Below, piece by piece: positions 1 to 64,000 of a DNA stretch of 64,000 nt; positions within the stretch are counted from its first letter, which is position 1, and every line of letters begins with the position of its first letter. The position numbers and the translations under genes were made by a program. Under the pieces are notes generated by a model. It saw nothing but the letters and a program-made list of their open reading frames with translations. It searched no databases and had not been told where the DNA came from. Source of the stretch: Gemmatimonadota bacterium (GTDB lineage Bacteria; Gemmatimonadota; Gemmatimonadetes; Longimicrobiales; Gaopeijiaceae); assembly GCA_034521595.1 (NCBI GenBank), contig JAXHMG010000003.1, positions 1,440,001 to 1,504,000 on the forward strand, written 5' to 3'.

Positions 1-908
1 CTCAGCCCCACCGGCAGGAGTGCGACCACACCCGCGGAGACGAGCAGCGTCACGGGGTGTCGTCCCCACCAGTACCCACCGAGACCGTCCGCCCAGATCG
101 ACTCCACCAACCGGAGAGACCGGCTCGCCGTATCGGGCTCGGTCATGATGGTTCCGCCGAAGTCCGCGAAATGTCCCTGGGTTTGACGTACGGCCGCGTT
201 CATCAGCTCCGCGGGGCCGGTCAGGACGAGCAAGGGCACGAGCCAGACGATCACGCCCGCCAGCCCCCAACCCACGGCTCGGAGCTGCCTGGGGTCTTTG
301 ACCAGAGCGGCCACGACGGGGGGAAGCAGGAAGGGGAGATAGGAGAGCCGGAGCCCCGCCAGCAACCCCGTGCCGAACAGGCCGATGGCCCGCCCGTGAC
401 GCCCCTCGTCCACCATCAGGTGATAGAAGGCTCCCAGCGCGAGCGCCACCCCGAGCAGGTCCGGCATGTACCGGTTGCTCATGAGCCAGACGAGGGGGTT
501 GAAGAAGACGCTCGCGGCCACGAGACCGCCCCGGAGGGAATCGAGCTCCAGCTCCAGGATCCGCAGCAGGTAGAAGACGATCCCGAAAACGGCCACGGCC
601 CCGAGGAGGGAGAACGAGGCCGCGAAGCTCCCGGTGCCCAGATAGAGCAGCTTTCCCAGGAACGCGAACACCGGGTAGCCGGGGAAGTGCGGCTGCAGGT
701 CCGGGATGCTGTACTCCCGGAGGCTCAGGGCGAAGCGCAGGCTGTCCGGATCCTCGATGGTGTAGACCGTGGTCGCGACCCTGCTGACCACGCAGAGCAG
801 AAGGAACCCCAGCGCGATCCCGGCGGCGCGGCCGCCCCACCGCGACGCGGAGGAAGAGGCCTCGAGCGGCCCCTCCCTCCACGCTACGGCCGTGGACTGG
901 AGATACAT
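1..908 (-). CDS. Polytopic membrane protein (GT-C/DUF2723-like), runs off the window edge
   Basis: Not in the ORF track. Own translation from ATG at 908: MYLQSTAVAW...IALGFLLLCVVSRVATTVYTIEDPDSLRFALSLREYSIPDLQPHFPGYPVFAFLGKLL..., with hydrophobic segments. Starts 15 bp after the upstream gene's stop. Confidence 0.7.
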   Translation of the reverse strand, partial: MYLQSTAVAWREGPLEASSSASRWGGRAAGIALGFLLLCVVSRVATTVYTIEDPDSLRFALSLREYSIPDLQPHFPGYPVFAFLGKLLYLGTGSFAASFSLLGAVAVFGIVFYLLRILELELDSLRGGLVAASVFFNPLVWLMSNRYMPDLLGVALALGAFYHLMVDEGRHGRAIGLFGTGLLAGLRLSYLPFLLPPVVAALVKDPRQLRAVGWGLAGVIVWLVPLLVLTGPAELMNAAVRQTQGHFADFGGTIMTEPDTASRSLRLVESIWADGLGGYWWGRHPVTLLVSAGVVALLPVGL

Positions 909-923
909 CCGTTGGTTCGGCGG

Positions 924-2264
924 CTACCAGGCCGCCATGTTGGCGTCCGAGAACCCGTACACGTCCTGCACGATGTCCTTCGCCGCGTTCAGATCCGCCA
1001 CCAGCTGATCGTGCGCCTCCGAGCCGGGGACCGCGTACGTCGGCGCGGTACCGAGAAGACCCGCCAAATCCTCCAGCTCGGTGTCGGAAACGAGCTTGAA
1101 CGGGTTGTACTGGAGCGCCACGACGAAGGACCGCGCTTCGGCCCAGTGCGCGTTGTAGCTGTCGTTGCTCTTGTCGGCGACCTCGTCCTCGGTCAGCTCT
1201 TCCACGTCCTCGAGGGAGTCGTTCAGATAGTGCACGACGTTGGCCGCGACCAGCTTCTCCCATCCTTCGGCCACCACCTGCCGTTCGGCGGTGACCTCTT
1301 GCGTGGTGGCCTCGTTCACGATGGCCGTGCGCCCGTTGAGGTACGCCTGGAAGATCTCGTCCGTGAAATCGACGTCGCTACCGCCGCTGTCGCGCTTCCC
1401 CGCGTAGCGGGCCCAGCCGAAGTTGTACTCGGACCGGAAGTCGATGAAACCGTCGCTGTTCGAGTCGGAGGTGAAGTCCGAGCTCTCACCGGCGAGGTCC
1501 GCGTCGCTGTACTCCTTGAAGTCACGCGCGGCGCCGAAGTACCCGAAGGATTCATCCCACTTGTGCTCCATGGAGGAGTACGGCTTGCCCTCTTCGGCCT
1601 CCGTATTGTCGGCCCCCAGGAGCACGTCGTCCGTCAGATAGACGCCGGTGCCCTGGTAGTAAACCACGGCCCCCATGAGGAGCTTCTCCACCATCTGACT
1701 CATGTGCAGACCGTCGTCGGTGGTGTAGACCGCCGGCGTGCCGAGCTTATCCGGGTCCTCGGAGTTCTCCGCGATGAGCTGGAACCAGTCGCGGATCAGC
1801 TCGTCCGCCGGGCTGCCGAACCCGATGACCGTCGCGTCGGAGATCTTCCCCGAGAGGTTCTTGTCCGTGGCGATGGCCGAGTATGCGGCCTCGAGCGCCT
1901 CCGCGCCGTCGATGCCCGTAAGCGTCTCCAGGTCGAGCTCGTCCCGGTAGTCGTAGCGGTCCAGCAAGTCCTGGACGGAGACGGGGCTGGCGTCCTCGGT
2001 CGCGAGGTTGTCGATCATGATCCTCAGGTCCTGCGTGAGCAGGTTGCGCACCGTCTGACCGGGATAGGCGACGCTAATCTCGCCGTCGACGAAGCGGCTG
2101 TCGAAGGCGTAGGCGTCCGGAACCGCGATGGGCTCGGAGCCCGGATCGTTCGGGTCGTTCGGATCGTCGGGTCCCACCGGGTTCAAGTCGTCGTCACACC
2201 CGGCGAGGCCGACGGCCGCCAAGGCGATCCCCGTCATGAAGGTCCTACGAGCGCTTCTCTGCAT
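924..2264 (-). CDS. DUF4856-like acidic lipoprotein, probably iron-uptake associated
   Basis: Lipobox LAGC; motifs SMEHKWDESFGYFG and FGWARYAGKRD; directly downstream of a TonB-dependent receptor. Confidence 0.7.
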   Translation of the reverse strand: MQRSARRTFMTGIALAAVGLAGCDDDLNPVGPDDPNDPNDPGSEPIAVPDAYAFDSRFVDGEISVAYPGQTVRNLLTQDLRIMIDNLATEDASPVSVQDLLDRYDYRDELDLETLTGIDGAEALEAAYSAIATDKNLSGKISDATVIGFGSPADELIRDWFQLIAENSEDPDKLGTPAVYTTDDGLHMSQMVEKLLMGAVVYYQGTGVYLTDDVLLGADNTEAEEGKPYSSMEHKWDESFGYFGAARDFKEYSDADLAGESSDFTSDSNSDGFIDFRSEYNFGWARYAGKRDSGGSDVDFTDEIFQAYLNGRTAIVNEATTQEVTAERQVVAEGWEKLVAANVVHYLNDSLEDVEELTEDEVADKSNDSYNAHWAEARSFVVALQYNPFKLVSDTELEDLAGLLGTAPTYAVPGSEAHDQLVADLNAAKDIVQDVYGFSDANMAAW

Positions 2265-2313
2265 TGTATCCGTCTCCTCATGTAAGATGATGTTGCTTCT
2301 GCGGCCTTAAGCC

Positions 2314-4800
2314 TCAGAACGCGATGTCCAACCCCACGTTGATCTGTCTACGGGGGCCGGGAAGGATGCCCGAGCTCAGGTTCGCCTGCGGCTGCCCGGG
2401 GTTCGAGTGGAGCCGTGAACCGATGTAGACCGCGTCGAGCAGGTTCTTGGCGGTGACCGAGAGAGTGACCCGGTCGTTCACGGCGTATCGGGCCGCGGTG
2501 TTGAAGATGTGGTAGGCGGGCACAGGACCCGTGTCGCCGCGGTTGTACGTCTCCGTAACGTTCTCGAAGTCCGTGAAGACCTCGTCCACGTACTGGACGT
2601 CCGTTCTCAAGGAGAGGCCCCACGGGAAGGTTCGGGAGAGTCCCGCCGTCACGGTGTGTCGCGGTGCGTACGTGAGCTCGTTGCCCGCGATGTCCACCTC
2701 GGCGCCCCCTGCGCGCACGGCGGAGCTGACGACACCCTTCAGGACTTCGGTGTCCAGGTAGGTGTAGCTCACGTTCAGGTCCGGCAGCACCGGGCTCAGC
2801 TCGGACGCCGCGAGGGTGGCTCCGAGCTCCGCACCCCGATTCCGGACTCGGCCCAGGTTCTTGAAGGCCGTGCCGCGGCCGGCCGCGACCAGGTTCTCGA
2901 CGGTCACGTGAAAGCCGGAAGCCTCCAGGGAGAGCCAGGGAAGGTTGGACCGGACCCCGAGCTCCGCGTTCCAGCTCTTCTCCGCGTCCAGGTCCAGCCC
3001 GCCCTCCGGCACGTCGTCGCCGAAGTTCACCACGCGGAGCGTGCCGCTGGAGGGCGGCGTGAATCCCCGGTGCACGCCCCCGAAGAGCTCATGGTCTCCC
3101 AGCCTGTAGTTGACTCCGAGCCCCGGGAGGAGCACGACGGTGGTCCGGTCCTGGTAGAGTGAGCCGCTGAGCCGATCCACCTGCTGCTGCTCGAAGAGCT
3201 CGAACCGGACGCCCGGCCGCACGGATAGGTTCCCGAAGCGGACCTGTTCCGAGGCGTGGAGCGCGAGCGCGGTCGTCTCGTAGTGGTGGCTCTGACCAAC
3301 GATGTCCACCGTCTCCGGCTCCTCCGGATCCCCGGTATAGTAGATCCCCTCGCGAGCGTCCGGAGCGTCGCCCCGCTTCTTGTCGTCGATGAACCGCTCG
3401 AAATGCACCCGGGCTCCGAAGTCGAGGGTCGCTTCCCCGCCGAAGAGCGTGTGCCCGACCTCGTAGCTCCGCTCGATGCCTCCCACGTAGAAGGTCCGCA
3501 GGATCCCGAGGTTCTGCCGGCCCCCGCCGACGCGCACCAGGTCCCCCGGCTGATAGGGAGGGACCGGCCGGATCTCGCCCTCCTGGTAGTCGGAAGCACG
3601 GACGAAGACGTCGTCTTCCCGCCACCAGCGGCGGTCGAAGAAGCTGAGGTAGAGCCGGGTGTCGTGTTGGAGGCGGGAGCTCTCCTGCTCGTTCATGATG
3701 AGGTCCAGCGACGAGCGGAAGACCCGGAAGTTGTCGTGCTCCTTGGGGTTGAACCTCGGGTTGCTGCGGAACGAGTACTCGGTGAGCCCGGTGTACGTGG
3801 CGTTGGAGTTCTCGTAGTTGACGTTCGCCTTGAGGTAGGCTACCCGGTCGTCGCTTCGCAGGAGCTGGGCCTTGAAGGTGCCGTTGGCCTGCTCGAAGGC
3901 GTTGTTCTGGCGAAAGCCGTCGCCCCGCTTGTAGAGGAGTTGAAGCTCCGGGCGAAAGGTGCGGCTACCGCCCAGCGGCAGGTCCGCCATGAGACTCGCG
4001 TAGCCGTTGTTTCCGGCGGTGAGACTCGCCACCGCCCTATCGGATCCACCGGGGCGGCTCGTCAGGTAGTTCACCACGCCGCCCATCGTCTGCGGGCCGT
4101 ATCGGATGGCGCCGCTTCCCTTGAGGACCTCGACCCGGTCGATCCGCTCCGCGGGGGGGTTGTAGTACATGTTCGGGTACATGTAGGGAGCCGGCTGGAT
4201 CGGGATCCCGTCTTCCAGGATGAGGACCCTGGAGCTCCGGCGCGGATTGAGGCCGCGAATGCCGATGCTCAGGCGGGAGTTCCCCATCCCGTCATCAGCG
4301 AATCCGTGCACGCCGGGCACGTACTGGAGGAGCTCCTGCGTCCCGATGGGTTGGAGCAGATCCACCGCAGGGGCGGAGATGTGGGTCGCCGTGCCGGGCA
4401 TTCCCTCCGATGCCGCCGAGGCGTCGGCGAGGATCCGGAGAGGGGCGAGAGAGATGGCTCTGGGCTCGAGTACGACGTCGAGGGAGGTGGCCGCGTCGGC
4501 GCGAACCACGACCGCCTCGCTCGTCCGGCCGTACCCGAGGAGCTCGAAGACGACACGCACCTCTTCGCCGGCCGGAAGATCCGCCACCACGTAACGCCCG
4601 GTCGGGTCCGTGATCGTCGACCCCAGGACGCGCCCGCCGGACTCCACGCTCACGGACGCTCCCGACACGGGCATGCCCGTGTCCGCGTCCACCGCCTGAC
4701 CGGTGATCTCGCCCCCGGATCCCGGCTGAGCTTGAGCGACGAGGCCGGCCGGAGAGATCAGGAGAAGCAGCCAGAGTCGAACGAGGTATCGCATGATCAA
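2314..4800 (-). CDS. TonB-dependent receptor, FecA-like, with N-terminal carboxypeptidase-regulatory-like domain
   Basis: Signal peptide; plug motifs IGIRGLNPRRSSRVLILEDGIP and VEVLKGSGAIRYGPQTMGGVVN; C-terminal Phe. Confidence 0.9.
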   Translation of the reverse strand: MIMRYLVRLWLLLLISPAGLVAQAQPGSGGEITGQAVDADTGMPVSGASVSVESGGRVLGSTITDPTGRYVVADLPAGEEVRVVFELLGYGRTSEAVVVRADAATSLDVVLEPRAISLAPLRILADASAASEGMPGTATHISAPAVDLLQPIGTQELLQYVPGVHGFADDGMGNSRLSIGIRGLNPRRSSRVLILEDGIPIQPAPYMYPNMYYNPPAERIDRVEVLKGSGAIRYGPQTMGGVVNYLTSRPGGSDRAVASLTAGNNGYASLMADLPLGGSRTFRPELQLLYKRGDGFRQNNAFEQANGTFKAQLLRSDDRVAYLKANVNYENSNATYTGLTEYSFRSNPRFNPKEHDNFRVFRSSLDLIMNEQESSRLQHDTRLYLSFFDRRWWREDDVFVRASDYQEGEIRPVPPYQPGDLVRVGGGRQNLGILRTFYVGGIERSYEVGHTLFGGEATLDFGARVHFERFIDDKKRGDAPDAREGIYYTGDPEEPETVDIVGQSHHYETTALALHASEQVRFGNLSVRPGVRFELFEQQQVDRLSGSLYQDRTTVVLLPGLGVNYRLGDHELFGGVHRGFTPPSSGTLRVVNFGDDVPEGGLDLDAEKSWNAELGVRSNLPWLSLEASGFHVTVENLVAAGRGTAFKNLGRVRNRGAELGATLAASELSPVLPDLNVSYTYLDTEVLKGVVSSAVRAGGAEVDIAGNELTYAPRHTVTAGLSRTFPWGLSLRTDVQYVDEVFTDFENVTETYNRGDTGPVPAYHIFNTAARYAVNDRVTLSVTAKNLLDAVYIGSRLHSNPGQPQANLSSGILPGPRRQINVGLDIAF

Positions 4801-5027
4801 AAGATCCTGGGGTTCTGGTGGCGCGAGCGGACCTCGTGCGTCCGGCTCGAATCCGCGGGGGTCGCCTCCGTTCCCGAAACCTCGAGATCGAACATCATCA
4901 CCCCGTAGCTTCCCTCGTCTTCGGGCTCACGCTCTTGCGGCGGGAGGATCGGGTCGTCCTCGCAGCCGGGGAGGACGAAAGCCGCCATCCCGATCAGGAT
5001 CAGATGGCGTGCGTGCCGGAGGGCCAT
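4797..5027 (-). CDS. Small hypothetical lipoprotein, first gene of the iron operon
   Basis: Lipobox-like VLPGC; its stop overlaps the receptor ORF start; purine-rich RBS-like AAAGGGAA upstream. Confidence 0.6.
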   Translation of the reverse strand: MALRHARHLILIGMAAFVLPGCEDDPILPPQEREPEDEGSYGVMMFDLEVSGTEATPADSSRTHEVRSRHQNPRIF

Positions 5028-5094
5028 GGGCGATTCCCTTTTCGGAGCGAATGCGTCGAGGCGCGGTGCCGCTCGCGCTGAGCAAGGTTATCCG

Positions 5095-5134
5095 GAATGA
5101 TTCTTATTAGATGAGATTGAAACCAATTCTCATC
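5095..5134. promoter_or_regulatory. Fur-box-like operator region
   Basis: AT-rich GAATGATTCTTATTA plus imperfect palindrome GATGAGATTG-AAAC-CAATTCTCATC, ~70-100 bp upstream of the receptor operon in GC-rich DNA. Confidence 0.65.
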
Positions 5135-5304
5135 TGCGGCCCAAGCTAGGCGGGGTCGCTTGGGCGGTCAAGTGAGGGGCGTGAGGGAGCGGTGCCGCTC
5201 GCTTGGGACGTAGCGCCCACGCCACTACGGCACGATCATCGAGACGGCGGGACATGAACTCGTGGTGAACGACGCATCACGGGAGCCCGCTCCCGGCCGT
5301 CACC

Positions 5305-5709
5305 TCATCCGAGGATTCGGAAATCCACTCCCACCGCCTCGTACGTCGACACCGCTCGGCCGTCACGGGTGAGGAGCACGGCCCCGGCTCGCTTGGCCGT
5401 GGCCCCGATGAGGGCGTCGTACACGCTTCCCCCGGAGATGCCGCGACCGAGGGAAGACCTCAGCAGTGAGCGGTAGTCGCTTCCGGGAAGGATCAGGAGC
5501 TCCGGCTCGAATCGGTCGCCCAGGAACGCTTCCACTACCGCGGCCGGGGCACGGTGCGGCGGAGGAAGGCGCGTAAGAACCGAGTAGCTCTCCAGGAGGA
5601 CGTGGGCCGGAAGATGCGCTTCCCCCGGCACCGCCTCCCGAGCCGACTCGTGAGCCTCGTGCCAACTCGCGAACAGCGCCACCACGACGCTGGTATCGAC
5701 AGCGATCAC
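5305..5709 (-). CDS. vapC: VapC-family PIN-domain toxin
   Basis: MIAVDTSVVV...ESYSVLTRLP...YDALIGATA...LLTRD acidic PIN motifs; 4-bp overlap with the antitoxin. Confidence 0.9.
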   Translation of the reverse strand: MIAVDTSVVVALFASWHEAHESAREAVPGEAHLPAHVLLESYSVLTRLPPPHRAPAAVVEAFLGDRFEPELLILPGSDYRSLLRSSLGRGISGGSVYDALIGATAKRAGAVLLTRDGRAVSTYEAVGVDFRILG

Positions 5710-5951
5710 CGCCGCGTACGCTCCAGGGTCTCCCGCACGATCTCGTCGGTGAGGGGAGGAAGCTCCTCGTCCGGAACCGCGGCGCTGCCACCGCTTCCCT
5801 CGACCAGGGACATCGGAGTGGCCGCGGGTTCGATCTCGATCCTGCCATCGCGCTCGCGGATGTCGAGGAGCTCGCCGCCACGTAGGCCAAGTCGCTGGCG
5901 GAGAGCTTTCGGAATGACCACCCGCCCCGCACCATCAATGGTAGATCTCAT
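5706..5951 (-). CDS. vapB: AbrB/MazE-fold antitoxin (VapB)
   Basis: MRSTIDGAGRVVIPKALRQRLGL swapped-hairpin signature, upstream of the PIN toxin. Confidence 0.9.
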   Translation of the reverse strand: MRSTIDGAGRVVIPKALRQRLGLRGGELLDIRERDGRIEIEPAATPMSLVEGSGGSAAVPDEELPPLTDEIVRETLERTRR

Positions 5952-6099
5952 GGGTTGAAAATGGTATCACGCCGCCGCGACGGCAATGTATAACGGTTCG
6001 GGAAGCGGCAGCGGCTCCAGTCTTCGGTGCACACGTGGGACGCTTGCGGCCGGCTCAGCGATGCTCGTATGCTACGAGTGATCGCTTCGGGCTCGCCAC

Positions 6100-6525
6100 T
6101 GGCCCGGACCGCTACCGGACCGACGCGGACGGCGACCCCCGCCTCCCGCTCGGCTCCCAGCTCCCGACCCGCTTCGCCATCCCGTCCCTACACCGCGCGC
6201 GTCCCGGGGTCATCGTCTTCTCCGCCCGCGGCGAGTACCGGGGCGGACACGTGCAGAGGCCGCCAACGACTACTGGTTCGACGCCGACTACTTCAAGCTG
6301 CGCAGCGTGTCCGCCACCGTCCCCGTCGGCTTCGCGTTCCCCGACCGAGTCACCGAGGCGCTCCTCACCGTCAGCCTCGCGCACGCCCTCACCTGGTACG
6401 AGGACGTGCCCTGGTGGGACGTCGAGATCCCGGGCAACGAGGGCGCCAACGACGACGGCGTCGGGACGTCCGAGCGCGTGCCGGCGCCGACGACGCTGAC
6501 GTTCAGCTTACGGGTGCGGTTCTGA
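6100..6525 (+). pseudogene. C-terminal remnant of a SusC/RagA-like TonB-dependent receptor
   Basis: VIVFSARGEYRGGH in one frame, then DADYFKLRSVSATVP...ERVPAPTTLTFSLRVRF* in another. No N-terminus or start; left edge approximate. Confidence 0.55.
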
Positions 6526-6628
6526 GGCATGCCGGACGGCCCGGTCGAGCCGGCTTCATTGACCACCGGTCGCCACGGCTTATGCTTCGAGTCTCGCCCC
6601 ATCTCTCTAGCCGCACCCCGAGCGCCCC

Positions 6629-7858
6629 GTGAGCCGACTTTCGCTATCGAAGGACCGCATCAAATTCCTCTTGCTGGAAGGCATACATCCGGCGGCCCGG
6701 GAGGCGTTGCGCGAGGCCGGCTACACCAATGTCGAGTCGCACGCGGGATCGCTGACCCCCGACGAGCTCGAGAAGGCGATCGCCGACGCCCACTTCGTGG
6801 GCATCCGCTCGCGCACGCAGCTCACGGCCGACGTGTTGGATGCGGCGGAGAAGCTCACGGCGGTCGGCTGCTTCTGTATCGGCACGAACCAGGTGGACCT
6901 CGACGCGGCGGAGCTGAAGGGTGTGCCGGTCTTCAACGCGCCGTTCTCCAACACCCGGAGCGTGGCCGAGCTGGTGCTGGCCGAGGTGGTGTTCCTCCTT
7001 CGCGGCATTCCCGCCAAGAACGCCGCCGCGCACCGCGGCGAGTGGACCAAGTCCGCGGCTCACTCCTACGAGATGCGCGGCAAGAAGCTCGGCATCGTCG
7101 GCTACGGTCACATCGGCAGCCAGCTCGGCGTGTTGGCCGAGGCGCTCGGCATGGAGGTCATCTACCACGACGTCGAGAACAAGCTACCCCTGGGCAACGC
7201 CTCGGTCCGTGACCACCTGTCGGACCTGCTGGAAGAGGCCGATGTCGTGACGCTGCACGTACCCGAGACGCCCGCGACCCGGATGATGATCGGCCCCGCG
7301 GAGCTCGCGACCATGCGCGCCGGCACCTACTTCGTCAACGCCTCCCGGGGGAGCGTGGTCGACATCGACGCCCTGGCCGAGGCGCTGGAGTCGGGCCACC
7401 TGGCCGGCGCTGCCGTGGACGTCTTTCCCGAAGAGCCGGAATCCAACAGCGATCCCCTGGTCTCGCCGCTCACGGAGTTCGACAACGTGATCCTGACGCC
7501 CCATATCGGGGGCAGCACCCAGGAAGCCCAGAAGAACATCGCGCTGGAAGTCGCCGGCAAGCTCGTCAAATACTCGGACAACGGCTCCACCACCCAAGCC
7601 GTCAACTTCCCCCAGGTGTCCCTGCCGGAGAACGAGGAGTTCAGGCGTATCCTCCACGTGCACCGCAACGTCTCCGGCGTCCTCGAGAAGATCAACCACA
7701 TCTTCTCCGAAGAAGGCATCAACGTCGCCGCCCAGTATCTACAGACCTCCCCCCGCGTGGGTTACGTGGTGATGGATGCCGAAGTCGACGACGCCTGGGG
7801 TCTGGTCGATCGGCTCAAGGGGATCGACGGCACCATCCGCACCCGACTTCTCTACTGA
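6629..7858 (+). CDS. serA: D-3-phosphoglycerate dehydrogenase (E. coli-type, ACT domain)
   Basis: SLSKDRIKFLLLEGIH, GIRSRTQ, GCFCIGTNQVDL, TPHIGGSTQEAQ; 409 aa. Confidence 0.95.
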   Translation: MSRLSLSKDRIKFLLLEGIHPAAREALREAGYTNVESHAGSLTPDELEKAIADAHFVGIRSRTQLTADVLDAAEKLTAVGCFCIGTNQVDLDAAELKGVPVFNAPFSNTRSVAELVLAEVVFLLRGIPAKNAAAHRGEWTKSAAHSYEMRGKKLGIVGYGHIGSQLGVLAEALGMEVIYHDVENKLPLGNASVRDHLSDLLEEADVVTLHVPETPATRMMIGPAELATMRAGTYFVNASRGSVVDIDALAEALESGHLAGAAVDVFPEEPESNSDPLVSPLTEFDNVILTPHIGGSTQEAQKNIALEVAGKLVKYSDNGSTTQAVNFPQVSLPENEEFRRILHVHRNVSGVLEKINHIFSEEGINVAAQYLQTSPRVGYVVMDAEVDDAWGLVDRLKGIDGTIRTRLLY

Positions 7859-7868
7859 CCACCGATCC

Positions 7869-9287
7869 ATGAGCCACCCCGACCACCAGCAGGCACTCGA
7901 CCGCATCCGCGCGACCGTCGGCCCGAAGGGCGTGGTCGACGACGACGCCCGAGAGGGCTACCTCGTCGACGAACGACAGCTCTACCGGGGTGAGGCCGTG
8001 CTCATCGTGCGTCCCGGCACCACCGATGAAGTCTCCCGAGTCATGGCGATCTGCTACGAGGCGGGTCTGGGCATCGTGCCCCAGGGCGGCAACACCGGCT
8101 ACTGCGGCGGCGCCACGCCCGACGATGCCGAGGGCCAGGTCCTCCTTTCGCTGTCCCGGATGAACGCCGTGCGCGGCATCGACCCGGTCGGCTTCACGAT
8201 GACCGCGGAGGCGGGCGTGGTGCTCGCCCATGCCCAGGAGGCGGCGGCCGAGAAAGACCTCCTGTTCCCCCTCAGCATGGCCTCGGAGGGGAGCGCCGAG
8301 ATCGGAGGCGCGCTGGCCACGAACGCGGGCGGGCTGGCGGTGCTCCGCTACGGCACCGCCCGGGAGCTGTGTTTGGGCGTGGAAGTCGTGCTGCCCGACG
8401 GCCGCGTCATCCACGGGCTTTCGGGGCTGAGGAAGGACAGCACGGGATACGACCTGAAGTCGTTGTTCTGCGGCGCCGAAGGAACCCTCGGCATCATCAC
8501 GGCGGCGACGCTCAAGCTCTTCCCGCAGCCGAACGCTCGCCAGACCGCATGGCTGGCCGTGGCCGACGCCGCCGCGGCCTGCCGGCTTCTCGGCCGGGCC
8601 CGGCGGGAGAGCGGCGACAGCGTCACCTCCTTCGAGTACGTCATTCGGCCGTCTCTGGAGCTGGCCCTCGGGTACAGTGACAGCCTCACGGATCCGTTGG
8701 ACGACCCTCACGAGCACTACGTCCTGCTCGAGCTCTCCTCCGGCCAGAGCGAGGAGCAGCTCCGCGAGGTGAGCGAGGCGATCCTGATGAGCGGCATGGA
8801 GGAAGGTGAGATCCTCGACGGCGTGATCGCCGAATCGAGTCAGCAGCGCGGCCAGCTATGGCAGCTGCGCGAGACCATTCCCGAGTCCGAGAAGCACGAG
8901 GGTGGTTCGGTGAAGCACGATATCTCGGTGCCCATCGACCGGATCCCCGAGTACCTGGCGGCCGCGTCGGACCGACTGGCCGACATCGCTCGATGCCGGT
9001 ACTCCATCTACGGTCACATCGGCGACGGCAACCTGCACTACAACCTGCTGGCGCCGGCGGGTGAGGACCCCGAAGCCTTCAAGCGCGAGCACGGTCGGGC
9101 GCTGTCGGAGTGCCTGCACGACCTCGCCGCGGAGCTCGGCGGCAGCTTCAGCGCCGAGCACGGGGTCGGAAAGCTGAAGAAGGGCGAGCTCGCCCGCTTC
9201 AAGGATCCCGAATCGCTGGCGACGATGCGCGCCATCAAAGCCGCGCTCGACCCGAAAGGGCTCATGAACCCCGGCAAGGTCCTCTGA
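7869..9287 (+). CDS. FAD-binding oxidoreductase, D-2-hydroxyglutarate dehydrogenase-like (GlcD/D2HGDH family)
   Basis: PQGGNTG, GHIGDGNLHYN and SAEHGVG motifs; ATG 10 bp after the serA stop. Confidence 0.85.
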   Translation: MSHPDHQQALDRIRATVGPKGVVDDDAREGYLVDERQLYRGEAVLIVRPGTTDEVSRVMAICYEAGLGIVPQGGNTGYCGGATPDDAEGQVLLSLSRMNAVRGIDPVGFTMTAEAGVVLAHAQEAAAEKDLLFPLSMASEGSAEIGGALATNAGGLAVLRYGTARELCLGVEVVLPDGRVIHGLSGLRKDSTGYDLKSLFCGAEGTLGIITAATLKLFPQPNARQTAWLAVADAAAACRLLGRARRESGDSVTSFEYVIRPSLELALGYSDSLTDPLDDPHEHYVLLELSSGQSEEQLREVSEAILMSGMEEGEILDGVIAESSQQRGQLWQLRETIPESEKHEGGSVKHDISVPIDRIPEYLAAASDRLADIARCRYSIYGHIGDGNLHYNLLAPAGEDPEAFKREHGRALSECLHDLAAELGGSFSAEHGVGKLKKGELARFKDPESLATMRAIKAALDPKGLMNPGKVL

Positions 9288-9300
9288 CCCCGGGGCTTCA

Positions 9301-9405
9301 TCAGGGGATCAGCTCCACCACGTCTTCATCCCCGGGCACGAGCGATGCGATCGCTTGGTCGAACGTGGCCAGCCTACCGCCCCGGTCGAGGGACAGCGCC
9401 AATAT
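9301..9405 (-). pseudogene. C-terminal fragment of a split VapC (PIN) toxin
   Basis: Own translation ILALSLDRGGRLATFDQAIASLVPGDEDVVELIP*, the typical end of mycobacterial-type VapC. Confidence 0.65.
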
Positions 9406-9409
9406 TCGA

Positions 9410-9633
9410 CGATTGATCGTATCGCGGGCGCGTCCAGGGTCGCTGTATCCCACACGACTTCGAGATCCACGGCGAATTAATCATGCACGATCTTGTGCCT
9501 GAGACCGGTCACCTTTCTCCAGGGAAGCTCCGGATGTTGGTCCGTGAGCCCGCGTCATCAAAGAGGTCGTGAGACGAGACACGCCGTGTTCTCGGCAGAT
9601 CTGTGCCAAGCGATCGGAGTCGAAGTCAACCAT
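9410..9633 (-). pseudogene. Collapsed MNT-HEPN (nucleotidyltransferase/DUF86) TA remnant
   Basis: MVDFDSDRLAQICREHGVSRL (MNT N-terminus) joined by deletion to HPELPWRKVTGLRHKIVHD*FAVDLEVVWDT (HEPN RxxxxH motif; TAA where Tyr is expected). Confidence 0.65.
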
Positions 9634-9690
9634 ACGGGAATTCTCTATCCAGAGCCCGTCAGGGCCAACCAAACCCTATCGATAGCCACG

Positions 9691-9845
9691 TCATAACCTT
9701 CAGATGTTTCCGACGTGGCCACCACCGGCCGGTCCGCGCGGGCCTGATCGAGAATACGCTGGACCCCGCTTCCGGGCCACAACACCTTCGGGCCATGTAG
9801 AGGGAGCGACCGCAGGGAGCGGACCCGGAACCATATTTGTTATGG
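9691..9845 (-). other. attC-like recombination site
   Basis: On the minus strand: CCATAAC-AAAT-ATGGTTCCG ... CGGAAACAT-CTGAAG-GTTATGA, i.e. complementary outer and inner boxes, in the intergenic gap between two TA modules. 155 bp, longer than classic attC. Confidence 0.5.
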
Positions 9846-9884
9846 GACGTGTGCCGCCGCGCGACCCAACAAGAACGGTCCCAA

Positions 9885-10115
9885 CTAACGTCGTTCTCCA
9901 CGGATGATCAGGACCTCACCCGGCTGCAATCTTTCGGACGCTGCCACGGCCTCGTCCAAGAGAGGCACGAGATCAATCACTCGGTTCGTGACAGCGGCCA
10001 GCACGACGACCCGAATCTCATGATCCTTCAGACTTTGCTGGTACTGGAGGTTCTGGTCAGCGGTGAGGAAGACATCAAATGATGCAGCCGCACGCCGGAG
10101 GACTCGCACCCGCAA
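9885..10115 (-). pseudogene. DUF5615-like PIN toxin with internal N-terminal deletion
   Basis: LRRAAASFDVFLTADQNLQYQQ motif; the usual N-terminal LLDE...GW segment is missing. Confidence 0.6.
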
Positions 10116-10341
10116 CCAAAGCTTCCTGGGCGAGCCTGAGCACGCTCATGGCCTGCTCTCGGGAAACGGACGGAAAGTCCTCCAGAAACTCATCGAGCGT
10201 CTGCCCGGAGGCCAGATAATCGATCAGGTTCTGAACCGGGACCCGCGTCCCGGAGAATACCGTTGTGCCGCCAAGAATTTCGGGATCTTGGCTCAAGAGT
10301 TCTGGATTCGTCTGCATCTCGACCACCTCCGTGTCTCTCAA
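10075..10341 (-). CDS. DUF433 antitoxin
   Basis: QDPEILGGTTVFSGTRVPVQNLIDYLASGQTLDEFLEDFPSVSREQA; real start may be the second Met. Confidence 0.85.
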   Translation of the reverse strand: MRDTEVVEMQTNPELLSQDPEILGGTTVFSGTRVPVQNLIDYLASGQTLDEFLEDFPSVSREQAMSVLRLAQEALVAGASPPACGCII

Positions 10342-10404
10342 TCTACACCGGGACGGTCGGCCAGGCTCCCCGCTTCCTCATCCCAAAGGCACATGTCCCA
10401 TAAC

Positions 10405-10692
10405 TTCCGATAGCCGACCACGCGACCGAACGGACCGGGCCTCTCGGTGGCGGCGGACACCTCGTCCGTCCAGAAGGTGTGGCCGTTGATGGCTCGCAGA
10501 CGACGCAGCAACGTGATCGCCTCCTGCGGGCTTCGCGCGTCGGGAATCGCACGAGTGTTGCTGGATACGCGCACGAACCCCGACTCGGTCAGGGGTCAGG
10601 TCGCCCACCCCTGCCCGTGGACGGTACGGAACCAGTCGAGAGCGCGGGCATGATGGATGTGGTTGGGCCACGAGCACGTTGACGTCGAGCAG
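10405..10692 (-). pseudogene. N-terminal part of the split VapC toxin
   Basis: LLDVNVLVA, a frameshift, then NHIHHARALDWF...WATCPLTESGFVRVSSN...HTFWTDEVS...VVGYRK; similarity stops at 10404. Confidence 0.7.
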
Positions 10693-10819
10693 CCGGAACG
10701 TCCAGGTCGTGCTGAACGGATTCGGGACGCCGCAGGGCTTCACGCACGAGCGACGAGATCACGGACCCCATACGTTCGCCCCGTTCCCGCGCGAGGCTCC
10801 GGGTTGCGCTCCGCAGCAT
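10693..10819 (-). pseudogene. Truncated CopG/RHH-type antitoxin of the split vapC
   Basis: ATRSLARERGERMGSVISSLVREALRR resembles VapB RHH helices; the N-terminal MRTT strand is missing. Confidence 0.5.
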
Positions 10820-10911
10820 GAAGCCGTAGTCGTGACAGGGTTGGAGTGGCCGGGCTGTGTGCCGGACACGTGGCCCGGCGGCGTGGAGTGCTACTCGATC
10901 CGCGAGGCCCC

Positions 10912-13575
10912 ATGAGTTCCTTTCCGCACCTCCGCACCATCGGCCGACCTTTCCCGTCGATCCTGTCGGCCGGTCTCCTCGTGACCCTTGCGTCCGCCTG
11001 CGGCGACAGCTCACCTAGCGAGCCGACGCCGCCCGGCGGTGAGCAGGTCGCGGCCGTGGAGGTCCAGCCCGGAGCGGACACGCTCTTCGCGCTCGACGAT
11101 ACGGTGACGCTGACCGCCGTGGCCCGGGACCAAGCCGGCGAAATCGTGTCCGACGCGGGCATCTCGTGGCGGTCCTCGGCCCCGAACGTCGTCGTCGTCG
11201 ACGGGAATGGGACGGCAACGGCCGTGGGCAACGGCGCCGCGGTGATCACGGCCTCCGCGGCGGATGCCGAGGGCACGGCGGACCTGGCGGTAGCCCAGCT
11301 CGCTTCGAGCGTGCAGGTGACCCCGACCAGCGCGGTCCTCACCACCGTCGGGGACACCGCCCGCTTGAGCGCGGAAGGACAGGACGAGAACGGCAACGAG
11401 CTAGCGGGGGCCGACGTCGTGTGGCAGTCGGAGAACCACGCGGTGGCCACCGTGAGCCCGAGCGGGCTGGTCACCGCCCGGGGGAGCGGCGAGGCCGTCA
11501 TCACCGCCACCGTCCAGGACGTGCCCGGGCTCGCCGATGTCACCGTCGACCGGACGGTCGGGGGGCTCCGGTTCATGGTCGCCCCCTCCGACGCCGTGGC
11601 CGGCGAGGCCATCGACCCGGCGGTCCAGGTGGAGGTGGTGGATACCGCCGGGAACCGAGTGGAGGACCTGGAGCTCGCCGTCACCCTGGGGCTCGCCAAC
11701 GCCCAGACGCCGGCGACGCTCGAAGGCACCCGGACCGTAGGGGCCACCGCCGGCGTGGCCTCGTTCAGTGGCCTCTCGGTGGACCGGGTCGGGACCCACA
11801 CGCTCCGGGCCGTGGCCGGCACGGACACGGCCACGAGCGCACCGTTCGACATCGAGCCGGCCGAGGCCGCCGCGCTGCGCTTCGGCGCCCTGCCCTCCAC
11901 GGGGACCGCCGGCGAGGTCCTGGCGCCGGCGGAAGTGCGGGTGGAGGACGACTTCGGCAACCTGGTTCCGACGGCGAGCCCGACGGTGTCCGTTCGTCTC
12001 GAGGACGCGGACACCACCGCGCTCTCCGGCACCACGGCCGTGACCGCCGAGAACGGGATCGCCACCTTCGACGACCTGTCCGTGACCGAGGCCGGCGAGC
12101 ACGCCCTTACCACCGCGGTCGACAACGATGACAATATGGCCAGCGCGACAGGAGGGCCGCTCGAGATCACACCGGCCGCAGCGCACGGGCTCGCGTTCCG
12201 GGTTCAGCCGGATGCCGTGGAGGGCCACGAGTTGATGGAGCCGGCGGTAGAGGTGGTGGTCCGGGACACCTTCGGGAATCGGGTGCCGTCCGCGGATGTC
12301 GACGTCACCATCGGCCTGGGCCAGAGCCCCTCTTCGGGCCCCGATCCCGGCCTCGGCGGCACGTTGACGGCGGCGACCACCGACGGCGTCGCCGTCTTCG
12401 ACGCCCTGCGCGTCGATCGGCCGTACGACGGCTACACGATGCTGGCGAGCGCGTCGGGCCTGGAGTCCGCGGAGAGCACCCCGTTCTCCGTGAATCTGAC
12501 CTTCACCGATGTGGCCGTCGGTGGATCCCATACCTGTGCCGTCACCCAAGGCGGCGAGATCTACTGCTGGGGCGACAACGACTCCGGTCAGCTCGGGACC
12601 TCCTCGGTCGACGCCACGGCCGTGCCCGTGCGCGTCGAGGCGAATCTCAACTTCGGGACCGTCACGGCCGGCCGGTCGCACACCTGCGCGACCCTCCGGG
12701 CTCTCACCGTCCAGACCCCGTACTGCTGGGGGTGGAACGAGTTCGGCCAGCTCGGCGTCGGAGACCGAGAGGACCGGGCCGTCCCCACGGCCGTGGACGG
12801 CCCCGCCATGACCCGGGTGTCCGCCGGAACCGACCATACCTGCGGCCTCAACAGCGACGGCGTGTACTGCTGGGGCTCCAACAGCACGGGTCAGCTCGGC
12901 CAGCCCGGCACGTTCGAGGCGTCGCAGGTCAGCCCACGCCAGACGATCGGCGGGGGATTCCAGGCCGTCGCCGGGGGCGACCTGCACAGCTGTGCGGTGG
13001 ACACCGACGGCACCGCGTACTGCTGGGGCCACAATGACGCGGGCCAATTGGGCGACGGCAGTCATACCACCGCGACCTCCCCGGTCACGGTGGACGACTC
13101 CGGGGGGGCGGTCGTGTTCGAGACCATCACGGCCGGCGTCACGCAGACGTGCGGCACGTTTCCGGGCGAGGACATCGTGTTCTGCTGGGGAGCCAACAAC
13201 GGCGGCCAGCTCGGGACGGGCGATATGACATCCTCGACGACGCCGAGGCTGACCGTCGGCCCCGACCTCGTCGCGGTCGACGCGGGCTCCGGCTATACCT
13301 GCGGGATCAGCAACGCCTCGGAGGCCATGTGCTGGGGCGCGAACGGTCCCTGGCTCGGCCTGGGCGAGTCCGCCTACGCTGCCAACGTCCTGTCCCCGAC
13401 GGCCGTGCCGGTGGACGGAACCTTCACGGCCATCGAAGCCTCGCACGCCGCCGGGACGCATACTTGTGCGTTGACGACGGACGGGACGGTCTACTGCTGG
13501 GGAACGGGGCGGGCCGGTGAGCTCGGGAACGGCTCGGCCACCGACCGCTACAGGCCCACGCCGGTAATCCAGTAA
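10912..13575 (+). CDS. Surface lipoprotein with Ig-like (Big_2) domains and C-terminal RCC1/BLIP-II-like propeller
   Basis: Lipobox ASAC; WRSSAPNVVVVDGNG and WQSENHAVATVSPSG Big_2 motifs; seven CWG repeats of the HTC...YCWGxNxxGQLG type. Confidence 0.85.
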   Translation: MSSFPHLRTIGRPFPSILSAGLLVTLASACGDSSPSEPTPPGGEQVAAVEVQPGADTLFALDDTVTLTAVARDQAGEIVSDAGISWRSSAPNVVVVDGNGTATAVGNGAAVITASAADAEGTADLAVAQLASSVQVTPTSAVLTTVGDTARLSAEGQDENGNELAGADVVWQSENHAVATVSPSGLVTARGSGEAVITATVQDVPGLADVTVDRTVGGLRFMVAPSDAVAGEAIDPAVQVEVVDTAGNRVEDLELAVTLGLANAQTPATLEGTRTVGATAGVASFSGLSVDRVGTHTLRAVAGTDTATSAPFDIEPAEAAALRFGALPSTGTAGEVLAPAEVRVEDDFGNLVPTASPTVSVRLEDADTTALSGTTAVTAENGIATFDDLSVTEAGEHALTTAVDNDDNMASATGGPLEITPAAAHGLAFRVQPDAVEGHELMEPAVEVVVRDTFGNRVPSADVDVTIGLGQSPSSGPDPGLGGTLTAATTDGVAVFDALRVDRPYDGYTMLASASGLESAESTPFSVNLTFTDVAVGGSHTCAVTQGGEIYCWGDNDSGQLGTSSVDATAVPVRVEANLNFGTVTAGRSHTCATLRALTVQTPYCWGWNEFGQLGVGDREDRAVPTAVDGPAMTRVSAGTDHTCGLNSDGVYCWGSNSTGQLGQPGTFEASQVSPRQTIGGGFQAVAGGDLHSCAVDTDGTAYCWGHNDAGQLGDGSHTTATSPVTVDDSGGAVVFETITAGVTQTCGTFPGEDIVFCWGANNGGQLGTGDMTSSTTPRLTVGPDLVAVDAGSGYTCGISNASEAMCWGANGPWLGLGESAYAANVLSPTAVPVDGTFTAIEASHAAGTHTCALTTDGTVYCWGTGRAGELGNGSATDRYRPTPVIQ

Positions 13576-13607
13576 GCGGGCGGGCCGAAGCTACGCCTCT
13601 ACCCGCT

Positions 13608-15164
13608 TCAGGCGTCGTAGCTTCCCCAGACGTCACGCAACGCGTCACTGATCTCGCCGAGGGTCACGTGGGCCCGGACGGCAGCGATGATCGGGGGCAT
13701 GAGGTTCTCGTCGGTCCGGGCGACGGAACGAACGCGCTCGAGCGCGTCGCGCACGGTCGAGGCGTCCCGACGGCCCTTCAAAGCCGCGAGACGCTCGCGT
13801 TGCCCCTGCTCGAGAGCCGAGTAGTCGGGCTGTTCGATGCGGGCCTCCGGCTGGCCTTCCTCCGCGTGGTGGTTGAGGCCGACGATCTTCCGCCGCCCGG
13901 ACTCCACCTCCTGCTGGAACTGGTAGGCCGCACGGTGGATCTCGTCCTTCATGAACTCGATCGCGCGCGCGGCGCCTCCGAGCTCGTCGATGCGCTCCAG
14001 ATACTCCCGGGCGCGGCGCTCGACCTCGTCCGTCAGAGACTCGATGAAGTGCGACCCACCGAGCGGATCCGCCGTGCGCACGATCCCGGATTCGGAGGCC
14101 AGGATCTGCTGCGTGCGGAGCGCCAGCGTGGCGGATTCGGTCGTGGGGAGCGCGAGCGCCTCGTCGTATCCGTTCGTGTGGAGCGACTGGGTGCCTCCCA
14201 GCGTGGCGGCCAGCGCCTGGACGGTGACGCGCACGACGTTGTTCAGGGGCTGCTGCGCCGTGAGCGTGGAGCCACCGGTTTGCGTATGGAAGCGCAGCCG
14301 GCAGGCCCGGTCCGAGCCGCCGAAGCGCTCCCGCATGATGTCGGCCCACAGCCGGCGGGCCGCCCGGAACTTGGCCACTTCCTCGAAGAGGTCGTTGTGG
14401 GCCGCGAAGAAGAAGGAGAGGCGCGGCGCGAACGCCTCGAGGTCGAGCCCGGAGGCGAGCGCCCGCTCCACGTATTCGATGCCGTTGGCGAAGGTGAACG
14501 CGATCTCCTGCGGGGCGGTCGAGCCCGCTTCACGGATGTGGTATCCCGAGATCGAGATCGTATTCCACTTCGGGACCTCGGTGGAGCAGAAGGCCATGAT
14601 GTCCGAGACCAGCCGGAGGCTCTGCTCGACCGGGTAGATGTAGGTGCCCCTGGCGATGTACTCCTTGAGCACGTCGTTCTGGAGCGTGCCGGCGAGCTTC
14701 TCCCGCGGCACGCCCTGCTCGTCTCCGAGCGCGACATAGAACGCCAGCAGAATACCGGCCGTCGCGTTGATCGTCATCGACGTCGACACCTCGTCGAGAC
14801 GGATGCCGTGGAAGAGGCGCCGCATGTCCTCGATGGAATCGATCGCCACGCCGACGCGTCCGACTTCGCCGGAGGCCATCGACGCGTCGGAGTCGAAGCC
14901 CATCTGCGTCGGGAGGTCGAAGGCCACCGACAGCCCGGTCTGCCCCCGATCGAGCAGGTAGCGGAACCGCTCGTTGGTCTCCTCCGCCGTGCCGAAGCCC
15001 GCGTACTGCCGCATGGTCCAGACGCGTCCCCGGTACATGTCCGGGTAGATGCCGCGGGTGTACGGATGGGCGCCCGGCTCGCCGGTCGGGCCGTGCTCCG
15101 CGGGTCCGTAGACCGGCTCGACCGGGATGCCGCTGTCCGTCCGGTACTGCTCGTCCTCACTCAT
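13608..15164 (-). CDS. Methylmalonyl-CoA mutase-family substrate-binding subunit (no B12 domain)
   Basis: [50 protein letters not shown]; start refined to MSEDEQY. Confidence 0.92.
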
Positions 15165-15169
15165 GCCGT

Positions 15170-15688
15170 TCACTCGTCCTCGGCGTCGGGAGACAGAAAG
15201 TCGACCAGCACCTGGCCCTTCTCGACCGTGTCGCCGGCCGCCACGTGGACCGTGCCCACGACGCAGGGCACCTCGGCCTTGAGCTCGTTCTCCATCTTCA
15301 TGGCTTCCACGATGACGACGCCCTGGCCCGGTTGCACCTCGTCGCCTTCCGTGACCTCGACCTGCACCACCAAGCCGGGCATCGGCGCCGTGACGGGCTT
15401 GGGCCCCGAGGCGGCACCGATGGCGCCCGTGAGCTCGCGGATCGCGCGCGTGCGCTCGTCGACGACCTCGGCCTCGATGGGGTGGCCACTCACGTTCAGG
15501 CGCCACCCGCCCCGCCCTTCCGGGTGGGCGACGACACGGTACGAAGCGCCGTCCAGCCGGAGCCCCCGCACGGGCGTTCCACCGAGGGCGGCGAGCTCCG
15601 CGTCGACTTGCCGGCCGTCCACCTCGATGCCGTCGGCTCCGAACTCGACCTCGAAGGTCCGCCCCCCCACCGTCACATGGTACAGCAT
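15170..15688 (-). CDS. Biotin carboxyl carrier protein subunit
   Basis: APMPG and EAMKMENE biotinylation motif. Confidence 0.92.
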
Positions 15689-16954
15689 TCAGCCACCCCT
15701 GCTCAGGTTCATCGTGACGACCGTCTCGACGTGGGCCGTCTGCGGAAAAAGGTCGAAGCACCGCACCCGCGCGACCTCGTAGGCGGACGCGAGGCCGGAG
15801 AGGTCGCGCGCCAGGGTGGCAGGATCGCAGCTCACGTAGACGAGCCTCCGAGGGCGAGTGTCCAGAACCGTCTCGACGACCGCGTCATCCACACCCGTTC
15901 GGGGCGGATTGAGGATCAGCGCGTCGGGCGCGGACAACTCCGGCAGGACGCGCTCGACCTTGCCCGTCCGTACGCGAAAGCCGGCCGGGGCATCGACCTC
16001 GGCCCTCTCCACGGCCTCGGGATCCATCTCGATCCCGATCACGTCGGCACCGCGCGCGGCGAGGGCGCGCCCGTACGGACCCACGCCGCAATACGCGTCG
16101 ACCACCGTCGCGGCCTCCCCCGCTTCTTCCATCACGTGCGCACGCAAAAGCTCCGCCGCTCCGCTGTTGACCTGCTCGAAGCCCGGCGAGGGCGACCCTT
16201 CGTCCGGCTCGTGAACGACGGAGGACAGCTCGGGCACGGCGTCCATGAGGGTCGCGGGCCGCCACGACGCGTCGCCCCCGGAGACGATCAGCCCCACGCC
16301 GCCGTCGTCGCGCACCCGGAGGGTCAGCCGCAAGCGCCCACCGTCCGGCAACGCCCGGGCACCGGGACCCCAACGCTGCCGGAGCTGTATCCAAGCGCGT
16401 TCGATCGGCTCCTCCGGAAGGACGCACTCGTCGTGGATCTCGACGACGTGCCCGGGGCGCTCCAGGCCGTGCAGCCCGGCCACCACCCGTCCCCCACGGA
16501 GGCGCCGGAGGGTGAACGACATGCGGTTCCGGTAGCGCACCGGCTCGGGCGAGGCGACGACCTCGGGCACGTCCACGCGCCCGAGCCCGCCGATGCGGTC
16601 GAACGCTTCGACCACCATGCTCCGCTTCCAGGCACGTTGCACGTCTTCGGGGAGGTGCTGGAGCTGACATCCCCCACACACGTCGTACCGGGTGCACAGA
16701 GGCTCGCGGCGGTCCGGCGAGGGCTCGAGCACCTCGAGCAAGGTCCCTTCCGCCCACCGCGGCTTCACGCGCGTCAGCCGGAGCCGAACCCGGTCACCCG
16801 GTGCCGTCCTCGGAACGAACACGGCACGTCCGTCCTCGAGCCGCCCGACGCCGGCCCCCCGGGACGAGATCCCGTGGACGTCGACCTCGGCGACGGTGCC
16901 CTTTTCCGGGGCGGCCGTGCTCAACGAGCCCATGGCGCTCCGGCCTTCCGCCAC
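15689..16954 (-). CDS. rlmD: TRAM-domain RNA (uracil-C5)-methyltransferase, RlmD/TrmA family
   Basis: [44 protein letters not shown]; start may be 16933. Confidence 0.85.
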
Positions 16955-18420
16955 GCGGACATCTCCGTTCCGGCGGCCGTCCCGACGCGCGGCGTGCGGT
17001 GCCGCTGGCGATCCTCGTGCTCGAGCAGCGCGGCGCCCACGGCCGCGGCCGTCAGCACGTCGTCCGAGCGCTCCGGCTCGACCACCTCCGGATGCTCCTC
17101 CAGATACCGGATCGACAGATCGCCCGCCCGGAACTCCGGCTCGGCCATGACGCGGCGATGGAAGCCGGTGCAGCTGTCCACCCCGACGATGACCAGCTCC
17201 TCGAGCGCCCGCTTCATCCGTTCGATCGCATGGTCACGGTCGCTTCCGTGCACGATCAGCTTCGCGAGCAGCGGATCGTAGTGGAGCGTCACCTCCGAGC
17301 CTTCGAGCACTCCGCCGTCCCAGCGCACGCCGGGGCCGCTGGGGAGCGAGAGGTGCGTGATGGTTCCCGTCGACGGGAGGAAGCCGTGCTCCGGGTCTTC
17401 CGAAGTGATCCGGCACTCGATGGCGTGACCCGTCAGCGTGAGGTCCTCCTGGCCGAACGGGAGCGCCTCCCCCGAGGCCACGCGGAGCTGCCAGTCGACG
17501 AGATCGATGCCGGTGACCAGCTCCGTGACCGGATGCTCGACCTGGATGCGGGTGTTCATCTCGAGGAAGAAGAACTCACCGTCCTGGTAGAGGAACTCGA
17601 TCGTGCCCGCCCCGCGGTACGACACCGCCTGGGCCGCGCGCACCGCCGCCTCGCCCATCGCCGCGCGCTCGTCGGGGCTGAGCACCGGAGAGGGGGCCTC
17701 CTCGACGAGCTTCTGGTGCCGACGCTGGATCGAGCACTCCCGCTCCGCGAGGTGCATCACGTTCCCGTGCGTATCGCCGAGCACCTGGATCTCGATGTGG
17801 CGAGGACGGTCGAGGTACCGCTCGAGGTACACCGAATCGTCGCCGAAGGCCGCGAGCGCCTCCCGCTGTGCCGCGTCGAACGCACGCGGCAGCTCGTCGG
17901 GCTCCGCCACGACGCGCATCCCCTTGCCTCCCCCGCCCGCCGCCGCCTTCAGCAACACCGGGTAGCCGATCTCCTCGGCCGCTTCGACGGCGGCGTCCGT
18001 GTCGGCCACCGCTTCGGTGAGGCCGGGCACGATGGGGACCCCGGCCTCGGTCATGCGCCGGCGCGCCTCGGTCTTGTCGCCCATGGCCGAGATGGTCTCC
18101 GACGTCGGGCCGACGAAGACCAGACCGGCGTCTTCCACGGCCTGGGCGAACCCGGCGCGCTCGGCGAGGAAGCCGTAGCCCGGATGAATCGCTTCGGCGC
18201 CGGCCTCGCGGGCCACCTCGATCAGGCGATCCACCTTGAGGTAGCTCTCGGCCGACGGCGCGGGGCCGATCAGATACGCTTCATCCGCCGCCAACGCGTG
18301 CGGGGCCATCCGGTCCGCTTCGGAGTACACGGCGACCGTACGGATCCCGCGCTCGCGGGCGGCCCGGATGATGCGAACCGCGATCTCTCCACGGTTGGCG
18401 ACGAGTAGCGACCGGATCAC
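16921..18420 (-). CDS. accC: Biotin carboxylase subunit (acetyl/propionyl-CoA carboxylase)
   Basis: LVANRGEIAVR, HPGYGFLAE, GGGGKGMR, ERECSIQRRHQK, EMNTRIQVEHPVTE. Confidence 0.93.
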   Translation of the reverse strand: MIRSLLVANRGEIAVRIIRAARERGIRTVAVYSEADRMAPHALAADEAYLIGPAPSAESYLKVDRLIEVAREAGAEAIHPGYGFLAERAGFAQAVEDAGLVFVGPTSETISAMGDKTEARRRMTEAGVPIVPGLTEAVADTDAAVEAAEEIGYPVLLKAAAGGGGKGMRVVAEPDELPRAFDAAQREALAAFGDDSVYLERYLDRPRHIEIQVLGDTHGNVMHLAERECSIQRRHQKLVEEAPSPVLSPDERAAMGEAAVRAAQAVSYRGAGTIEFLYQDGEFFFLEMNTRIQVEHPVTELVTGIDLVDWQLRVASGEALPFGQEDLTLTGHAIECRITSEDPEHGFLPSTGTITHLSLPSGPGVRWDGGVLEGSEVTLHYDPLLAKLIVHGSDRDHAIERMKRALEELVIVGVDSCTGFHRRVMAEPEFRAGDLSIRYLEEHPEVVEPERSDDVLTAAAVGAALLEHEDRQRHRTPRVGTAAGTEMSAWRKAGAPWAR

Positions 18421-18525
18421 GCTTGCACACCCTCGGACTGCGGAGGAACGGGCCCGGGCGACCCCGGGGTTTCGAGGCCCGAAGTTTAGCAGTCCGTACC
18501 GAAAATCTGAACGGTGATCGGGACG

Positions 18526-19548
18526 TCAGCCGCCGACCCGGCCCGACACGTTCATCTCGCTCCCGTCGCGGCGAATCCGGAACGTGACGGCTTCTCCGTC
18601 TTCATAGGTCGACAGGATGTCCCTCACCCGCGCGGGGTCGTCCACGGCGCGCCCGGCGATCTCGAGGATCACGTCTCCCACCTCGAGCCCGAGCCCGTTC
18701 TCGCCGTGCTCGGCGGCGACCAACACGCCCCGGTCCGTCCCGAAATACGCGCCGAGATCGGGGTTGACGGCCACCAGCTCGAGGCCCGAGCGTCCCCCCG
18801 GACCGAGCCGGAGCCGGGACACGCCTTCGCTTCCCGGTCCGTCGAAGCGGAACCGGTATTCGCCGGGCGGCACGCGCACGGCACCGGGCCCTGGCGCGTG
18901 CGGCCCGTCCGGCGGGCGCACGTCGATGCGTCCGTGCAGATCCCGCATCCGGTCCGAGAGCGCGCGCATCCGCTCACCGAAGGCTTCCGCGTCCCACTCC
19001 GGAGCCATGGGTCCGGCGAGCCGCCCCCAACCGGTGAGGTTCTCGGCTTCGAGCGTGGCCGTGCGGGCCTCCCCTTGCCGGCGGTAGGTGAGCGTCACCG
19101 AGTCGCCCGGCTCCACGTCACGGGCCAGGGCGAGCAGGCGTTGCGCCGGGAGGGAGCGACCCGGGTCGAGCGCGCGCTCACGCTCGTCCTCGAGCGGCTC
19201 GGTCAGGGACCGTCCGTCCAGCCGGGTCACGACGTCGCCTTCCCGCAGGCCCGCCCGGGCGGCCGGTCCGTCCTCGAGGACGCCGGAGACCCGAGCGCCC
19301 TCGGGCACCCCCTCGGTCTCGGAGACGTCGACCGAGATCCCGAGCCGCGGCCCCTCGTGCCCCGGACCCCACGGCCCGGTCACCATCTGCTCGAAGCGGG
19401 GCGTTCGCACGCACACACAGTCCTCGAGCTCGTTCCCGTCCGCGTCCACGCACCTGCATTCGGCTTCCCGGTCCTGCGCGCTCGCCGTCGCCTGGACCAT
19501 CGCGAGCAGGCCCGCGAGCACGACGCCCATCACCCGACCCATCGTCAT
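18526..19548 (-). CDS. Secreted double-PDZ-domain protein
   Basis: Signal peptide; PRLGISV...GPAARAGLREGDVV and GLEVGDVILEIAG PDZ motifs. Confidence 0.75.
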   Translation of the reverse strand: MTMGRVMGVVLAGLLAMVQATASAQDREAECRCVDADGNELEDCVCVRTPRFEQMVTGPWGPGHEGPRLGISVDVSETEGVPEGARVSGVLEDGPAARAGLREGDVVTRLDGRSLTEPLEDERERALDPGRSLPAQRLLALARDVEPGDSVTLTYRRQGEARTATLEAENLTGWGRLAGPMAPEWDAEAFGERMRALSDRMRDLHGRIDVRPPDGPHAPGPGAVRVPPGEYRFRFDGPGSEGVSRLRLGPGGRSGLELVAVNPDLGAYFGTDRGVLVAAEHGENGLGLEVGDVILEIAGRAVDDPARVRDILSTYEDGEAVTFRIRRDGSEMNVSGRVGG

Positions 19549-19663
19549 CGTATCGCTCCCGTGTAGAAGTGTGTTCACCTCTACGACGCGAGCGGACGTG
19601 GAACGGTTGCCCGGGAACGGCCGCGGCGCGCTCGAGATGCGCGGGGCGGGCCACCCCACGGTG

Positions 19664-21214
19664 TCAGAGCGGGATGTTGCCGTGCTTCCTGGGCGGATTC
19701 TCGTCGCGCTTGTTGCGCAGCATGTCGAGGGCGGAGATGAGGCGCGGACGGGTCTCCCGCGGATCGATCACGTCGTCGACGTAGCCACGCGCGGCGGCCA
19801 CGTAGGGGTGCGCGAACTTCTCCCGGTACTCCTCGATCCGCTCCTCCGTCGCGGCCTCGGGATCCTCGGCGTTGGCGATCTCCTTCCGGAAGAGCACCTC
19901 CACCGCGCCCTTCGGCCCCATGACGGCGATCTCGGCTTGCGGCCACGCGAGGTTCACGTCGCCCCGGATGTGCTTCGAGTTCATGACGTCGTAGGCCCCG
20001 CCGTACGCCTTGCGGGTGATGACGGTCACCTTGGGCACCGTGGCCTCGGCGAAGGCGTAGAGGAGCTTCGCGCCGTGGCGGATGATGCCCCCGTGCTCCT
20101 GGGCCACGCCGGGCAGGAACCCCGGCACGTCCTCCAGGACGAGAATCGGGATGTTGAAGGAGTCGCAGAAGCGGACGAAGCGCGCCCCTTTGTCGGACGA
20201 ATCGATGTCGAGGACGCCGGCGAGAACCGCCGGCTGGTTCGCGACGATCCCGACCGACTGGCCGCCCAGGTGCGCGAAGCCCACCAGAATGTTGCCCGCG
20301 TAGTCCTCGTGCACCTCGTAGAACTCGCCGTGGTCGACGACGTGCCGGATGACTTCCCGCATGTCGTAGGGTCGGTTCGGATTGTCCGGCACGAGGTCGA
20401 GGAGCCGCTCGTCCTGGCGGTCGTGCGGATCGTCTTCGTCGCCGGGCGGCGGGAGCTCCCGGTTGTTCTGCGGGATGAACCGCACCAGGTCCCGCGCCGC
20501 GGCGATGCACTCGGGCTCGGAGTCCGTGGCGAAGTGCGCCACGCCCGACGTCGAGGCGTGCACGTCGGCGCCCCCCAACCCTTCCATGTCGATGTCTTCG
20601 TGGGTGACGGTCTTCACCACGTTCGGACCGGTCACGAACATGTAGCTCGTGCCCCGGACCATGTAGACGAAGTCCGTGATCGCCGGCGAATAGACCGCCC
20701 CCCCCGCGCACGGCCCGAGAATCAGGCTGATCTGGGGGATGACGCCGGACGCGAGCGTGTTGCGTAGGAAGATGTCGGCGTACCCTCCGAGGCTCACCAC
20801 GCCTTCCTGGATGCGGGCACCGCCCGAATCGTTCAGGCCGATGAGGGGCGCGCCGTTCTTCAGCGCCATGTCCTGCACCTTCACGATCTTTTCGGCATGG
20901 GCTTCGGAGAGCGAGCCACCGAAGACCGTGAAGTCCTGGCTGAAGACGTAGACCAGCCGGCCGTGGATCGTGCCGTACCCCGTGACCACGCCATCGCCGA
21001 GGACCTTGCGGTCCTCCAGGCCGAAGTCGGTGGACCGGTGGGTGACGAACCGATCGAGCTCCACGAACGAGCCCTCGTCCAGGAGCAGATCCAGCCGCTC
21101 GCGCGCGGAGAGCTTCCCGCGCTCGTGCTGCGCCTCGACACGCTCGGGGCCGCCGCCTTCTTCGGCAGCCACGCGCAGCTCCTGCAACCTGTCCAGCTTG
21201 TCTTGAATCGACAT
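19664..21214 (-). CDS. pccB: Acyl-CoA (propionyl-CoA) carboxylase carboxyltransferase beta subunit
   Basis: [40 protein letters not shown]-terminus. Confidence 0.92.
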
Positions 21215-21218
21215 CAGC

Positions 21219-23096
21219 CTATGGGATGGGAGTCAACGTTCGATCTCGTATGCGTACCACATGTGTACGGCGCACCACCCGGCCGTCTACGACCGAGAAG
21301 ACCCCGGTCGCCCCCTCGATCTCCTCCACGCCCTCCAGGGCGTCGAGCATGTCCGACGGACCCGTCGCTCCCCGCCTGAACGCCTCCAGAAGCAACAACG
21401 CGGCGTCGTAGCCGGCCGCGGGAACCGAGCTCACGAGCGAGCGTTGGAAATGCTCCTCGTAGGCCTCCTCGAAGCGGCGATAGCCGGGTGCGTCGGTCCC
21501 GGAGCCGATCGGTGCCGTAGCGACCACTCCATTCGTATGCCGCGGGTCCACGCGCCGGAGCGTTCCGGAATCGGTCCATCCGGATGTCCCCAGGACCTCG
21601 ATGCCGAGCGTGTCCAGCCCGAAGTGGGTGAGCTGCGGCGCGATCAACTCCACGTCTTCGGCGGGCACCGGAACGAAGACCGCGACGGGCTCGAGCTCTT
21701 CCACGTGGAGGGTGTCGTCCTCGGTGAGCCCGAGCGCCTCGATCTCCGCGGCCCGCAGGGAGTCCCGGGCCGCCAGGATCTGCTGCTCGAAGAAGGTCGC
21801 GCCATCCGTGTACGAGAAGCGTCCCACGGTGCGGATGCCGAACCGCGCGGCCTCCCGCTCGAACACGTCGCCTTCTTCCTCCGACAGCGCCGAGGTCGAC
21901 TCGACGAACGCCATGCGCTGGAACCCTCGTGATGCGGCGTGCACGGCCAGATCGTGCAATCCGACCGAATCCACGCCTTCGAGCGTGTACACGCCGGAGC
22001 CACGGAACGACGTGGACCGCGCCGTCGGAGAGATCAGGGGCAAGTTACCGTCCCGCGCGCCGGCCGCGATATCGAGGGCGGCCTCCTCGAGGAAGCCCAC
22101 GACGCCGCTCACACCCTCCTGCTCCAGCTCCTCGACCAGCGCCGCGGTGCGCTCGGGATCTCCGGCGTCGTCGTGCACCTCCAGCTCGACCTCGAAGTCC
22201 GGGCCGAGCGCCGTGGCCGCCGCGACCTCGATGCCCTCGAGCACGAGGCCGGAGAACTCCGCGAGCGCCGGAGCCCCTTCCAGCGGCAAAATCGCCGCGA
22301 GCTCCAGCCTGCGGACCGTGAAGTACCCGTCGGGCACACGCCCGTCGAGCACGGCTTCGGCCAGAGCCGCGTCGTCTCCCGCGGCTCCGTGGTCGAGCGC
22401 CGCGCGCGCGAGCTCGGAGGCCCGCACGTCATCGCCGGACCTCAGGCTCAGCGCGGCGAGTCGTGCCTCGAGCACGGGCACGATCGGCGCATCCGCGGGT
22501 GCTTCGGCCAGCACGGTCTCGAGCGCCTCGGGGGCGGCATTCACAGCCGCCTCACGGCCTAACGCCACGGCTCGCTCACGCTCCGCCGGCGCGGCGCTCG
22601 CTGCCACGTCGGCAAGCGCACCGAGCACCTCTTCCGGGCGTCCGGACAGCGCTTCCGCGCGCAGCAACCGCATCTCCGTCGTACGCGGGTGGTCCGGACC
22701 CACGAAGCTCAGATAACGCGCCGCGGCCGCCTCGGCCGTCTCCTCCTCCCCCGCGCCGAGCGCCGCCCGCGCTTGTAACCCGAGCGCGCGTCCCGATACC
22801 GCGGAAGCGGGAAACTCCTCGACGACCCGCGTGGTCAGCCGAAGCGCCTCCTCGGCTCGTCCGGCCTCGTACGCGGCTTCCGCGTCGCGATACAGCTCGG
22901 CCGCCTCGGCCTGCCGCGCGTTCCCGATCGGCCCTGCCTCGAGGACGGGCTCTTCGGGTGCTCGCGGCGCGGGCTCGTCGCCACCGGTGCCCGCCGTATC
23001 GGGAGTGGCGCAGCCCGCACCCAACGCGAGCAGGAGCACCCAGACGAAGCGCCCGAACGCGGGATGCGTCCGGGCGCTCGCACGACGCGTCAGCAT
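21219..23096 (-). CDS. LpoA-like lipoprotein (TPR plus periplasmic-binding-protein fold)
   Basis: Lipobox GAGC; TPR-like N-terminal half; AAILPLEG...GYDAA...IEGATG C-terminal half; start refined to MLTRR. Confidence 0.7.
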
Positions 23097-23130
23097 CGTT
23101 GGGCCGGAAGAGGAACGTCCTTCACCCTGG

Positions 23131-25263
23131 TCAGTCCTTGTCGTCCTCGGCTGCTTCACCGTCATCTTCTTCCGTCCCATCGCTCTCGCCTTCGGCCTCG
23201 GCCGCGGGCTTCGGCTCCACCTCGGCTTCGGTCTCGGGCTCCGTTTCAGGGGCGGCTTCGGCCTCCGCTGCCGATGCGGTCTCCGCCTCCGGTTCAGGCG
23301 CAGCTTCGGGCTCCGACTCGGCCGCGGGCTCGGGCTTTGTCTCGCTCGGGGCGGCAGCGGCCACCTCGCCCCCCTCACCACCTTCCTCCGCGGCCTTGAT
23401 CCGCGCGGCGTCGATCTCCTCCTGCGACTTCCGCTCGGGCACTTCCGTCACCTCGAGCACGATCCGGCGGTTCACGGCGTCCGACTCCATCACCCGCAAG
23501 GACAGGGTGTCACCCGAGCCGTAGTACTCCTCCAACCGGTCGGCATCCTCGATGCCCGTGTGCGAGGCGGGAACGAATCCCTCGATGTCGTCTCCGAGAT
23601 CCACCACGACGCCCTTGTCCTGGACGCGCGCCACCGTGCCGTCGAGCTCGACCCCCGGAGCGAGCCGCTCCGAGATCGAAGGCCACGGATCGTCGCTGAG
23701 CTGCTTCATGCCCAGGCTGATCCGCTTGTTCTCCGCATCGACGTCGAGGACCATGACCTCGAGCTCCTGCCCCTTCTGGACGATCTCCGAGGGATGCTCG
23801 ACCCGGCGGGTCCAGCTCATATCGGAGACGTGGACGAGCCCATCGATTCCGGGCTCGATCTCCACGAACGCCCCGAACGACGTCAGGTTGCGGACGGTGC
23901 CCGTGAGGGTGGTGCCGGTCGGGTACTTCACCGGCAACGCCAGCCACGGATCCTCCTCGATCTGCTTCATGCCGAGCGAGATCTTCTCGTCGTTCGGATC
24001 GACCTTGAGGACCACCGCCTCGATGTCGTCTCCGATGGACACGACCTTCGACGGGTGCCGAACGTTGCGGGTCCAGCTCATCTCGGAGATGTGGACCAGA
24101 CCCTCGACGCCCTTCTCGAGCTCGATGAAGGCGCCGTAGTTGGTGATCGAGACGACCTTCCCGCGGACACGCGCGCCGACGGGGTACTTCTTGTCGATGT
24201 CGGTCCAAGGATACGGAAGGAGCTGCTTGAGCCCCAGGGAGATCCGCTCTCGGTTCCAGTCGATGTCGAGCACCTTGACGTCGACCGATTGGCCGATGTC
24301 CACGACCTCGGACGGATGCCCGACGCGGCCCCAGGACATATCGGTGATGTGGAGCAGGCCGTCGAGTCCACCGAGATCGATGAACGCACCGAAGTCCGTG
24401 ATGTTCTTGACCACGCCTTCGCGCACCTGGCCGACCAGGAGCTCCTTCACGAGCGTCTCGCGCTTCTGCTCGCGTTCCGCCTCGAGGATCACGCGGCGCG
24501 AAACGACGATGTTGCGGCGGCGCTTGTTGAGCTTGATGATCTTGAAGCGATAGGTCTCGCCGATCAGGTCCTCGATGTTCGGGACCCGTCGCAGCGCGAT
24601 CTGCGACCCGGGGAGGAACGCATCCACCCCCATGAGGTCGACGGTCACGCCACCCTTGATCTTGCGGACCAAGGTGCCCTTGACCGGGCGGTCCGCGTCG
24701 TGCGCTTCCCGGATCTTCTCCCAGACCCTGAGGAAGTCGGCCTTCTTCTTGGACAACACGACCACGCCGTCGTCGTCCTCGAGGCTCTCGAGGAGAACTT
24801 CGACCTCGTCGCCGACTTCCGGAGGCTCCTTGAACTCGTCGAGCGCGACGGCACCTTCACTCTTCCCGCCAAACTCGAGGATGACCGCGGCATCGGTGAC
24901 CCGCACGACCGTCGCGTTGACGATCTCGCCTTCACGGATGCCACCGAAGTCGCCGCTGAACTCGGACAGGAGGGCTTCGAACTCTTCCTTCGAGGTCGAA
25001 AGGCGCTCCTCTCCGTAAGGGTCGTGGTAGAGCTCCGGTGAATGACCTTCGGGCACACCTTCCATGGCGTGCTCCTGGTCCGCCTTGTCGGCGGCGATCT
25101 CATCATCCGTCAGCGTGCGAACTTCACCGGTCATCGCGTCGACGACGACCGTGTCCTCGCCCTCTTGGGGGTCGGTCGGGCTCTGGTCTTCGGTCGCGTC
25201 GTCGACTGCGGACTCGGGAACTTCGGATTCCGTTTCCGGAACGGGGTTTTTCGTCTCGGCCAT
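23131..25263 (-). CDS. rpsA: 30S ribosomal protein S1
   Basis: Repeated S1 domains (VKNITDFGAFIDLGGLDGLLHITDMSW etc.); start refined to MAETKNP. Confidence 0.95.
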   Translation of the reverse strand: MAETKNPVPETESEVPESAVDDATEDQSPTDPQEGEDTVVVDAMTGEVRTLTDDEIAADKADQEHAMEGVPEGHSPELYHDPYGEERLSTSKEEFEALLSEFSGDFGGIREGEIVNATVVRVTDAAVILEFGGKSEGAVALDEFKEPPEVGDEVEVLLESLEDDDGVVVLSKKKADFLRVWEKIREAHDADRPVKGTLVRKIKGGVTVDLMGVDAFLPGSQIALRRVPNIEDLIGETYRFKIIKLNKRRRNIVVSRRVILEAEREQKRETLVKELLVGQVREGVVKNITDFGAFIDLGGLDGLLHITDMSWGRVGHPSEVVDIGQSVDVKVLDIDWNRERISLGLKQLLPYPWTDIDKKYPVGARVRGKVVSITNYGAFIELEKGVEGLVHISEMSWTRNVRHPSKVVSIGDDIEAVVLKVDPNDEKISLGMKQIEEDPWLALPVKYPTGTTLTGTVRNLTSFGAFVEIEPGIDGLVHVSDMSWTRRVEHPSEIVQKGQELEVMVLDVDAENKRISLGMKQLSDDPWPSISERLAPGVELDGTVARVQDKGVVVDLGDDIEGFVPASHTGIEDADRLEEYYGSGDTLSLRVMESDAVNRRIVLEVTEVPERKSQEEIDAARIKAAEEGGEGGEVAAAAPSETKPEPAAESEPEAAPEPEAETASAAEAEAAPETEPETEAEVEPKPAAEAEGESDGTEEDDGEAAEDDKD

Positions 25264-25457
25264 GTGACTCCGGGCTCGCGCGGAGAGCGCGATCCTCGTA
25301 TGCCGGGGCTCGGGGAAACGAGCGCCGGGCTCGGGTGAAAAAACAAGAAAGGCGCCGAGCACACATCCCGCGCACTCAGCAGCCTTTCGGCGAACAAGCC
25401 GGGCGACACCGGGACACGCGGCACCGGAGAACCTAGCCCTGAGAAGCTAGACGTCGC

Positions 25458-27518
25458 TCATTGGGCAGTCAACCGCCGGACCAACTCGACGACGGACTTC
25501 ACCTGACGGTCGAAAGGGAGCCCCGTGGTATCGATCCTGTGCGCGTCTTCGGACTCCCGCAGCGGCGCGTGCCGGCGTTCCGAATCGTGACGGTCTCGCT
25601 CCGCGATCTGCTCCATCTGGAGCTGAAGCGTCCGCTCGTCCGGATCGCGCGTTCCCGTCTCGGCCAACCGCCTGCGTGCGCGCTCCTCGAGATCGGCCAC
25701 GAGAAACACCTTCACCTCGGCGTCCGGAAAGACCACGGTCCCGAGATCCCGACCGTCCGCGACGAGGCGACCCCGTCGCCCGGCCATCCGTTGCAGTTCG
25801 ATGAGCGACGCCCGCGCGGCGGGAAGACCGGCCAGCATCGCCACGTGCTCCGTGACCTCCGGCGTACGGAGCTCCTCCACAACCGAGCGGCCCATGACCC
25901 GAACGTCGAACCCCTCTTCGGTCGGGATCGCGCGCACGTCGAGAGCGTCCAGATCCGACTCCGACAACGTGTGCCACTGCTCCGTCGGAATCTCGGACCG
26001 AAGGAGCGCGTAGGTGAGGGCTCGATAGAGCGCGCCCGAATCGAGATGTCGGAAGCCCAGAGCCTCGGCGACCGCGCGGGCCGTGCTCGACTTCCCCGAG
26101 CCCGCGGGCCCATCCAGCGTCACGATCGGGCCTTCCCGAGGCCCACCGTCGGCTCTCGGCCCACCGGGGTCGTTCGCCTCCCCGACCGTCGTGTTCGGGC
26201 GGTCACGCGATCCTGCCGCTCGAGGACCGGCGGCCCCCTCGCCCAAGCGCGCTAGCGCGGCCCAGAAGCCGGGGAAGCTCACGTCGGCCGCCCCTGGATC
26301 GTCGATCTCGATCTCGTTGCCCGGCAGAGCGCCGAGCACCCCGAACGCCATGGCGATCCGGTGGTCCCCGGCGGTGCGCACCTTTCCCCGCAGCGGCCCG
26401 TCGGCTCCCTCGACCTCGAGTCCGTCCTCGAGCTCCTCCGCCCGAGCGCCCACGGCGCGCAGGTTCTCCACCATGGTGACGATCCGGTCCGATTCCTTGG
26501 CCCGGAGCTCCGCCGCGCCACGAATGCGCGTCGTGCCGGCCGCGCGCGCGCCCAGAGCCGCCACCAAGGGCAGCTCGTCGATGAGGCGGGGGACCTCCTC
26601 CCCGTCGACGGTCGTCGCCCGGAGGGCACTCCCGGATGCGGTCACGGACCCGCGAGGCTCCGCACCGGGGTCATGCCGGTCCGCTTCCACGGTGAGGCGC
26701 GCGCCCATACGGTCGAGCACGTCGAGGAAAGCGGTCCTCGTGGGGTTGAGGCCGACGCGCTCCACGGTCAGCCCGTCCGGAGCCCCGCCCCCGAGCACGG
26801 CGAACGCGAGCAGGAACGCGGCGGACGAGAAGTCACCCGGCACCTCGAAGTCCAACGGCCGGATCCTCTCCGGTGGGTCCCGAAGCTCCACGCGCCACCC
26901 ACCCTCGACGGCATGGGAAATCACCCCGACTCCGACCTCGGAAAAGAGCCGCTCGGTGTGGTCCCGCGACTTCCGCGGCTCGGTGACGAGCGCGAACGCC
27001 CCACCCGTCAAGCCGGCCAGCAGGATCGCGCTCTTCACCTGAGCACTCGCCACCGGACTCTCCCAGTCGATCGGGGCGAGGGGGTGCCGCCCCCGAATGG
27101 TCAGGGGCAGCTTGCCGTCGATTTCGTGAAAGGTGAAGGTCGCACCCATCGCGTGCAGCGGCTCCGTGACCCGGCGCATCGGACGGGTGCGGAGCGAGGT
27201 GTCTCCGGTCAGGTGGACATGCAGCTCCGTCCCGGCCAGGACCCCGAGCAGGAGCCGCGTACCCGTGCCACTGTTACCCAAATCGAGCTCGCCACCGGGA
27301 TCTCGCAACCCGCCCAACCCGACCCCTCGCACCACTACCTCCCCTCCATTCCCGGGAATCGCGGGGACCGCCGCACCGAGGCGCGCCAGGGCGTCCCGGG
27401 TAGAGGCCGCGTCCCCTCCGTGGAGCAACCCACGGAGCCGGCTCTCCCCCGAAGCCAGCGCCGACAGGATGAGTGCCCGCTGCGTCAGCGACTTATCGCC
27501 GGGAACCGTGACCCTCAC
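25458..27518 (-). CDS. aroA-cmk: Bifunctional EPSP synthase / cytidylate kinase
   Basis: PGDKS, LGNSGT, ASAQVKSA, KESDRI, DHRIAM, then a linker and VTLDGPAGSGKSS...DSGALYR...DGRDLGTVVFPDA. Confidence 0.92.
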   Translation of the reverse strand: MRVTVPGDKSLTQRALILSALASGESRLRGLLHGGDAASTRDALARLGAAVPAIPGNGGEVVVRGVGLGGLRDPGGELDLGNSGTGTRLLLGVLAGTELHVHLTGDTSLRTRPMRRVTEPLHAMGATFTFHEIDGKLPLTIRGRHPLAPIDWESPVASAQVKSAILLAGLTGGAFALVTEPRKSRDHTERLFSEVGVGVISHAVEGGWRVELRDPPERIRPLDFEVPGDFSSAAFLLAFAVLGGGAPDGLTVERVGLNPTRTAFLDVLDRMGARLTVEADRHDPGAEPRGSVTASGSALRATTVDGEEVPRLIDELPLVAALGARAAGTTRIRGAAELRAKESDRIVTMVENLRAVGARAEELEDGLEVEGADGPLRGKVRTAGDHRIAMAFGVLGALPGNEIEIDDPGAADVSFPGFWAALARLGEGAAGPRAAGSRDRPNTTVGEANDPGGPRADGGPREGPIVTLDGPAGSGKSSTARAVAEALGFRHLDSGALYRALTYALLRSEIPTEQWHTLSESDLDALDVRAIPTEEGFDVRVMGRSVVEELRTPEVTEHVAMLAGLPAARASLIELQRMAGRRGRLVADGRDLGTVVFPDAEVKVFLVADLEERARRRLAETGTRDPDERTLQLQMEQIAERDRHDSERRHAPLRESEDAHRIDTTGLPFDRQVKSVVELVRRLTAQ

Positions 27519-28360
27519 GCGCCCTTTCTCCAGCTTCCACCCTCGCGCATGAGGCGCTCGAGCACAGCGAGGTCACCCCGCTCCAGAGCCGACGCCGCCT
27601 CGGTCATCGTCTCCGCCAGCGTGCGCAACGCATCCGGCACCTCCGCCGGGACGTCCCGAAAGAGATCGAGCCACATGTCGGGGTTACTCGCGGCCAGGCG
27701 GGTCATATCGCGACCGCCGGGTCCCAAGGTGTCCAGGTCCACGTCCCGCCGGGACATTCCGACGGCCAACGCGCTCGCGACGAGTTGAGGAAGATGGCTG
27801 ACCAGGCCCATGATCCGATCGTGCTCCTCGGCTTCGATCGTCCGGGGATCTCCGCCGACGGAGCGCCAGAGCGCGTGCACGCCGGGCACCCTCTCTTCGG
27901 CCTCCGGAGCGGCCACCAGCCATACGCGAGCACCGTGGAAGAGGTCGGCCGAAGAGCGCGCGAACCCCGAGCCCTCCGACCCGGCCATCGGATGAGCCCC
28001 GACCCATCGATGGGACAGTCCCGCCTCCGAGGCCGCCCGTGACATGGGCGTCTTGAGGCTGGCGACGTCCATGATCGTCGCGCCGGGAGGGGCGAGGCCG
28101 TCGAGATCGGGCAGGATGCGGCGGCAGGCGTCGAGCGGGACGGCGAGCACCACCAGATCGGCCTCCTCGACCGCATCTTCCCAAGCGGACGGGGCCGCGA
28201 CGACCGCCCGTTCGCTCAGGGCCTGGTCTCGCTCTCCGAGTGCGGGCGACCACCCCACGACCTTCACGTCGGGAGCGGCCGCACGAACCGCGCGCGCCAG
28301 GGATCCACCGATCACGCCGAGGCCCAGCACGGCCATGGTTCGGAAGGGAATCTCAGACAC
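27515..28360 (-). CDS. tyrA: Prephenate/arogenate dehydrogenase
   Basis: GLGVIGGS, DVASLK, HPMAGSE, HDRIMGLVSHLPQ; GTG start inferred. Confidence 0.9.
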   Translation of the reverse strand: MSEIPFRTMAVLGLGVIGGSLARAVRAAAPDVKVVGWSPALGERDQALSERAVVAAPSAWEDAVEEADLVVLAVPLDACRRILPDLDGLAPPGATIMDVASLKTPMSRAASEAGLSHRWVGAHPMAGSEGSGFARSSADLFHGARVWLVAAPEAEERVPGVHALWRSVGGDPRTIEAEEHDRIMGLVSHLPQLVASALAVGMSRRDVDLDTLGPGGRDMTRLAASNPDMWLDLFRDVPAEVPDALRTLAETMTEAASALERGDLAVLERLMREGGSWRKGA

Positions 28361-28703
28361 CCGCCGCTCCGAACACGTACACGAGGGGGACCTGGGCGAG
28401 GACGGGGTCGGCCACCGCGGCGGCCATGAACCGAGCTTCCAGCTCCCGGTGACGGTCGAGATCAACGAACGGGACCTCGAGCACGAGCAGCCCCCTCGCG
28501 GGCCCGGCGGATCGCGGCGCGTGGAGCGAGCTGTCCGCCACGCCCCCGAACACGGCCTCAGCCAGCTCCCACGCCCGCCACTGGGCCGCGCGCACCGCCC
28601 AACGGGCCCGCAGCTCCTCCCGGTCGTGCCGGATCTCGAGGAGGTGCGGATGCTCCGGATCGGTTGGCGCCCCCCGCCCCTCCATGGGCACGAATCCGCT
28701 CAT
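28353..28703 (-). CDS. Hypothetical protein
   Basis: Fills the gap between rnz and tyrA and overlaps both by a few bases. Confidence 0.65.
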
Positions 28704-29653
28704 GGCTCGGCCGACTCGGATCCGACGGTGGCCTTCGACGTCTCGGAGCGGAACGGCACCTCCACCACCTGTCCGTCACGCGCGACGCGCGCCCGGTCGA
28801 ACACCGCCCTGGCCTCGGCCTCGAGGTCGCGGGGATCGTCCGAATACCGCGCCGAGAGATGGGTCAGGAACAACCGTCGGGCCCCCGCGTCACGGGCCAC
28901 GGCGGCGGCCTCGGCGGCGGTGCTGTGATACGTCTGGCCCGCGCGGACACGTTCCTCTTCTCCGAACGTCGCCTCGTGCACCAGAACGTCCGCTCCCGTC
29001 GCGCTCCTCCGCGTTGCGTCACACGGGCGCGTATCGCCGGTGTACACGACCGTGCGGCCCGGGCGCGGCTCTCCCACGAGATCGGCCGCGCGGATCGTCC
29101 GACCGTCCACCTCCACGTCTTCACCACGGTGCAACCGTCCGAAGAGCGGACCCTCCGGCACGCCCAACAGCCGGGCACGCTCGACGTCGAAGCGCCCGAG
29201 CCGATCCTCTTCCACGAGGGCCCACCCGACCGCCTTGGTACCGTGGTCCACGGGAAAGGCATGCACGGAGTACCCGGTCCCACGGAACGCTTCCCCTTCG
29301 GCACACTCTTCGATGTCCACGCGGAAGCGAGGGCGGTCGTTGCCGAGCGTGACGGCGGTGCGGAGAACGGCGCTCGCCCCCGGCGGCCCGATGATGCGGA
29401 GCGGCTCGACGCGGTCCTGGAGCTGCATGGTCCGTAGCAACCCGGTGATGCCGAGGAAGTGGTCCGCGTGCATGTGCGTCACGAAGATGGCCTCCACGGC
29501 GAAGCCGGTGCCGTACCGCATCATCTGTCGTTGCGTGCCTTCTCCGCAGTCGAACAGGAAGAGCTCGCCCTCCCTCTGGACGGCCAGGCCGCTGACGTTG
29601 CGTCGCACCGTGGGCCGGGCGGCGGCTGTTCCGAGAAAGGTCAGACGGATCAT
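28700..29653 (-). CDS. rnz: Ribonuclease Z
   Basis: [42 protein letters not shown]. Confidence 0.93.
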
Positions 29654-29759
29654 GACGTACGAGCTTTGAAGGCTACGGGGTCACCGGGCGCGGGAACGGG
29701 CGGCGCCCGCCCCGGCTGTGTGAAATTAGCGGCTGTCCGACACGTGCTCCAAGCGGGAA

Positions 29760-32198
29760 TCAAGCCTCCTGCTCGATCCGTTTCGCCAGCGGTCGGTACA
29801 TCAGGCCGTAGAACATCTCCAGGTAACGCCTCGGCTCGTCGCGCTCGAGCGAGGAGATGTACTTCCAGAACCCGTAGATACGCGACAGCTCGAGGAGACG
29901 AGAGGCGTAGAGCGGCCAATTGTACCGCTCCCGGACCCGCTCGATCCCGTTCACGGAGATGCGATCCCACTCGTCCGGATCGTCCGCGAACGTGGCGAGG
30001 ACCTCGGCCATGCGTGCCGTGCTCTGTTCCCAGAGCGTGGGGTCGAGGTGGTATCCGCTCTCCCCGTCCTCCACGATCTCGGAGGGGCCCCCGAAGCACG
30101 TCGCGAAGACGGGAAGCCCGGAGCTCATGGCCTCGACGACGGTGAGCCCGAATCCTTCGAACATCGCGGGCTGGACGAACGCGCCCCGCGTATCGGCCAC
30201 GACCCGGTAGAACTCACCCACGCGGTTCTTGTCCGTTTCCATCTCGAGCCAGCGCACGCACCCGTCGAGCCCGAGCTCGTCCATGAGCGCGTGCATCCGG
30301 GCGATCTGCCGCCGCTCGCCCGCGTCCGAGGACCGCTCCTCGTCCAACGTCCCCCCGACGAGGAGCAGGTTCGCCCGCTCACGCAGGGCCTCCGAGCGAC
30401 CGAACGCCTCGAGCAGCCCCGTCATGTTCTTCACCTCGTCGAGCCGGGACATGGCGAACAGGAGGGGACGGTCGGGATCTTCGAAGGTCCCCCGCGACGG
30501 GCCCGTGGGAGACCCGAAGATCTCGGTCCGGATCACCTCCGTGAGCGGCGACTCGTCACGGTTCCCTTCCCAGTACGGGTAGAAGACCTCGGGATTCGCG
30601 CCCGGCGACACGATGTTGAACTTGGGGTCGAAACAGTCGATGCCCGAAACGACCCGGTACAGGCCCGGCATCGTGAACGACTGATAGCTCTCGTACTGGC
30701 CCACGCTCTCGTTGGTGCCCGCGATCTCCTGGTACGTGCTCGTGATGATGAAGTCCGCGGTGTTCATCGAGATCACGTCGGCCGTGAACTGGCAGGCGAA
30801 GTGGTGCTCGTCCTCGTGCTCCGTCCAGAAGAGGTCCGAGTTCTCGTATTTCGTCTTCTCGAGCGCGTGGGCGATGTTGCACTGGGTCACGTCCAGACGG
30901 TGGGAGAGGACGGTCGCGACCAGATTACCGTCGGAGTAGTTCCCGATGATCATGTCCGGGCGCCCGCCGAGCTCGGCGAGCAGCTCACGCTCAGCGTCGA
31001 CGGCGAAACGCTCGAGATAGGGCCAGATGCGGAAGCGCGAGACCCAAGGGCGCACTACATCTCCTTCCTGGGTTCGGAAGGGCACGCGTAGAATCCGTGC
31101 GTTCTCGGTACCGAGGATCCGCTCCATCCGGAGATCGCAAGTGGTGTCGCCGGCGTCGGGGATGAGTCGCGACAACACGACGATCTCGGGTTCGACGTCG
31201 AGCCCTTGCTCGTACAAGGAGGCCCGCATCGCGTCCTCCAGGGCTCGCACCTGGTCCAGGATATAGACGACCTGCCCACCCGTATCGGGCTTGCCGAGCA
31301 CGTTCGCCTGGCCGAAGTATCCGTGCGGGGAAACGATCGCGATCGACGTGATCATCGGCACCCGTGCCAGGAAATCCTGGAGATGCCGGGGGTCCGGCGC
31401 TTCGAGGATGTCGAGCAGGAGCTCCATGGTTTCCCGCGCCCGCTCCGCGGTCCGTCCCCACCCCGGCTCGAAGCCCAGCCGTCGCAGCTCTTTCCCCCAC
31501 CGCGCGCGCTCCGCATCCCCGGTTTCTTTTCCGAGGAGATCCACGGCGTTCCGGAGCGCCGTCCTGAGGTCCTCCGTGGACTCGATGGTCCCGTTCAACA
31601 TCAGCGGCTGGTCGCCCAAGGAGTGCACGCGCAGGAAGTCCACCAGCCGGGCGAGGCCTTCCCGCTCCGGAGGACGCATGCCCGGTGCGGGCCTGCTGGT
31701 TTTCGTGCGCCGTTCCTCGAAGAGCCGGCCCGAGAGGTAGCGGTTCAGGTGCTCCACCCCACGTCCGATCGATCTCGGTCGGCTGAGACGAGGGAACTTG
31801 CGCTCGAACGGCTCCAGGTCGATCTCGAGCACGAAGCGGTCTTCGCCACGCTCTCCGGTCACGAGGCGTTCCTTCACGTCCAGGTATTCCGACACCGAGA
31901 TCTCGGCGCACCGCATCTCTTCGGAGTTCACCTGCAGATATCGCCACTGGGCGACCCGCTCCCGAACGCTCAGATACAGCATGGAGTCCCGCACCACCGC
32001 CTCCTGCGTGCAGGCGATCAGCCGGTCCAGGTTGGGATCGTCCAGCTGGGCTCCAACCGCCGTCTCGCGGAAATCCGAGTACGCATGGTGCAAGTCCACG
32101 CCGCTCAGGAAGCGCTCGCCGAGGGCGCGCACCCGCTGCAGGAAGTAGTAGATGGGCTCCCGATGTCGAACCAGGAGGTCGGACAGGTCTTCGATCAC
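29760..32198 (-). CDS. Sucrose synthase (GT4)
   Basis: SPHGYFGQANVLGKPDTGGQVVYILDQVRALE, IGNYSDGNLVA, AHALEKTKY, FDPKFNIVSPG; GTG start overlapping the upstream stop. Confidence 0.93.
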   Translation of the reverse strand: MIEDLSDLLVRHREPIYYFLQRVRALGERFLSGVDLHHAYSDFRETAVGAQLDDPNLDRLIACTQEAVVRDSMLYLSVRERVAQWRYLQVNSEEMRCAEISVSEYLDVKERLVTGERGEDRFVLEIDLEPFERKFPRLSRPRSIGRGVEHLNRYLSGRLFEERRTKTSRPAPGMRPPEREGLARLVDFLRVHSLGDQPLMLNGTIESTEDLRTALRNAVDLLGKETGDAERARWGKELRRLGFEPGWGRTAERARETMELLLDILEAPDPRHLQDFLARVPMITSIAIVSPHGYFGQANVLGKPDTGGQVVYILDQVRALEDAMRASLYEQGLDVEPEIVVLSRLIPDAGDTTCDLRMERILGTENARILRVPFRTQEGDVVRPWVSRFRIWPYLERFAVDAERELLAELGGRPDMIIGNYSDGNLVATVLSHRLDVTQCNIAHALEKTKYENSDLFWTEHEDEHHFACQFTADVISMNTADFIITSTYQEIAGTNESVGQYESYQSFTMPGLYRVVSGIDCFDPKFNIVSPGANPEVFYPYWEGNRDESPLTEVIRTEIFGSPTGPSRGTFEDPDRPLLFAMSRLDEVKNMTGLLEAFGRSEALRERANLLLVGGTLDEERSSDAGERRQIARMHALMDELGLDGCVRWLEMETDKNRVGEFYRVVADTRGAFVQPAMFEGFGLTVVEAMSSGLPVFATCFGGPSEIVEDGESGYHLDPTLWEQSTARMAEVLATFADDPDEWDRISVNGIERVRERYNWPLYASRLLELSRIYGFWKYISSLERDEPRRYLEMFYGLMYRPLAKRIEQEA

Positions 32199-35100
32199 GC
32201 GTCTTCCTCCGGGTCGGGGCGTATGGCTCCGAAGAAGTCGTAGTGCTCGATGCCCTCGAGGATGCCGCGGGCATGGGGTCGGCTCGCGAAGTACACGCGG
32301 TAGTGGCCCTTCAGCTCCTCGAGCTCTTCGGTGTGGTTGGCCACGACCACCCCCAGGGTGTCGCCCGTCAACATATCGGCGTCGTTTCCGGAGTCCCCGG
32401 CCACGAGGAGACGTTCGGGCGGCAGATCCCACTTGAAGCAGAGGAAGCGAATGGCCATGCCCGGCGAAGCACGGACCGGAATCACGTCGAGGTACCGGTC
32501 GTGGTCGAGGATCGTCGTGGCCCGCACCCCCTCCTTACGCAGCGCCCTCCGCACGTCGGAAGCCGCTGGACCGGTCTCGGGATCGGACCAGTAACGGATC
32601 CGATGCGGGGTCTGGTGCTCGTCGTCGTCGAGCCGCAGACCGTCGAGGCTCGAAAGCACCTTCCGGATCCGCCCCGGCTCCCAACGATAATGGATCTGGC
32701 GCTCCCACGAGCGGTCTCGGATGAGTCGGTCCCCGTAGTGGAGCTGGGTGCCGGTCCCGGTGATGAGCACGTCGGGAACCGGGACTCCGAGGCGGTCGAT
32801 CATCTGGAGCGCCTGGTCCAACGTCCGGCCCGTCGCGATCCCGAACCCGATGCTCGGTCCGGCGTCCACCAATCGCTCGATGAAGCGGCGCAGCCCGTCC
32901 TCGTCGCCCGTGAGGGTATTGTCGATGTCGGTCACCACGAGCCGGTCGAGCACGGGCATGCGGCCCGCCCCCGCGTGGCGCCCGCTCGGACGGCCGCCGC
33001 TCACGGCCTGGCGGAGCTGCTTCAAATACCGTTCCGCGTGGGCCGACCACGAAAAGTGCTCGTGGACCTTCTCGATCCCTCCAGCCGCCCACCGTCTCCA
33101 CCGGTCCCGGTCGGCCAACGCCGCTTCGAGACCCCGCGCGATCTCGCTCGGCTCGGTCGCGTCGACCAGCAGCCCGTTCTCGCAAGCCGAGAGGATGTCC
33201 CTCGGCCCTCCGTCATCCGTGGCCACGATCGGCACGCCGGTGGCGGCCGCCTCCAGAAGGGTCAAGCCGAACGGCTCGGTGAACGCGGGGTTCACGAACA
33301 CGCCGCCCGTCCGCGCGGCCAGCCGGTACATGTCCGGCACGTCGGCGGACCCGTGCTCTTTGGGATACGCCACGGAGCCGTACAGATCGTAGCGGTCGAT
33401 GAGGATGAGCATGCGTGTGAGGACCGCGCGGGCGTTCTTGGAGAGCTCACGGATGTCCTCGCGATTTCCGGCGATGAGCACGAGGTTCGCCCACTTTCGC
33501 AGCTTCTCGCTCCTGCCGTACGCGCGGATCAGCCCCTCGAAGTTCTTGCGCTCGTCTGGGCGGGCTATGGCCAGGATCATCGGCCGGCCCGGCTCCCGCA
33601 GGAACCGCTCCAGATCGTCGGCGATGGGCGGTGGCCTCCAGTCGGGATCGGCGGGAGCGTAGCGCTCGAGATCCACGCCGGGAGGGATCACTTGCATCCC
33701 CTCGGGATGGTAATTGTCGTAGAGCTGGTATTGGTCTTGGACTTCCTGGTTCGTGCTCGCGATCACGACCGTCGCGGATTCCAGGGCCCGTTCCTCGGCC
33801 TCGATGCGCTCGGGAAAGTGGTACCGCTCGTCGAGCTTGGCCGCGTCCTTTCCGCCGGCCAACAACCGGGCACGCTTGACCCGCCCCAGGGAGTGCCCCG
33901 TGAAGAAGAACGGCACGCCGAGCAGCTGCGAGAGCCTCGAGCCCACGTAGCCCGCGTCGGCGTAGTGGCCATGGATCAGATCGGGGATGCGGCCGGTGCT
34001 CCGCACGTGCCGGATCAGCTCGTCCAGCAGGCTGTCGAGGTGCGGCCAGAGGGATTCCTTGCGCAGATACCGTTTGGGACCGAAGGGCAGCCGCACGATG
34101 CGTGCGCCGTGGGAGAGCGGTTCTTCGGGCACCGCGTACTGCCGGTCCACGCGCCGGTCGAAGATCTGCCGCGTCACGACCTCGACACGCTCGACATCCG
34201 GATGCGCCGCGAGAGCGCGAGCCTCGTCGACCACGTAAGACACCTGCCCGCCCGTATCCGGATCCCGGCCGAGCTCGATGTCTTTGCCGCGCACCAGGCC
34301 GTGCACGCTCAGGGACATGATATGGAGCCCGCGCCGACCTTCTCCTTCGTCGTCCCCGGGCGCGCCACTCTCGCTCCACGCGCGCAGGTGCCGTTCGTAC
34401 AGCGACGGGTCACCGGTCGTCGCTCCGCGGATTCTGCAGATGTCGGAAGCGAAGCGGGTCGCGCGATCCAGCGTGACGCGGGCACCCCAGCCGCCGAGGA
34501 TGCCCATGCCCAGGACGGCACCGAAGGCGTCTCCCGCTCCGACGGTGTCGACCACCTCGGTGACGACGGGGTCCTCGCCAACGTCCAGCGCTCCGTCCTT
34601 CGTGACGCAGATCGCCCCCTCGCTTCCCCGCGTCACGACGACGCGGTGGATGTCGTAGCGGTCGCCAACATCACGCGCGGCGGCCTCGCATTCCTCGAGG
34701 GTGCCCGTAGGCTTCCCGGTCACCTCACCGAGCTCGACCTCGTTGAGCTTGAGCCAGCGGGCTCGTTCCATGGCCGCCCGAACGTTCTCCGGAGTCGACC
34801 ACGGCTCGCGTAGATTGATGTCGACCAGCGCCGACACGCCCCGGTCCAGGAGCTGCTGGAGCGCCGCGCGGCTCGTCTCCGAGCGCATGGCGAGCGTTCC
34901 GTGGTACAGGAATCGAACCGCCTCGGGGAGGGCTTCGAGGGCGGTGTCACCGTTGATGAAATCCCACGCCTGACCGGGCTCGATGGTATAGGAGTTCTCA
35001 CCGTCCGCGATCTCCACGTCCACGCGCCCGGTCCGCCGCTCCCCGTGGACCTGGACCCCTTTCCTCGACAGGCCCCATTCCTCCATGCGCTGGAGCACGT

Positions 35101-35290
35101 CGTGGCCCGGCTTGTCGAAGCCGACCGCACTCAAAAATGCCGGATCCGCTCCGAAGCCTCGAAGGTGCCACGCAACGTTGAAGGGCGCACCGCCGAGCAC
35201 GCGCGTGCCGTCCGGGAACTCGTCGAAGAGGACTTCGCCGAACACGGCCGGGCGTCCACGCGCGAGAGGGATCCGATGGGGTCCGATCAA
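32195..35290 (-). CDS. Fusion of PfkB fructokinase, sucrose-phosphate synthase (GT4) and HAD sucrose-phosphatase-like domain
   Basis: GGAPFNVA...DTVGAGDAF (PfkB); HGLVRG...ELGRDPDTGGQV...EPFGLTLLEA (SPS); TDIDNT...GDSGND (HAD-IIB); one 1031-aa frame. Confidence 0.9.
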   Translation of the reverse strand: MIGPHRIPLARGRPAVFGEVLFDEFPDGTRVLGGAPFNVAWHLRGFGADPAFLSAVGFDKPGHDVLQRMEEWGLSRKGVQVHGERRTGRVDVEIADGENSYTIEPGQAWDFINGDTALEALPEAVRFLYHGTLAMRSETSRAALQQLLDRGVSALVDINLREPWSTPENVRAAMERARWLKLNEVELGEVTGKPTGTLEECEAAARDVGDRYDIHRVVVTRGSEGAICVTKDGALDVGEDPVVTEVVDTVGAGDAFGAVLGMGILGGWGARVTLDRATRFASDICRIRGATTGDPSLYERHLRAWSESGAPGDDEGEGRRGLHIMSLSVHGLVRGKDIELGRDPDTGGQVSYVVDEARALAAHPDVERVEVVTRQIFDRRVDRQYAVPEEPLSHGARIVRLPFGPKRYLRKESLWPHLDSLLDELIRHVRSTGRIPDLIHGHYADAGYVGSRLSQLLGVPFFFTGHSLGRVKRARLLAGGKDAAKLDERYHFPERIEAEERALESATVVIASTNQEVQDQYQLYDNYHPEGMQVIPPGVDLERYAPADPDWRPPPIADDLERFLREPGRPMILAIARPDERKNFEGLIRAYGRSEKLRKWANLVLIAGNREDIRELSKNARAVLTRMLILIDRYDLYGSVAYPKEHGSADVPDMYRLAARTGGVFVNPAFTEPFGLTLLEAAATGVPIVATDDGGPRDILSACENGLLVDATEPSEIARGLEAALADRDRWRRWAAGGIEKVHEHFSWSAHAERYLKQLRQAVSGGRPSGRHAGAGRMPVLDRLVVTDIDNTLTGDEDGLRRFIERLVDAGPSIGFGIATGRTLDQALQMIDRLGVPVPDVLITGTGTQLHYGDRLIRDRSWERQIHYRWEPGRIRKVLSSLDGLRLDDDEHQTPHRIRYWSDPETGPAASDVRRALRKEGVRATTILDHDRYLDVIPVRASPGMAIRFLCFKWDLPPERLLVAGDSGNDADMLTGDTLGVVVANHTEELEELKGHYRVYFASRPHARGILEGIEHYDFFGAIRPDPEEDA

Positions 35291-35460
35291 GCGCGCACCC
35301 TCGAAGCTGGCTCGTTGAGAGATTAGAATTCTCCGGCTTACAATGGCCGCGACCCGCAGGGCCGCGTTTCGTTATGATGGTAGGCCCTTCGGCCGGAAAT
35401 TCCACCCCGGTATCCGAACCTCCCGAGCGAAGAGCCCGAAGCTTGACCTCGACGCCCCGC

Positions 35461-36249
35461 ATGCTGGCCTCCGACCTCGACGGCACGCTCATCCCTCCGA
35501 CCGCCGACCCGGAGCGGCTCGAGGAGATCCGAAGCTTTCAGGAGGCGCTGGCGGCGCGTCCCCTCGACCTCGCGTACGTGACCGGGCGCGATCACGCCCT
35601 CGCCCTCCGGGGCGTGGAGCGTCTCGGGCTCCCGATGCCCGGCGTTTTGGTATGCAACGTAGGCACGAGCATCTACGTCCGCCGGCCGCACGGGCCCGAC
35701 TACGTGCTCGACGAGGACTACCGCCGCCGCATGCGGGCCGCGCTGGGCGGGGCCGACCGCGATGACCTCGTCGCGGGGGTCGGCACCATCGCCGGCCTCG
35801 AGCTCCAGGAAGCCCGCAAGCAAGCGGAGTTCAAGGTCAGCTATTACGTCGACGAGGAGCGGATCGAGGAGGTGCGCGAGGCCGTGGCGCGGCGCCTCGA
35901 GGCGTTCCCGATCCCCCCGAAGCTCGTCTGGAGCCACGACCCCCACTCCGGACGCATGCTCCTCGATCTGCTCCCGCGAGGCGTGGCCAAGCACGTCGCC
36001 CTCGAGCACCTGCGCGAACAGGGCGGATACGCCATGGAGGAGATCGTCTACGCCGGCGATTCCGGGAACGACTTCGACGCCTTTCTCAGCGGCCACCCCG
36101 CGATCGTCGTCGCCAACGCTCCCGACGCACTGAAGCGCGAGGTCCGAGAGGGAGCCCGCGCGGCGGATGTCCTGGATCGCGTGTACTTCGCCGAATCCCC
36201 GTTCGCGGCAGGGGTTCTGGAAGGGTGCCGCCACTTCGGCGCCCTCTGA
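35461..36249 (+). CDS. HAD-IIB sucrose-phosphate phosphatase-like hydrolase
   Basis: ASDLDGT, YVTGR, KVSYY, DLLPRGVAK, GDSGND; divergent from the SPS fusion; in-frame TTG at 35443 is an alternative start. Confidence 0.85.
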   Translation: MLASDLDGTLIPPTADPERLEEIRSFQEALAARPLDLAYVTGRDHALALRGVERLGLPMPGVLVCNVGTSIYVRRPHGPDYVLDEDYRRRMRAALGGADRDDLVAGVGTIAGLELQEARKQAEFKVSYYVDEERIEEVREAVARRLEAFPIPPKLVWSHDPHSGRMLLDLLPRGVAKHVALEHLREQGGYAMEEIVYAGDSGNDFDAFLSGHPAIVVANAPDALKREVREGARAADVLDRVYFAESPFAAGVLEGCRHFGAL

Positions 36250-36273
36250 ACCGTTCCCCTGAAGTGCGAGCCC

Positions 36274-36705
36274 TCAGCCCTTACCGGAGATATACGCCAT
36301 CAGGTGCCTGTTGGTCGCCTCGGTCTCGGAGCGCAGATTGTGCACCACGTCGCCAATGGAAACGATTCCCGCGAGACGTCCCCGGGCCACGACCGGGAGG
36401 TGACGTACCTTGTGGTCCGTCATCAGGTGCATAACCTCGTCGAGATTCGCGTCCGGATGGGTGGTCACGACCGATCGCGTCATAACGGTCCAGGTGGGCG
36501 TGTCGGCCAGCGCCTCGGGATCCCCCGCGACCAGGCGCAGGATGTCCCGCTCCGAAAGGATGCCCACGAGCTGGCCGCCCCCCACCACGACCGTCGCGCC
36601 GATGTTGTGCTCGATGAGGGTCCGAACGACTTCGAGGACCGTGCAGTCGGGGCCGACGGAGACGACGTCGGAGCCCTTCGACCGCAAAACGTCGGAGATA
36701 CGCAT
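36274..36705 (-). CDS. CBS-domain protein
   Basis: GILSERD, RHLPVV, GIVSIGDVV. Confidence 0.9.
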   Translation of the reverse strand: MRISDVLRSKGSDVVSVGPDCTVLEVVRTLIEHNIGATVVVGGGQLVGILSERDILRLVAGDPEALADTPTWTVMTRSVVTTHPDANLDEVMHLMTDHKVRHLPVVARGRLAGIVSIGDVVHNLRSETEATNRHLMAYISGKG

Positions 36706-36783
36706 CTGACCTTCCTCCCTCCGGGGGTCACGCTCGTCAACATACGCCCCCCCGCGCGCTTCCGAAAGCAGCCGACCCGGCGC

Positions 36784-37989
36784 TCAGCGGGCCACCCGGT
36801 TCCGTCCCGCCCGCTTCGCCCGGTAGAGCGCCTTGTCCGCTTTCCCGAGCACCGCCTCCGGCGTCACGCCGGAAGAAGCCTTGGAGTCCGCCATGCCGAT
36901 GCTCACCGTCACCGAGAGGGGGCGCGAGCCCTTGGCCGCGCCTCGGCGCTTCTTGCCGGCCTTCTCGGTCGCCGGGCGGGTCCACCCCCGGAGCGAGAAG
37001 CGCGCCGCCGCCACCGAGGCGCGCACCGCGTCCAGGTGGGGCGCGGCCGCGTCCCGCGAAAGGCCGCGGTAGAGGAGCGTGAACTCTTCACCGCCGTACC
37101 GGTAGGCCTTGCCGCCCCCCGGGGCGCGGGCGAGCCGACTCGCGACGAGGCGCAATACCTGGTCTCCGACATCGTGTCCGTGACGGTCGTTGAACCTCTT
37201 GAAGTGATCCACGTCGACCATGGCCAGCGTGTAGGTCCCCTTGAGTCCGTCGAGGTCCCGCAGAAGCGAGCGCCGGGCGGGTAGCCCCGTGAGCTCGTCC
37301 CGGTACGCCATGGCGTAGGACGTCTCGAGCACGCCGAGCCCGAAGGTCAACACGGCCCCCGACCACAGCAGAGCGACCGCGCCGGGTTCCGTGACGGGCC
37401 CCGTGGTCGGGAGCAACAGGAGGAGCGCCCAGACCGCGCCCCGCTCCACGGGTCCACCCCGCCGGTACACGGCCCAGGCCAACGCGAGGGCAGCGATCCC
37501 CATCGCCACCACGGCCCCGACCGAGACTCCGGTGACCCGCTCGATCCACGGACCGGACGAGCCGGCGAGGAGCCAGTCCTGGAGCCGTGCCGTTCGGAAC
37601 CGTGCCAGAGCTACCCACGTGGCGGCCAGCGCTCCGAGGCCCGTGAGCTGGGCGAGCCCGCCCGGCGACGTCACTCCGCGATCCCGCAGGACAGCGGCGA
37701 GCGCCGCCAGAATCACGAGCCCGATCCCGAGCGACGCGATCGCGTCGGATTCGACGACCTCGATCCGAAGTGCCCCGTGCACGACGGCGGCGGCCACGAC
37801 GAGCGAGAGCACCCGGCTGCGGTGGAACAGGACCGCCAGCCCCCCGGAAAGAACGTAGACGAGGGGCGCGTAGCGCCGCGTGATGGTGGGGACGAGATCC
37901 TCGCTTCCGGTGGGGAACGTAACGAGGAGCCAGCCGGTGACTGCGACGACCGCGCCACCGGGGAGCAACCACCGTATGAAGGATTTCAC
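36784..37989 (-). CDS. Membrane diguanylate cyclase (GGDEF)
   Basis: Multiple TM segments; DELTGL, DVDHFKRFNDRHGHDVGD, RYGGEEF. Confidence 0.9.
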   Translation of the reverse strand: MKSFIRWLLPGGAVVAVTGWLLVTFPTGSEDLVPTITRRYAPLVYVLSGGLAVLFHRSRVLSLVVAAAVVHGALRIEVVESDAIASLGIGLVILAALAAVLRDRGVTSPGGLAQLTGLGALAATWVALARFRTARLQDWLLAGSSGPWIERVTGVSVGAVVAMGIAALALAWAVYRRGGPVERGAVWALLLLLPTTGPVTEPGAVALLWSGAVLTFGLGVLETSYAMAYRDELTGLPARRSLLRDLDGLKGTYTLAMVDVDHFKRFNDRHGHDVGDQVLRLVASRLARAPGGGKAYRYGGEEFTLLYRGLSRDAAAPHLDAVRASVAAARFSLRGWTRPATEKAGKKRRGAAKGSRPLSVTVSIGMADSKASSGVTPEAVLGKADKALYRAKRAGRNRVAR

Positions 37990-38160
37990 GAGGTGGCTTC
38001 AACTCCTTGGCAGCCCGTGGTGAGATTCCGTTAGCAGCCCGTGGTAGCCCCACGGGGGCGGCGCCCGATCCGTCTGCGCGGGAAGCGGGAAGCTTGGGCT
38101 CGACGCCTCGGGCGTCAACGCGCATACTGGAGCGGCCCCGATCCTCCCGCTCCGAGCCCG

Positions 38161-38796
38161 TTGCGCGACCTCGTCCTGTTCTTCGTTTCCCTCTTCTCCG
38201 TGGTGAACCCGTTGGCGGTGATTCCGACCTTCGTCGGTTTCACGCAAGGGGCTTCCCGCTTCGACCGTCGGAAGATCAGCCGTCGGGCCTCGATCGCCGT
38301 CTTCCTGATCCTGACCACGTCGTATCTGGCGGGCGAGGCCGTTCTCCAGTTCTTCTCCATCAGCGTGGCGTCCCTCCGCGTGGCCGGAGGAATCCTGATC
38401 TTCGGCATGGCGTGGTCCATGCTGCAAGCGACCGTGAGCCGCGCGAAACAGACCCGCGAAGAAGCGATGGAAGCGAGCGAGCGTGACAGCATCGCGGTGG
38501 TCCCGCTGGCCATGCCCCTGCTCGCCGGTCCCGGCGCGATCAGTCTCATGATCATCGTCGCGGGCCGCACGGACGAACTCCTCAACCACGGGCTCGTCCT
38601 GCTCGGCACGGCCGTCGTGGCGCTCATCACCTGGGGCCTGATGCTCGTCGCGGGACCGATCACGAAGGCGCTCGGCCGTACCGGCCTCAACGTCGCGACC
38701 CGGTTCATGGGGCTCATTTTGGCAGCCATCGCCGTGGAGTTCATCTCGTCGGGGCTGCTCGAGATCTTCCCGGGTTGGGGGATCGCCGGGCCATGA
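38161..38796 (+). CDS. MarC-family membrane protein
   Basis: LFSVVNPLAVIP, RVAGGILIF, VPLAMPLLAGPGAI; TTG start inferred. Confidence 0.88.
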   Translation: MRDLVLFFVSLFSVVNPLAVIPTFVGFTQGASRFDRRKISRRASIAVFLILTTSYLAGEAVLQFFSISVASLRVAGGILIFGMAWSMLQATVSRAKQTREEAMEASERDSIAVVPLAMPLLAGPGAISLMIIVAGRTDELLNHGLVLLGTAVVALITWGLMLVAGPITKALGRTGLNVATRFMGLILAAIAVEFISSGLLEIFPGWGIAGP

Positions 38797-38896
38797 GGCA
38801 CCGTCGGGAACCCCGAACCGTCACGGGTGTTGATACCGTGAACGCGACCGTGCCCCTTCCAACCGCTCGACTCAAGCGCCGCGCGGGAGTTATGCC

Positions 38897-39856
38897 ATGA
38901 TCATCCGCCGTCCACCCAAAGTCCCGTCCTCGGAGATCACCCCCGAGCACGTGTACGTGAACCGCCGGAAGTTCATCAAGGCCGCCGCCTTGGGCGCGGC
39001 CGGACTGGCGATGGAACCGGACGCGTTGAGCGGCATGATCCGTCCGCGGCAGGAGCAGGAGATCCCCGAGCGCTTCCGGAACATGACCTCGGAGCTCGAC
39101 GAGGAGCTCAACTCGTACGAAGCGATCACGACGTACAACAACTTCTACGAGTTCGGCACGGACAAGAAGGACCCGCACAGGAACTCGGGTGACTTCCGTC
39201 CGCGCCCGTGGACGGTCCGGATCGAAGGGCACGTCAACAAGCCCGGCGACTACCACCTCGACGACCTCCTCGCCCCCCACACCATGGAGGACCGCGTCTA
39301 CCGCCTCCGCTGCGTGGAAGCGTGGTCGATGGTGATCCCGTGGAGAGGCTTCCCCCTGGCCGACCTCATCAAGCGGGTCGAGCCCACAGGCAACGCGAAG
39401 TTCATCGAGTTCCGGACGGTGATGCGTCCTTCGGAGATGCCGGCGCAGCGCACGAACGTGCTGGACTGGCCGTACGTGGAAGGCCTCCGCATGGACGAGG
39501 CGATGCATCCGCTCACCCTCATGGTCACCGGTGTGTACGGACTCGACATCCCCAACCAGAACGGGGCCCCGCTCCGCCTGATTGTCCCGTGGAAGTACGG
39601 GTTCAAGGGCATCAAGTCGATCGACCGCATCCGCTTCGTCGAAGAGATGCCGCTGAACACCTGGAAAGCGCAGAACTCGCACGAATACGGGTTTTACGCC
39701 AACGTCAACCCGAACGTGGACCATCCACGCTGGAGTCAGGCTCGTGAGCGCCGCCTCCCGGGGCTCTTCAAGAACCACGAGACCCTCATGTTCAACGGGT
39801 ACGCGGACGAGGTGGAGCACCTCTACGCCGGCATGGACCTGACCCGCTGGTACTGA
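38897..39856 (+). CDS. msrP: Methionine sulfoxide reductase catalytic subunit MsrP
   Basis: SSEITPE, Tat motif [37 protein letters not shown]. Confidence 0.95.
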
Positions 39857-39920
39857 TTCCGGCTTCCGATCCGTCACGGAGCGTGACCGTCACGGAACAC
39901 CGCTTGGAGCGGCACGAGGG

Positions 39921-40541
39921 ATGAGTCCGAAGGGAAAGGTACGCGCGCTCAAGGTCCTGCTCTGGCTCGGCGCCCTGGCGCCCGGCGCATGGCTGGTTTC
40001 GGGCTTCCTACAGGGGAGCCTGGGCCCGAATCCGATCGAGACGCTGACCCTCACGACGGGGATGACGACGCTCGTGCTCCTGTTGCTCACGCTGTCCGTC
40101 ACCCCCGTGCGCCGGATCACCGGGTGGAACCCCGTCATCCGCCTCCGGCGTCCCATGGGGCTCTTCGCCTTCTTCTACGCCGTCTGCCACTTCTCGATCT
40201 GGTTCGTCTTCGACATGGTCTTCAACTTCGGCTGGATGGTCGACGACGTGCTCGACCGACCCTACATCACGGTGGGGATGGCCGCCTTCGTGCTGCTCAT
40301 CCCCCTGGCCGTGACGTCGACGCGGGGGTGGATCCGACGGCTCGGCAAGCGGTGGGTGAAGCTGCACCGGCTGGTGTACGTGGCCGCCGGGCTCGGAGTC
40401 GTCCACTACTTCTGGCTCGTGAAGTCGGACTACCGGCTTCCCATACTCCTGGCCGTTTGCCTCGGCATCCTGATCGCGGCCCGGGTACCCTTCGGGCGTA
40501 TCCTGGCGTCCAGGAAGACTGCCGAACGCACGGCTTCCTGA
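39921..40541 (+). CDS. msrQ: Heme-binding membrane subunit MsrQ
   Basis: RRPMGLFAFFY, LAVTS, WVKLHRLVY; follows msrP. Confidence 0.92.
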   Translation: MSPKGKVRALKVLLWLGALAPGAWLVSGFLQGSLGPNPIETLTLTTGMTTLVLLLLTLSVTPVRRITGWNPVIRLRRPMGLFAFFYAVCHFSIWFVFDMVFNFGWMVDDVLDRPYITVGMAAFVLLIPLAVTSTRGWIRRLGKRWVKLHRLVYVAAGLGVVHYFWLVKSDYRLPILLAVCLGILIAARVPFGRILASRKTAERTAS

Positions 40542-40567
40542 CGTAGCTCCCACGGGCTGGCCGACCG

Positions 40568-42205
40568 CTAACCGCGCGCGATCTCTTCCAGGAAGGCGGC
40601 TCCGTAGCGCTCGAGCTTCACGTCACCGACACCCGGAACCTGGAGCAGCTCCTCCGGGGTGCGTGGCCGCCGTGCCGCCATCTCGCGCAGCGCTCGATCG
40701 TTGAAGACCACGTAGGCGGGCACGCCCTGGCGTTCGGCGAGCGCACGGCGTAGCTCCCTCAGCCTCTCGAAGAGGGACGCATCGCCTTCGGAGAGCGCCA
40801 TGTCCGGTCGTGCAGAAGGGCCCCCTCGAGCTCCCCTCGACGGTCGACTCCGCGCCGAACGGCCGGCGCTCGACACCGGCTCTCCCTGCTCGGCCATCGC
40901 GGCTTGCGCCGTGTCGGCGACGGTCTCGCCCGTGCACACGTCACACGAAGCGGTACACGACGGCATTTCCTCGTCGAAGTGCTCGAGGATCGCCCGGTGT
41001 CGGCAGACGTTCGCCTCGAGCATGCGGTAGAGGTCGACGGTCGACCGGTGCCGGTCGCGGCGCAGCGCGGCATCCTCGATGTCGCTCAGGAACCGTTCGT
41101 GCAGCTTCACGTCCGCCCATGAGTAGAAGAGCACGCAGTCGCTCTCCAGACCGTCGCGGCCCGCCCTTCCCATCTCCTGATACCACGACTCGATGTCTTT
41201 CGGCATGTCCCGGTGGATGACGAAGCGCACGTCCGGCTTGTCGATGCCCATCCCGAACGCGACCGTAGCCACGATGACGTCCGTGCGGTCGGTGCGGAAC
41301 GCCTCCTGGTTGTGGATCCGTTCTTCACCCGGAAGTCCCGCATGGTAGGGTAGCGCGTCGACCCCGTTGGCACGTAGGAACGCCGTGGTCTGCTCGACCG
41401 CGCGTCTGCTCAGGCAATAGACGATGCCGCTCTCGCCCGCGCGGCGTCGCACGAGCGCCAGAATCTCGCGCTTCGTGTCCCCACTGCCCTTCTTGCGTGC
41501 ACCGACGAGCAGGTTGGGCCGGTAGAAGGATCCCTTGTAGCCGGCCGGCTTCCGCATGCCGAGCTGACGCAGGATGTCCCGCGCCACGGCCCTCGTGGCG
41601 GTCGCGGTGAGCGCGAGGACGGGCACGTCGAGGCCGTCCTTCAGGCCGTGAAGACGCCGGTACGACGGCCGAAAGTCGTGACCCCACTGCGAGATGCAGT
41701 GTGCTTCGTCCACGACCACCAACGAGATCGGACAGGAAGCCACGAACTCTCCCAGCCGCCCATCGAGCGCTTCCGGCGCCAGATACACCAGCTCGTAGGC
41801 TCCACGGCGGAGGGCGGCCAGGCGAGCGCGCCGCTCCTCGTACTCCAGCGTCGAGTTGATCTCCACCGCCTCGAAGCCGAGCGCGCGAACGGCGTCCACC
41901 TGGTCCTTCATGAGGCTGATGAGTGGCGTGACCACCAATACCGTGCCCTCCATCAGGCGGGCCGGAAGCTGATAGGTGAGCGACTTTCCCGCCCCCGTCG
42001 GCATCACCGCGATGCAGTCCTTGCGGGCCAACACCGCATCGACGACTTCGCGCTGGCCCGGGCGGAACGTGTCGAAACCGAACACGGAACGGAGCACCGC
42101 TTCCGGATCGGACGTGCTCGCGGGATGGGACGTAATACGTGGAGCCAACGGCGGACGCCGGGAACGGAGGAAACGAGAGGACCCCTTACACGGGGTCCTC
42201 AACAT
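40568..42205 (-). CDS. recQ: RecQ-family helicase with HRDC domain
   Basis: [46 protein letters not shown]-terminal HRDC; start uncertain. Confidence 0.9.
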
Positions 42206-42328
42206 GAACAGAAACCGGTCTTCGGGGACACCCCGATGGCATGTCGAGTCCAATGGGGCTGGACCAGACGGGCGAGCCCAAGGACGCGCCCATGGCATGC
42301 CGAACGATGGACGAACCAGCGAAGCTCT

Positions 42329-44113
42329 TCAGGCCGGCACCTCGGCATCCAACGGTCCCCCGCCCTCGTCCTCCGTCGTGGACCCGACGGCGTGGAGCAG
42401 GCCTTCGACCGAGAAGGGCTTCTCGATGAACCCCGAAGACCGTTCGCGGGCGAGTCGCTTGAGAACGAGCTCGTCCGAATGTCCAGACATGTACAGCACG
42501 GAAATGTCGGGATGAGCTTCCCGTGCCCGCTCAGCGAGATCGACCCCGTTCATGTCGGGAAGGCCCAGGTCGGTCAGGAGGACATCCACTCGGGCGTTCT
42601 CGCCGCCGATCACGGCCAACGCGTCTTCCGCGGTGGCCGCGGCACGGACCTCGAGCCCGTGACGCTCCAGCACACGGGCGGTCACGCGCCGCACACCGTC
42701 CTCGTCATCCACCACGAGAACGGACCTGCGCTCGGATGGCGAGCGGGCGCTCTCCTTCCGGTCCGATGCCTCTCCCTCCAGCGGCTCCGCCGGCTGCTCC
42801 GTGCCCGGCAGCCTCAAGACGAACGTCGTGCCCACCCCGAGCGTCGAGTCGACGGACAGCTCGCCCGACGCTTGCTTGACGATTCCATGCGCGGTCGAGA
42901 GCCCCAAACCCGTACCGTCCGCTCGCGTCGTGAAGAAGGGCTCGAAGATTCTCGCGCTGGTTTCGGCATCCATTCCCTTCCCGTCGTCGCTCACTTCCAC
43001 CACCAGCTCGGCCAGGCCCTCCGCCCCGGGAGCTCCGGCGTATGCCTTGATGGAGATCCTTCCCCGACCGCCCACCGCCTCCACGGCGTTCGTCACGAGG
43101 TTCAGCAGCACCTGCTCGATGTGGGAGGGGTCCGCCTCGACGGTGGGAAGATCGTCGGCGAGATCGAGGTCGATCCTCACCCCGGCCGGCACCAGCCGAC
43201 GCAACATGGGCTCCGCCAGTCGGATCAACTCGCCCATGTCCATGGGGCGCGAGCGATGAATGCGCCTGCGACTGAAGGCGAGGAGCTGCTGCGTGAGCGT
43301 GACCGCCCGCTTCGCTCCGGCCTTCGCCTCCTCCAGCTCGGGCCGGATGGGATGGTCCGGGCCTACCTCGCCCTCGCAGAGATCGAGGGGAGCGACGATC
43401 GTGGTCAGGAGGTTGTTGAAATCGTGAGCGACCGCGCCCGTCAACTCACCGAGCGCCTCCAGCCGCTGGGAGCGCAGAGCCTCTTCTCTCAGACGCTCCT
43501 CCTCCGTGACATCCAGATGGAGGCTCATCACCGCCGGCGCCCCGTCCCACTCGATCCGGCGTCCGTGCACCTCGACCCGGACCTTGTCCCCGCCCTTCTT
43601 TAGGCCCGTGTAGCGGTAGCGAACATCGTCGACTTCCGCCGCCACACGCCGACGAAGGTGTTCCGCAACCACGCCCCGCTCGTCGGGAGCGATCAGGTCA
43701 CCCACCGGGGTCGGGGGATCGACGATCTCGTCGGGAGCGTAGCCGAACATCTCCGCGAAACGGTGGTTCACGAACCGGAAGGCGCCGTCCTGGACGACAC
43801 TGATCCCCGCGAGGTCCTGGTCGATCAAGCTTCGGTGCTGCCGCGCTCGAGCCCACCGTTCCCTCAACTCGCGGTAGGAGAGCGCGGCGACGACGACGGC
43901 CGAACCCAGCACGAAGGCACCCCCCATGGCCAGCCTCGCGAACGGCGCGTCACTCGGTCCCCGAACCCACGCACCGATGACCGGATCCGAGAGGACGATC
44001 CACGTGGCGGCGAGCGAAACCGCGACCGCGTAGAGCACCCCGATCCTGAGGGCGCTCCAAAACGGCGCACTGCTGCCCTCGTTCTCGGGCAGCCAACCCT
44101 TGGAACCGTTCAT
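42329..44113 (-). CDS. Hybrid PAS sensor histidine kinase / receiver
   Basis: Two TM segments, PAS, AHDFNNLL H-box, NLVTNA, GTGLGL, receiver VVDDE...TD. Confidence 0.92.
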   Translation of the reverse strand: MNGSKGWLPENEGSSAPFWSALRIGVLYAVAVSLAATWIVLSDPVIGAWVRGPSDAPFARLAMGGAFVLGSAVVVAALSYRELRERWARARQHRSLIDQDLAGISVVQDGAFRFVNHRFAEMFGYAPDEIVDPPTPVGDLIAPDERGVVAEHLRRRVAAEVDDVRYRYTGLKKGGDKVRVEVHGRRIEWDGAPAVMSLHLDVTEEERLREEALRSQRLEALGELTGAVAHDFNNLLTTIVAPLDLCEGEVGPDHPIRPELEEAKAGAKRAVTLTQQLLAFSRRRIHRSRPMDMGELIRLAEPMLRRLVPAGVRIDLDLADDLPTVEADPSHIEQVLLNLVTNAVEAVGGRGRISIKAYAGAPGAEGLAELVVEVSDDGKGMDAETSARIFEPFFTTRADGTGLGLSTAHGIVKQASGELSVDSTLGVGTTFVLRLPGTEQPAEPLEGEASDRKESARSPSERRSVLVVDDEDGVRRVTARVLERHGLEVRAAATAEDALAVIGGENARVDVLLTDLGLPDMNGVDLAERAREAHPDISVLYMSGHSDELVLKRLARERSSGFIEKPFSVEGLLHAVGSTTEDEGGGPLDAEVPA

Positions 44114-44321
44114 AGATCATCCTTCCGAGACGTTCCACCACCGGCCGGCTCCGGGCCAGCGTGCGGGATGCTTGACACCAAGCAATACGACATCGCGATG
44201 GTGCGCGCAAACTGCGCGCCTCCTTGCTCCCCGGGATGATCCCGAGAGCGACTGGGTCCGCGGTGTTGCGGGAACCCGAGGACGCGCCCCATCGTAGCCT
44301 CGAGCGGAATCATCGCCCGAC

Positions 44322-44765
44322 ATGTTCACCGACCGAGGGATAACCGGAGTGTTCGCCCATCCTGGGGTCCGTGCCCTTCTCGTAGTACTCCTCGGATTGG
44401 TCGCGGCGGGATGTTCGCGCTGGCGCTTCGCGTCGAGCCCCGCGCCGACCGTGGTGGCCACCGAACGACCGGAGCGCGTACGGGTCACCCGTGGCGACGG
44501 GAGTCGGCTCGAGATCAGCGACCCGTCCGTTCGCAACGATTCGATCGTGGGCACTGCGCGCCGGCCGGCCTGCACCCTCGACGAGGCCATGGATCCGGCG
44601 CGGGACTGTCCGATGCGGAGCGTCCCCGTCGGGATCGCGTCGAGCGACATGGTGGAGCTCGAGCTCCGAGAGCGGAGCGTGATGCGGTCGATGGTGCTGG
44701 CAGGCGGGCTCGCACTCGGGATCTACCGGCTCGTCCGCATGGCCGCGCCCGCCTTCGGGAGCTGA
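44322..44765 (+). CDS. Hypothetical lipoprotein
   Basis: Lipobox AAGC and a C-terminal hydrophobic segment. Confidence 0.55.
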   Translation: MFTDRGITGVFAHPGVRALLVVLLGLVAAGCSRWRFASSPAPTVVATERPERVRVTRGDGSRLEISDPSVRNDSIVGTARRPACTLDEAMDPARDCPMRSVPVGIASSDMVELELRERSVMRSMVLAGGLALGIYRLVRMAAPAFGS

Positions 44766-45183
44766 GCGACACCTCGCTTCCGTCACGAGCGGAGCATCCG
44801 CCCTCTCCGGGCTCCGGAGTCGTCCCCGGCAGGGGACAGCTACTCACCCGTGGGCCACGGCAACCCCGTCGTGAAGCGGATTTTAGCCGTGGCATGCCCC
44901 GTGCTCTTTCGTTCGTTGGAGACGCCGAGGCGGGCCCGGCCGCCCGGGACGGGGACGGGGGCGCGGACGCGGCGGCGGGCGCTGACCGAATGGCACCTCA
45001 GCGGGGCCCTGCCCTCACCGCACGTCGCGCACTGCGACGAGGGCACTTCCCGATCCTCCTTGCTCCACCTACCGCCGGAGCCTACCGTGTCCGCTCGGTC
45101 CCCGCTCCGTGACCATCGAGATTCCCACGTGGGCGAGAGCGGGTGCGACCCGACGAATTCGGCTCCAGAACGGAGGATCCCCG

Positions 45184-45912
45184 ATGCACGCGAAACAGTT
45201 GCTCTCGATGTCCATGCTGGGCCTCGGCACCCTCGCACTCCACGGCTGCGACGCGCCGGAGCCCGCGATGGATGAGCCGGCCGCGGAGGCGGCGACTCAG
45301 GAGCCCCAGCTCGATGTCAGCTCCGACGAGCCGATGACGTTCTTCGTAACCAGCGTCGGGATGGGGAACGGTGGAGATCTCGGAGGACTGGACGGCGCCG
45401 ACGGACACTGCCAGACCCTCGCCGAAGCAGCCGGGGCGGGAGACCGGGAGTGGCGAGCCTACCTCAGCACCCAGGAGAGCGGCGGCCAGCCCGCCGTGCA
45501 CGCCCGAGACCGGATCGGGGAGGGCCCCTGGCACAACGCGAACGGCCTCATCATCGCATCCGACCTCGAGAGCCTCCACCACGACAACTCGAACATCCGT
45601 TACGAGTACGCGTTGGACGAGCAGGGCGAGACCGTGAACTCGGGTGGGATGGGTGACTCGCCGAACATGCACGACGTCCTCACCGGCACGCAGATGGACG
45701 GTACCGCGTACCCCTCGGGCGACGACCGCACCTGCGACAACTGGACGAGCAGCAGCGAGGACGGCACGGCCATGGTGGGCCACCACGACCGCATCACCCG
45801 CACCACGCCCGGCGGATCGTGGAACGCCGCGCACCCCTCGGCCGGGTGCAGCCAGCAGGACCTCGTCGATACCGGTGGGGCCGGACTCTTCTACTGCTTC
45901 GCGGCGAACTGA
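45184..45912 (+). CDS. Lipoprotein with endostatin/C-type-lectin-like domain
   Basis: LHGC lipobox; [43 protein letters not shown]. Confidence 0.7.
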   Translation: MHAKQLLSMSMLGLGTLALHGCDAPEPAMDEPAAEAATQEPQLDVSSDEPMTFFVTSVGMGNGGDLGGLDGADGHCQTLAEAAGAGDREWRAYLSTQESGGQPAVHARDRIGEGPWHNANGLIIASDLESLHHDNSNIRYEYALDEQGETVNSGGMGDSPNMHDVLTGTQMDGTAYPSGDDRTCDNWTSSSEDGTAMVGHHDRITRTTPGGSWNAAHPSAGCSQQDLVDTGGAGLFYCFAAN

Positions 45913-45940
45913 AGCCGGACAGGGCCTGCGCCGCGGGGCT

Positions 45941-46816
45941 TCATTCGCGGTGTCGCTCCAGCATGGCCCGGAAGGCGGGGTGATCTCGCACCGGCTCCCA
46001 CGTCCAGCGTGTCTCCAGCGTGTGCACGGTGATGAGCGAGGGAACCGACAGAAGCGCCTCCAGGTGTTCGACCGCGCCCTCCACGTCACCGAGCTCGGCG
46101 TAGGCCTGGGCCCACCGCCGGCGCACCCGCGGCAACCAGGCATCGCTCACCGGCATCGACATCGCGTCTTCCAGCACGCGTCGGGCGTCCGCCGTCCGTC
46201 CGGCACGCGCCAGGTTGCGCGCGAGTTGGGCCCTACCTTCCGCGGCGGCATCCGGGTTCCCCGGCGGTGTCGCCCGCTCCTGCCCCATGGCCAGGGAATC
46301 GAAGTAGATCCGGGCCTCCTCCGTGCGCCCGGCGACCCGATGGACCCAAGCCTTGATCCCGTAGCACGAGCACCGGTACCGCGGATCGGGGTGCTCCCGC
46401 GAGAGGCTGAGCACCATTTCATCGAACTCACCCCCGACCAAGAGGCTCGGGTAGCTTCCCAGGTGGCCGACCAGCATCTGGGGCGGAAGGCTCACGACCG
46501 CCCGCATCTCCCGGAAGCGCCGCTGGATTCCGTCCACCCCACCACCCGAAGCGAGCTCGTACAGGAGCGTGTTGCTGATGACCGCGTTCAGCAGATCGAG
46601 GCTCTCATCCCACGCCTCATCGTAGCGTTCACCCGCGTCATCCCAGTCCCGCAGGAGACGAGCCGCGTTCGCCGCTTCGAGCAGGTTGGGGGGCGTCGGC
46701 TCCGTATCCGCCTCCCGGATCAGCGCACGGAGCTCGGACTCGGTCTGCTGCGCTTGGATCGGTGGAGCCGCGAGCAGCAGCGCCGCGGCCACCAGAATGA
46801 CGTGCCACATGGACAT
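45941..46816 (-). CDS. Secreted TPR-like protein
   Basis: Signal peptide, helical repeats, C-terminal WEPVRDHPAF. Confidence 0.6.
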   Translation of the reverse strand: MSMWHVILVAAALLLAAPPIQAQQTESELRALIREADTEPTPPNLLEAANAARLLRDWDDAGERYDEAWDESLDLLNAVISNTLLYELASGGGVDGIQRRFREMRAVVSLPPQMLVGHLGSYPSLLVGGEFDEMVLSLSREHPDPRYRCSCYGIKAWVHRVAGRTEEARIYFDSLAMGQERATPPGNPDAAAEGRAQLARNLARAGRTADARRVLEDAMSMPVSDAWLPRVRRRWAQAYAELGDVEGAVEHLEALLSVPSLITVHTLETRWTWEPVRDHPAFRAMLERHRE

Positions 46817-47045
46817 CTCCCGGAAATCCCCCGCAGGCAGACCGGTAGTGCTCTGAACTTGTATGTAGTATGGGAGCCATCGCAACTACGGTCCGGCTCG
46901 AAGCCCCGGATCCGCTCGTGCCGGCGAAGCGCGGGCCCTCTCCCGTGAAGCGGGCCCGCACGCTGCACGGAGCCAACGACCGGGGTGGACCGCACGCCGA
47001 ACCCCACTATATTACCATACAGTTGACACTAGACGGGGAGGTGCG

Positions 47046-47390
47046 ATGCAAGCTCACACTCGGCTCACGCCGGAGCTCGTCGATCTGATCGCGGAACGGT
47101 TCAAGGCGCTCGCAGAGCCCGCACGGCTCCATATCCTCAACGCGCTCCGCGCAGGGGAGAAAACGGTGAGCGAGCTCATGGAGGAAACCGGACTCGGCCA
47201 GGCCAACGTCTCGAAACACCTACAGCTGCTCCACGGGCTCGGGTTCACCGAGCGTCGGAAAGAGGGGCTGTACGTGTATTACCGGCTCACGGATCCCACC
47301 GTCTTCGAGCTGTGCGACATCGTGTGCGGGCGACTCGACCGCGAAGCCCGGACACGAAGCGATCTGGTTTCCGGAAGGGGGTCCTCTTGA
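47046..47390 (+). CDS. ArsR/SmtB-family regulator
   Basis: FKALAEPARLHIL, QANVSKHL, C-terminal CDIVC. Confidence 0.9.
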   Translation: MQAHTRLTPELVDLIAERFKALAEPARLHILNALRAGEKTVSELMEETGLGQANVSKHLQLLHGLGFTERRKEGLYVYYRLTDPTVFELCDIVCGRLDREARTRSDLVSGRGSS

Positions 47391-47403
47391 CGGCGACCCT
47401 ACA

Positions 47404-47437
47404 TGACTGCATACTCATATAGTTGCGTATGCAGTCA
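47404..47437. promoter_or_regulatory. Inverted-repeat operator upstream of trxA-sulP
   Basis: Perfect 11-bp arms TGACTGCATAC / GTATGCAGTCA with a 12-bp spacer, between arsR and trxA. Confidence 0.6.
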
Positions 47438-47467
47438 CGCATATGATCGAGGCCAATTGGAGGAACG

Positions 47468-47818
47468 ATGAATACCGAAGACAATGAAGTGTTGACCCTG
47501 ACCGAAGAGCGCTTCACGCAGGACGTCGAGGGCGGATCGGGCCTGACGCTCGTGGATTTCTGGGCGCCCTGGTGCGGCCCGTGCCGAATGGTCGCGCCCA
47601 TGATCGAGCAGCTCGCCGAGGAGTACGCGGGCCGCGTGACGTTCGCGAAGCTGAACGTCGACGAGGCCCCGAGCACGGCGGGGAAGTACGGCATCCGATC
47701 GATTCCGACCATCGGGCTCTTCAAGGACGGCGAGGCGGTGGACGGCGTGGTCGGCGTGGTGCCGCAGGAACAGCTTTCCGCGCTGATCGACAAGCACCTC
47801 GACGGTGACGTCGAATAA
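47468..47818 (+). CDS. trxA: Thioredoxin
   Basis: DFWAPWCGPC, IRSIPT. Confidence 0.93.
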   Translation: MNTEDNEVLTLTEERFTQDVEGGSGLTLVDFWAPWCGPCRMVAPMIEQLAEEYAGRVTFAKLNVDEAPSTAGKYGIRSIPTIGLFKDGEAVDGVVGVVPQEQLSALIDKHLDGDVE

Positions 47819-49535
47819 GACCGATCGCAGCAAGCTCCCGGCGCCCGACTGGCTGAGGAGTTACCGGCGGGCCGACCTCCCGGGAGACCTATCGGCTGGC
47901 GTCACGGTCGCCGTGATGCTCATCCCGCAGGGCATGGCGTACGCCATGCTCGCGGGGCTCCCGCCGGTCGTCGGCCTGTACGCCTCCACCATCCCGCTCT
48001 TCGTCTACGCGCTCCTGGGCTCATCGCGACAGCTCGCGGTGGGCCCGGTGGCGATCGTCTCACTTCTGACGTTGAGCGGGATCTCGGCCGTCGCCGAGCC
48101 CGGCTCGGGAGAGTTCATCGCCCTGGCCGCCCTGCTGGCCCTCCTCGCCGGGACCGTCCAGCTCGGGCTCGGGCTCCTCCGCGCGGGCTTCATCGTCAAC
48201 TTCCTGTCCCACGCGGTCATCAGCGGCTTCACTTCGGCCGCAGCCATCGTCATCGGCCTCAGCCAGCTGAAGGAGCTTCTCGGGATCGAGCTCGCGTCCC
48301 GACACTCCGTATTCGCATTGATCCAGGAGGCGGCGCTGCGGATCGGCGAGACCAACCCTTATACGCTCGCCATCGGGCTCGCGAGCATCGCCGCCTTGAT
48401 CGTGGCGAAGAAGCGCGCACCCCGCCTGCCCGCGGCGCTCGTCGTCGTGTTGGTGGCAACCGTGGCGACGTGGGCCTTGGGGCTCGCGGACAAAGGCGTG
48501 GCGGTCGTGGGTGCGGTGCCCGGCGGATTTCCGGCGCCCTCCCTCCCGATGCTCGACCCGGCGGCCCTCACCGGACTGCTCGGCAGCGCGCTCACCATCT
48601 CGTTCGTCGGGTTCGTGGAATCGTTCGCAGTGGCCAAGTCCATCGCGACGCGCGAGAAGTACAAGATCGACGCGAATCGGGAGCTGAAGGCACTCGGTCT
48701 CGCCAACGTCGCCACCGCGTTGTTTTCCGGATTCCCCGTGACCGGCGGTTTCTCCCGCTCCGCCGTCAACTATCAGTCCGGGGCACGGACGCCGCTCGCC
48801 AGCATCGTCACCGGGGTGCTGATCCTCGTCACGGTGCTCGCCTTCACTTCGCTCTTCCACTACCTACCCACCGCCGTGCTCGCCGCGGTCGTCGTCGTCG
48901 CCGTCTACGGCCTCGTCGACGTCCGGCACGCCGTGCATCTGTTCCAACTCAAGAAGGTGGACGGCTGGACGCTGGTGATCACCTTCGTCGCCACGCTCGT
49001 GCTCGGCATCGAAACCGGCATCCTCGTGGGCGTCGGCTTCTCCCTCCTCGTATTCATCTGGCGCAGCGCCTACCCGCACTGGGCCCGCTTGGGCTACCTG
49101 GTCCGGGCACGCGTCTTCCGTAACGTGGAGCGCTTCCCCGAAGTGCGAACCTACCCCGGCGTCCTGATCCTACGGGTGGATGCGTCGCTCTACTTCGCGA
49201 ACATGACCTTTCTGGAAGACACACTCCGGAGCGAGTTGCTCGAGCGTCCCGACTGCCGCGAGATCATCCTCGATTTTTCCGGGGTGAACGACATGGACGC
49301 CGTCGCCGTCGAAACGCTCGAAATCCTGATGCAGGAGATGCGGTCGCAAGGGGTCACGGTCCGCATCGCCGCCATGAAGGGACCGGTGCGAGACGTCACC
49401 ACCCGGGCGGGTTGGCCCGACAAGTTCGGGGAGCGCATCGGCTACTTCTCGATCGAACGGGCGCTCGAAGCCGTCGGCATCCGGGACCTCGATGATTCGT
49501 CCATGGACGCCTCCTCCGTGGAGCACGCGCCGTGA
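47805..49535 (+). CDS. SulP/SLC26 anion transporter with STAS domain
   Basis: GDLSAGVTVAVMLIPQGMAYA, GSSRQLAVGP, LYFAN, LDFSGVNDMD. Confidence 0.92.
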   Translation: MTSNKTDRSKLPAPDWLRSYRRADLPGDLSAGVTVAVMLIPQGMAYAMLAGLPPVVGLYASTIPLFVYALLGSSRQLAVGPVAIVSLLTLSGISAVAEPGSGEFIALAALLALLAGTVQLGLGLLRAGFIVNFLSHAVISGFTSAAAIVIGLSQLKELLGIELASRHSVFALIQEAALRIGETNPYTLAIGLASIAALIVAKKRAPRLPAALVVVLVATVATWALGLADKGVAVVGAVPGGFPAPSLPMLDPAALTGLLGSALTISFVGFVESFAVAKSIATREKYKIDANRELKALGLANVATALFSGFPVTGGFSRSAVNYQSGARTPLASIVTGVLILVTVLAFTSLFHYLPTAVLAAVVVVAVYGLVDVRHAVHLFQLKKVDGWTLVITFVATLVLGIETGILVGVGFSLLVFIWRSAYPHWARLGYLVRARVFRNVERFPEVRTYPGVLILRVDASLYFANMTFLEDTLRSELLERPDCREIILDFSGVNDMDAVAVETLEILMQEMRSQGVTVRIAAMKGPVRDVTTRAGWPDKFGERIGYFSIERALEAVGIRDLDDSSMDASSVEHAP

Positions 49536-49552
49536 ACCCGCGGCAGCCGCAG

Positions 49553-49635
49553 TGCCGGGGGCGGGAATCGAACCCGCATGGGATTACTCCCGGGGGATTT
49601 TAAGTCCCCTGCGTATACCATTTCGCCACCCCGGC
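49553..49635 (-). tRNA. tRNA-Leu (anticodon TAA); CCA not encoded
   Basis: GCCGGGGTGGCGAAATGGTATACGCA-GGGGA-CTTAAAA-TCCCC...GGTTCGATTCC...CCCGGCA; long variable arm. Confidence 0.95.
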
Positions 49636-49688
49636 TTCATGTTGCCCCACAACCACTTACGCCGTCTTCGGTAAGCTGCGATTCCACG

Positions 49689-49714
49689 GCGGGGTGAGTT
49701 TGCGGGGTGAGTTT
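49689..49714. repeat. Tandem 13-bp direct repeat, candidate integrase arm-type sites
   Basis: GCGGGGTGAGTTT twice, between the tRNA and the integrase stop. Confidence 0.6.
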
Positions 49715-49732
49715 AGCTACGTACCTGCTCAT

Positions 49733-50961
49733 TCAGCGGACCTCCCGAAGCTCCGCTCCGTGCGTAACCACACGGAGCATAGTCTCGTCATCCGGACGCT
49801 GGTAGGCCAGCTTTAGCGCTTCCAGGCTGGACCATCCGCCCGCCTGAGCCACGTCCACGTCGGGCAGGTTCTTCCTCGAACTGGCCCAGAGCCTTCGATA
49901 CGCATGCCAGAGGGAGCCCTCCTGGAGTTCGAGTCCGGCCTTGTCCTCGGCGCTCCGGAGCCAGGTCGCCGCATCGTAGTAGGTGATGGGCTCCTCGGGA
50001 TTCTGTGGGTTCGGGAAGAGCGGCCCAGTCCCTACCCTGCCCTGTCTCGCCCGCTTCGCGCTGGCCGCTTCCAGGGCATGCCGTACCGTCGGGGAGATCG
50101 GACACCGCCATCGCTTCCCCATTTTGTCGCTGTCCTCCGGCCAGACGATGGCGCCCCAGGGCGCGGCCTCGGTGGCCTCGAGGTCCAGGTCCTCCAGCCT
50201 GAGTTGGCACACCGCGGAAACCCGGCGCCCGGTACCGATCACCGACTTCGAAGAGCTCGGGCAGGTAGCTCTCGATGAGCTTCCCACCGACCTGCATCTT
50301 CACGTCCCGGTAGACGCCCCTGATCGCATCCACCCGGTCATGTGTGGCCACTGGCCGAGCCGGATTCCGCTCCTTCGGAATTTCGAGGCCGCGCGTCGGA
50401 TCCCGGTCGAGGAGCATCTGATCCTGCTCGTCCCGGAACTCCGTGGCCCACCGGCACACGGCGCGAAGCCACGCGCAGTCCTTCTCCACGACCCGGTCCC
50501 GAACGGGCCGCCTCTTCGTCGCTGGGACGCTCCGGCCCCTGGCGTTTATGGCTCCGGAACGGCGCTCCCGCACGAAGGCGTCCCACTGGCGGCGCGAGCA
50601 GCGTGGTCAGATCGAAGCCCGCTCCGAGCACTTCGGTCCAGCAGGGCGGCGTGTCGCGCGTCCGCTCGGCGGCTCGCCTCTCTCTTATCGGGCGTCGCGA
50701 TGCTCCAGGTACAGTTGGACGTATGCAGGCCACCGTGGGCTTCGCCGACGATACCTTCTTGCTGCCCTTCCGCAGCTCCGCGGAGAGCTCATCGGCATAA
50801 TCCATCGCCCGCTCCCGGTCGCCGTGCTTGAGGGAGCGTTTGACCTCGCGGCCATCCTCCCAGACCGAGACGTAGATGCTCGCCCGGCCCGGCCGCTCGT
50901 AGACCCGGACCTTGTGTCCGTGCCGCCCGGCGGTGTAGCTCCACGTTCGTTTCTTCCCCAT
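49733..50961 (-). pseudogene. Tyrosine integrase (frameshifted in this sequence)
   Basis: TGRRVSAV (R), WHAYRR (HxxR), GGW and AY catalytic motifs; N-terminus MGKKRTWSY; spread over at least three frames. Confidence 0.85.
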
Positions 50962-50971
50962 CGCTGGCCTC

Positions 50972-51199
50972 CTACGGATCGAGTTCGGCCGCCTCCAGGG
51001 CGTCGGCAAGCTCCGCGTGCCGCCTGGACCACCGGCGAAGCGCCGCCACAAGGGCATCCCTGGTGGCGGGCGTCATCCGGCGCTCCCCGTCGCGGATGGC
51101 GACGAGGAGGCCGTGAGAGACCCCCGCCGCTCGGGCAAGGGCGCGCATGGACGCCGGACTGCCTTCCAGTACGCTCTGAAGTGCGTCCCTTATCTCCAT
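50972..51199 (-). CDS. Small XRE-like HTH protein
   Basis: SMRALARAAGVSHGLLVAIRDGERRMTP. Confidence 0.7.
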   Translation of the reverse strand: MEIRDALQSVLEGSPASMRALARAAGVSHGLLVAIRDGERRMTPATRDALVAALRRWSRRHAELADALEAAELDP

Positions 51200-51240
51200 G
51201 TTGTGACCATATTGGTTACCTTCATGGGCTCTCGCAAGAG

Positions 51241-51616
51241 CTATGACTCCCTCGACCGATGAAGACGCAGTGTCCGGTCCAGGATCTCCGACTTCGCGGC
51301 CTGTTCCTCCTCCCCCGCCCGACACCCAGGCTTCCGGGGCACGTCCACGACGCGGATCCGGGGCGCGTGCTTCGTACCGACGTTGTCGATGTCGCCGCGC
51401 GCCACGAGATGCTGGAGGTGAGAGTACGAATACCCGCCGAGCTGGGCCGCCTCCTCCAGCGTGACCTCACGCAGCTTCCTCGGCCACGGCCGCCGCCTCA
51501 ACCTGGTCGGCATGCCGCTCGCAGGCGATAGCCAGACGCTCGTCACCGTAGGCACGGAAGGTCTTGGCTTCCATGCGCCAGGTCTGCACCAGAGCCGCGA
51601 GCGACGCCGATCTCAT
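51241..51616 (-). pseudogene. Excisionase-like HTH protein (frameshifted)
   Basis: MRSASLAALVQTWRMEAK..., then VTLEEAAQLGGYSYSHLQHLVARGDIDNVG...PRIRVVDVPRKP in another frame. Confidence 0.55.
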
Positions 51617-51720
51617 TACTCAGTGGGGGGCTTGCGCGCGGGCGAGGTTCACCGACGGCCTCCACGGGGCAGAGGCAGGCGCCGGCTCCCCCCGCCTGGC
51701 GGCGACATACCTCGGCGTAA

Positions 51721-51812
51721 GTGACGCATTTGACGCAGCCCGGTATAAAGAGCGTTCCCGCGCGCGTGCGTGCGAAAACGGTGGATAAGCAGAAATGCGT
51801 CCCATGCGTCAC
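51721..51812. repeat. Inverted GACGCA iteron pair, putative replication origin
   Basis: GTGACGCATTTGACGCA ... TGCGTCCCATGCGTCAC (15/17 inverted match) at the 3' end of the primase-helicase. Confidence 0.55.
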
Positions 51813-54135
51813 TACCCGCTACGCCGATTCCAAGAGGCTGCGTTGGATCCGTCACGGCTCCCACCTCCGCGGCTGCTCGCTGGATGTCACGCGGAGTCCG
51901 AGGTATCCTGCGGACCCCGCCGGTGCCCCGCTTGGGCGGGTAGCCCCGCTCCTCCAGCGTAGACGCGAAACGCTTCTTTGAGCCGCCATACTCCCCGCGG
52001 CATCGGCCCACCGCTTCCATGAAGCGTAGAGCGTGCCTGCTGGCTCCCACGCCGACGGGTCCACATCAGCAGCATTCCTCCATCCACTGTGCAATAGCGT
52101 CCTCGGACTCCAGATACGATTCCGTCGCGGCGCGCACGATCGAAGGCGGGTTGAGCCCCTGGTGCTGCCAGGCGAGGCGTGCGTCGATGCACCAGCGGAG
52201 GATCGCCGGCCACTCCCGCTGGAGCTTCTCGGGTAACTCGTGATCTCGCTCCGCTTCCGGGATGGTGACGGTGAAGGGCATCAGATGAAGCCGGCGCCGC
52301 ATGGCCTCGTCGACACCACGGAGCGAGGGCCGGTGATTACCGATCACAAAGACCTTGAACTGCGGCTGGAACTCGAAGAAGTCTTGCCTCATGAAGCGCG
52401 CGGCGATCGGGTCGCCTCCGGTCAGCGCCTTGATTCGCGCCTCCGCCCAGCGCTTCCCGTCCTCCGTCTCCGATCCGATCGCGAGGCGGACTCCGCGGAG
52501 CCGTGCGAGTTCGGTCGGGTGGCGCTCGTTCTTCGACACCATGAGCAGCTCGGTCGGGATCGAGATGGCGTACGCGCCCAAGACGGCCTTAATAGTGTTG
52601 AGAGTTACGCCCTTCCCGTTCGCGCCCCCACCGTGCCCGAACGTAAACGCGTGCTCACGAATCGAGCCAGTCAGCGCGTAACCGGAGAAGCGCTGCAGAT
52701 ACTCGATCAGGTCCGGGTCGCCACCCGTGATGCGCTCGAGGTGCGCCGTCCAGATCGGGGCTGGCGTGCCCGGGGGTGCGGGAGCGACGGCCGTGAGCTT
52801 CGTGATGTAGTCCTCGGCTCGAGCGGGGTGTAGCTTCACCGGTCCGTAGATCCACCGTCCCACCCGGGGTGCCAAGCAGCCACGGATCGGCATCCCATTG
52901 CCCAACTTCGGCCGCCTGCGCAACGTTCGAACGAGCGAGGCCGATGACCTTCGTGATCGTCTCGGCTTGGCGCAGCCGCCGAGCGGTGTCCACCTTCTCG
53001 GGCCCGAGCTGGTCAGCGCGCTCACGGAGATATCCCCGCGCTCGGGTCATGTACTCGAGCGTCTCGTCCTGGACCCACACCCTGCCATTCCAAAAGACCC
53101 ACGCACCCCATGCGGCGACGTGACGCGCGTCGCCCCTCCAGCAGTCGCCGAGGTCGAGCGCCAGGCCGTCGTGGGTCAGGTCGCGGTGGCCCTCCTCCAC
53201 CTGGTGCTCGGAGTGGGGCGGCTCGACCACGGGCGCGCCTGGCGGCGGAGCTTGGGGGCGTTGGGCCACCTCCTCCTCCCCGGTTCCCACTCCGGCGCCA
53301 CCCGCGCGAGCTGCTTGAGCTCTTTCACCGATCCGCCAACGTCGAGCCAATCGCTGACGTCGCCCTTCGGTGGGAGGTCAGGTAGCTCGAGGACCTTCAC
53401 GGTCTTGGCGACCCCATGGAGCGAACGAGCGACCTGCTGCGCGTGTTCGCGGCCTGGCTCGTCGTTGTCGATGATGATGACGACGACTTGGCCGCGGAGA
53501 GCCTCGGAGTACTCGCGTCGCCACTTGCCGGCGCCGCCGGGGCACGTCGTCGCTACGATCCCGAGTTCGGTCAGTCGGTCGGCGTCCTTCTCACCCTCGA
53601 CAACCGCCACCGCCTTCGCGGACGCAAGCGCTTCCGGAAGGCGGTATAGTGGGAGACGACCTTGTCGCATCTGCAGCGCTCGGGATTGCCGCCGAGTCCC
53701 CAGGCCCAGCCGTCCGCGGCCTCGGGACAACGATGCTGCTGGCGGAAATCCTTGGGAGCGAGCCGCACGACGCGGCCTACCGGCTCGCCGCTGGCGTCCA
53801 CGTACGTGTACTCGGCGACGATCGCGGGGCGAGAGCCGTTGCTGTTGCCGTTCGACCCCGAGGCTGATCCCCAGCTCACGCACGAGACGTTGCGCTGCGT
53901 CGCGCGGAGCCATGCCCCACACAGCCGACGCGAGCGAGACCGGGGACCCTTTGAGCTCGCAGCCGTGACATTTCCCGGCGGTCCGGCCTCCCTCTCGGAA
54001 CACCGAGAACGACGGGTCGCCATCGTCGTGATCGGGCGACGGACATCGCCACCCAGCGCCGACCCTCTGGGCTCCGAGGACCTGCGCGAGCTGCTCGGGC
54101 GAGATTTCCGTGGCAATCCGGTCGTAGTCGATCAC
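51780..54135 (-). pseudogene. P4-family primase-helicase: CHC2 zinc finger, TOPRIM, D5_N, SF3 helicase (frameshifted)
   Basis: CPSPDHDDGDPSFSV...CHGC; VVEGEKDAD...DNDEPG; WVFWNGRVW; GGGANGKG; IKALTGGDPIAARFMRQDFFEF. 3' end approximate. Confidence 0.85.
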
Positions 54136-54229
54136 GTGACCCCAACCTCCGCAGATAGAGCCGGCCCGTCGAAGGGCACGGCGCGCCGGAAGGTGACGCC
54201 ATGACGCGTCGGCGCGGCGCGTCCGACCA

Positions 54230-54523
54230 TTAGAACTCGATTTCCTCGTCGTTGCGCGCAGCGTGCGACACAGGCGCAGATGGCTCCGGCTCACGTAACG
54301 GGATGGGGCCGGGACCACGCCCTATTCGCGAGTCCACACCGTACGGCAACGGCCAGGGCACGCACGTACGCCCCCCGCACCCGCAGTCGGCGGCGATGTA
54401 CCGGAGCCCGTGGGGCCCCAGCTCGCCCCGCAGAACAACGGCCTCCTCAAGCGGGATCCCGCACCACACGCAGGGTCGGTAGGCGGCGTCGCGGTAGGTG
54501 TCGAGCCGCAGGGCGAGCCTCAT
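54230..54523 (-). CDS. Small Cys-rich hypothetical protein
   Basis: MRLALRLD...CVWC...DCGC...EEIEF*; co-oriented with the primase. Confidence 0.4.
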   Translation of the reverse strand: MRLALRLDTYRDAAYRPCVWCGIPLEEAVVLRGELGPHGLRYIAADCGCGGRTCVPWPLPYGVDSRIGRGPGPIPLREPEPSAPVSHAARNDEEIEF

Positions 54524-54568
54524 GCCGACCTCGGCAGCCTCCGAGAGTAGGCGGGCGGTCGCGGGGCT

Positions 54569-54735
54569 CACTGACCCACCTCGAGATCGCGCCGAGCGGC
54601 CTCGACGGCCTCGCGGCGGATGTAGCCGAGAGGGGCTCCTTCCGGCGGGCAGCAGCAGCCTGGATGACCTTCTCTCGTCGTCCGCCAATCGCATCGCATA
54701 CGTGAGCCGGGGTGAGCCCGGCGTTAGGCGTGCCG
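54569..54735 (-). pseudogene. Small ribbon-helix-helix (DUF1778/MobC-like) regulator, frameshifted
   Basis: Joined frames read YAMRLADDE-KVIQAAAARRKEPLS-YIRREAVEAARRDLEVGQ*; AGGAGAGG RBS upstream. Confidence 0.45.
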
Positions 54736-54836
54736 TAGTACCTCTCCTGTGCGTATTGCGCAAAACAACTCGGTGCTTTATTCTGAGCAATTCTGGCACT
54801 TTGCGCAACATGACGCAATGCTCTCTTCTGAGGAGT

Positions 54837-56242
54837 ATGGAGTATGGGCGGACCGAACGACCGACGGATACGGTGAACGGCTGAGCAAGGCTCGAAGAGC
54901 GAGGGCCACGCCCGATGAGCGGACGGAAGCTGGCCCGGCGCGTCCGAGGAAGTACCGCAACCTTGACGGTACCACGGACAGCGGCGTCAGGCAGTACGTC
55001 GTAGGGGCGATCGCAACCCCCGTGTCGAGCTCCTGCGTGCGTTCGCAGACGTGCTCGGGGTACGAGCGGATTGGCTCGCGTTCAACGACGGTCCGATGAC
55101 GGAGGAGGAGGCTGCCGTGGAGCGAGATGCTCAAGCAGCCCGCCGCTACGTGGTCGGCGAACGGGACCCCGACGCGCCGCCGGTTCCTCGCCTCCGAGAA
55201 AAGCAAATGCTGAAGGAGGCGATTCTTGAGCTCTCGCCGGAGCCTCCCCGCACCCTTGAGGAGATCCCGACCTGGGCGGACTCCACTGGTCGAGGTCTTC
55301 AAGCGTGTGGTGCTTCATCCGTCCGACGAGGAGACATTGCCGACATAGTTGCGGCGGTCCGCGGGCCCATCGGGCGCTTCGGCGTGGACTTCGAGCGAAT
55401 GCGCGATCGTCCTCGCATGATGGGTGACTACATCATGGCCCTCACGCCCGCACTGCTCGCCCTGGTGGCCGAGCGCGATCGGCAACAACGGGAAGAGGCG
55501 AGGTTCCGACAAGGGGCTGCCACAGATTCCTGAACTGCTCGACGCGGCGGCTGAGGAGCATGCTCGGCGCTACCCAGGGAGACCTTTGGCGCCCTGGAGA
55601 TCATCGAGATGCTGGCCCAGGAGCACCGTCCAAGGCTCAGGACCTCAGCCTCCGCGCCTCATCCTGCGTCGTCGGTCAGGTAGTGCTAGCCTTGCACGAC
55701 TACCCGCGCCGTAGGAGGATGATCCTGCTACTTGTCACGGCGCGGGGAGGTCGGAATGAAGACCCGACGTATATGTCGCTGGACCCACATCGATCCTCGA
55801 ATTGCAGGTTACTGTGGATCAAGAGCCGTCGATCGAGGAGGACGACGGCAACTGGTGGATGGATGGAATCGTGATTCCGCCCGACCGCTTGATCGCGATC
55901 GTCCCGGACGGGCAGCTGGAGGGCCGGACCTGGCAAAGTATCGCCCCGAAATAGTCTTCCTGCTTGCGCTCCTCCGTTCTCGCTCTTCTCGAGGAAGTCA
56001 GGCGTCTCACGTGCAAACCAGCGCTGCTGTGCTGGCGCTCGTACGGTAGGCGGCGAGTGAGGCTCCATCGATCGGGCTTCTGCGATGCCATCCGGTTTCG
56101 GCAAAAGCCAGAGAAAAGCTCGTGGCCTGGCGCTGGTCGAGGGCGTCGTACTCCTCCATCTGCCGAGGGATCAATGAGGAACCCGCGCTCGGTCCGCGCC
56201 TGGGCGAGTGGTGACGGGCGTCTTCGAGTGCGCGCCAGCTGA
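54837..56242 (+). pseudogene. Divergent hypothetical gene(s), frameshifted
   Basis: GAGGAG RBS before ATG at 54837; protein-like segments continue across frames (e.g. 55051-55533); no family recognised. Confidence 0.35.
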
Positions 56243-56378
56243 GTCGGAGTCCCCGCCGTCCTCGTGTATCGTCGAGCGTGAGTCGCCGCTTATCGCCGTC
56301 CAGCGTGTAAGTCCACGGTCACCGCAGAGCTTACCGAGGGCACGCTTCCATCTGCCGTTACGGCCAGCCTGGTGACAG

Positions 56379-56723
56379 CTACAACGTGCCTGGCGCGATG
56401 GACGAAGCCTGACGGCAACGCGCCCCGTTTGATCGAGTCTGGGGTACGCCTCCAGATACACGAACTCGAGGACGAATGGCGAGGGAGCCTAGCTGAAACA
56501 GAGCCCCGAGGATCGCCAGCGGTATCCCCACGAGAACCATCGTCGCAGGCAGCGTGGGAAGATCCATAATGATCTGCCATATCGAGCCGAGTGCGGTTCC
56601 GGTCAGGGCGAGCCAAAGTCCGGAAAGCAAAGCCCACCAGCCCTTCAGCCCCAAGTAGTTGACGCCCACGGAGCGCGCCATTGCCCAGCGTGCTTTCCAT
56701 TTCTGCGGGGCTCGCACGTTCAA
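56379..56723 (-). CDS. Small membrane protein
   Basis: Two hydrophobic segments downstream of hsdR; 3' end uncertain. Confidence 0.35.
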   Translation of the reverse strand: MNVRAPQKWKARWAMARSVGVNYLGLKGWWALLSGLWLALTGTALGSIWQIIMDLPTLPATMVLVGIPLAILGALFQLGSLAIRPRVRVSGGVPQTRSNGARCRQASSIAPGTL

Positions 56724-56846
56724 ATCAGTTGCACCGATGAGAAAGCAGGCGACGTTGTCGGGGCCATTCCGGCAGCGCCCTCTCCAGGGCTACGGTTCTG
56801 GGATGGGGGACTAACGCTACGCCGGTTCCGGGTACGGCTCCGGGCC

Positions 56847-59987
<3,141 letters not shown>

Positions 59988-60030
59988 CGCTCTCCATCCC
60001 TCGAAAGCAAGGGGGACGTCCACGGAATCG

Positions 60031-61359
60031 TCACGAAGCGCTCGCCTCGACAAGCTCTTCCGCCACCGGCACCCGGATCTCCCCCGATATCAGCCTGGGA
60101 AGCAGTGTATCACGCAGAGCTGCAAGCACGCGGGAACTCCGCAGCCCTGGGTAGTGCTGGAACGAGCGGACCCGTGAACGCGCCAAAGGCCACGGCGACG
60201 CGCTCGTCTGAGAGGTAGGGCCAGGCGGTAATGTTCCAAGCGGTAATGGGTTCGGCTGCCTTCCACTCGAGCCGGTCATGCTCCTAATCGCAAATTGACG
60301 GAACGGCTCGTGGCGGGCCAGGCAATAGGCGAAGTGCTTCTCGGGAAGCGGGGGCTTCGGTCGGAGCACGATGTACTCCGTGGAGCCCCATCCGACCTGG
60401 CCATCCGCAAGATAGATCAACGTAAGCAGTCTTTCCGTTTTCCCAGACGCGGAGTGATACGTGCCATGAGGAGTATCACCGATTCAGCGAAACGCTCACA
60501 CGGGGAGCCATCAGGCCCGCTCCCCCATAGAGTCTGGGGTGTGGCCCTTGGTGGGCATGCTTGCCGTCGGCAGATACGGGGGCGGAGATCCCTCTGGACA
60601 AGCGGCGGGTAGGGTTGATGTCGATCACGTCTTTCAGACCAACGACTTCCCACCCCTCAGGCACTTTCCCCAATTCCGAATCCACCATCCGGTCCGGAAA
60701 TAGGTCGTACCAATGCTCAGGGAACCCCGGCAAGGACTCTCCTGGCTGCCACCGCCCTTCGATCTTCGGCGCGCACCGGCTCGAAGTCTACGAACCATGA
60801 CTTGAAGAGCGTGTGCGTCATTGCCTTCAAGCGTCTCCCATCCTGCGGGTCAGCTCAATCTTGTCGTCGAGCGTCCCGAGCACGTCGGCAATGTCACGCT
60901 GTTCGGAGACGGGAGGTAGCGTGACGATGAGATGATCCAATCAGGTCGACGGGACACGTTGCCGACCCGACGAGCCCGTCATCTGGCTAATCGCGTACGC
61001 CCTCACCTCACTCCACTGAGCCAGGTAGTAGGCGAAACCGGTGTCGCTCACGCCGGGGCGGCCGCGGATGACAATGAACTCCGTCGATCCATGGGCCCCC
61101 TCCGCACCACGTGAGTCGCGGTAGCGCGCGATCTTGCCGTTCTCAAGACACGGTGTGATTCGCGCCATCAGAACGTCGCCGTCTTGAAACCGGGCACCAC
61201 CGCCAGTGAACTCACGGCACTCAGGGGCGACAACGGTCCTTATGCCGGGCTCCACGGCTCCCATGTCTACGAAGGGGAAAGGTCGACCGCGCTCAAGCGT
61301 CACCGGAGGATTTATCTGAACCGCCTGACTTAGGGCAATTCCCGCCACTCGTCACGCAT
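60031..61359 (-). pseudogene. hsdS: Type I RM specificity subunit S (frameshifted)
   Basis: Two repeats of LMARITP / GSTE(F/Y)IV / [35 protein letters not shown]. Confidence 0.88.
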
Positions 61360-62929
61360 ACCCAAGCCTCTCCAGATTCGCGGCGATGGCGTCGTCGAGG
61401 CCTGCAGCTTCAACTAGCTGCTGCTGCCGTTCCGCCACAAGATCCTCCATCTTCTGCTCGAACGGCTCGTCATCCTCCTCCAGGGCCTCGGTCCCCACAT
61501 AGCGACCGGGCGTCAGTTCATGGTTGTGTCTGCGGATCTCCTCAAGTGGCACACTCTTACAAAATCCCGGCACGTCATCGTACTCGCCGGCGCCCCTCTC
61601 ACCCCTCCAGGCGTGATATACATCGGCGATCTGTGTGATGTCCTCGCTCATCAGTTCCCGGTGGGTGCGATCCACCATCGTGCCCATCCTCCGGGCGTCG
61701 ATGAAGAGCACCTCTCCCCGCCGATCGCGGTATTTCCCATTGTTGCGGTCACGAGCAAGGAACCACAGGCAGACGGGGACCTGCGTTGAGTAGAACAACT
61801 GCCCCGGAAGCGCGACCATGCAATCCACTAAGTCCGCCTCCACGAGATTTTTCCGGATCTCACCCTCGCCCAGCTGCTGGGAGCTCATGGATCCCTTCGC
61901 CAGGACGAACCCCGCGGTGCCACGTGGGCGCGAGGTGATGCACGATGTGCTGGACCCAGGCGAAGTTGGCGTTGCCGGCCGGCGGGATCCCGAACTTCCA
62001 GCGCCTGTCGTCCTTCAGCCGCTCTCCACCCCAGTCACTGATGTTGAAGGGCGGGTTTGCGAGGATGTAGTCGGCCTTCAGGTCGGGGTGACGATCGTTG
62101 TGGAACGTGTCGCCGTGGTGCGATCTGACCCTCGATGCCACGGATCGCCAGGTTCATCTTGGCGAGCCGCCAGGTCGTGTAGTTCGACTCCTGGCCGTAG
62201 ATCGAGATGCTGGAGCGGGCCTTCCGCCATTGCCGTTGCCGTTCTGGTGCGCCCGGATGAACTCCACCGACTGTACGAACATCCCCGAGGAGCCGCAGCA
62301 CGGGTCGTAGACTCGGCCCTCGAAGCGGTTCCAGCATCTCGACCAGCAAGGGCGACGACGCAGCGAGGCGTGTAGAACTCACCGCCCTTCTTGCCTTCGG
62401 CGCTGGCGAACTGGGACAGGAAGTACTCGTAGACGCGGCCGAGCACGTCCTTTGGCCCTCGCCGACTCGCTCCCAACGCTCGATGTTGCTGATCAGGTCG
62501 ATGAGCTGGCCCAGCCGGGTCTTGTCGAGCGCCGGGCGGGCGTAGTCCTTCGGTAGCACACCCTTCAGCGGACGGGTTGTCGCGCTCGATGGCCGCCATC
62601 GCGTCGTCGACGAGCTGGCCGATGGTCGGCTGCTTGCGCTTGGTTCTTGAGGTGCGGCCCACCGCGCCTCGGGCGGCACCCAGAAGACGTTCGCGGCACG
62701 GTACTCGTCGGGATCCTCCGGATCCGCGCCCTGATCCTGCTCGTCGGTCAGCCGCGCCGTGTAGCTCCTCGAAGGCATCCGAGATGTACTTGAGAAAGAT
62801 CAGGCCGAGGACGACGTGCTTGTACTCAGCCGCGTCCATCGAGCCCCGAAGGGCGTCGGCCATCTTCCAGAGTTCGGCCTCATATCCGACGTTCGCGGCG
62901 CTATCGCTCGAAGTCTTGTTCTTCGTCAC
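61352..62929 (-). pseudogene. hsdM: Type I RM N6-adenine methyltransferase subunit M (frameshifted)
   Basis: [56 protein letters not shown]. Confidence 0.92.
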
Positions 62930-63293
62930 GGGATCTTTTGCTGGCGGGATGTGAGGAGGAGGTCGAAGATGGAAGCGCCCTCGTCGTGGATGGGTTCGGG
63001 ACGGAAGGTCCACCGAAAGCCCACCGGAGGCAAGGTATCCGGGTGGTTCAGCGGGAAGCGATCCGGACTCCGGTAACCGGGTCAACCTCCGATTGCCACG
63101 GGGTCACCGACCACCACCATGTCTTCGTTCTCTCGCACATCGGTCACCACCTCCGATGGCCCGCTCGCACCCTACCTTTCGCGAATCAGTTGCCCGGCGG
63201 AGTAATGCACGAGTCCTAGTCCAGTGGCTAGTCAGAACCCCAGGCGTCTGTTGCCGGCGCCGTGAATCTGTCCTACCAAGACGCGAGTCAATT

Positions 63294-64000
63294 TTATCCT
63301 CGTGCCCTTTGGCAGCTCGTCGACACACGGCATCGCACCGTTGGCACAACCCTCCACCTCCACTCACGCCCTCCTTCCACGGGCATCTGCGCGGCGCGGA
63401 GCTCGCGTTCCAACTCCCTGCGCCAACGGTCATCGTCGCTCATCTCGATATAGACGATTCCGTCAAAATCTGACGGGGCCTCCAACCTAGGACTCACGAG
63501 CGCGCACACCCTGGGTTGACCGAGATGGGCGAGGAAGTAACCGAGTTCGAGGATGACGTTCTGACGCGCCCTTGGCGCGAGCTCACCTGCCGCCGCTCCA
63601 CCCCGATCGTCACCCGTCATGACAATCACGGCGAAAGTGACTAGCTCCGCTTCTTCGATGAACTTGGTAAGTAGTACGGCGCCCCATGTTCGGCTGATCA
63701 TGGAGGACGATCGGATCCAAACCGAGCTCGACCAGAAAGTCGACAACTTCGGTTCGCGCTTTCTTCGTCCCGTCCGTGCACGACGAAGACACGGCGTGGA
63801 TGGCGCGTTTCTTCGAAGGCATCGGGAGGTGGGCCAGGACTCGCTCCGGCTTATGGCCTCTTCGTCCACGGACACGCGGTCAGCGGCATCTGGTCCAGAA
63901 AAGGCCCTTCTAACCAGGAACGCCGACAGCAACGAGCTCTCAGCCGTAACCGCCCCCGGGTTCTTCAGTGCAAATCTGATAATCTGGTTAGCACGGTCCC
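63294..64000 (-). pseudogene. TIR-domain nucleotide-binding protein (CAP12/Pycsar-effector-like TIR), 5' end outside window, frameshifted
   Basis: VFVVHGRD, LGLDPIVLHDQPN, FAVIVMTGDD, RARQNVILELGYF, PSDFDGIVY; stop position uncertain. Confidence 0.8.

Follow-up and report, generated by a model that had tools for sequence, protein, structure and literature searches.

Evidence that two decayed integron gene cassettes, each bearing a toxin–antitoxin pair, interrupt a vapC pseudogene on a Gemmatimonadota-like chromosome

Introduction

The closest described counterparts of the locus presented here are cassette insertions made outside integrons by the integron integrase (IntI). In the portion of the work of Loot et al. 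used here (bioRxiv 10.1101/2022.09.11.507474), IntI is described as inserting cassettes at genomic 5'-GWT-3' sites, cleaving after the G, and such insertions are said to disrupt genes and possibly to yield SALINs or small CALINs. The phylum Gemmatimonadota is known to have integrons, and toxin–antitoxin (TA) systems are listed among the commonest cassette functions in the section of PMC8618304 on which we rely.

Here we describe an insert of ~1 kb inside a vapC gene within a 64-kb window, by which we mean the whole stretch of 64,000 nucleotides that was analysed. The evidence supports the reading that two decayed integron gene cassettes, each with a TA pair, have split this vapC pseudogene.

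The interrupted vapC gene

The resident vapBC module has an FAD-linked oxidase gene on one side and a Big_2/RCC1 gene on the other, and consists of the following parts.

10700..10810, minus strand: vapB-like remnant (..RSLARERGERMGSVISSLVREALR..) upstream of vapC, 85% identity over 27 aa to P0166
10404..10695, minus strand: 5' part of the vapC pseudogene, codons ~3-103, placed by TIGR00028, identity to P0002 and tblastn
10402..10404, minus strand: left junction G|TT, where G 10404 is the last base of the K103 codon and TT 10403-10402 are the first cassette bases
9403..9407, minus strand: right junction, where HepT ends at gaa 9407-9405 and vapC resumes at ata 9405-9403
9301..9405, minus strand: 3' part of vapC (ILALSLDRGGRLATFD..ELIP, stop 9303-9301)

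A first-pass annotation of this DNA had proposed that vapC is split by an insert, with homology stopping at ...VVGYRK (10405) and resuming at 9405. The split is confirmed by tblastn, which sets both halves on one intact 142-aa VapC (P0002), with residues 3-17 at 10695-10651, 14-106 at 10673-10395 and 102-142 at 9426-9304. For the middle part (10595-10404), NCBIfam gives TIGR00028 at E 1.2e-6 and P0002 shows 81% identity over 70 aa, while the tail (9405-9304), which does resume at 9405, is 69% identical to the P0002 C-terminus over 35 aa. Both halves match P0002 and therefore represent one subfamily, which disposes of the possibility, raised by the same annotation, that they come from different ones. 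The break itself needed a small correction, in that the lysine does end the 5' half but its codon (K103) occupies 10406-10404. At the right junction ~5 vapC codons (104-108; VTDAH in homologues) are missing.

The gene has further lesions, as the start codon is missing at the homologous position, a frameshifting deletion, ~11 nt by our reading, lies near 10668, and an internal TGA occurs at 10598-10596. With frameshift, stop and insertion, only fragments match TIGR00028, at 28.8 bits against a cutoff of 73.6 for the family; the ends of the gene, used as separate queries, gave no match in Pfam or NCBIfam. Judged by its sequence, vapC is here a pseudogene of the TIGR00028 PIN toxin family. The vapB-like remnant found no match in Pfam, NCBIfam or PDB and has no family assignment; its homologue P0166 is a 67-aa protein that runs on into the same VapC family sequence.

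Two toxin–antitoxin units within the insert

The insert contains the remains of two TA pairs, which are given here with the cassettes to which we assign them.

9697..10403, minus strand: cassette 1, DUF433/DUF5615 TA cassette including its attC, 707 nt, by blastn to L001 (see below), pairwise alignment and covariance model match
10075..10317, minus strand: DUF433 antitoxin gene, open, 80 aa (Pfam PF04255, 1.2e-17)
9885..10115, minus strand: DUF5615-type toxin remnant (60% over 70 aa to L001:3302-3625)
9405..9696, minus strand: cassette 2 remnant, MNT/HepT TA cassette, beginning TTATGACGTGGC at the attC1 R' crossover and lacking its own attC
9571..9633, minus strand: first 21 codons of the MNT nucleotidyltransferase antitoxin, after which the frame is lost (match to P0162/P0163)
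9405..9554, minus strand: HepT (HEPN) C-terminal half with an in-frame TAA at 9479-9477 (Pfam PF01934, profile 70-118/120)

These assignments, by Pfam and homologue matches, agree with the earlier description of the insert as DUF433/DUF5615 plus an MNT-HEPN remnant. Of 4126 candidate DUF433 proteins at least 4111 reached E<=0.001, and their usual length is 74 aa; the C-terminal tail of the window protein is changed by the neighbouring deletion of 105 nt in the toxin gene. That toxin remnant has no direct match in Pfam or NCBIfam, and its relative L001:3302-3625 is DUF5615 by Pfam (6.3e-6). The deletion, whose size is given by 105 gap columns in the pairwise alignment of window and L001, is in frame, removes 35 codons at ~10098/10097 and has taken the N-terminal part (RVLLDESLP.. 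in L001).

In cassette 2, the MNT fragment shows 95% identity over 42% of a 50-aa query (~21 residues) to P0162/P0163, a Gemmatimonadota nucleotidyltransferase family (PF18765/PF01909); it has no direct match in Pfam or NCBIfam, and tblastn against 80 loci gave nothing below E 1.8. The HepT fragment matches PF01934 at 2.8e-5, or at 4.1e-12 when the TAA is read through as X. A Phd/YefM-like remnant was also considered in the ORF 9645-9839 and rejected, as it has no Pfam or NCBIfam match and the stretch lies inside attC1. The insert found no match among plasmids by blastn, and Rfam on 9000-11200 returned only a chance snoRNA match (E 0.16), with nothing at the attC1 site.

A homologous cassette in a TA-rich array

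Among the DUF433 matches listed, the best locus is at most 77% identical. The most informative locus is L001 (JAOTVA010000103.1), a contig of a Gemmatimonadota metagenome-assembled genome, on which 12 same-strand attC-like repeats of ~100 or ~160 nt, bounded by ..ATAAC and GTTAT.., lie within 11,856 nt and delimit 11 units of 311-3186 nt. Pfam matches to TA or TA-like components occur in 8/11 units (DUF4258, PIN, DUF433+DUF5615, HicB/HicA, RelE-like+HTH, HigB-like+HTH and HigB_toxin+HTH). Short units in one orientation, as in an integron array, are thus present in the L001 family; the window has two unit bodies and one site. Four other Gemmatimonadota DUF433 loci (L002, L004, L022 and L025) are without attC-like arrays, and DUF433 pairs therefore also exist as ordinary loci.

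The DUF433/DUF5615 cassette of L001 (3018-3752) holds the same gene pair as the window, with DUF433 77% identical in both protein and DNA, the same start GTTATGnGACATGnGCC and the same attC 5' half. By blastn the two align in three collinear blocks (DUF433 77%, toxin 74%, attC 5' half 78%), and in the pairwise alignment homology opens exactly at the window's G|TT (G|TTATG), which bears out the earlier claim that the first unit starts at the vapC break with G|. In both cassettes the start is complementary to the cassette's own end, over 14/17 positions in L001. They differ in that the L001 toxin is intact (107 aa), whereas that of the window lacks 35 codons, and in that the L001 attC is of the short class (96 nt) and the window attC of the long class (156 nt).

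The attC site

The cores of attC sites follow the consensus RYYYAAC (R'') and GTTRRRY (R'), and a hallmark of these sites is that the recombining strand carries extrahelical bases in its L box. The window site and its boxes are as follows.

9691..9846, minus strand: attC1, long class, 156 nt (cmsearch with model R1)
9845-9839, minus strand: R'' box, CCATAAC
9833-9826, minus strand: L'' box
9712-9705, minus strand: L' box, CGGAAACA
9697-9691, minus strand: R' box, GTTATGA

R1 is a covariance model of 96 positions made from a trimmed alignment of the 12 L001 sites. Its single match in the 64 kb spans 9846-9689 at full length (model positions 1-96/96), with 62.6 bits and E 3e-14, the E-value being rough for a model built from one contig with an effective sequence number of 1.77. 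This score lies under those of all 12 training sites (64.8-104.9 bits). Over 80 loci (1,204,472 nt) R1 found just its 12 training sites, with no match at E<=0.01 in the 79 other loci. A second attC was sought in 8500-11500 with filters off and none was found; the next best hit had 10 bits (E 0.21) and lay on the opposite strand. As the match is full length, cassette 1 ends at 9697 and not at 9839: the first-pass annotation had closed the unit at the latter position, yet the attC continues to 9691 and G 9697 is the cassette end.

Each of the two 7-mer cores of attC1 is 2 positions off consensus, and their AAC and GTT are invariant in 12/12 L001 sites. RNAalifold on the 12 L001 sites gave an ATAAC/GTTAT stem, an unpaired spacer, a second stem of 8 bp and a branched tip, with compensatory changes in 13/25 pairs. 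It is through this consensus fold and the full-length R1 match that the R stem, spacer, L stem and tip of an attC hairpin are recognised in the window site; folded by itself and without constraints, that site gives no significant structure (z -1.1 and -2.2). In L001 pairing of the L stems is mostly complete, the window L''/L' pair has one G.A mismatch or bulge, and neither shows a consistent extrahelical base. Two other readings were discarded. An initial guess with R' = GTTGTGG at 9783-9777 (a 69-nt site) fails on the same fold values and on R1, which puts R' at 9697-9691, position 9783 falling within a 64-nt insertion relative to the model. A dif/Xer-type (pdif-module) reading of CCATAacaaaTATGG suits the G|TT signature and the architecture of the family less well than attC does.

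The inverted repeat and the crossover signature

The cassette start and the outer end of attC1 form an inverted repeat.

10388..10404, minus strand: cassette start GTTATGGGACATGTGCC, arm of the extended R stem, 16/17 to its own R'' arm
9839..9855, minus strand: R'' arm GGCACACGTCCCATAAC, second arm of the 17-nt inverted repeat, 16/17 complementary

The match had already been noticed in the first-pass annotation, and it holds against dinucleotide shuffles, 0/100 of which contained the 17-mer twice at <=3 mismatches. One explanation of such arms, also considered at first pass, is that a MITE or IS-derived element carrying the DUF433 pair transposed into vapC and that they are its terminal inverted repeats. 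The repeat does bracket a unit of 566 nt, with 'AA' on both outer flanks, but no transposase accompanies it, the trivial AA is the only sign of a target-site duplication, and the 64-kb window has no third copy of the repeat. Moreover, the insert runs 430 nt past the right arm, that arm opens, on the 5' side, a structured site of 156 nt which matches the L001 family over its full length, and the L001 arms occupy array junctions with a conserved GTTAT/ATAAC core. The arms thus belong to an attC-bounded cassette, and transposition, largely refuted, is to our mind scarcely credible.

The repeat arises instead because the start of the cassette pairs with the R'' end of that same cassette, a pattern that marks the integron crossover. 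The window cassette start is complementary to its own R'' at 16/17 positions and to the R' of its array context at 9/17; in the 10 nt past the 7-nt core the values are 9/10 for the own pair and 3/10 for the array-context R'. In L001 the same 10 nt of the cassette starts are on average complementary to their own R'' flank at 6.8/10 positions, against 4.3 in array context and 3.99/10 in non-own pairs (133 pairs); own and non-own pairs differ (Mann-Whitney p = 7.5e-6), and 0/20,000 permutations reach the observed sum. In both L001 and the window, the cassette start behind the G|TT crossover hence belongs with its own attC.

These values lead to a speculative idea, which we think is probably wrong but worth stating, that in this Gemmatimonadota attC family a basal stem of ~17 bp forms solely between the ends of one cassette, so that the full hairpin would exist only in the excised circle, an attC in an array would pair less with the next start, and this asymmetry might act as a directionality switch. 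If true, the weak sites of arrays would keep TA-rich arrays stable, and the strong sites of circles would insert efficiently, even into genomic targets like vapC that are not att sites.

Integrase, class and origin

No intI was found in the 64-kb window by Pfam and NCBIfam on the called ORFs, in agreement with the earlier remark that none lies nearby. From 1 to 49.5 kb there are 35 called ORFs, 30 with ordinary non-recombinase Pfam domains and 5 without a match, and every gap is shorter than 600 nt; the window has a single tyrosine-recombinase fragment (49736-50299), next to a tRNA-Leu, for which NCBIfam gave no family at E<=0.01. The L001 contig likewise has no integron integrase by Pfam, so that it is the architecture of the repeat family that links it to IntI.

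The annotation had spoken of a CALIN-like decayed array. That these are integron cassettes is supported by the L001 array, the start of homology, the covariance model and the own-end pairing, in addition to the G|TT start and inverted repeat on which the annotation had relied. CALIN is not the fitting class, as this requires >=2 attC without intI nearby and only one attC was detected, with default filters over 64 kb and with filters off over 8500-11500. A single attC with an associated CDS and no other att site or intI nearby makes the locus strictly a SALIN by published definitions.

Could the locus then be the relic of an integron or array in situ, with vapBC itself a cassette, intI and the other attC sites decayed and no insertion into a chromosomal gene at all? 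The L001 array does contain TA cassettes, one of them with PIN, and the whole locus here is decayed. However, the insert has a piece of vapC on either side, and the two pieces match a single protein from one end to the other, which means that vapC was interrupted; GC content is 0.67 in the vapBC parts, as in the host and the whole 64-kb window, against 0.59 in the insert (L001, 0.62), no other attC was found in 8500-11500 with filters off, and the neighbouring genes have ordinary metabolic or surface-protein domains by Pfam. We consider this origin very improbable.

Our preferred reading, to which we give a probability of about 0.8, is that cassettes from a pool with L001-type attC sites were inserted into vapC by an integron integrase acting on a secondary or 'attG' site. 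A circle of one or two cassettes would have used its folded attC to recombine with vapC, at a genomic position that is not an att site, with the crossover between G (10404) and TT (10403-10402). This would have brought in cassette 1 (10403-9697), with its DUF433 antitoxin, DUF5615-type toxin and 156-nt attC, and cassette 2 (9696 to ~9405), with MNT/HepT, either as one two-cassette circle or by two successive insertions at the same junction. The catalyst was presumably an IntI that has since been lost or whose gene lies elsewhere. Later deletions and point mutations removed 35 toxin codons, joined MNT codon 21 to HepT position ~70 and broke the vapC frame elsewhere too; the second attC and 5 vapC codons are gone from the right junction. 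This junction lacks the attC-G|NT structure expected under the preferred reading, so a further deletion must be assumed, by which this junction was probably lost. The left junction reads AAG|TT and homologues have Q/K then V (GTN) at the break; with a GTN codon behind K103 in the ancestral gene, the target would have been GGT, a misfit to the IntI1 GWT consensus.

That right junction, together with the lack of any intI in sight and at least four other deletions at the locus, would also suit a recombination event, illegitimate or driven by homology, that let in the cassette DNA, for instance following transformation, with G|TT a coincidence. Against this, the left boundary is the exact canonical crossover base of a cassette that has a relative in an array, for which chance is an unlikely explanation, and the cassette start is intact and complementary to its own R''. 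We therefore judge recombination without integrase to be unlikely.

Comparison with known systems

Under the integrase reading, the locus is a natural case, precise to the base, of an integron cassette that landed in a chromosomal gene away from any integron, and it comes from a phylum whose integrons have hardly been studied. It supports the experimentally proposed route of genomic insertion, itself already known, as one source of isolated cassettes. The analysis further yields an attC family of Gemmatimonadota (96-position model, 12 sites) with which the parent integron can be sought. For annotation, three TA systems are explained as interleaved fragments with no new mechanism needed.

The TA cassettes of Vibrio superintegrons, as cited in the part of PMC8618304 used here, comprise a two-gene TA system and its own attC, and L001 is a TA-rich array of that type. 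The present case differs in phylum and attC family, in that no integrase was found in the window or on L001, and in that the TA modules of the window are dead and unable to stabilise anything. CALINs (2016, via the same part of PMC8618304) are like the window in having cassettes without intI, and off-target insertion by a distant IntI is one origin proposed there; they require a cluster of attC sites, however, and the window has one detectable attC.

The nearest parallel is with the attG insertions of bioRxiv 10.1101/2022.09.11.507474, as described in the portion of that preprint used here. The window differs from those assays, made in E. coli and Vibrio, in being a natural case on a Gemmatimonadota-like chromosome, in having two cassette bodies and one attC, and in having a TA toxin gene as the host of the insert; its target triplet, gone with the right junction, may have been GGT rather than GWT. 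Common to both are an attC cassette outside an integron, a disrupted gene, a crossover after G and no intI nearby, and the genome changes described in that portion of the preprint match the later deletion around the window insert.

The interrupted vapC gene and its insert

The locus was read on the minus strand between positions 8800 and 11400. The first-pass annotation had described a vapC gene split by an insert carrying remnants of two other toxin–antitoxin (TA) systems, and that observation is confirmed here with corrected boundaries. The ORF piece at 10595-10341 belongs to NCBIfam TIGR00028, VapC family toxin (E 1.2e-6, profile 41-109 of 143), and a protein search identified 40 relatives among 42 candidates at E<=0.001, most of them intact (132-148 aa) and two, from Candidatus Palauibacter and a Gemmatimonadota MAG, annotated as VapC family toxin. 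Both halves of the gene match P0002, an intact 142-aa VapC, with 81% identity over 70 aa for the middle part and 69% over 35 aa for the tail (9405-9304), and thus represent one subfamily. By tblastn the frame shifts between residues 12 and 15, which the codons suggest to be an 11-nt deletion near 10668; Cys39 has become TGA (10598-10596), homology continues to K103 (10406-10404), and codons 104-108, VTDAH in homologues, are missing. An 'LWD' extension past K103 (2 identities in 6 residues) was regarded as chance.

Upstream of vapC, family searches with a vapB-like stretch at ~10700-10810 gave no match. Over 27 aa it shares 85% identity with P0166, a protein of 67 aa in which this stretch is joined straight to the same VapC sequence (LAWPNHIHHARAL..), where the sequence ends; judging from P0166, decay in this vapBC family seems not to be confined to the window. 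About 4 kb from the dead vapBC lies another PIN-domain ORF, which looks intact (5305-5709, minus strand, Pfam 5.9e-16); the ORF preceding it matches no family.

GC content is 0.58-0.61 across ~9300-10400 as against 0.65-0.74 in the flanks; computed directly, it is 0.59 in the insert, 0.67 in the vapBC parts and 0.67 in the whole window. The proposed contents, DUF433/DUF5615 and an MNT-HEPN remnant, are borne out by Pfam, by matches to MNT proteins and by L001 (JAOTVA010000103.1), a Gemmatimonadota MAG contig of 11,856 nt.

Toxin–antitoxin genes recognised in the insert
10317-10075, minus strand: DUF433 gene, open (Pfam 1.2e-17)
9554-9405, minus strand: HepT/HEPN toxin, C-terminal half (Pfam 4.1e-12, profile 70-118 of 120, one TAA read as X)

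The ORF at 10115-9885 has no Pfam match alone and shares 60% identity over 70 aa with L001:3302-3625, itself DUF5615 by Pfam (6.3e-6); in the pairwise DNA alignment the window lacks 105 nt, in frame, that L001 has, the N-terminal part of the toxin being gone. The 21 codons from the ATG at 9633-9631 resemble nucleotidyltransferase (MNT) proteins of Gemmatimonadota, with 95% identity across 42% of a 50-aa query (E 6.5e-3, 5.8 billion sequences). As the HepT fragment extends to 9405, its homology ends within one codon of the resumption of vapC.

A related cassette array and its attC-like sites

A genome scan with the window's DUF433 protein found at least 80 loci in many phyla. Identity among the loci listed goes no higher than 77%, which means that they do not include the genome of the window itself. 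By blastn, 40 loci besides L001 match in the DUF433 coding sequence only. L001 matches in three collinear blocks, namely DUF433 (77%), the toxin (74%) and 64 nt around the right repeat arm (78%), with a fourth match elsewhere on the contig.

L001 is a dense array of 12 repeats on one strand, each ~100 or ~160 nt, which all start ..nATAAC and finish ..GAAC GTTATGnGACATG. They bound 11 units of 311-3186 nt, eight of which have TA or TA-like Pfam matches (DUF4258, PIN, DUF433+DUF5615, HicB/HicA, RelE-like+HTH, HigB-like+HTH and HigB_toxin+HTH). Pfam detected no recombinase on L001. The 3.2-kb unit at 3753-6938 has reverse-strand genes for an FGE-sulfatase protein and a beta-lactamase-family serine hydrolase of 526 aa; it may be a reversed cassette of unusual size or else DNA other than a cassette that entered the array. 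The contig ends (2-109 and 11749-11856) share 99% identity over 108 nt, which points to a circular contig, to wrapping in assembly or to a duplicated cassette in the array.

Integron attC sites consist of an R box, a spacer, an L box and a variable tip, with the core consensus RYYYAAC/GTTRRRY. RNAalifold predicts this layout for the 12 L001 sites: ATAAC and GTTAT pair as a stem, a spacer of 5 nt (5' side) and 8 columns (3' side) stays unpaired, and a second stem of 8 bp (GGTTGCCG/CGGCAACC) leads to a branched tip. Compensatory changes occur in 13 of the 25 pairs of the consensus fold, and no extrahelical bases were identified. Eight of the 12 sites are ~96-100 nt and four ~160 nt, the difference being a ~60-nt insertion in the tip.

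R1, a covariance model of 96 positions built from these sites, has a single match in the 64-kb window: minus strand, 9846-9689, spanning model positions 1-96 with 62.6 bits (E 3e-14). With filters off, the next best match in 8500-11500 reaches only 10 bits and lies on the opposite strand (E 0.21). Across the 80 listed loci (1.2 Mb), the matches of R1 at E<=0.01 are its 12 training sites alone, which score 64.8-104.9 bits. The match sets the following boundaries.

The attC site and cassettes of the window
9845-9839 and 9697-9691, minus strand: attC1, R'' (CCATAAC) and R' (GTTATGA), from the R1 match
10403-9697, minus strand: cassette 1, ending at the attC1 crossover
9696 onwards, minus strand: cassette 2, after the attC1 crossover

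The first unit had been taken to end at 9855-9839; this must be revised, since attC1 runs on to its R' and cassette 1 ends at 9697. A candidate R' at 9783 and a putative 'Phd-like' ORF were dropped, as both fall inside attC1. The window site (9691-9846) carries a 64-nt insertion, which places it in the long class, as against the short class in the homologous L001 cassette.

The 17-nt inverted repeat

The 17-nt inverted repeat is confirmed: the arms at 9839-9855 and 10388-10404 are complementary at 16/17 positions, there is no third copy in the window at <=3 mismatches, and two copies occur in 0/100 dinucleotide shuffles. Homology between the window and the DUF433/DUF5615 cassette of L001 begins exactly at the G|TT where the first unit had been said to start. 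Within an array, the sequence that follows G|TT is that of the next cassette, so a cassette start is expected to match its own R'' and not that of the upstream site. Scored over the 10 positions past the 7-nt core, own pairs in L001 average 6.8/10 (2, 8, 9, 8, 6, 6, 7, 8, 8, 6, 7; the exception, at 2/10, is one 311-nt unit) versus 3.99/10, maximum 7, for 133 non-own pairs (Mann-Whitney p 7.5e-6; observed sum reached in 0/20,000 permutations). The window's own pair scores 16/17, with 9/10 beyond the core, and attC1's array-context R' 9/17. The repeat is thus the extended R stem of this family, split by the crossover. It seems unlikely that a cassette-specific 17-bp stem would make attC strong in the excised circle only.

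Recombinases in the window

The first 49.5 kb of the window are taken up by 35 called ORFs with no gap of 600 nt or more; 30 match ordinary non-recombinase Pfam domains and five have no match. The sole tyrosine-recombinase signal is a 188-aa catalytic-domain fragment (49736-50299) beside tRNA-Leu (49552-49635), which matches no NCBIfam family at E<=0.01. Hence, as initially noted, intI is absent from the 9 kb to one side of the locus and from the 54 kb to the other. The fragment heads a decayed integrated island adjoining tRNA-Leu (49552-64000), and the mobile DNA of this genome seems broadly pseudogenised.

Components of the tRNA-Leu island
52658-53377 (D5_N) and 52069-53046 (DUF5906/primase_Cterm): P4-type primase in two frames
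56850-59812: type I restriction hsdR, at least 5 pieces
61355-63103: hsdM, 4 pieces
63297-63998: CAP12/Pycsar-type TIR domain ORF, running off the window

Comparison with known integron systems

Gemmatimonadota are among the phyla with integrons, TA systems are among the commonest cassette functions, and off-target insertion is one proposed origin of CALINs, according to Ghaly et al. 2021 (PMC8618304). Loot et al. (bioRxiv 10.1101/2022.09.11.507474) describe integron integrases placing cassettes into genomic sites of 5'-GWT-3' consensus, disrupting genes, with excision away from the insertion point removing pieces of the genome; SALINs (a single attC without integrase) and small CALINs may originate in this way. 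The integron-cassette interpretation of the first-pass annotation is supported by the L001 array and the R1 match. Its CALIN-like label needs refining: one attC makes the locus a SALIN by definition, although two cassette bodies are present. The right junction lacks attC2, the site of cassette 2, and 15 nt of vapC, and a deletion removing both must be assumed. As read from sequence, the locus fits the known genomic-insertion route, an already known kind of event. Homologues have Val as the next codon; if the ancestral gene did too, the target triplet would be GGT, a departure from the GWT consensus.
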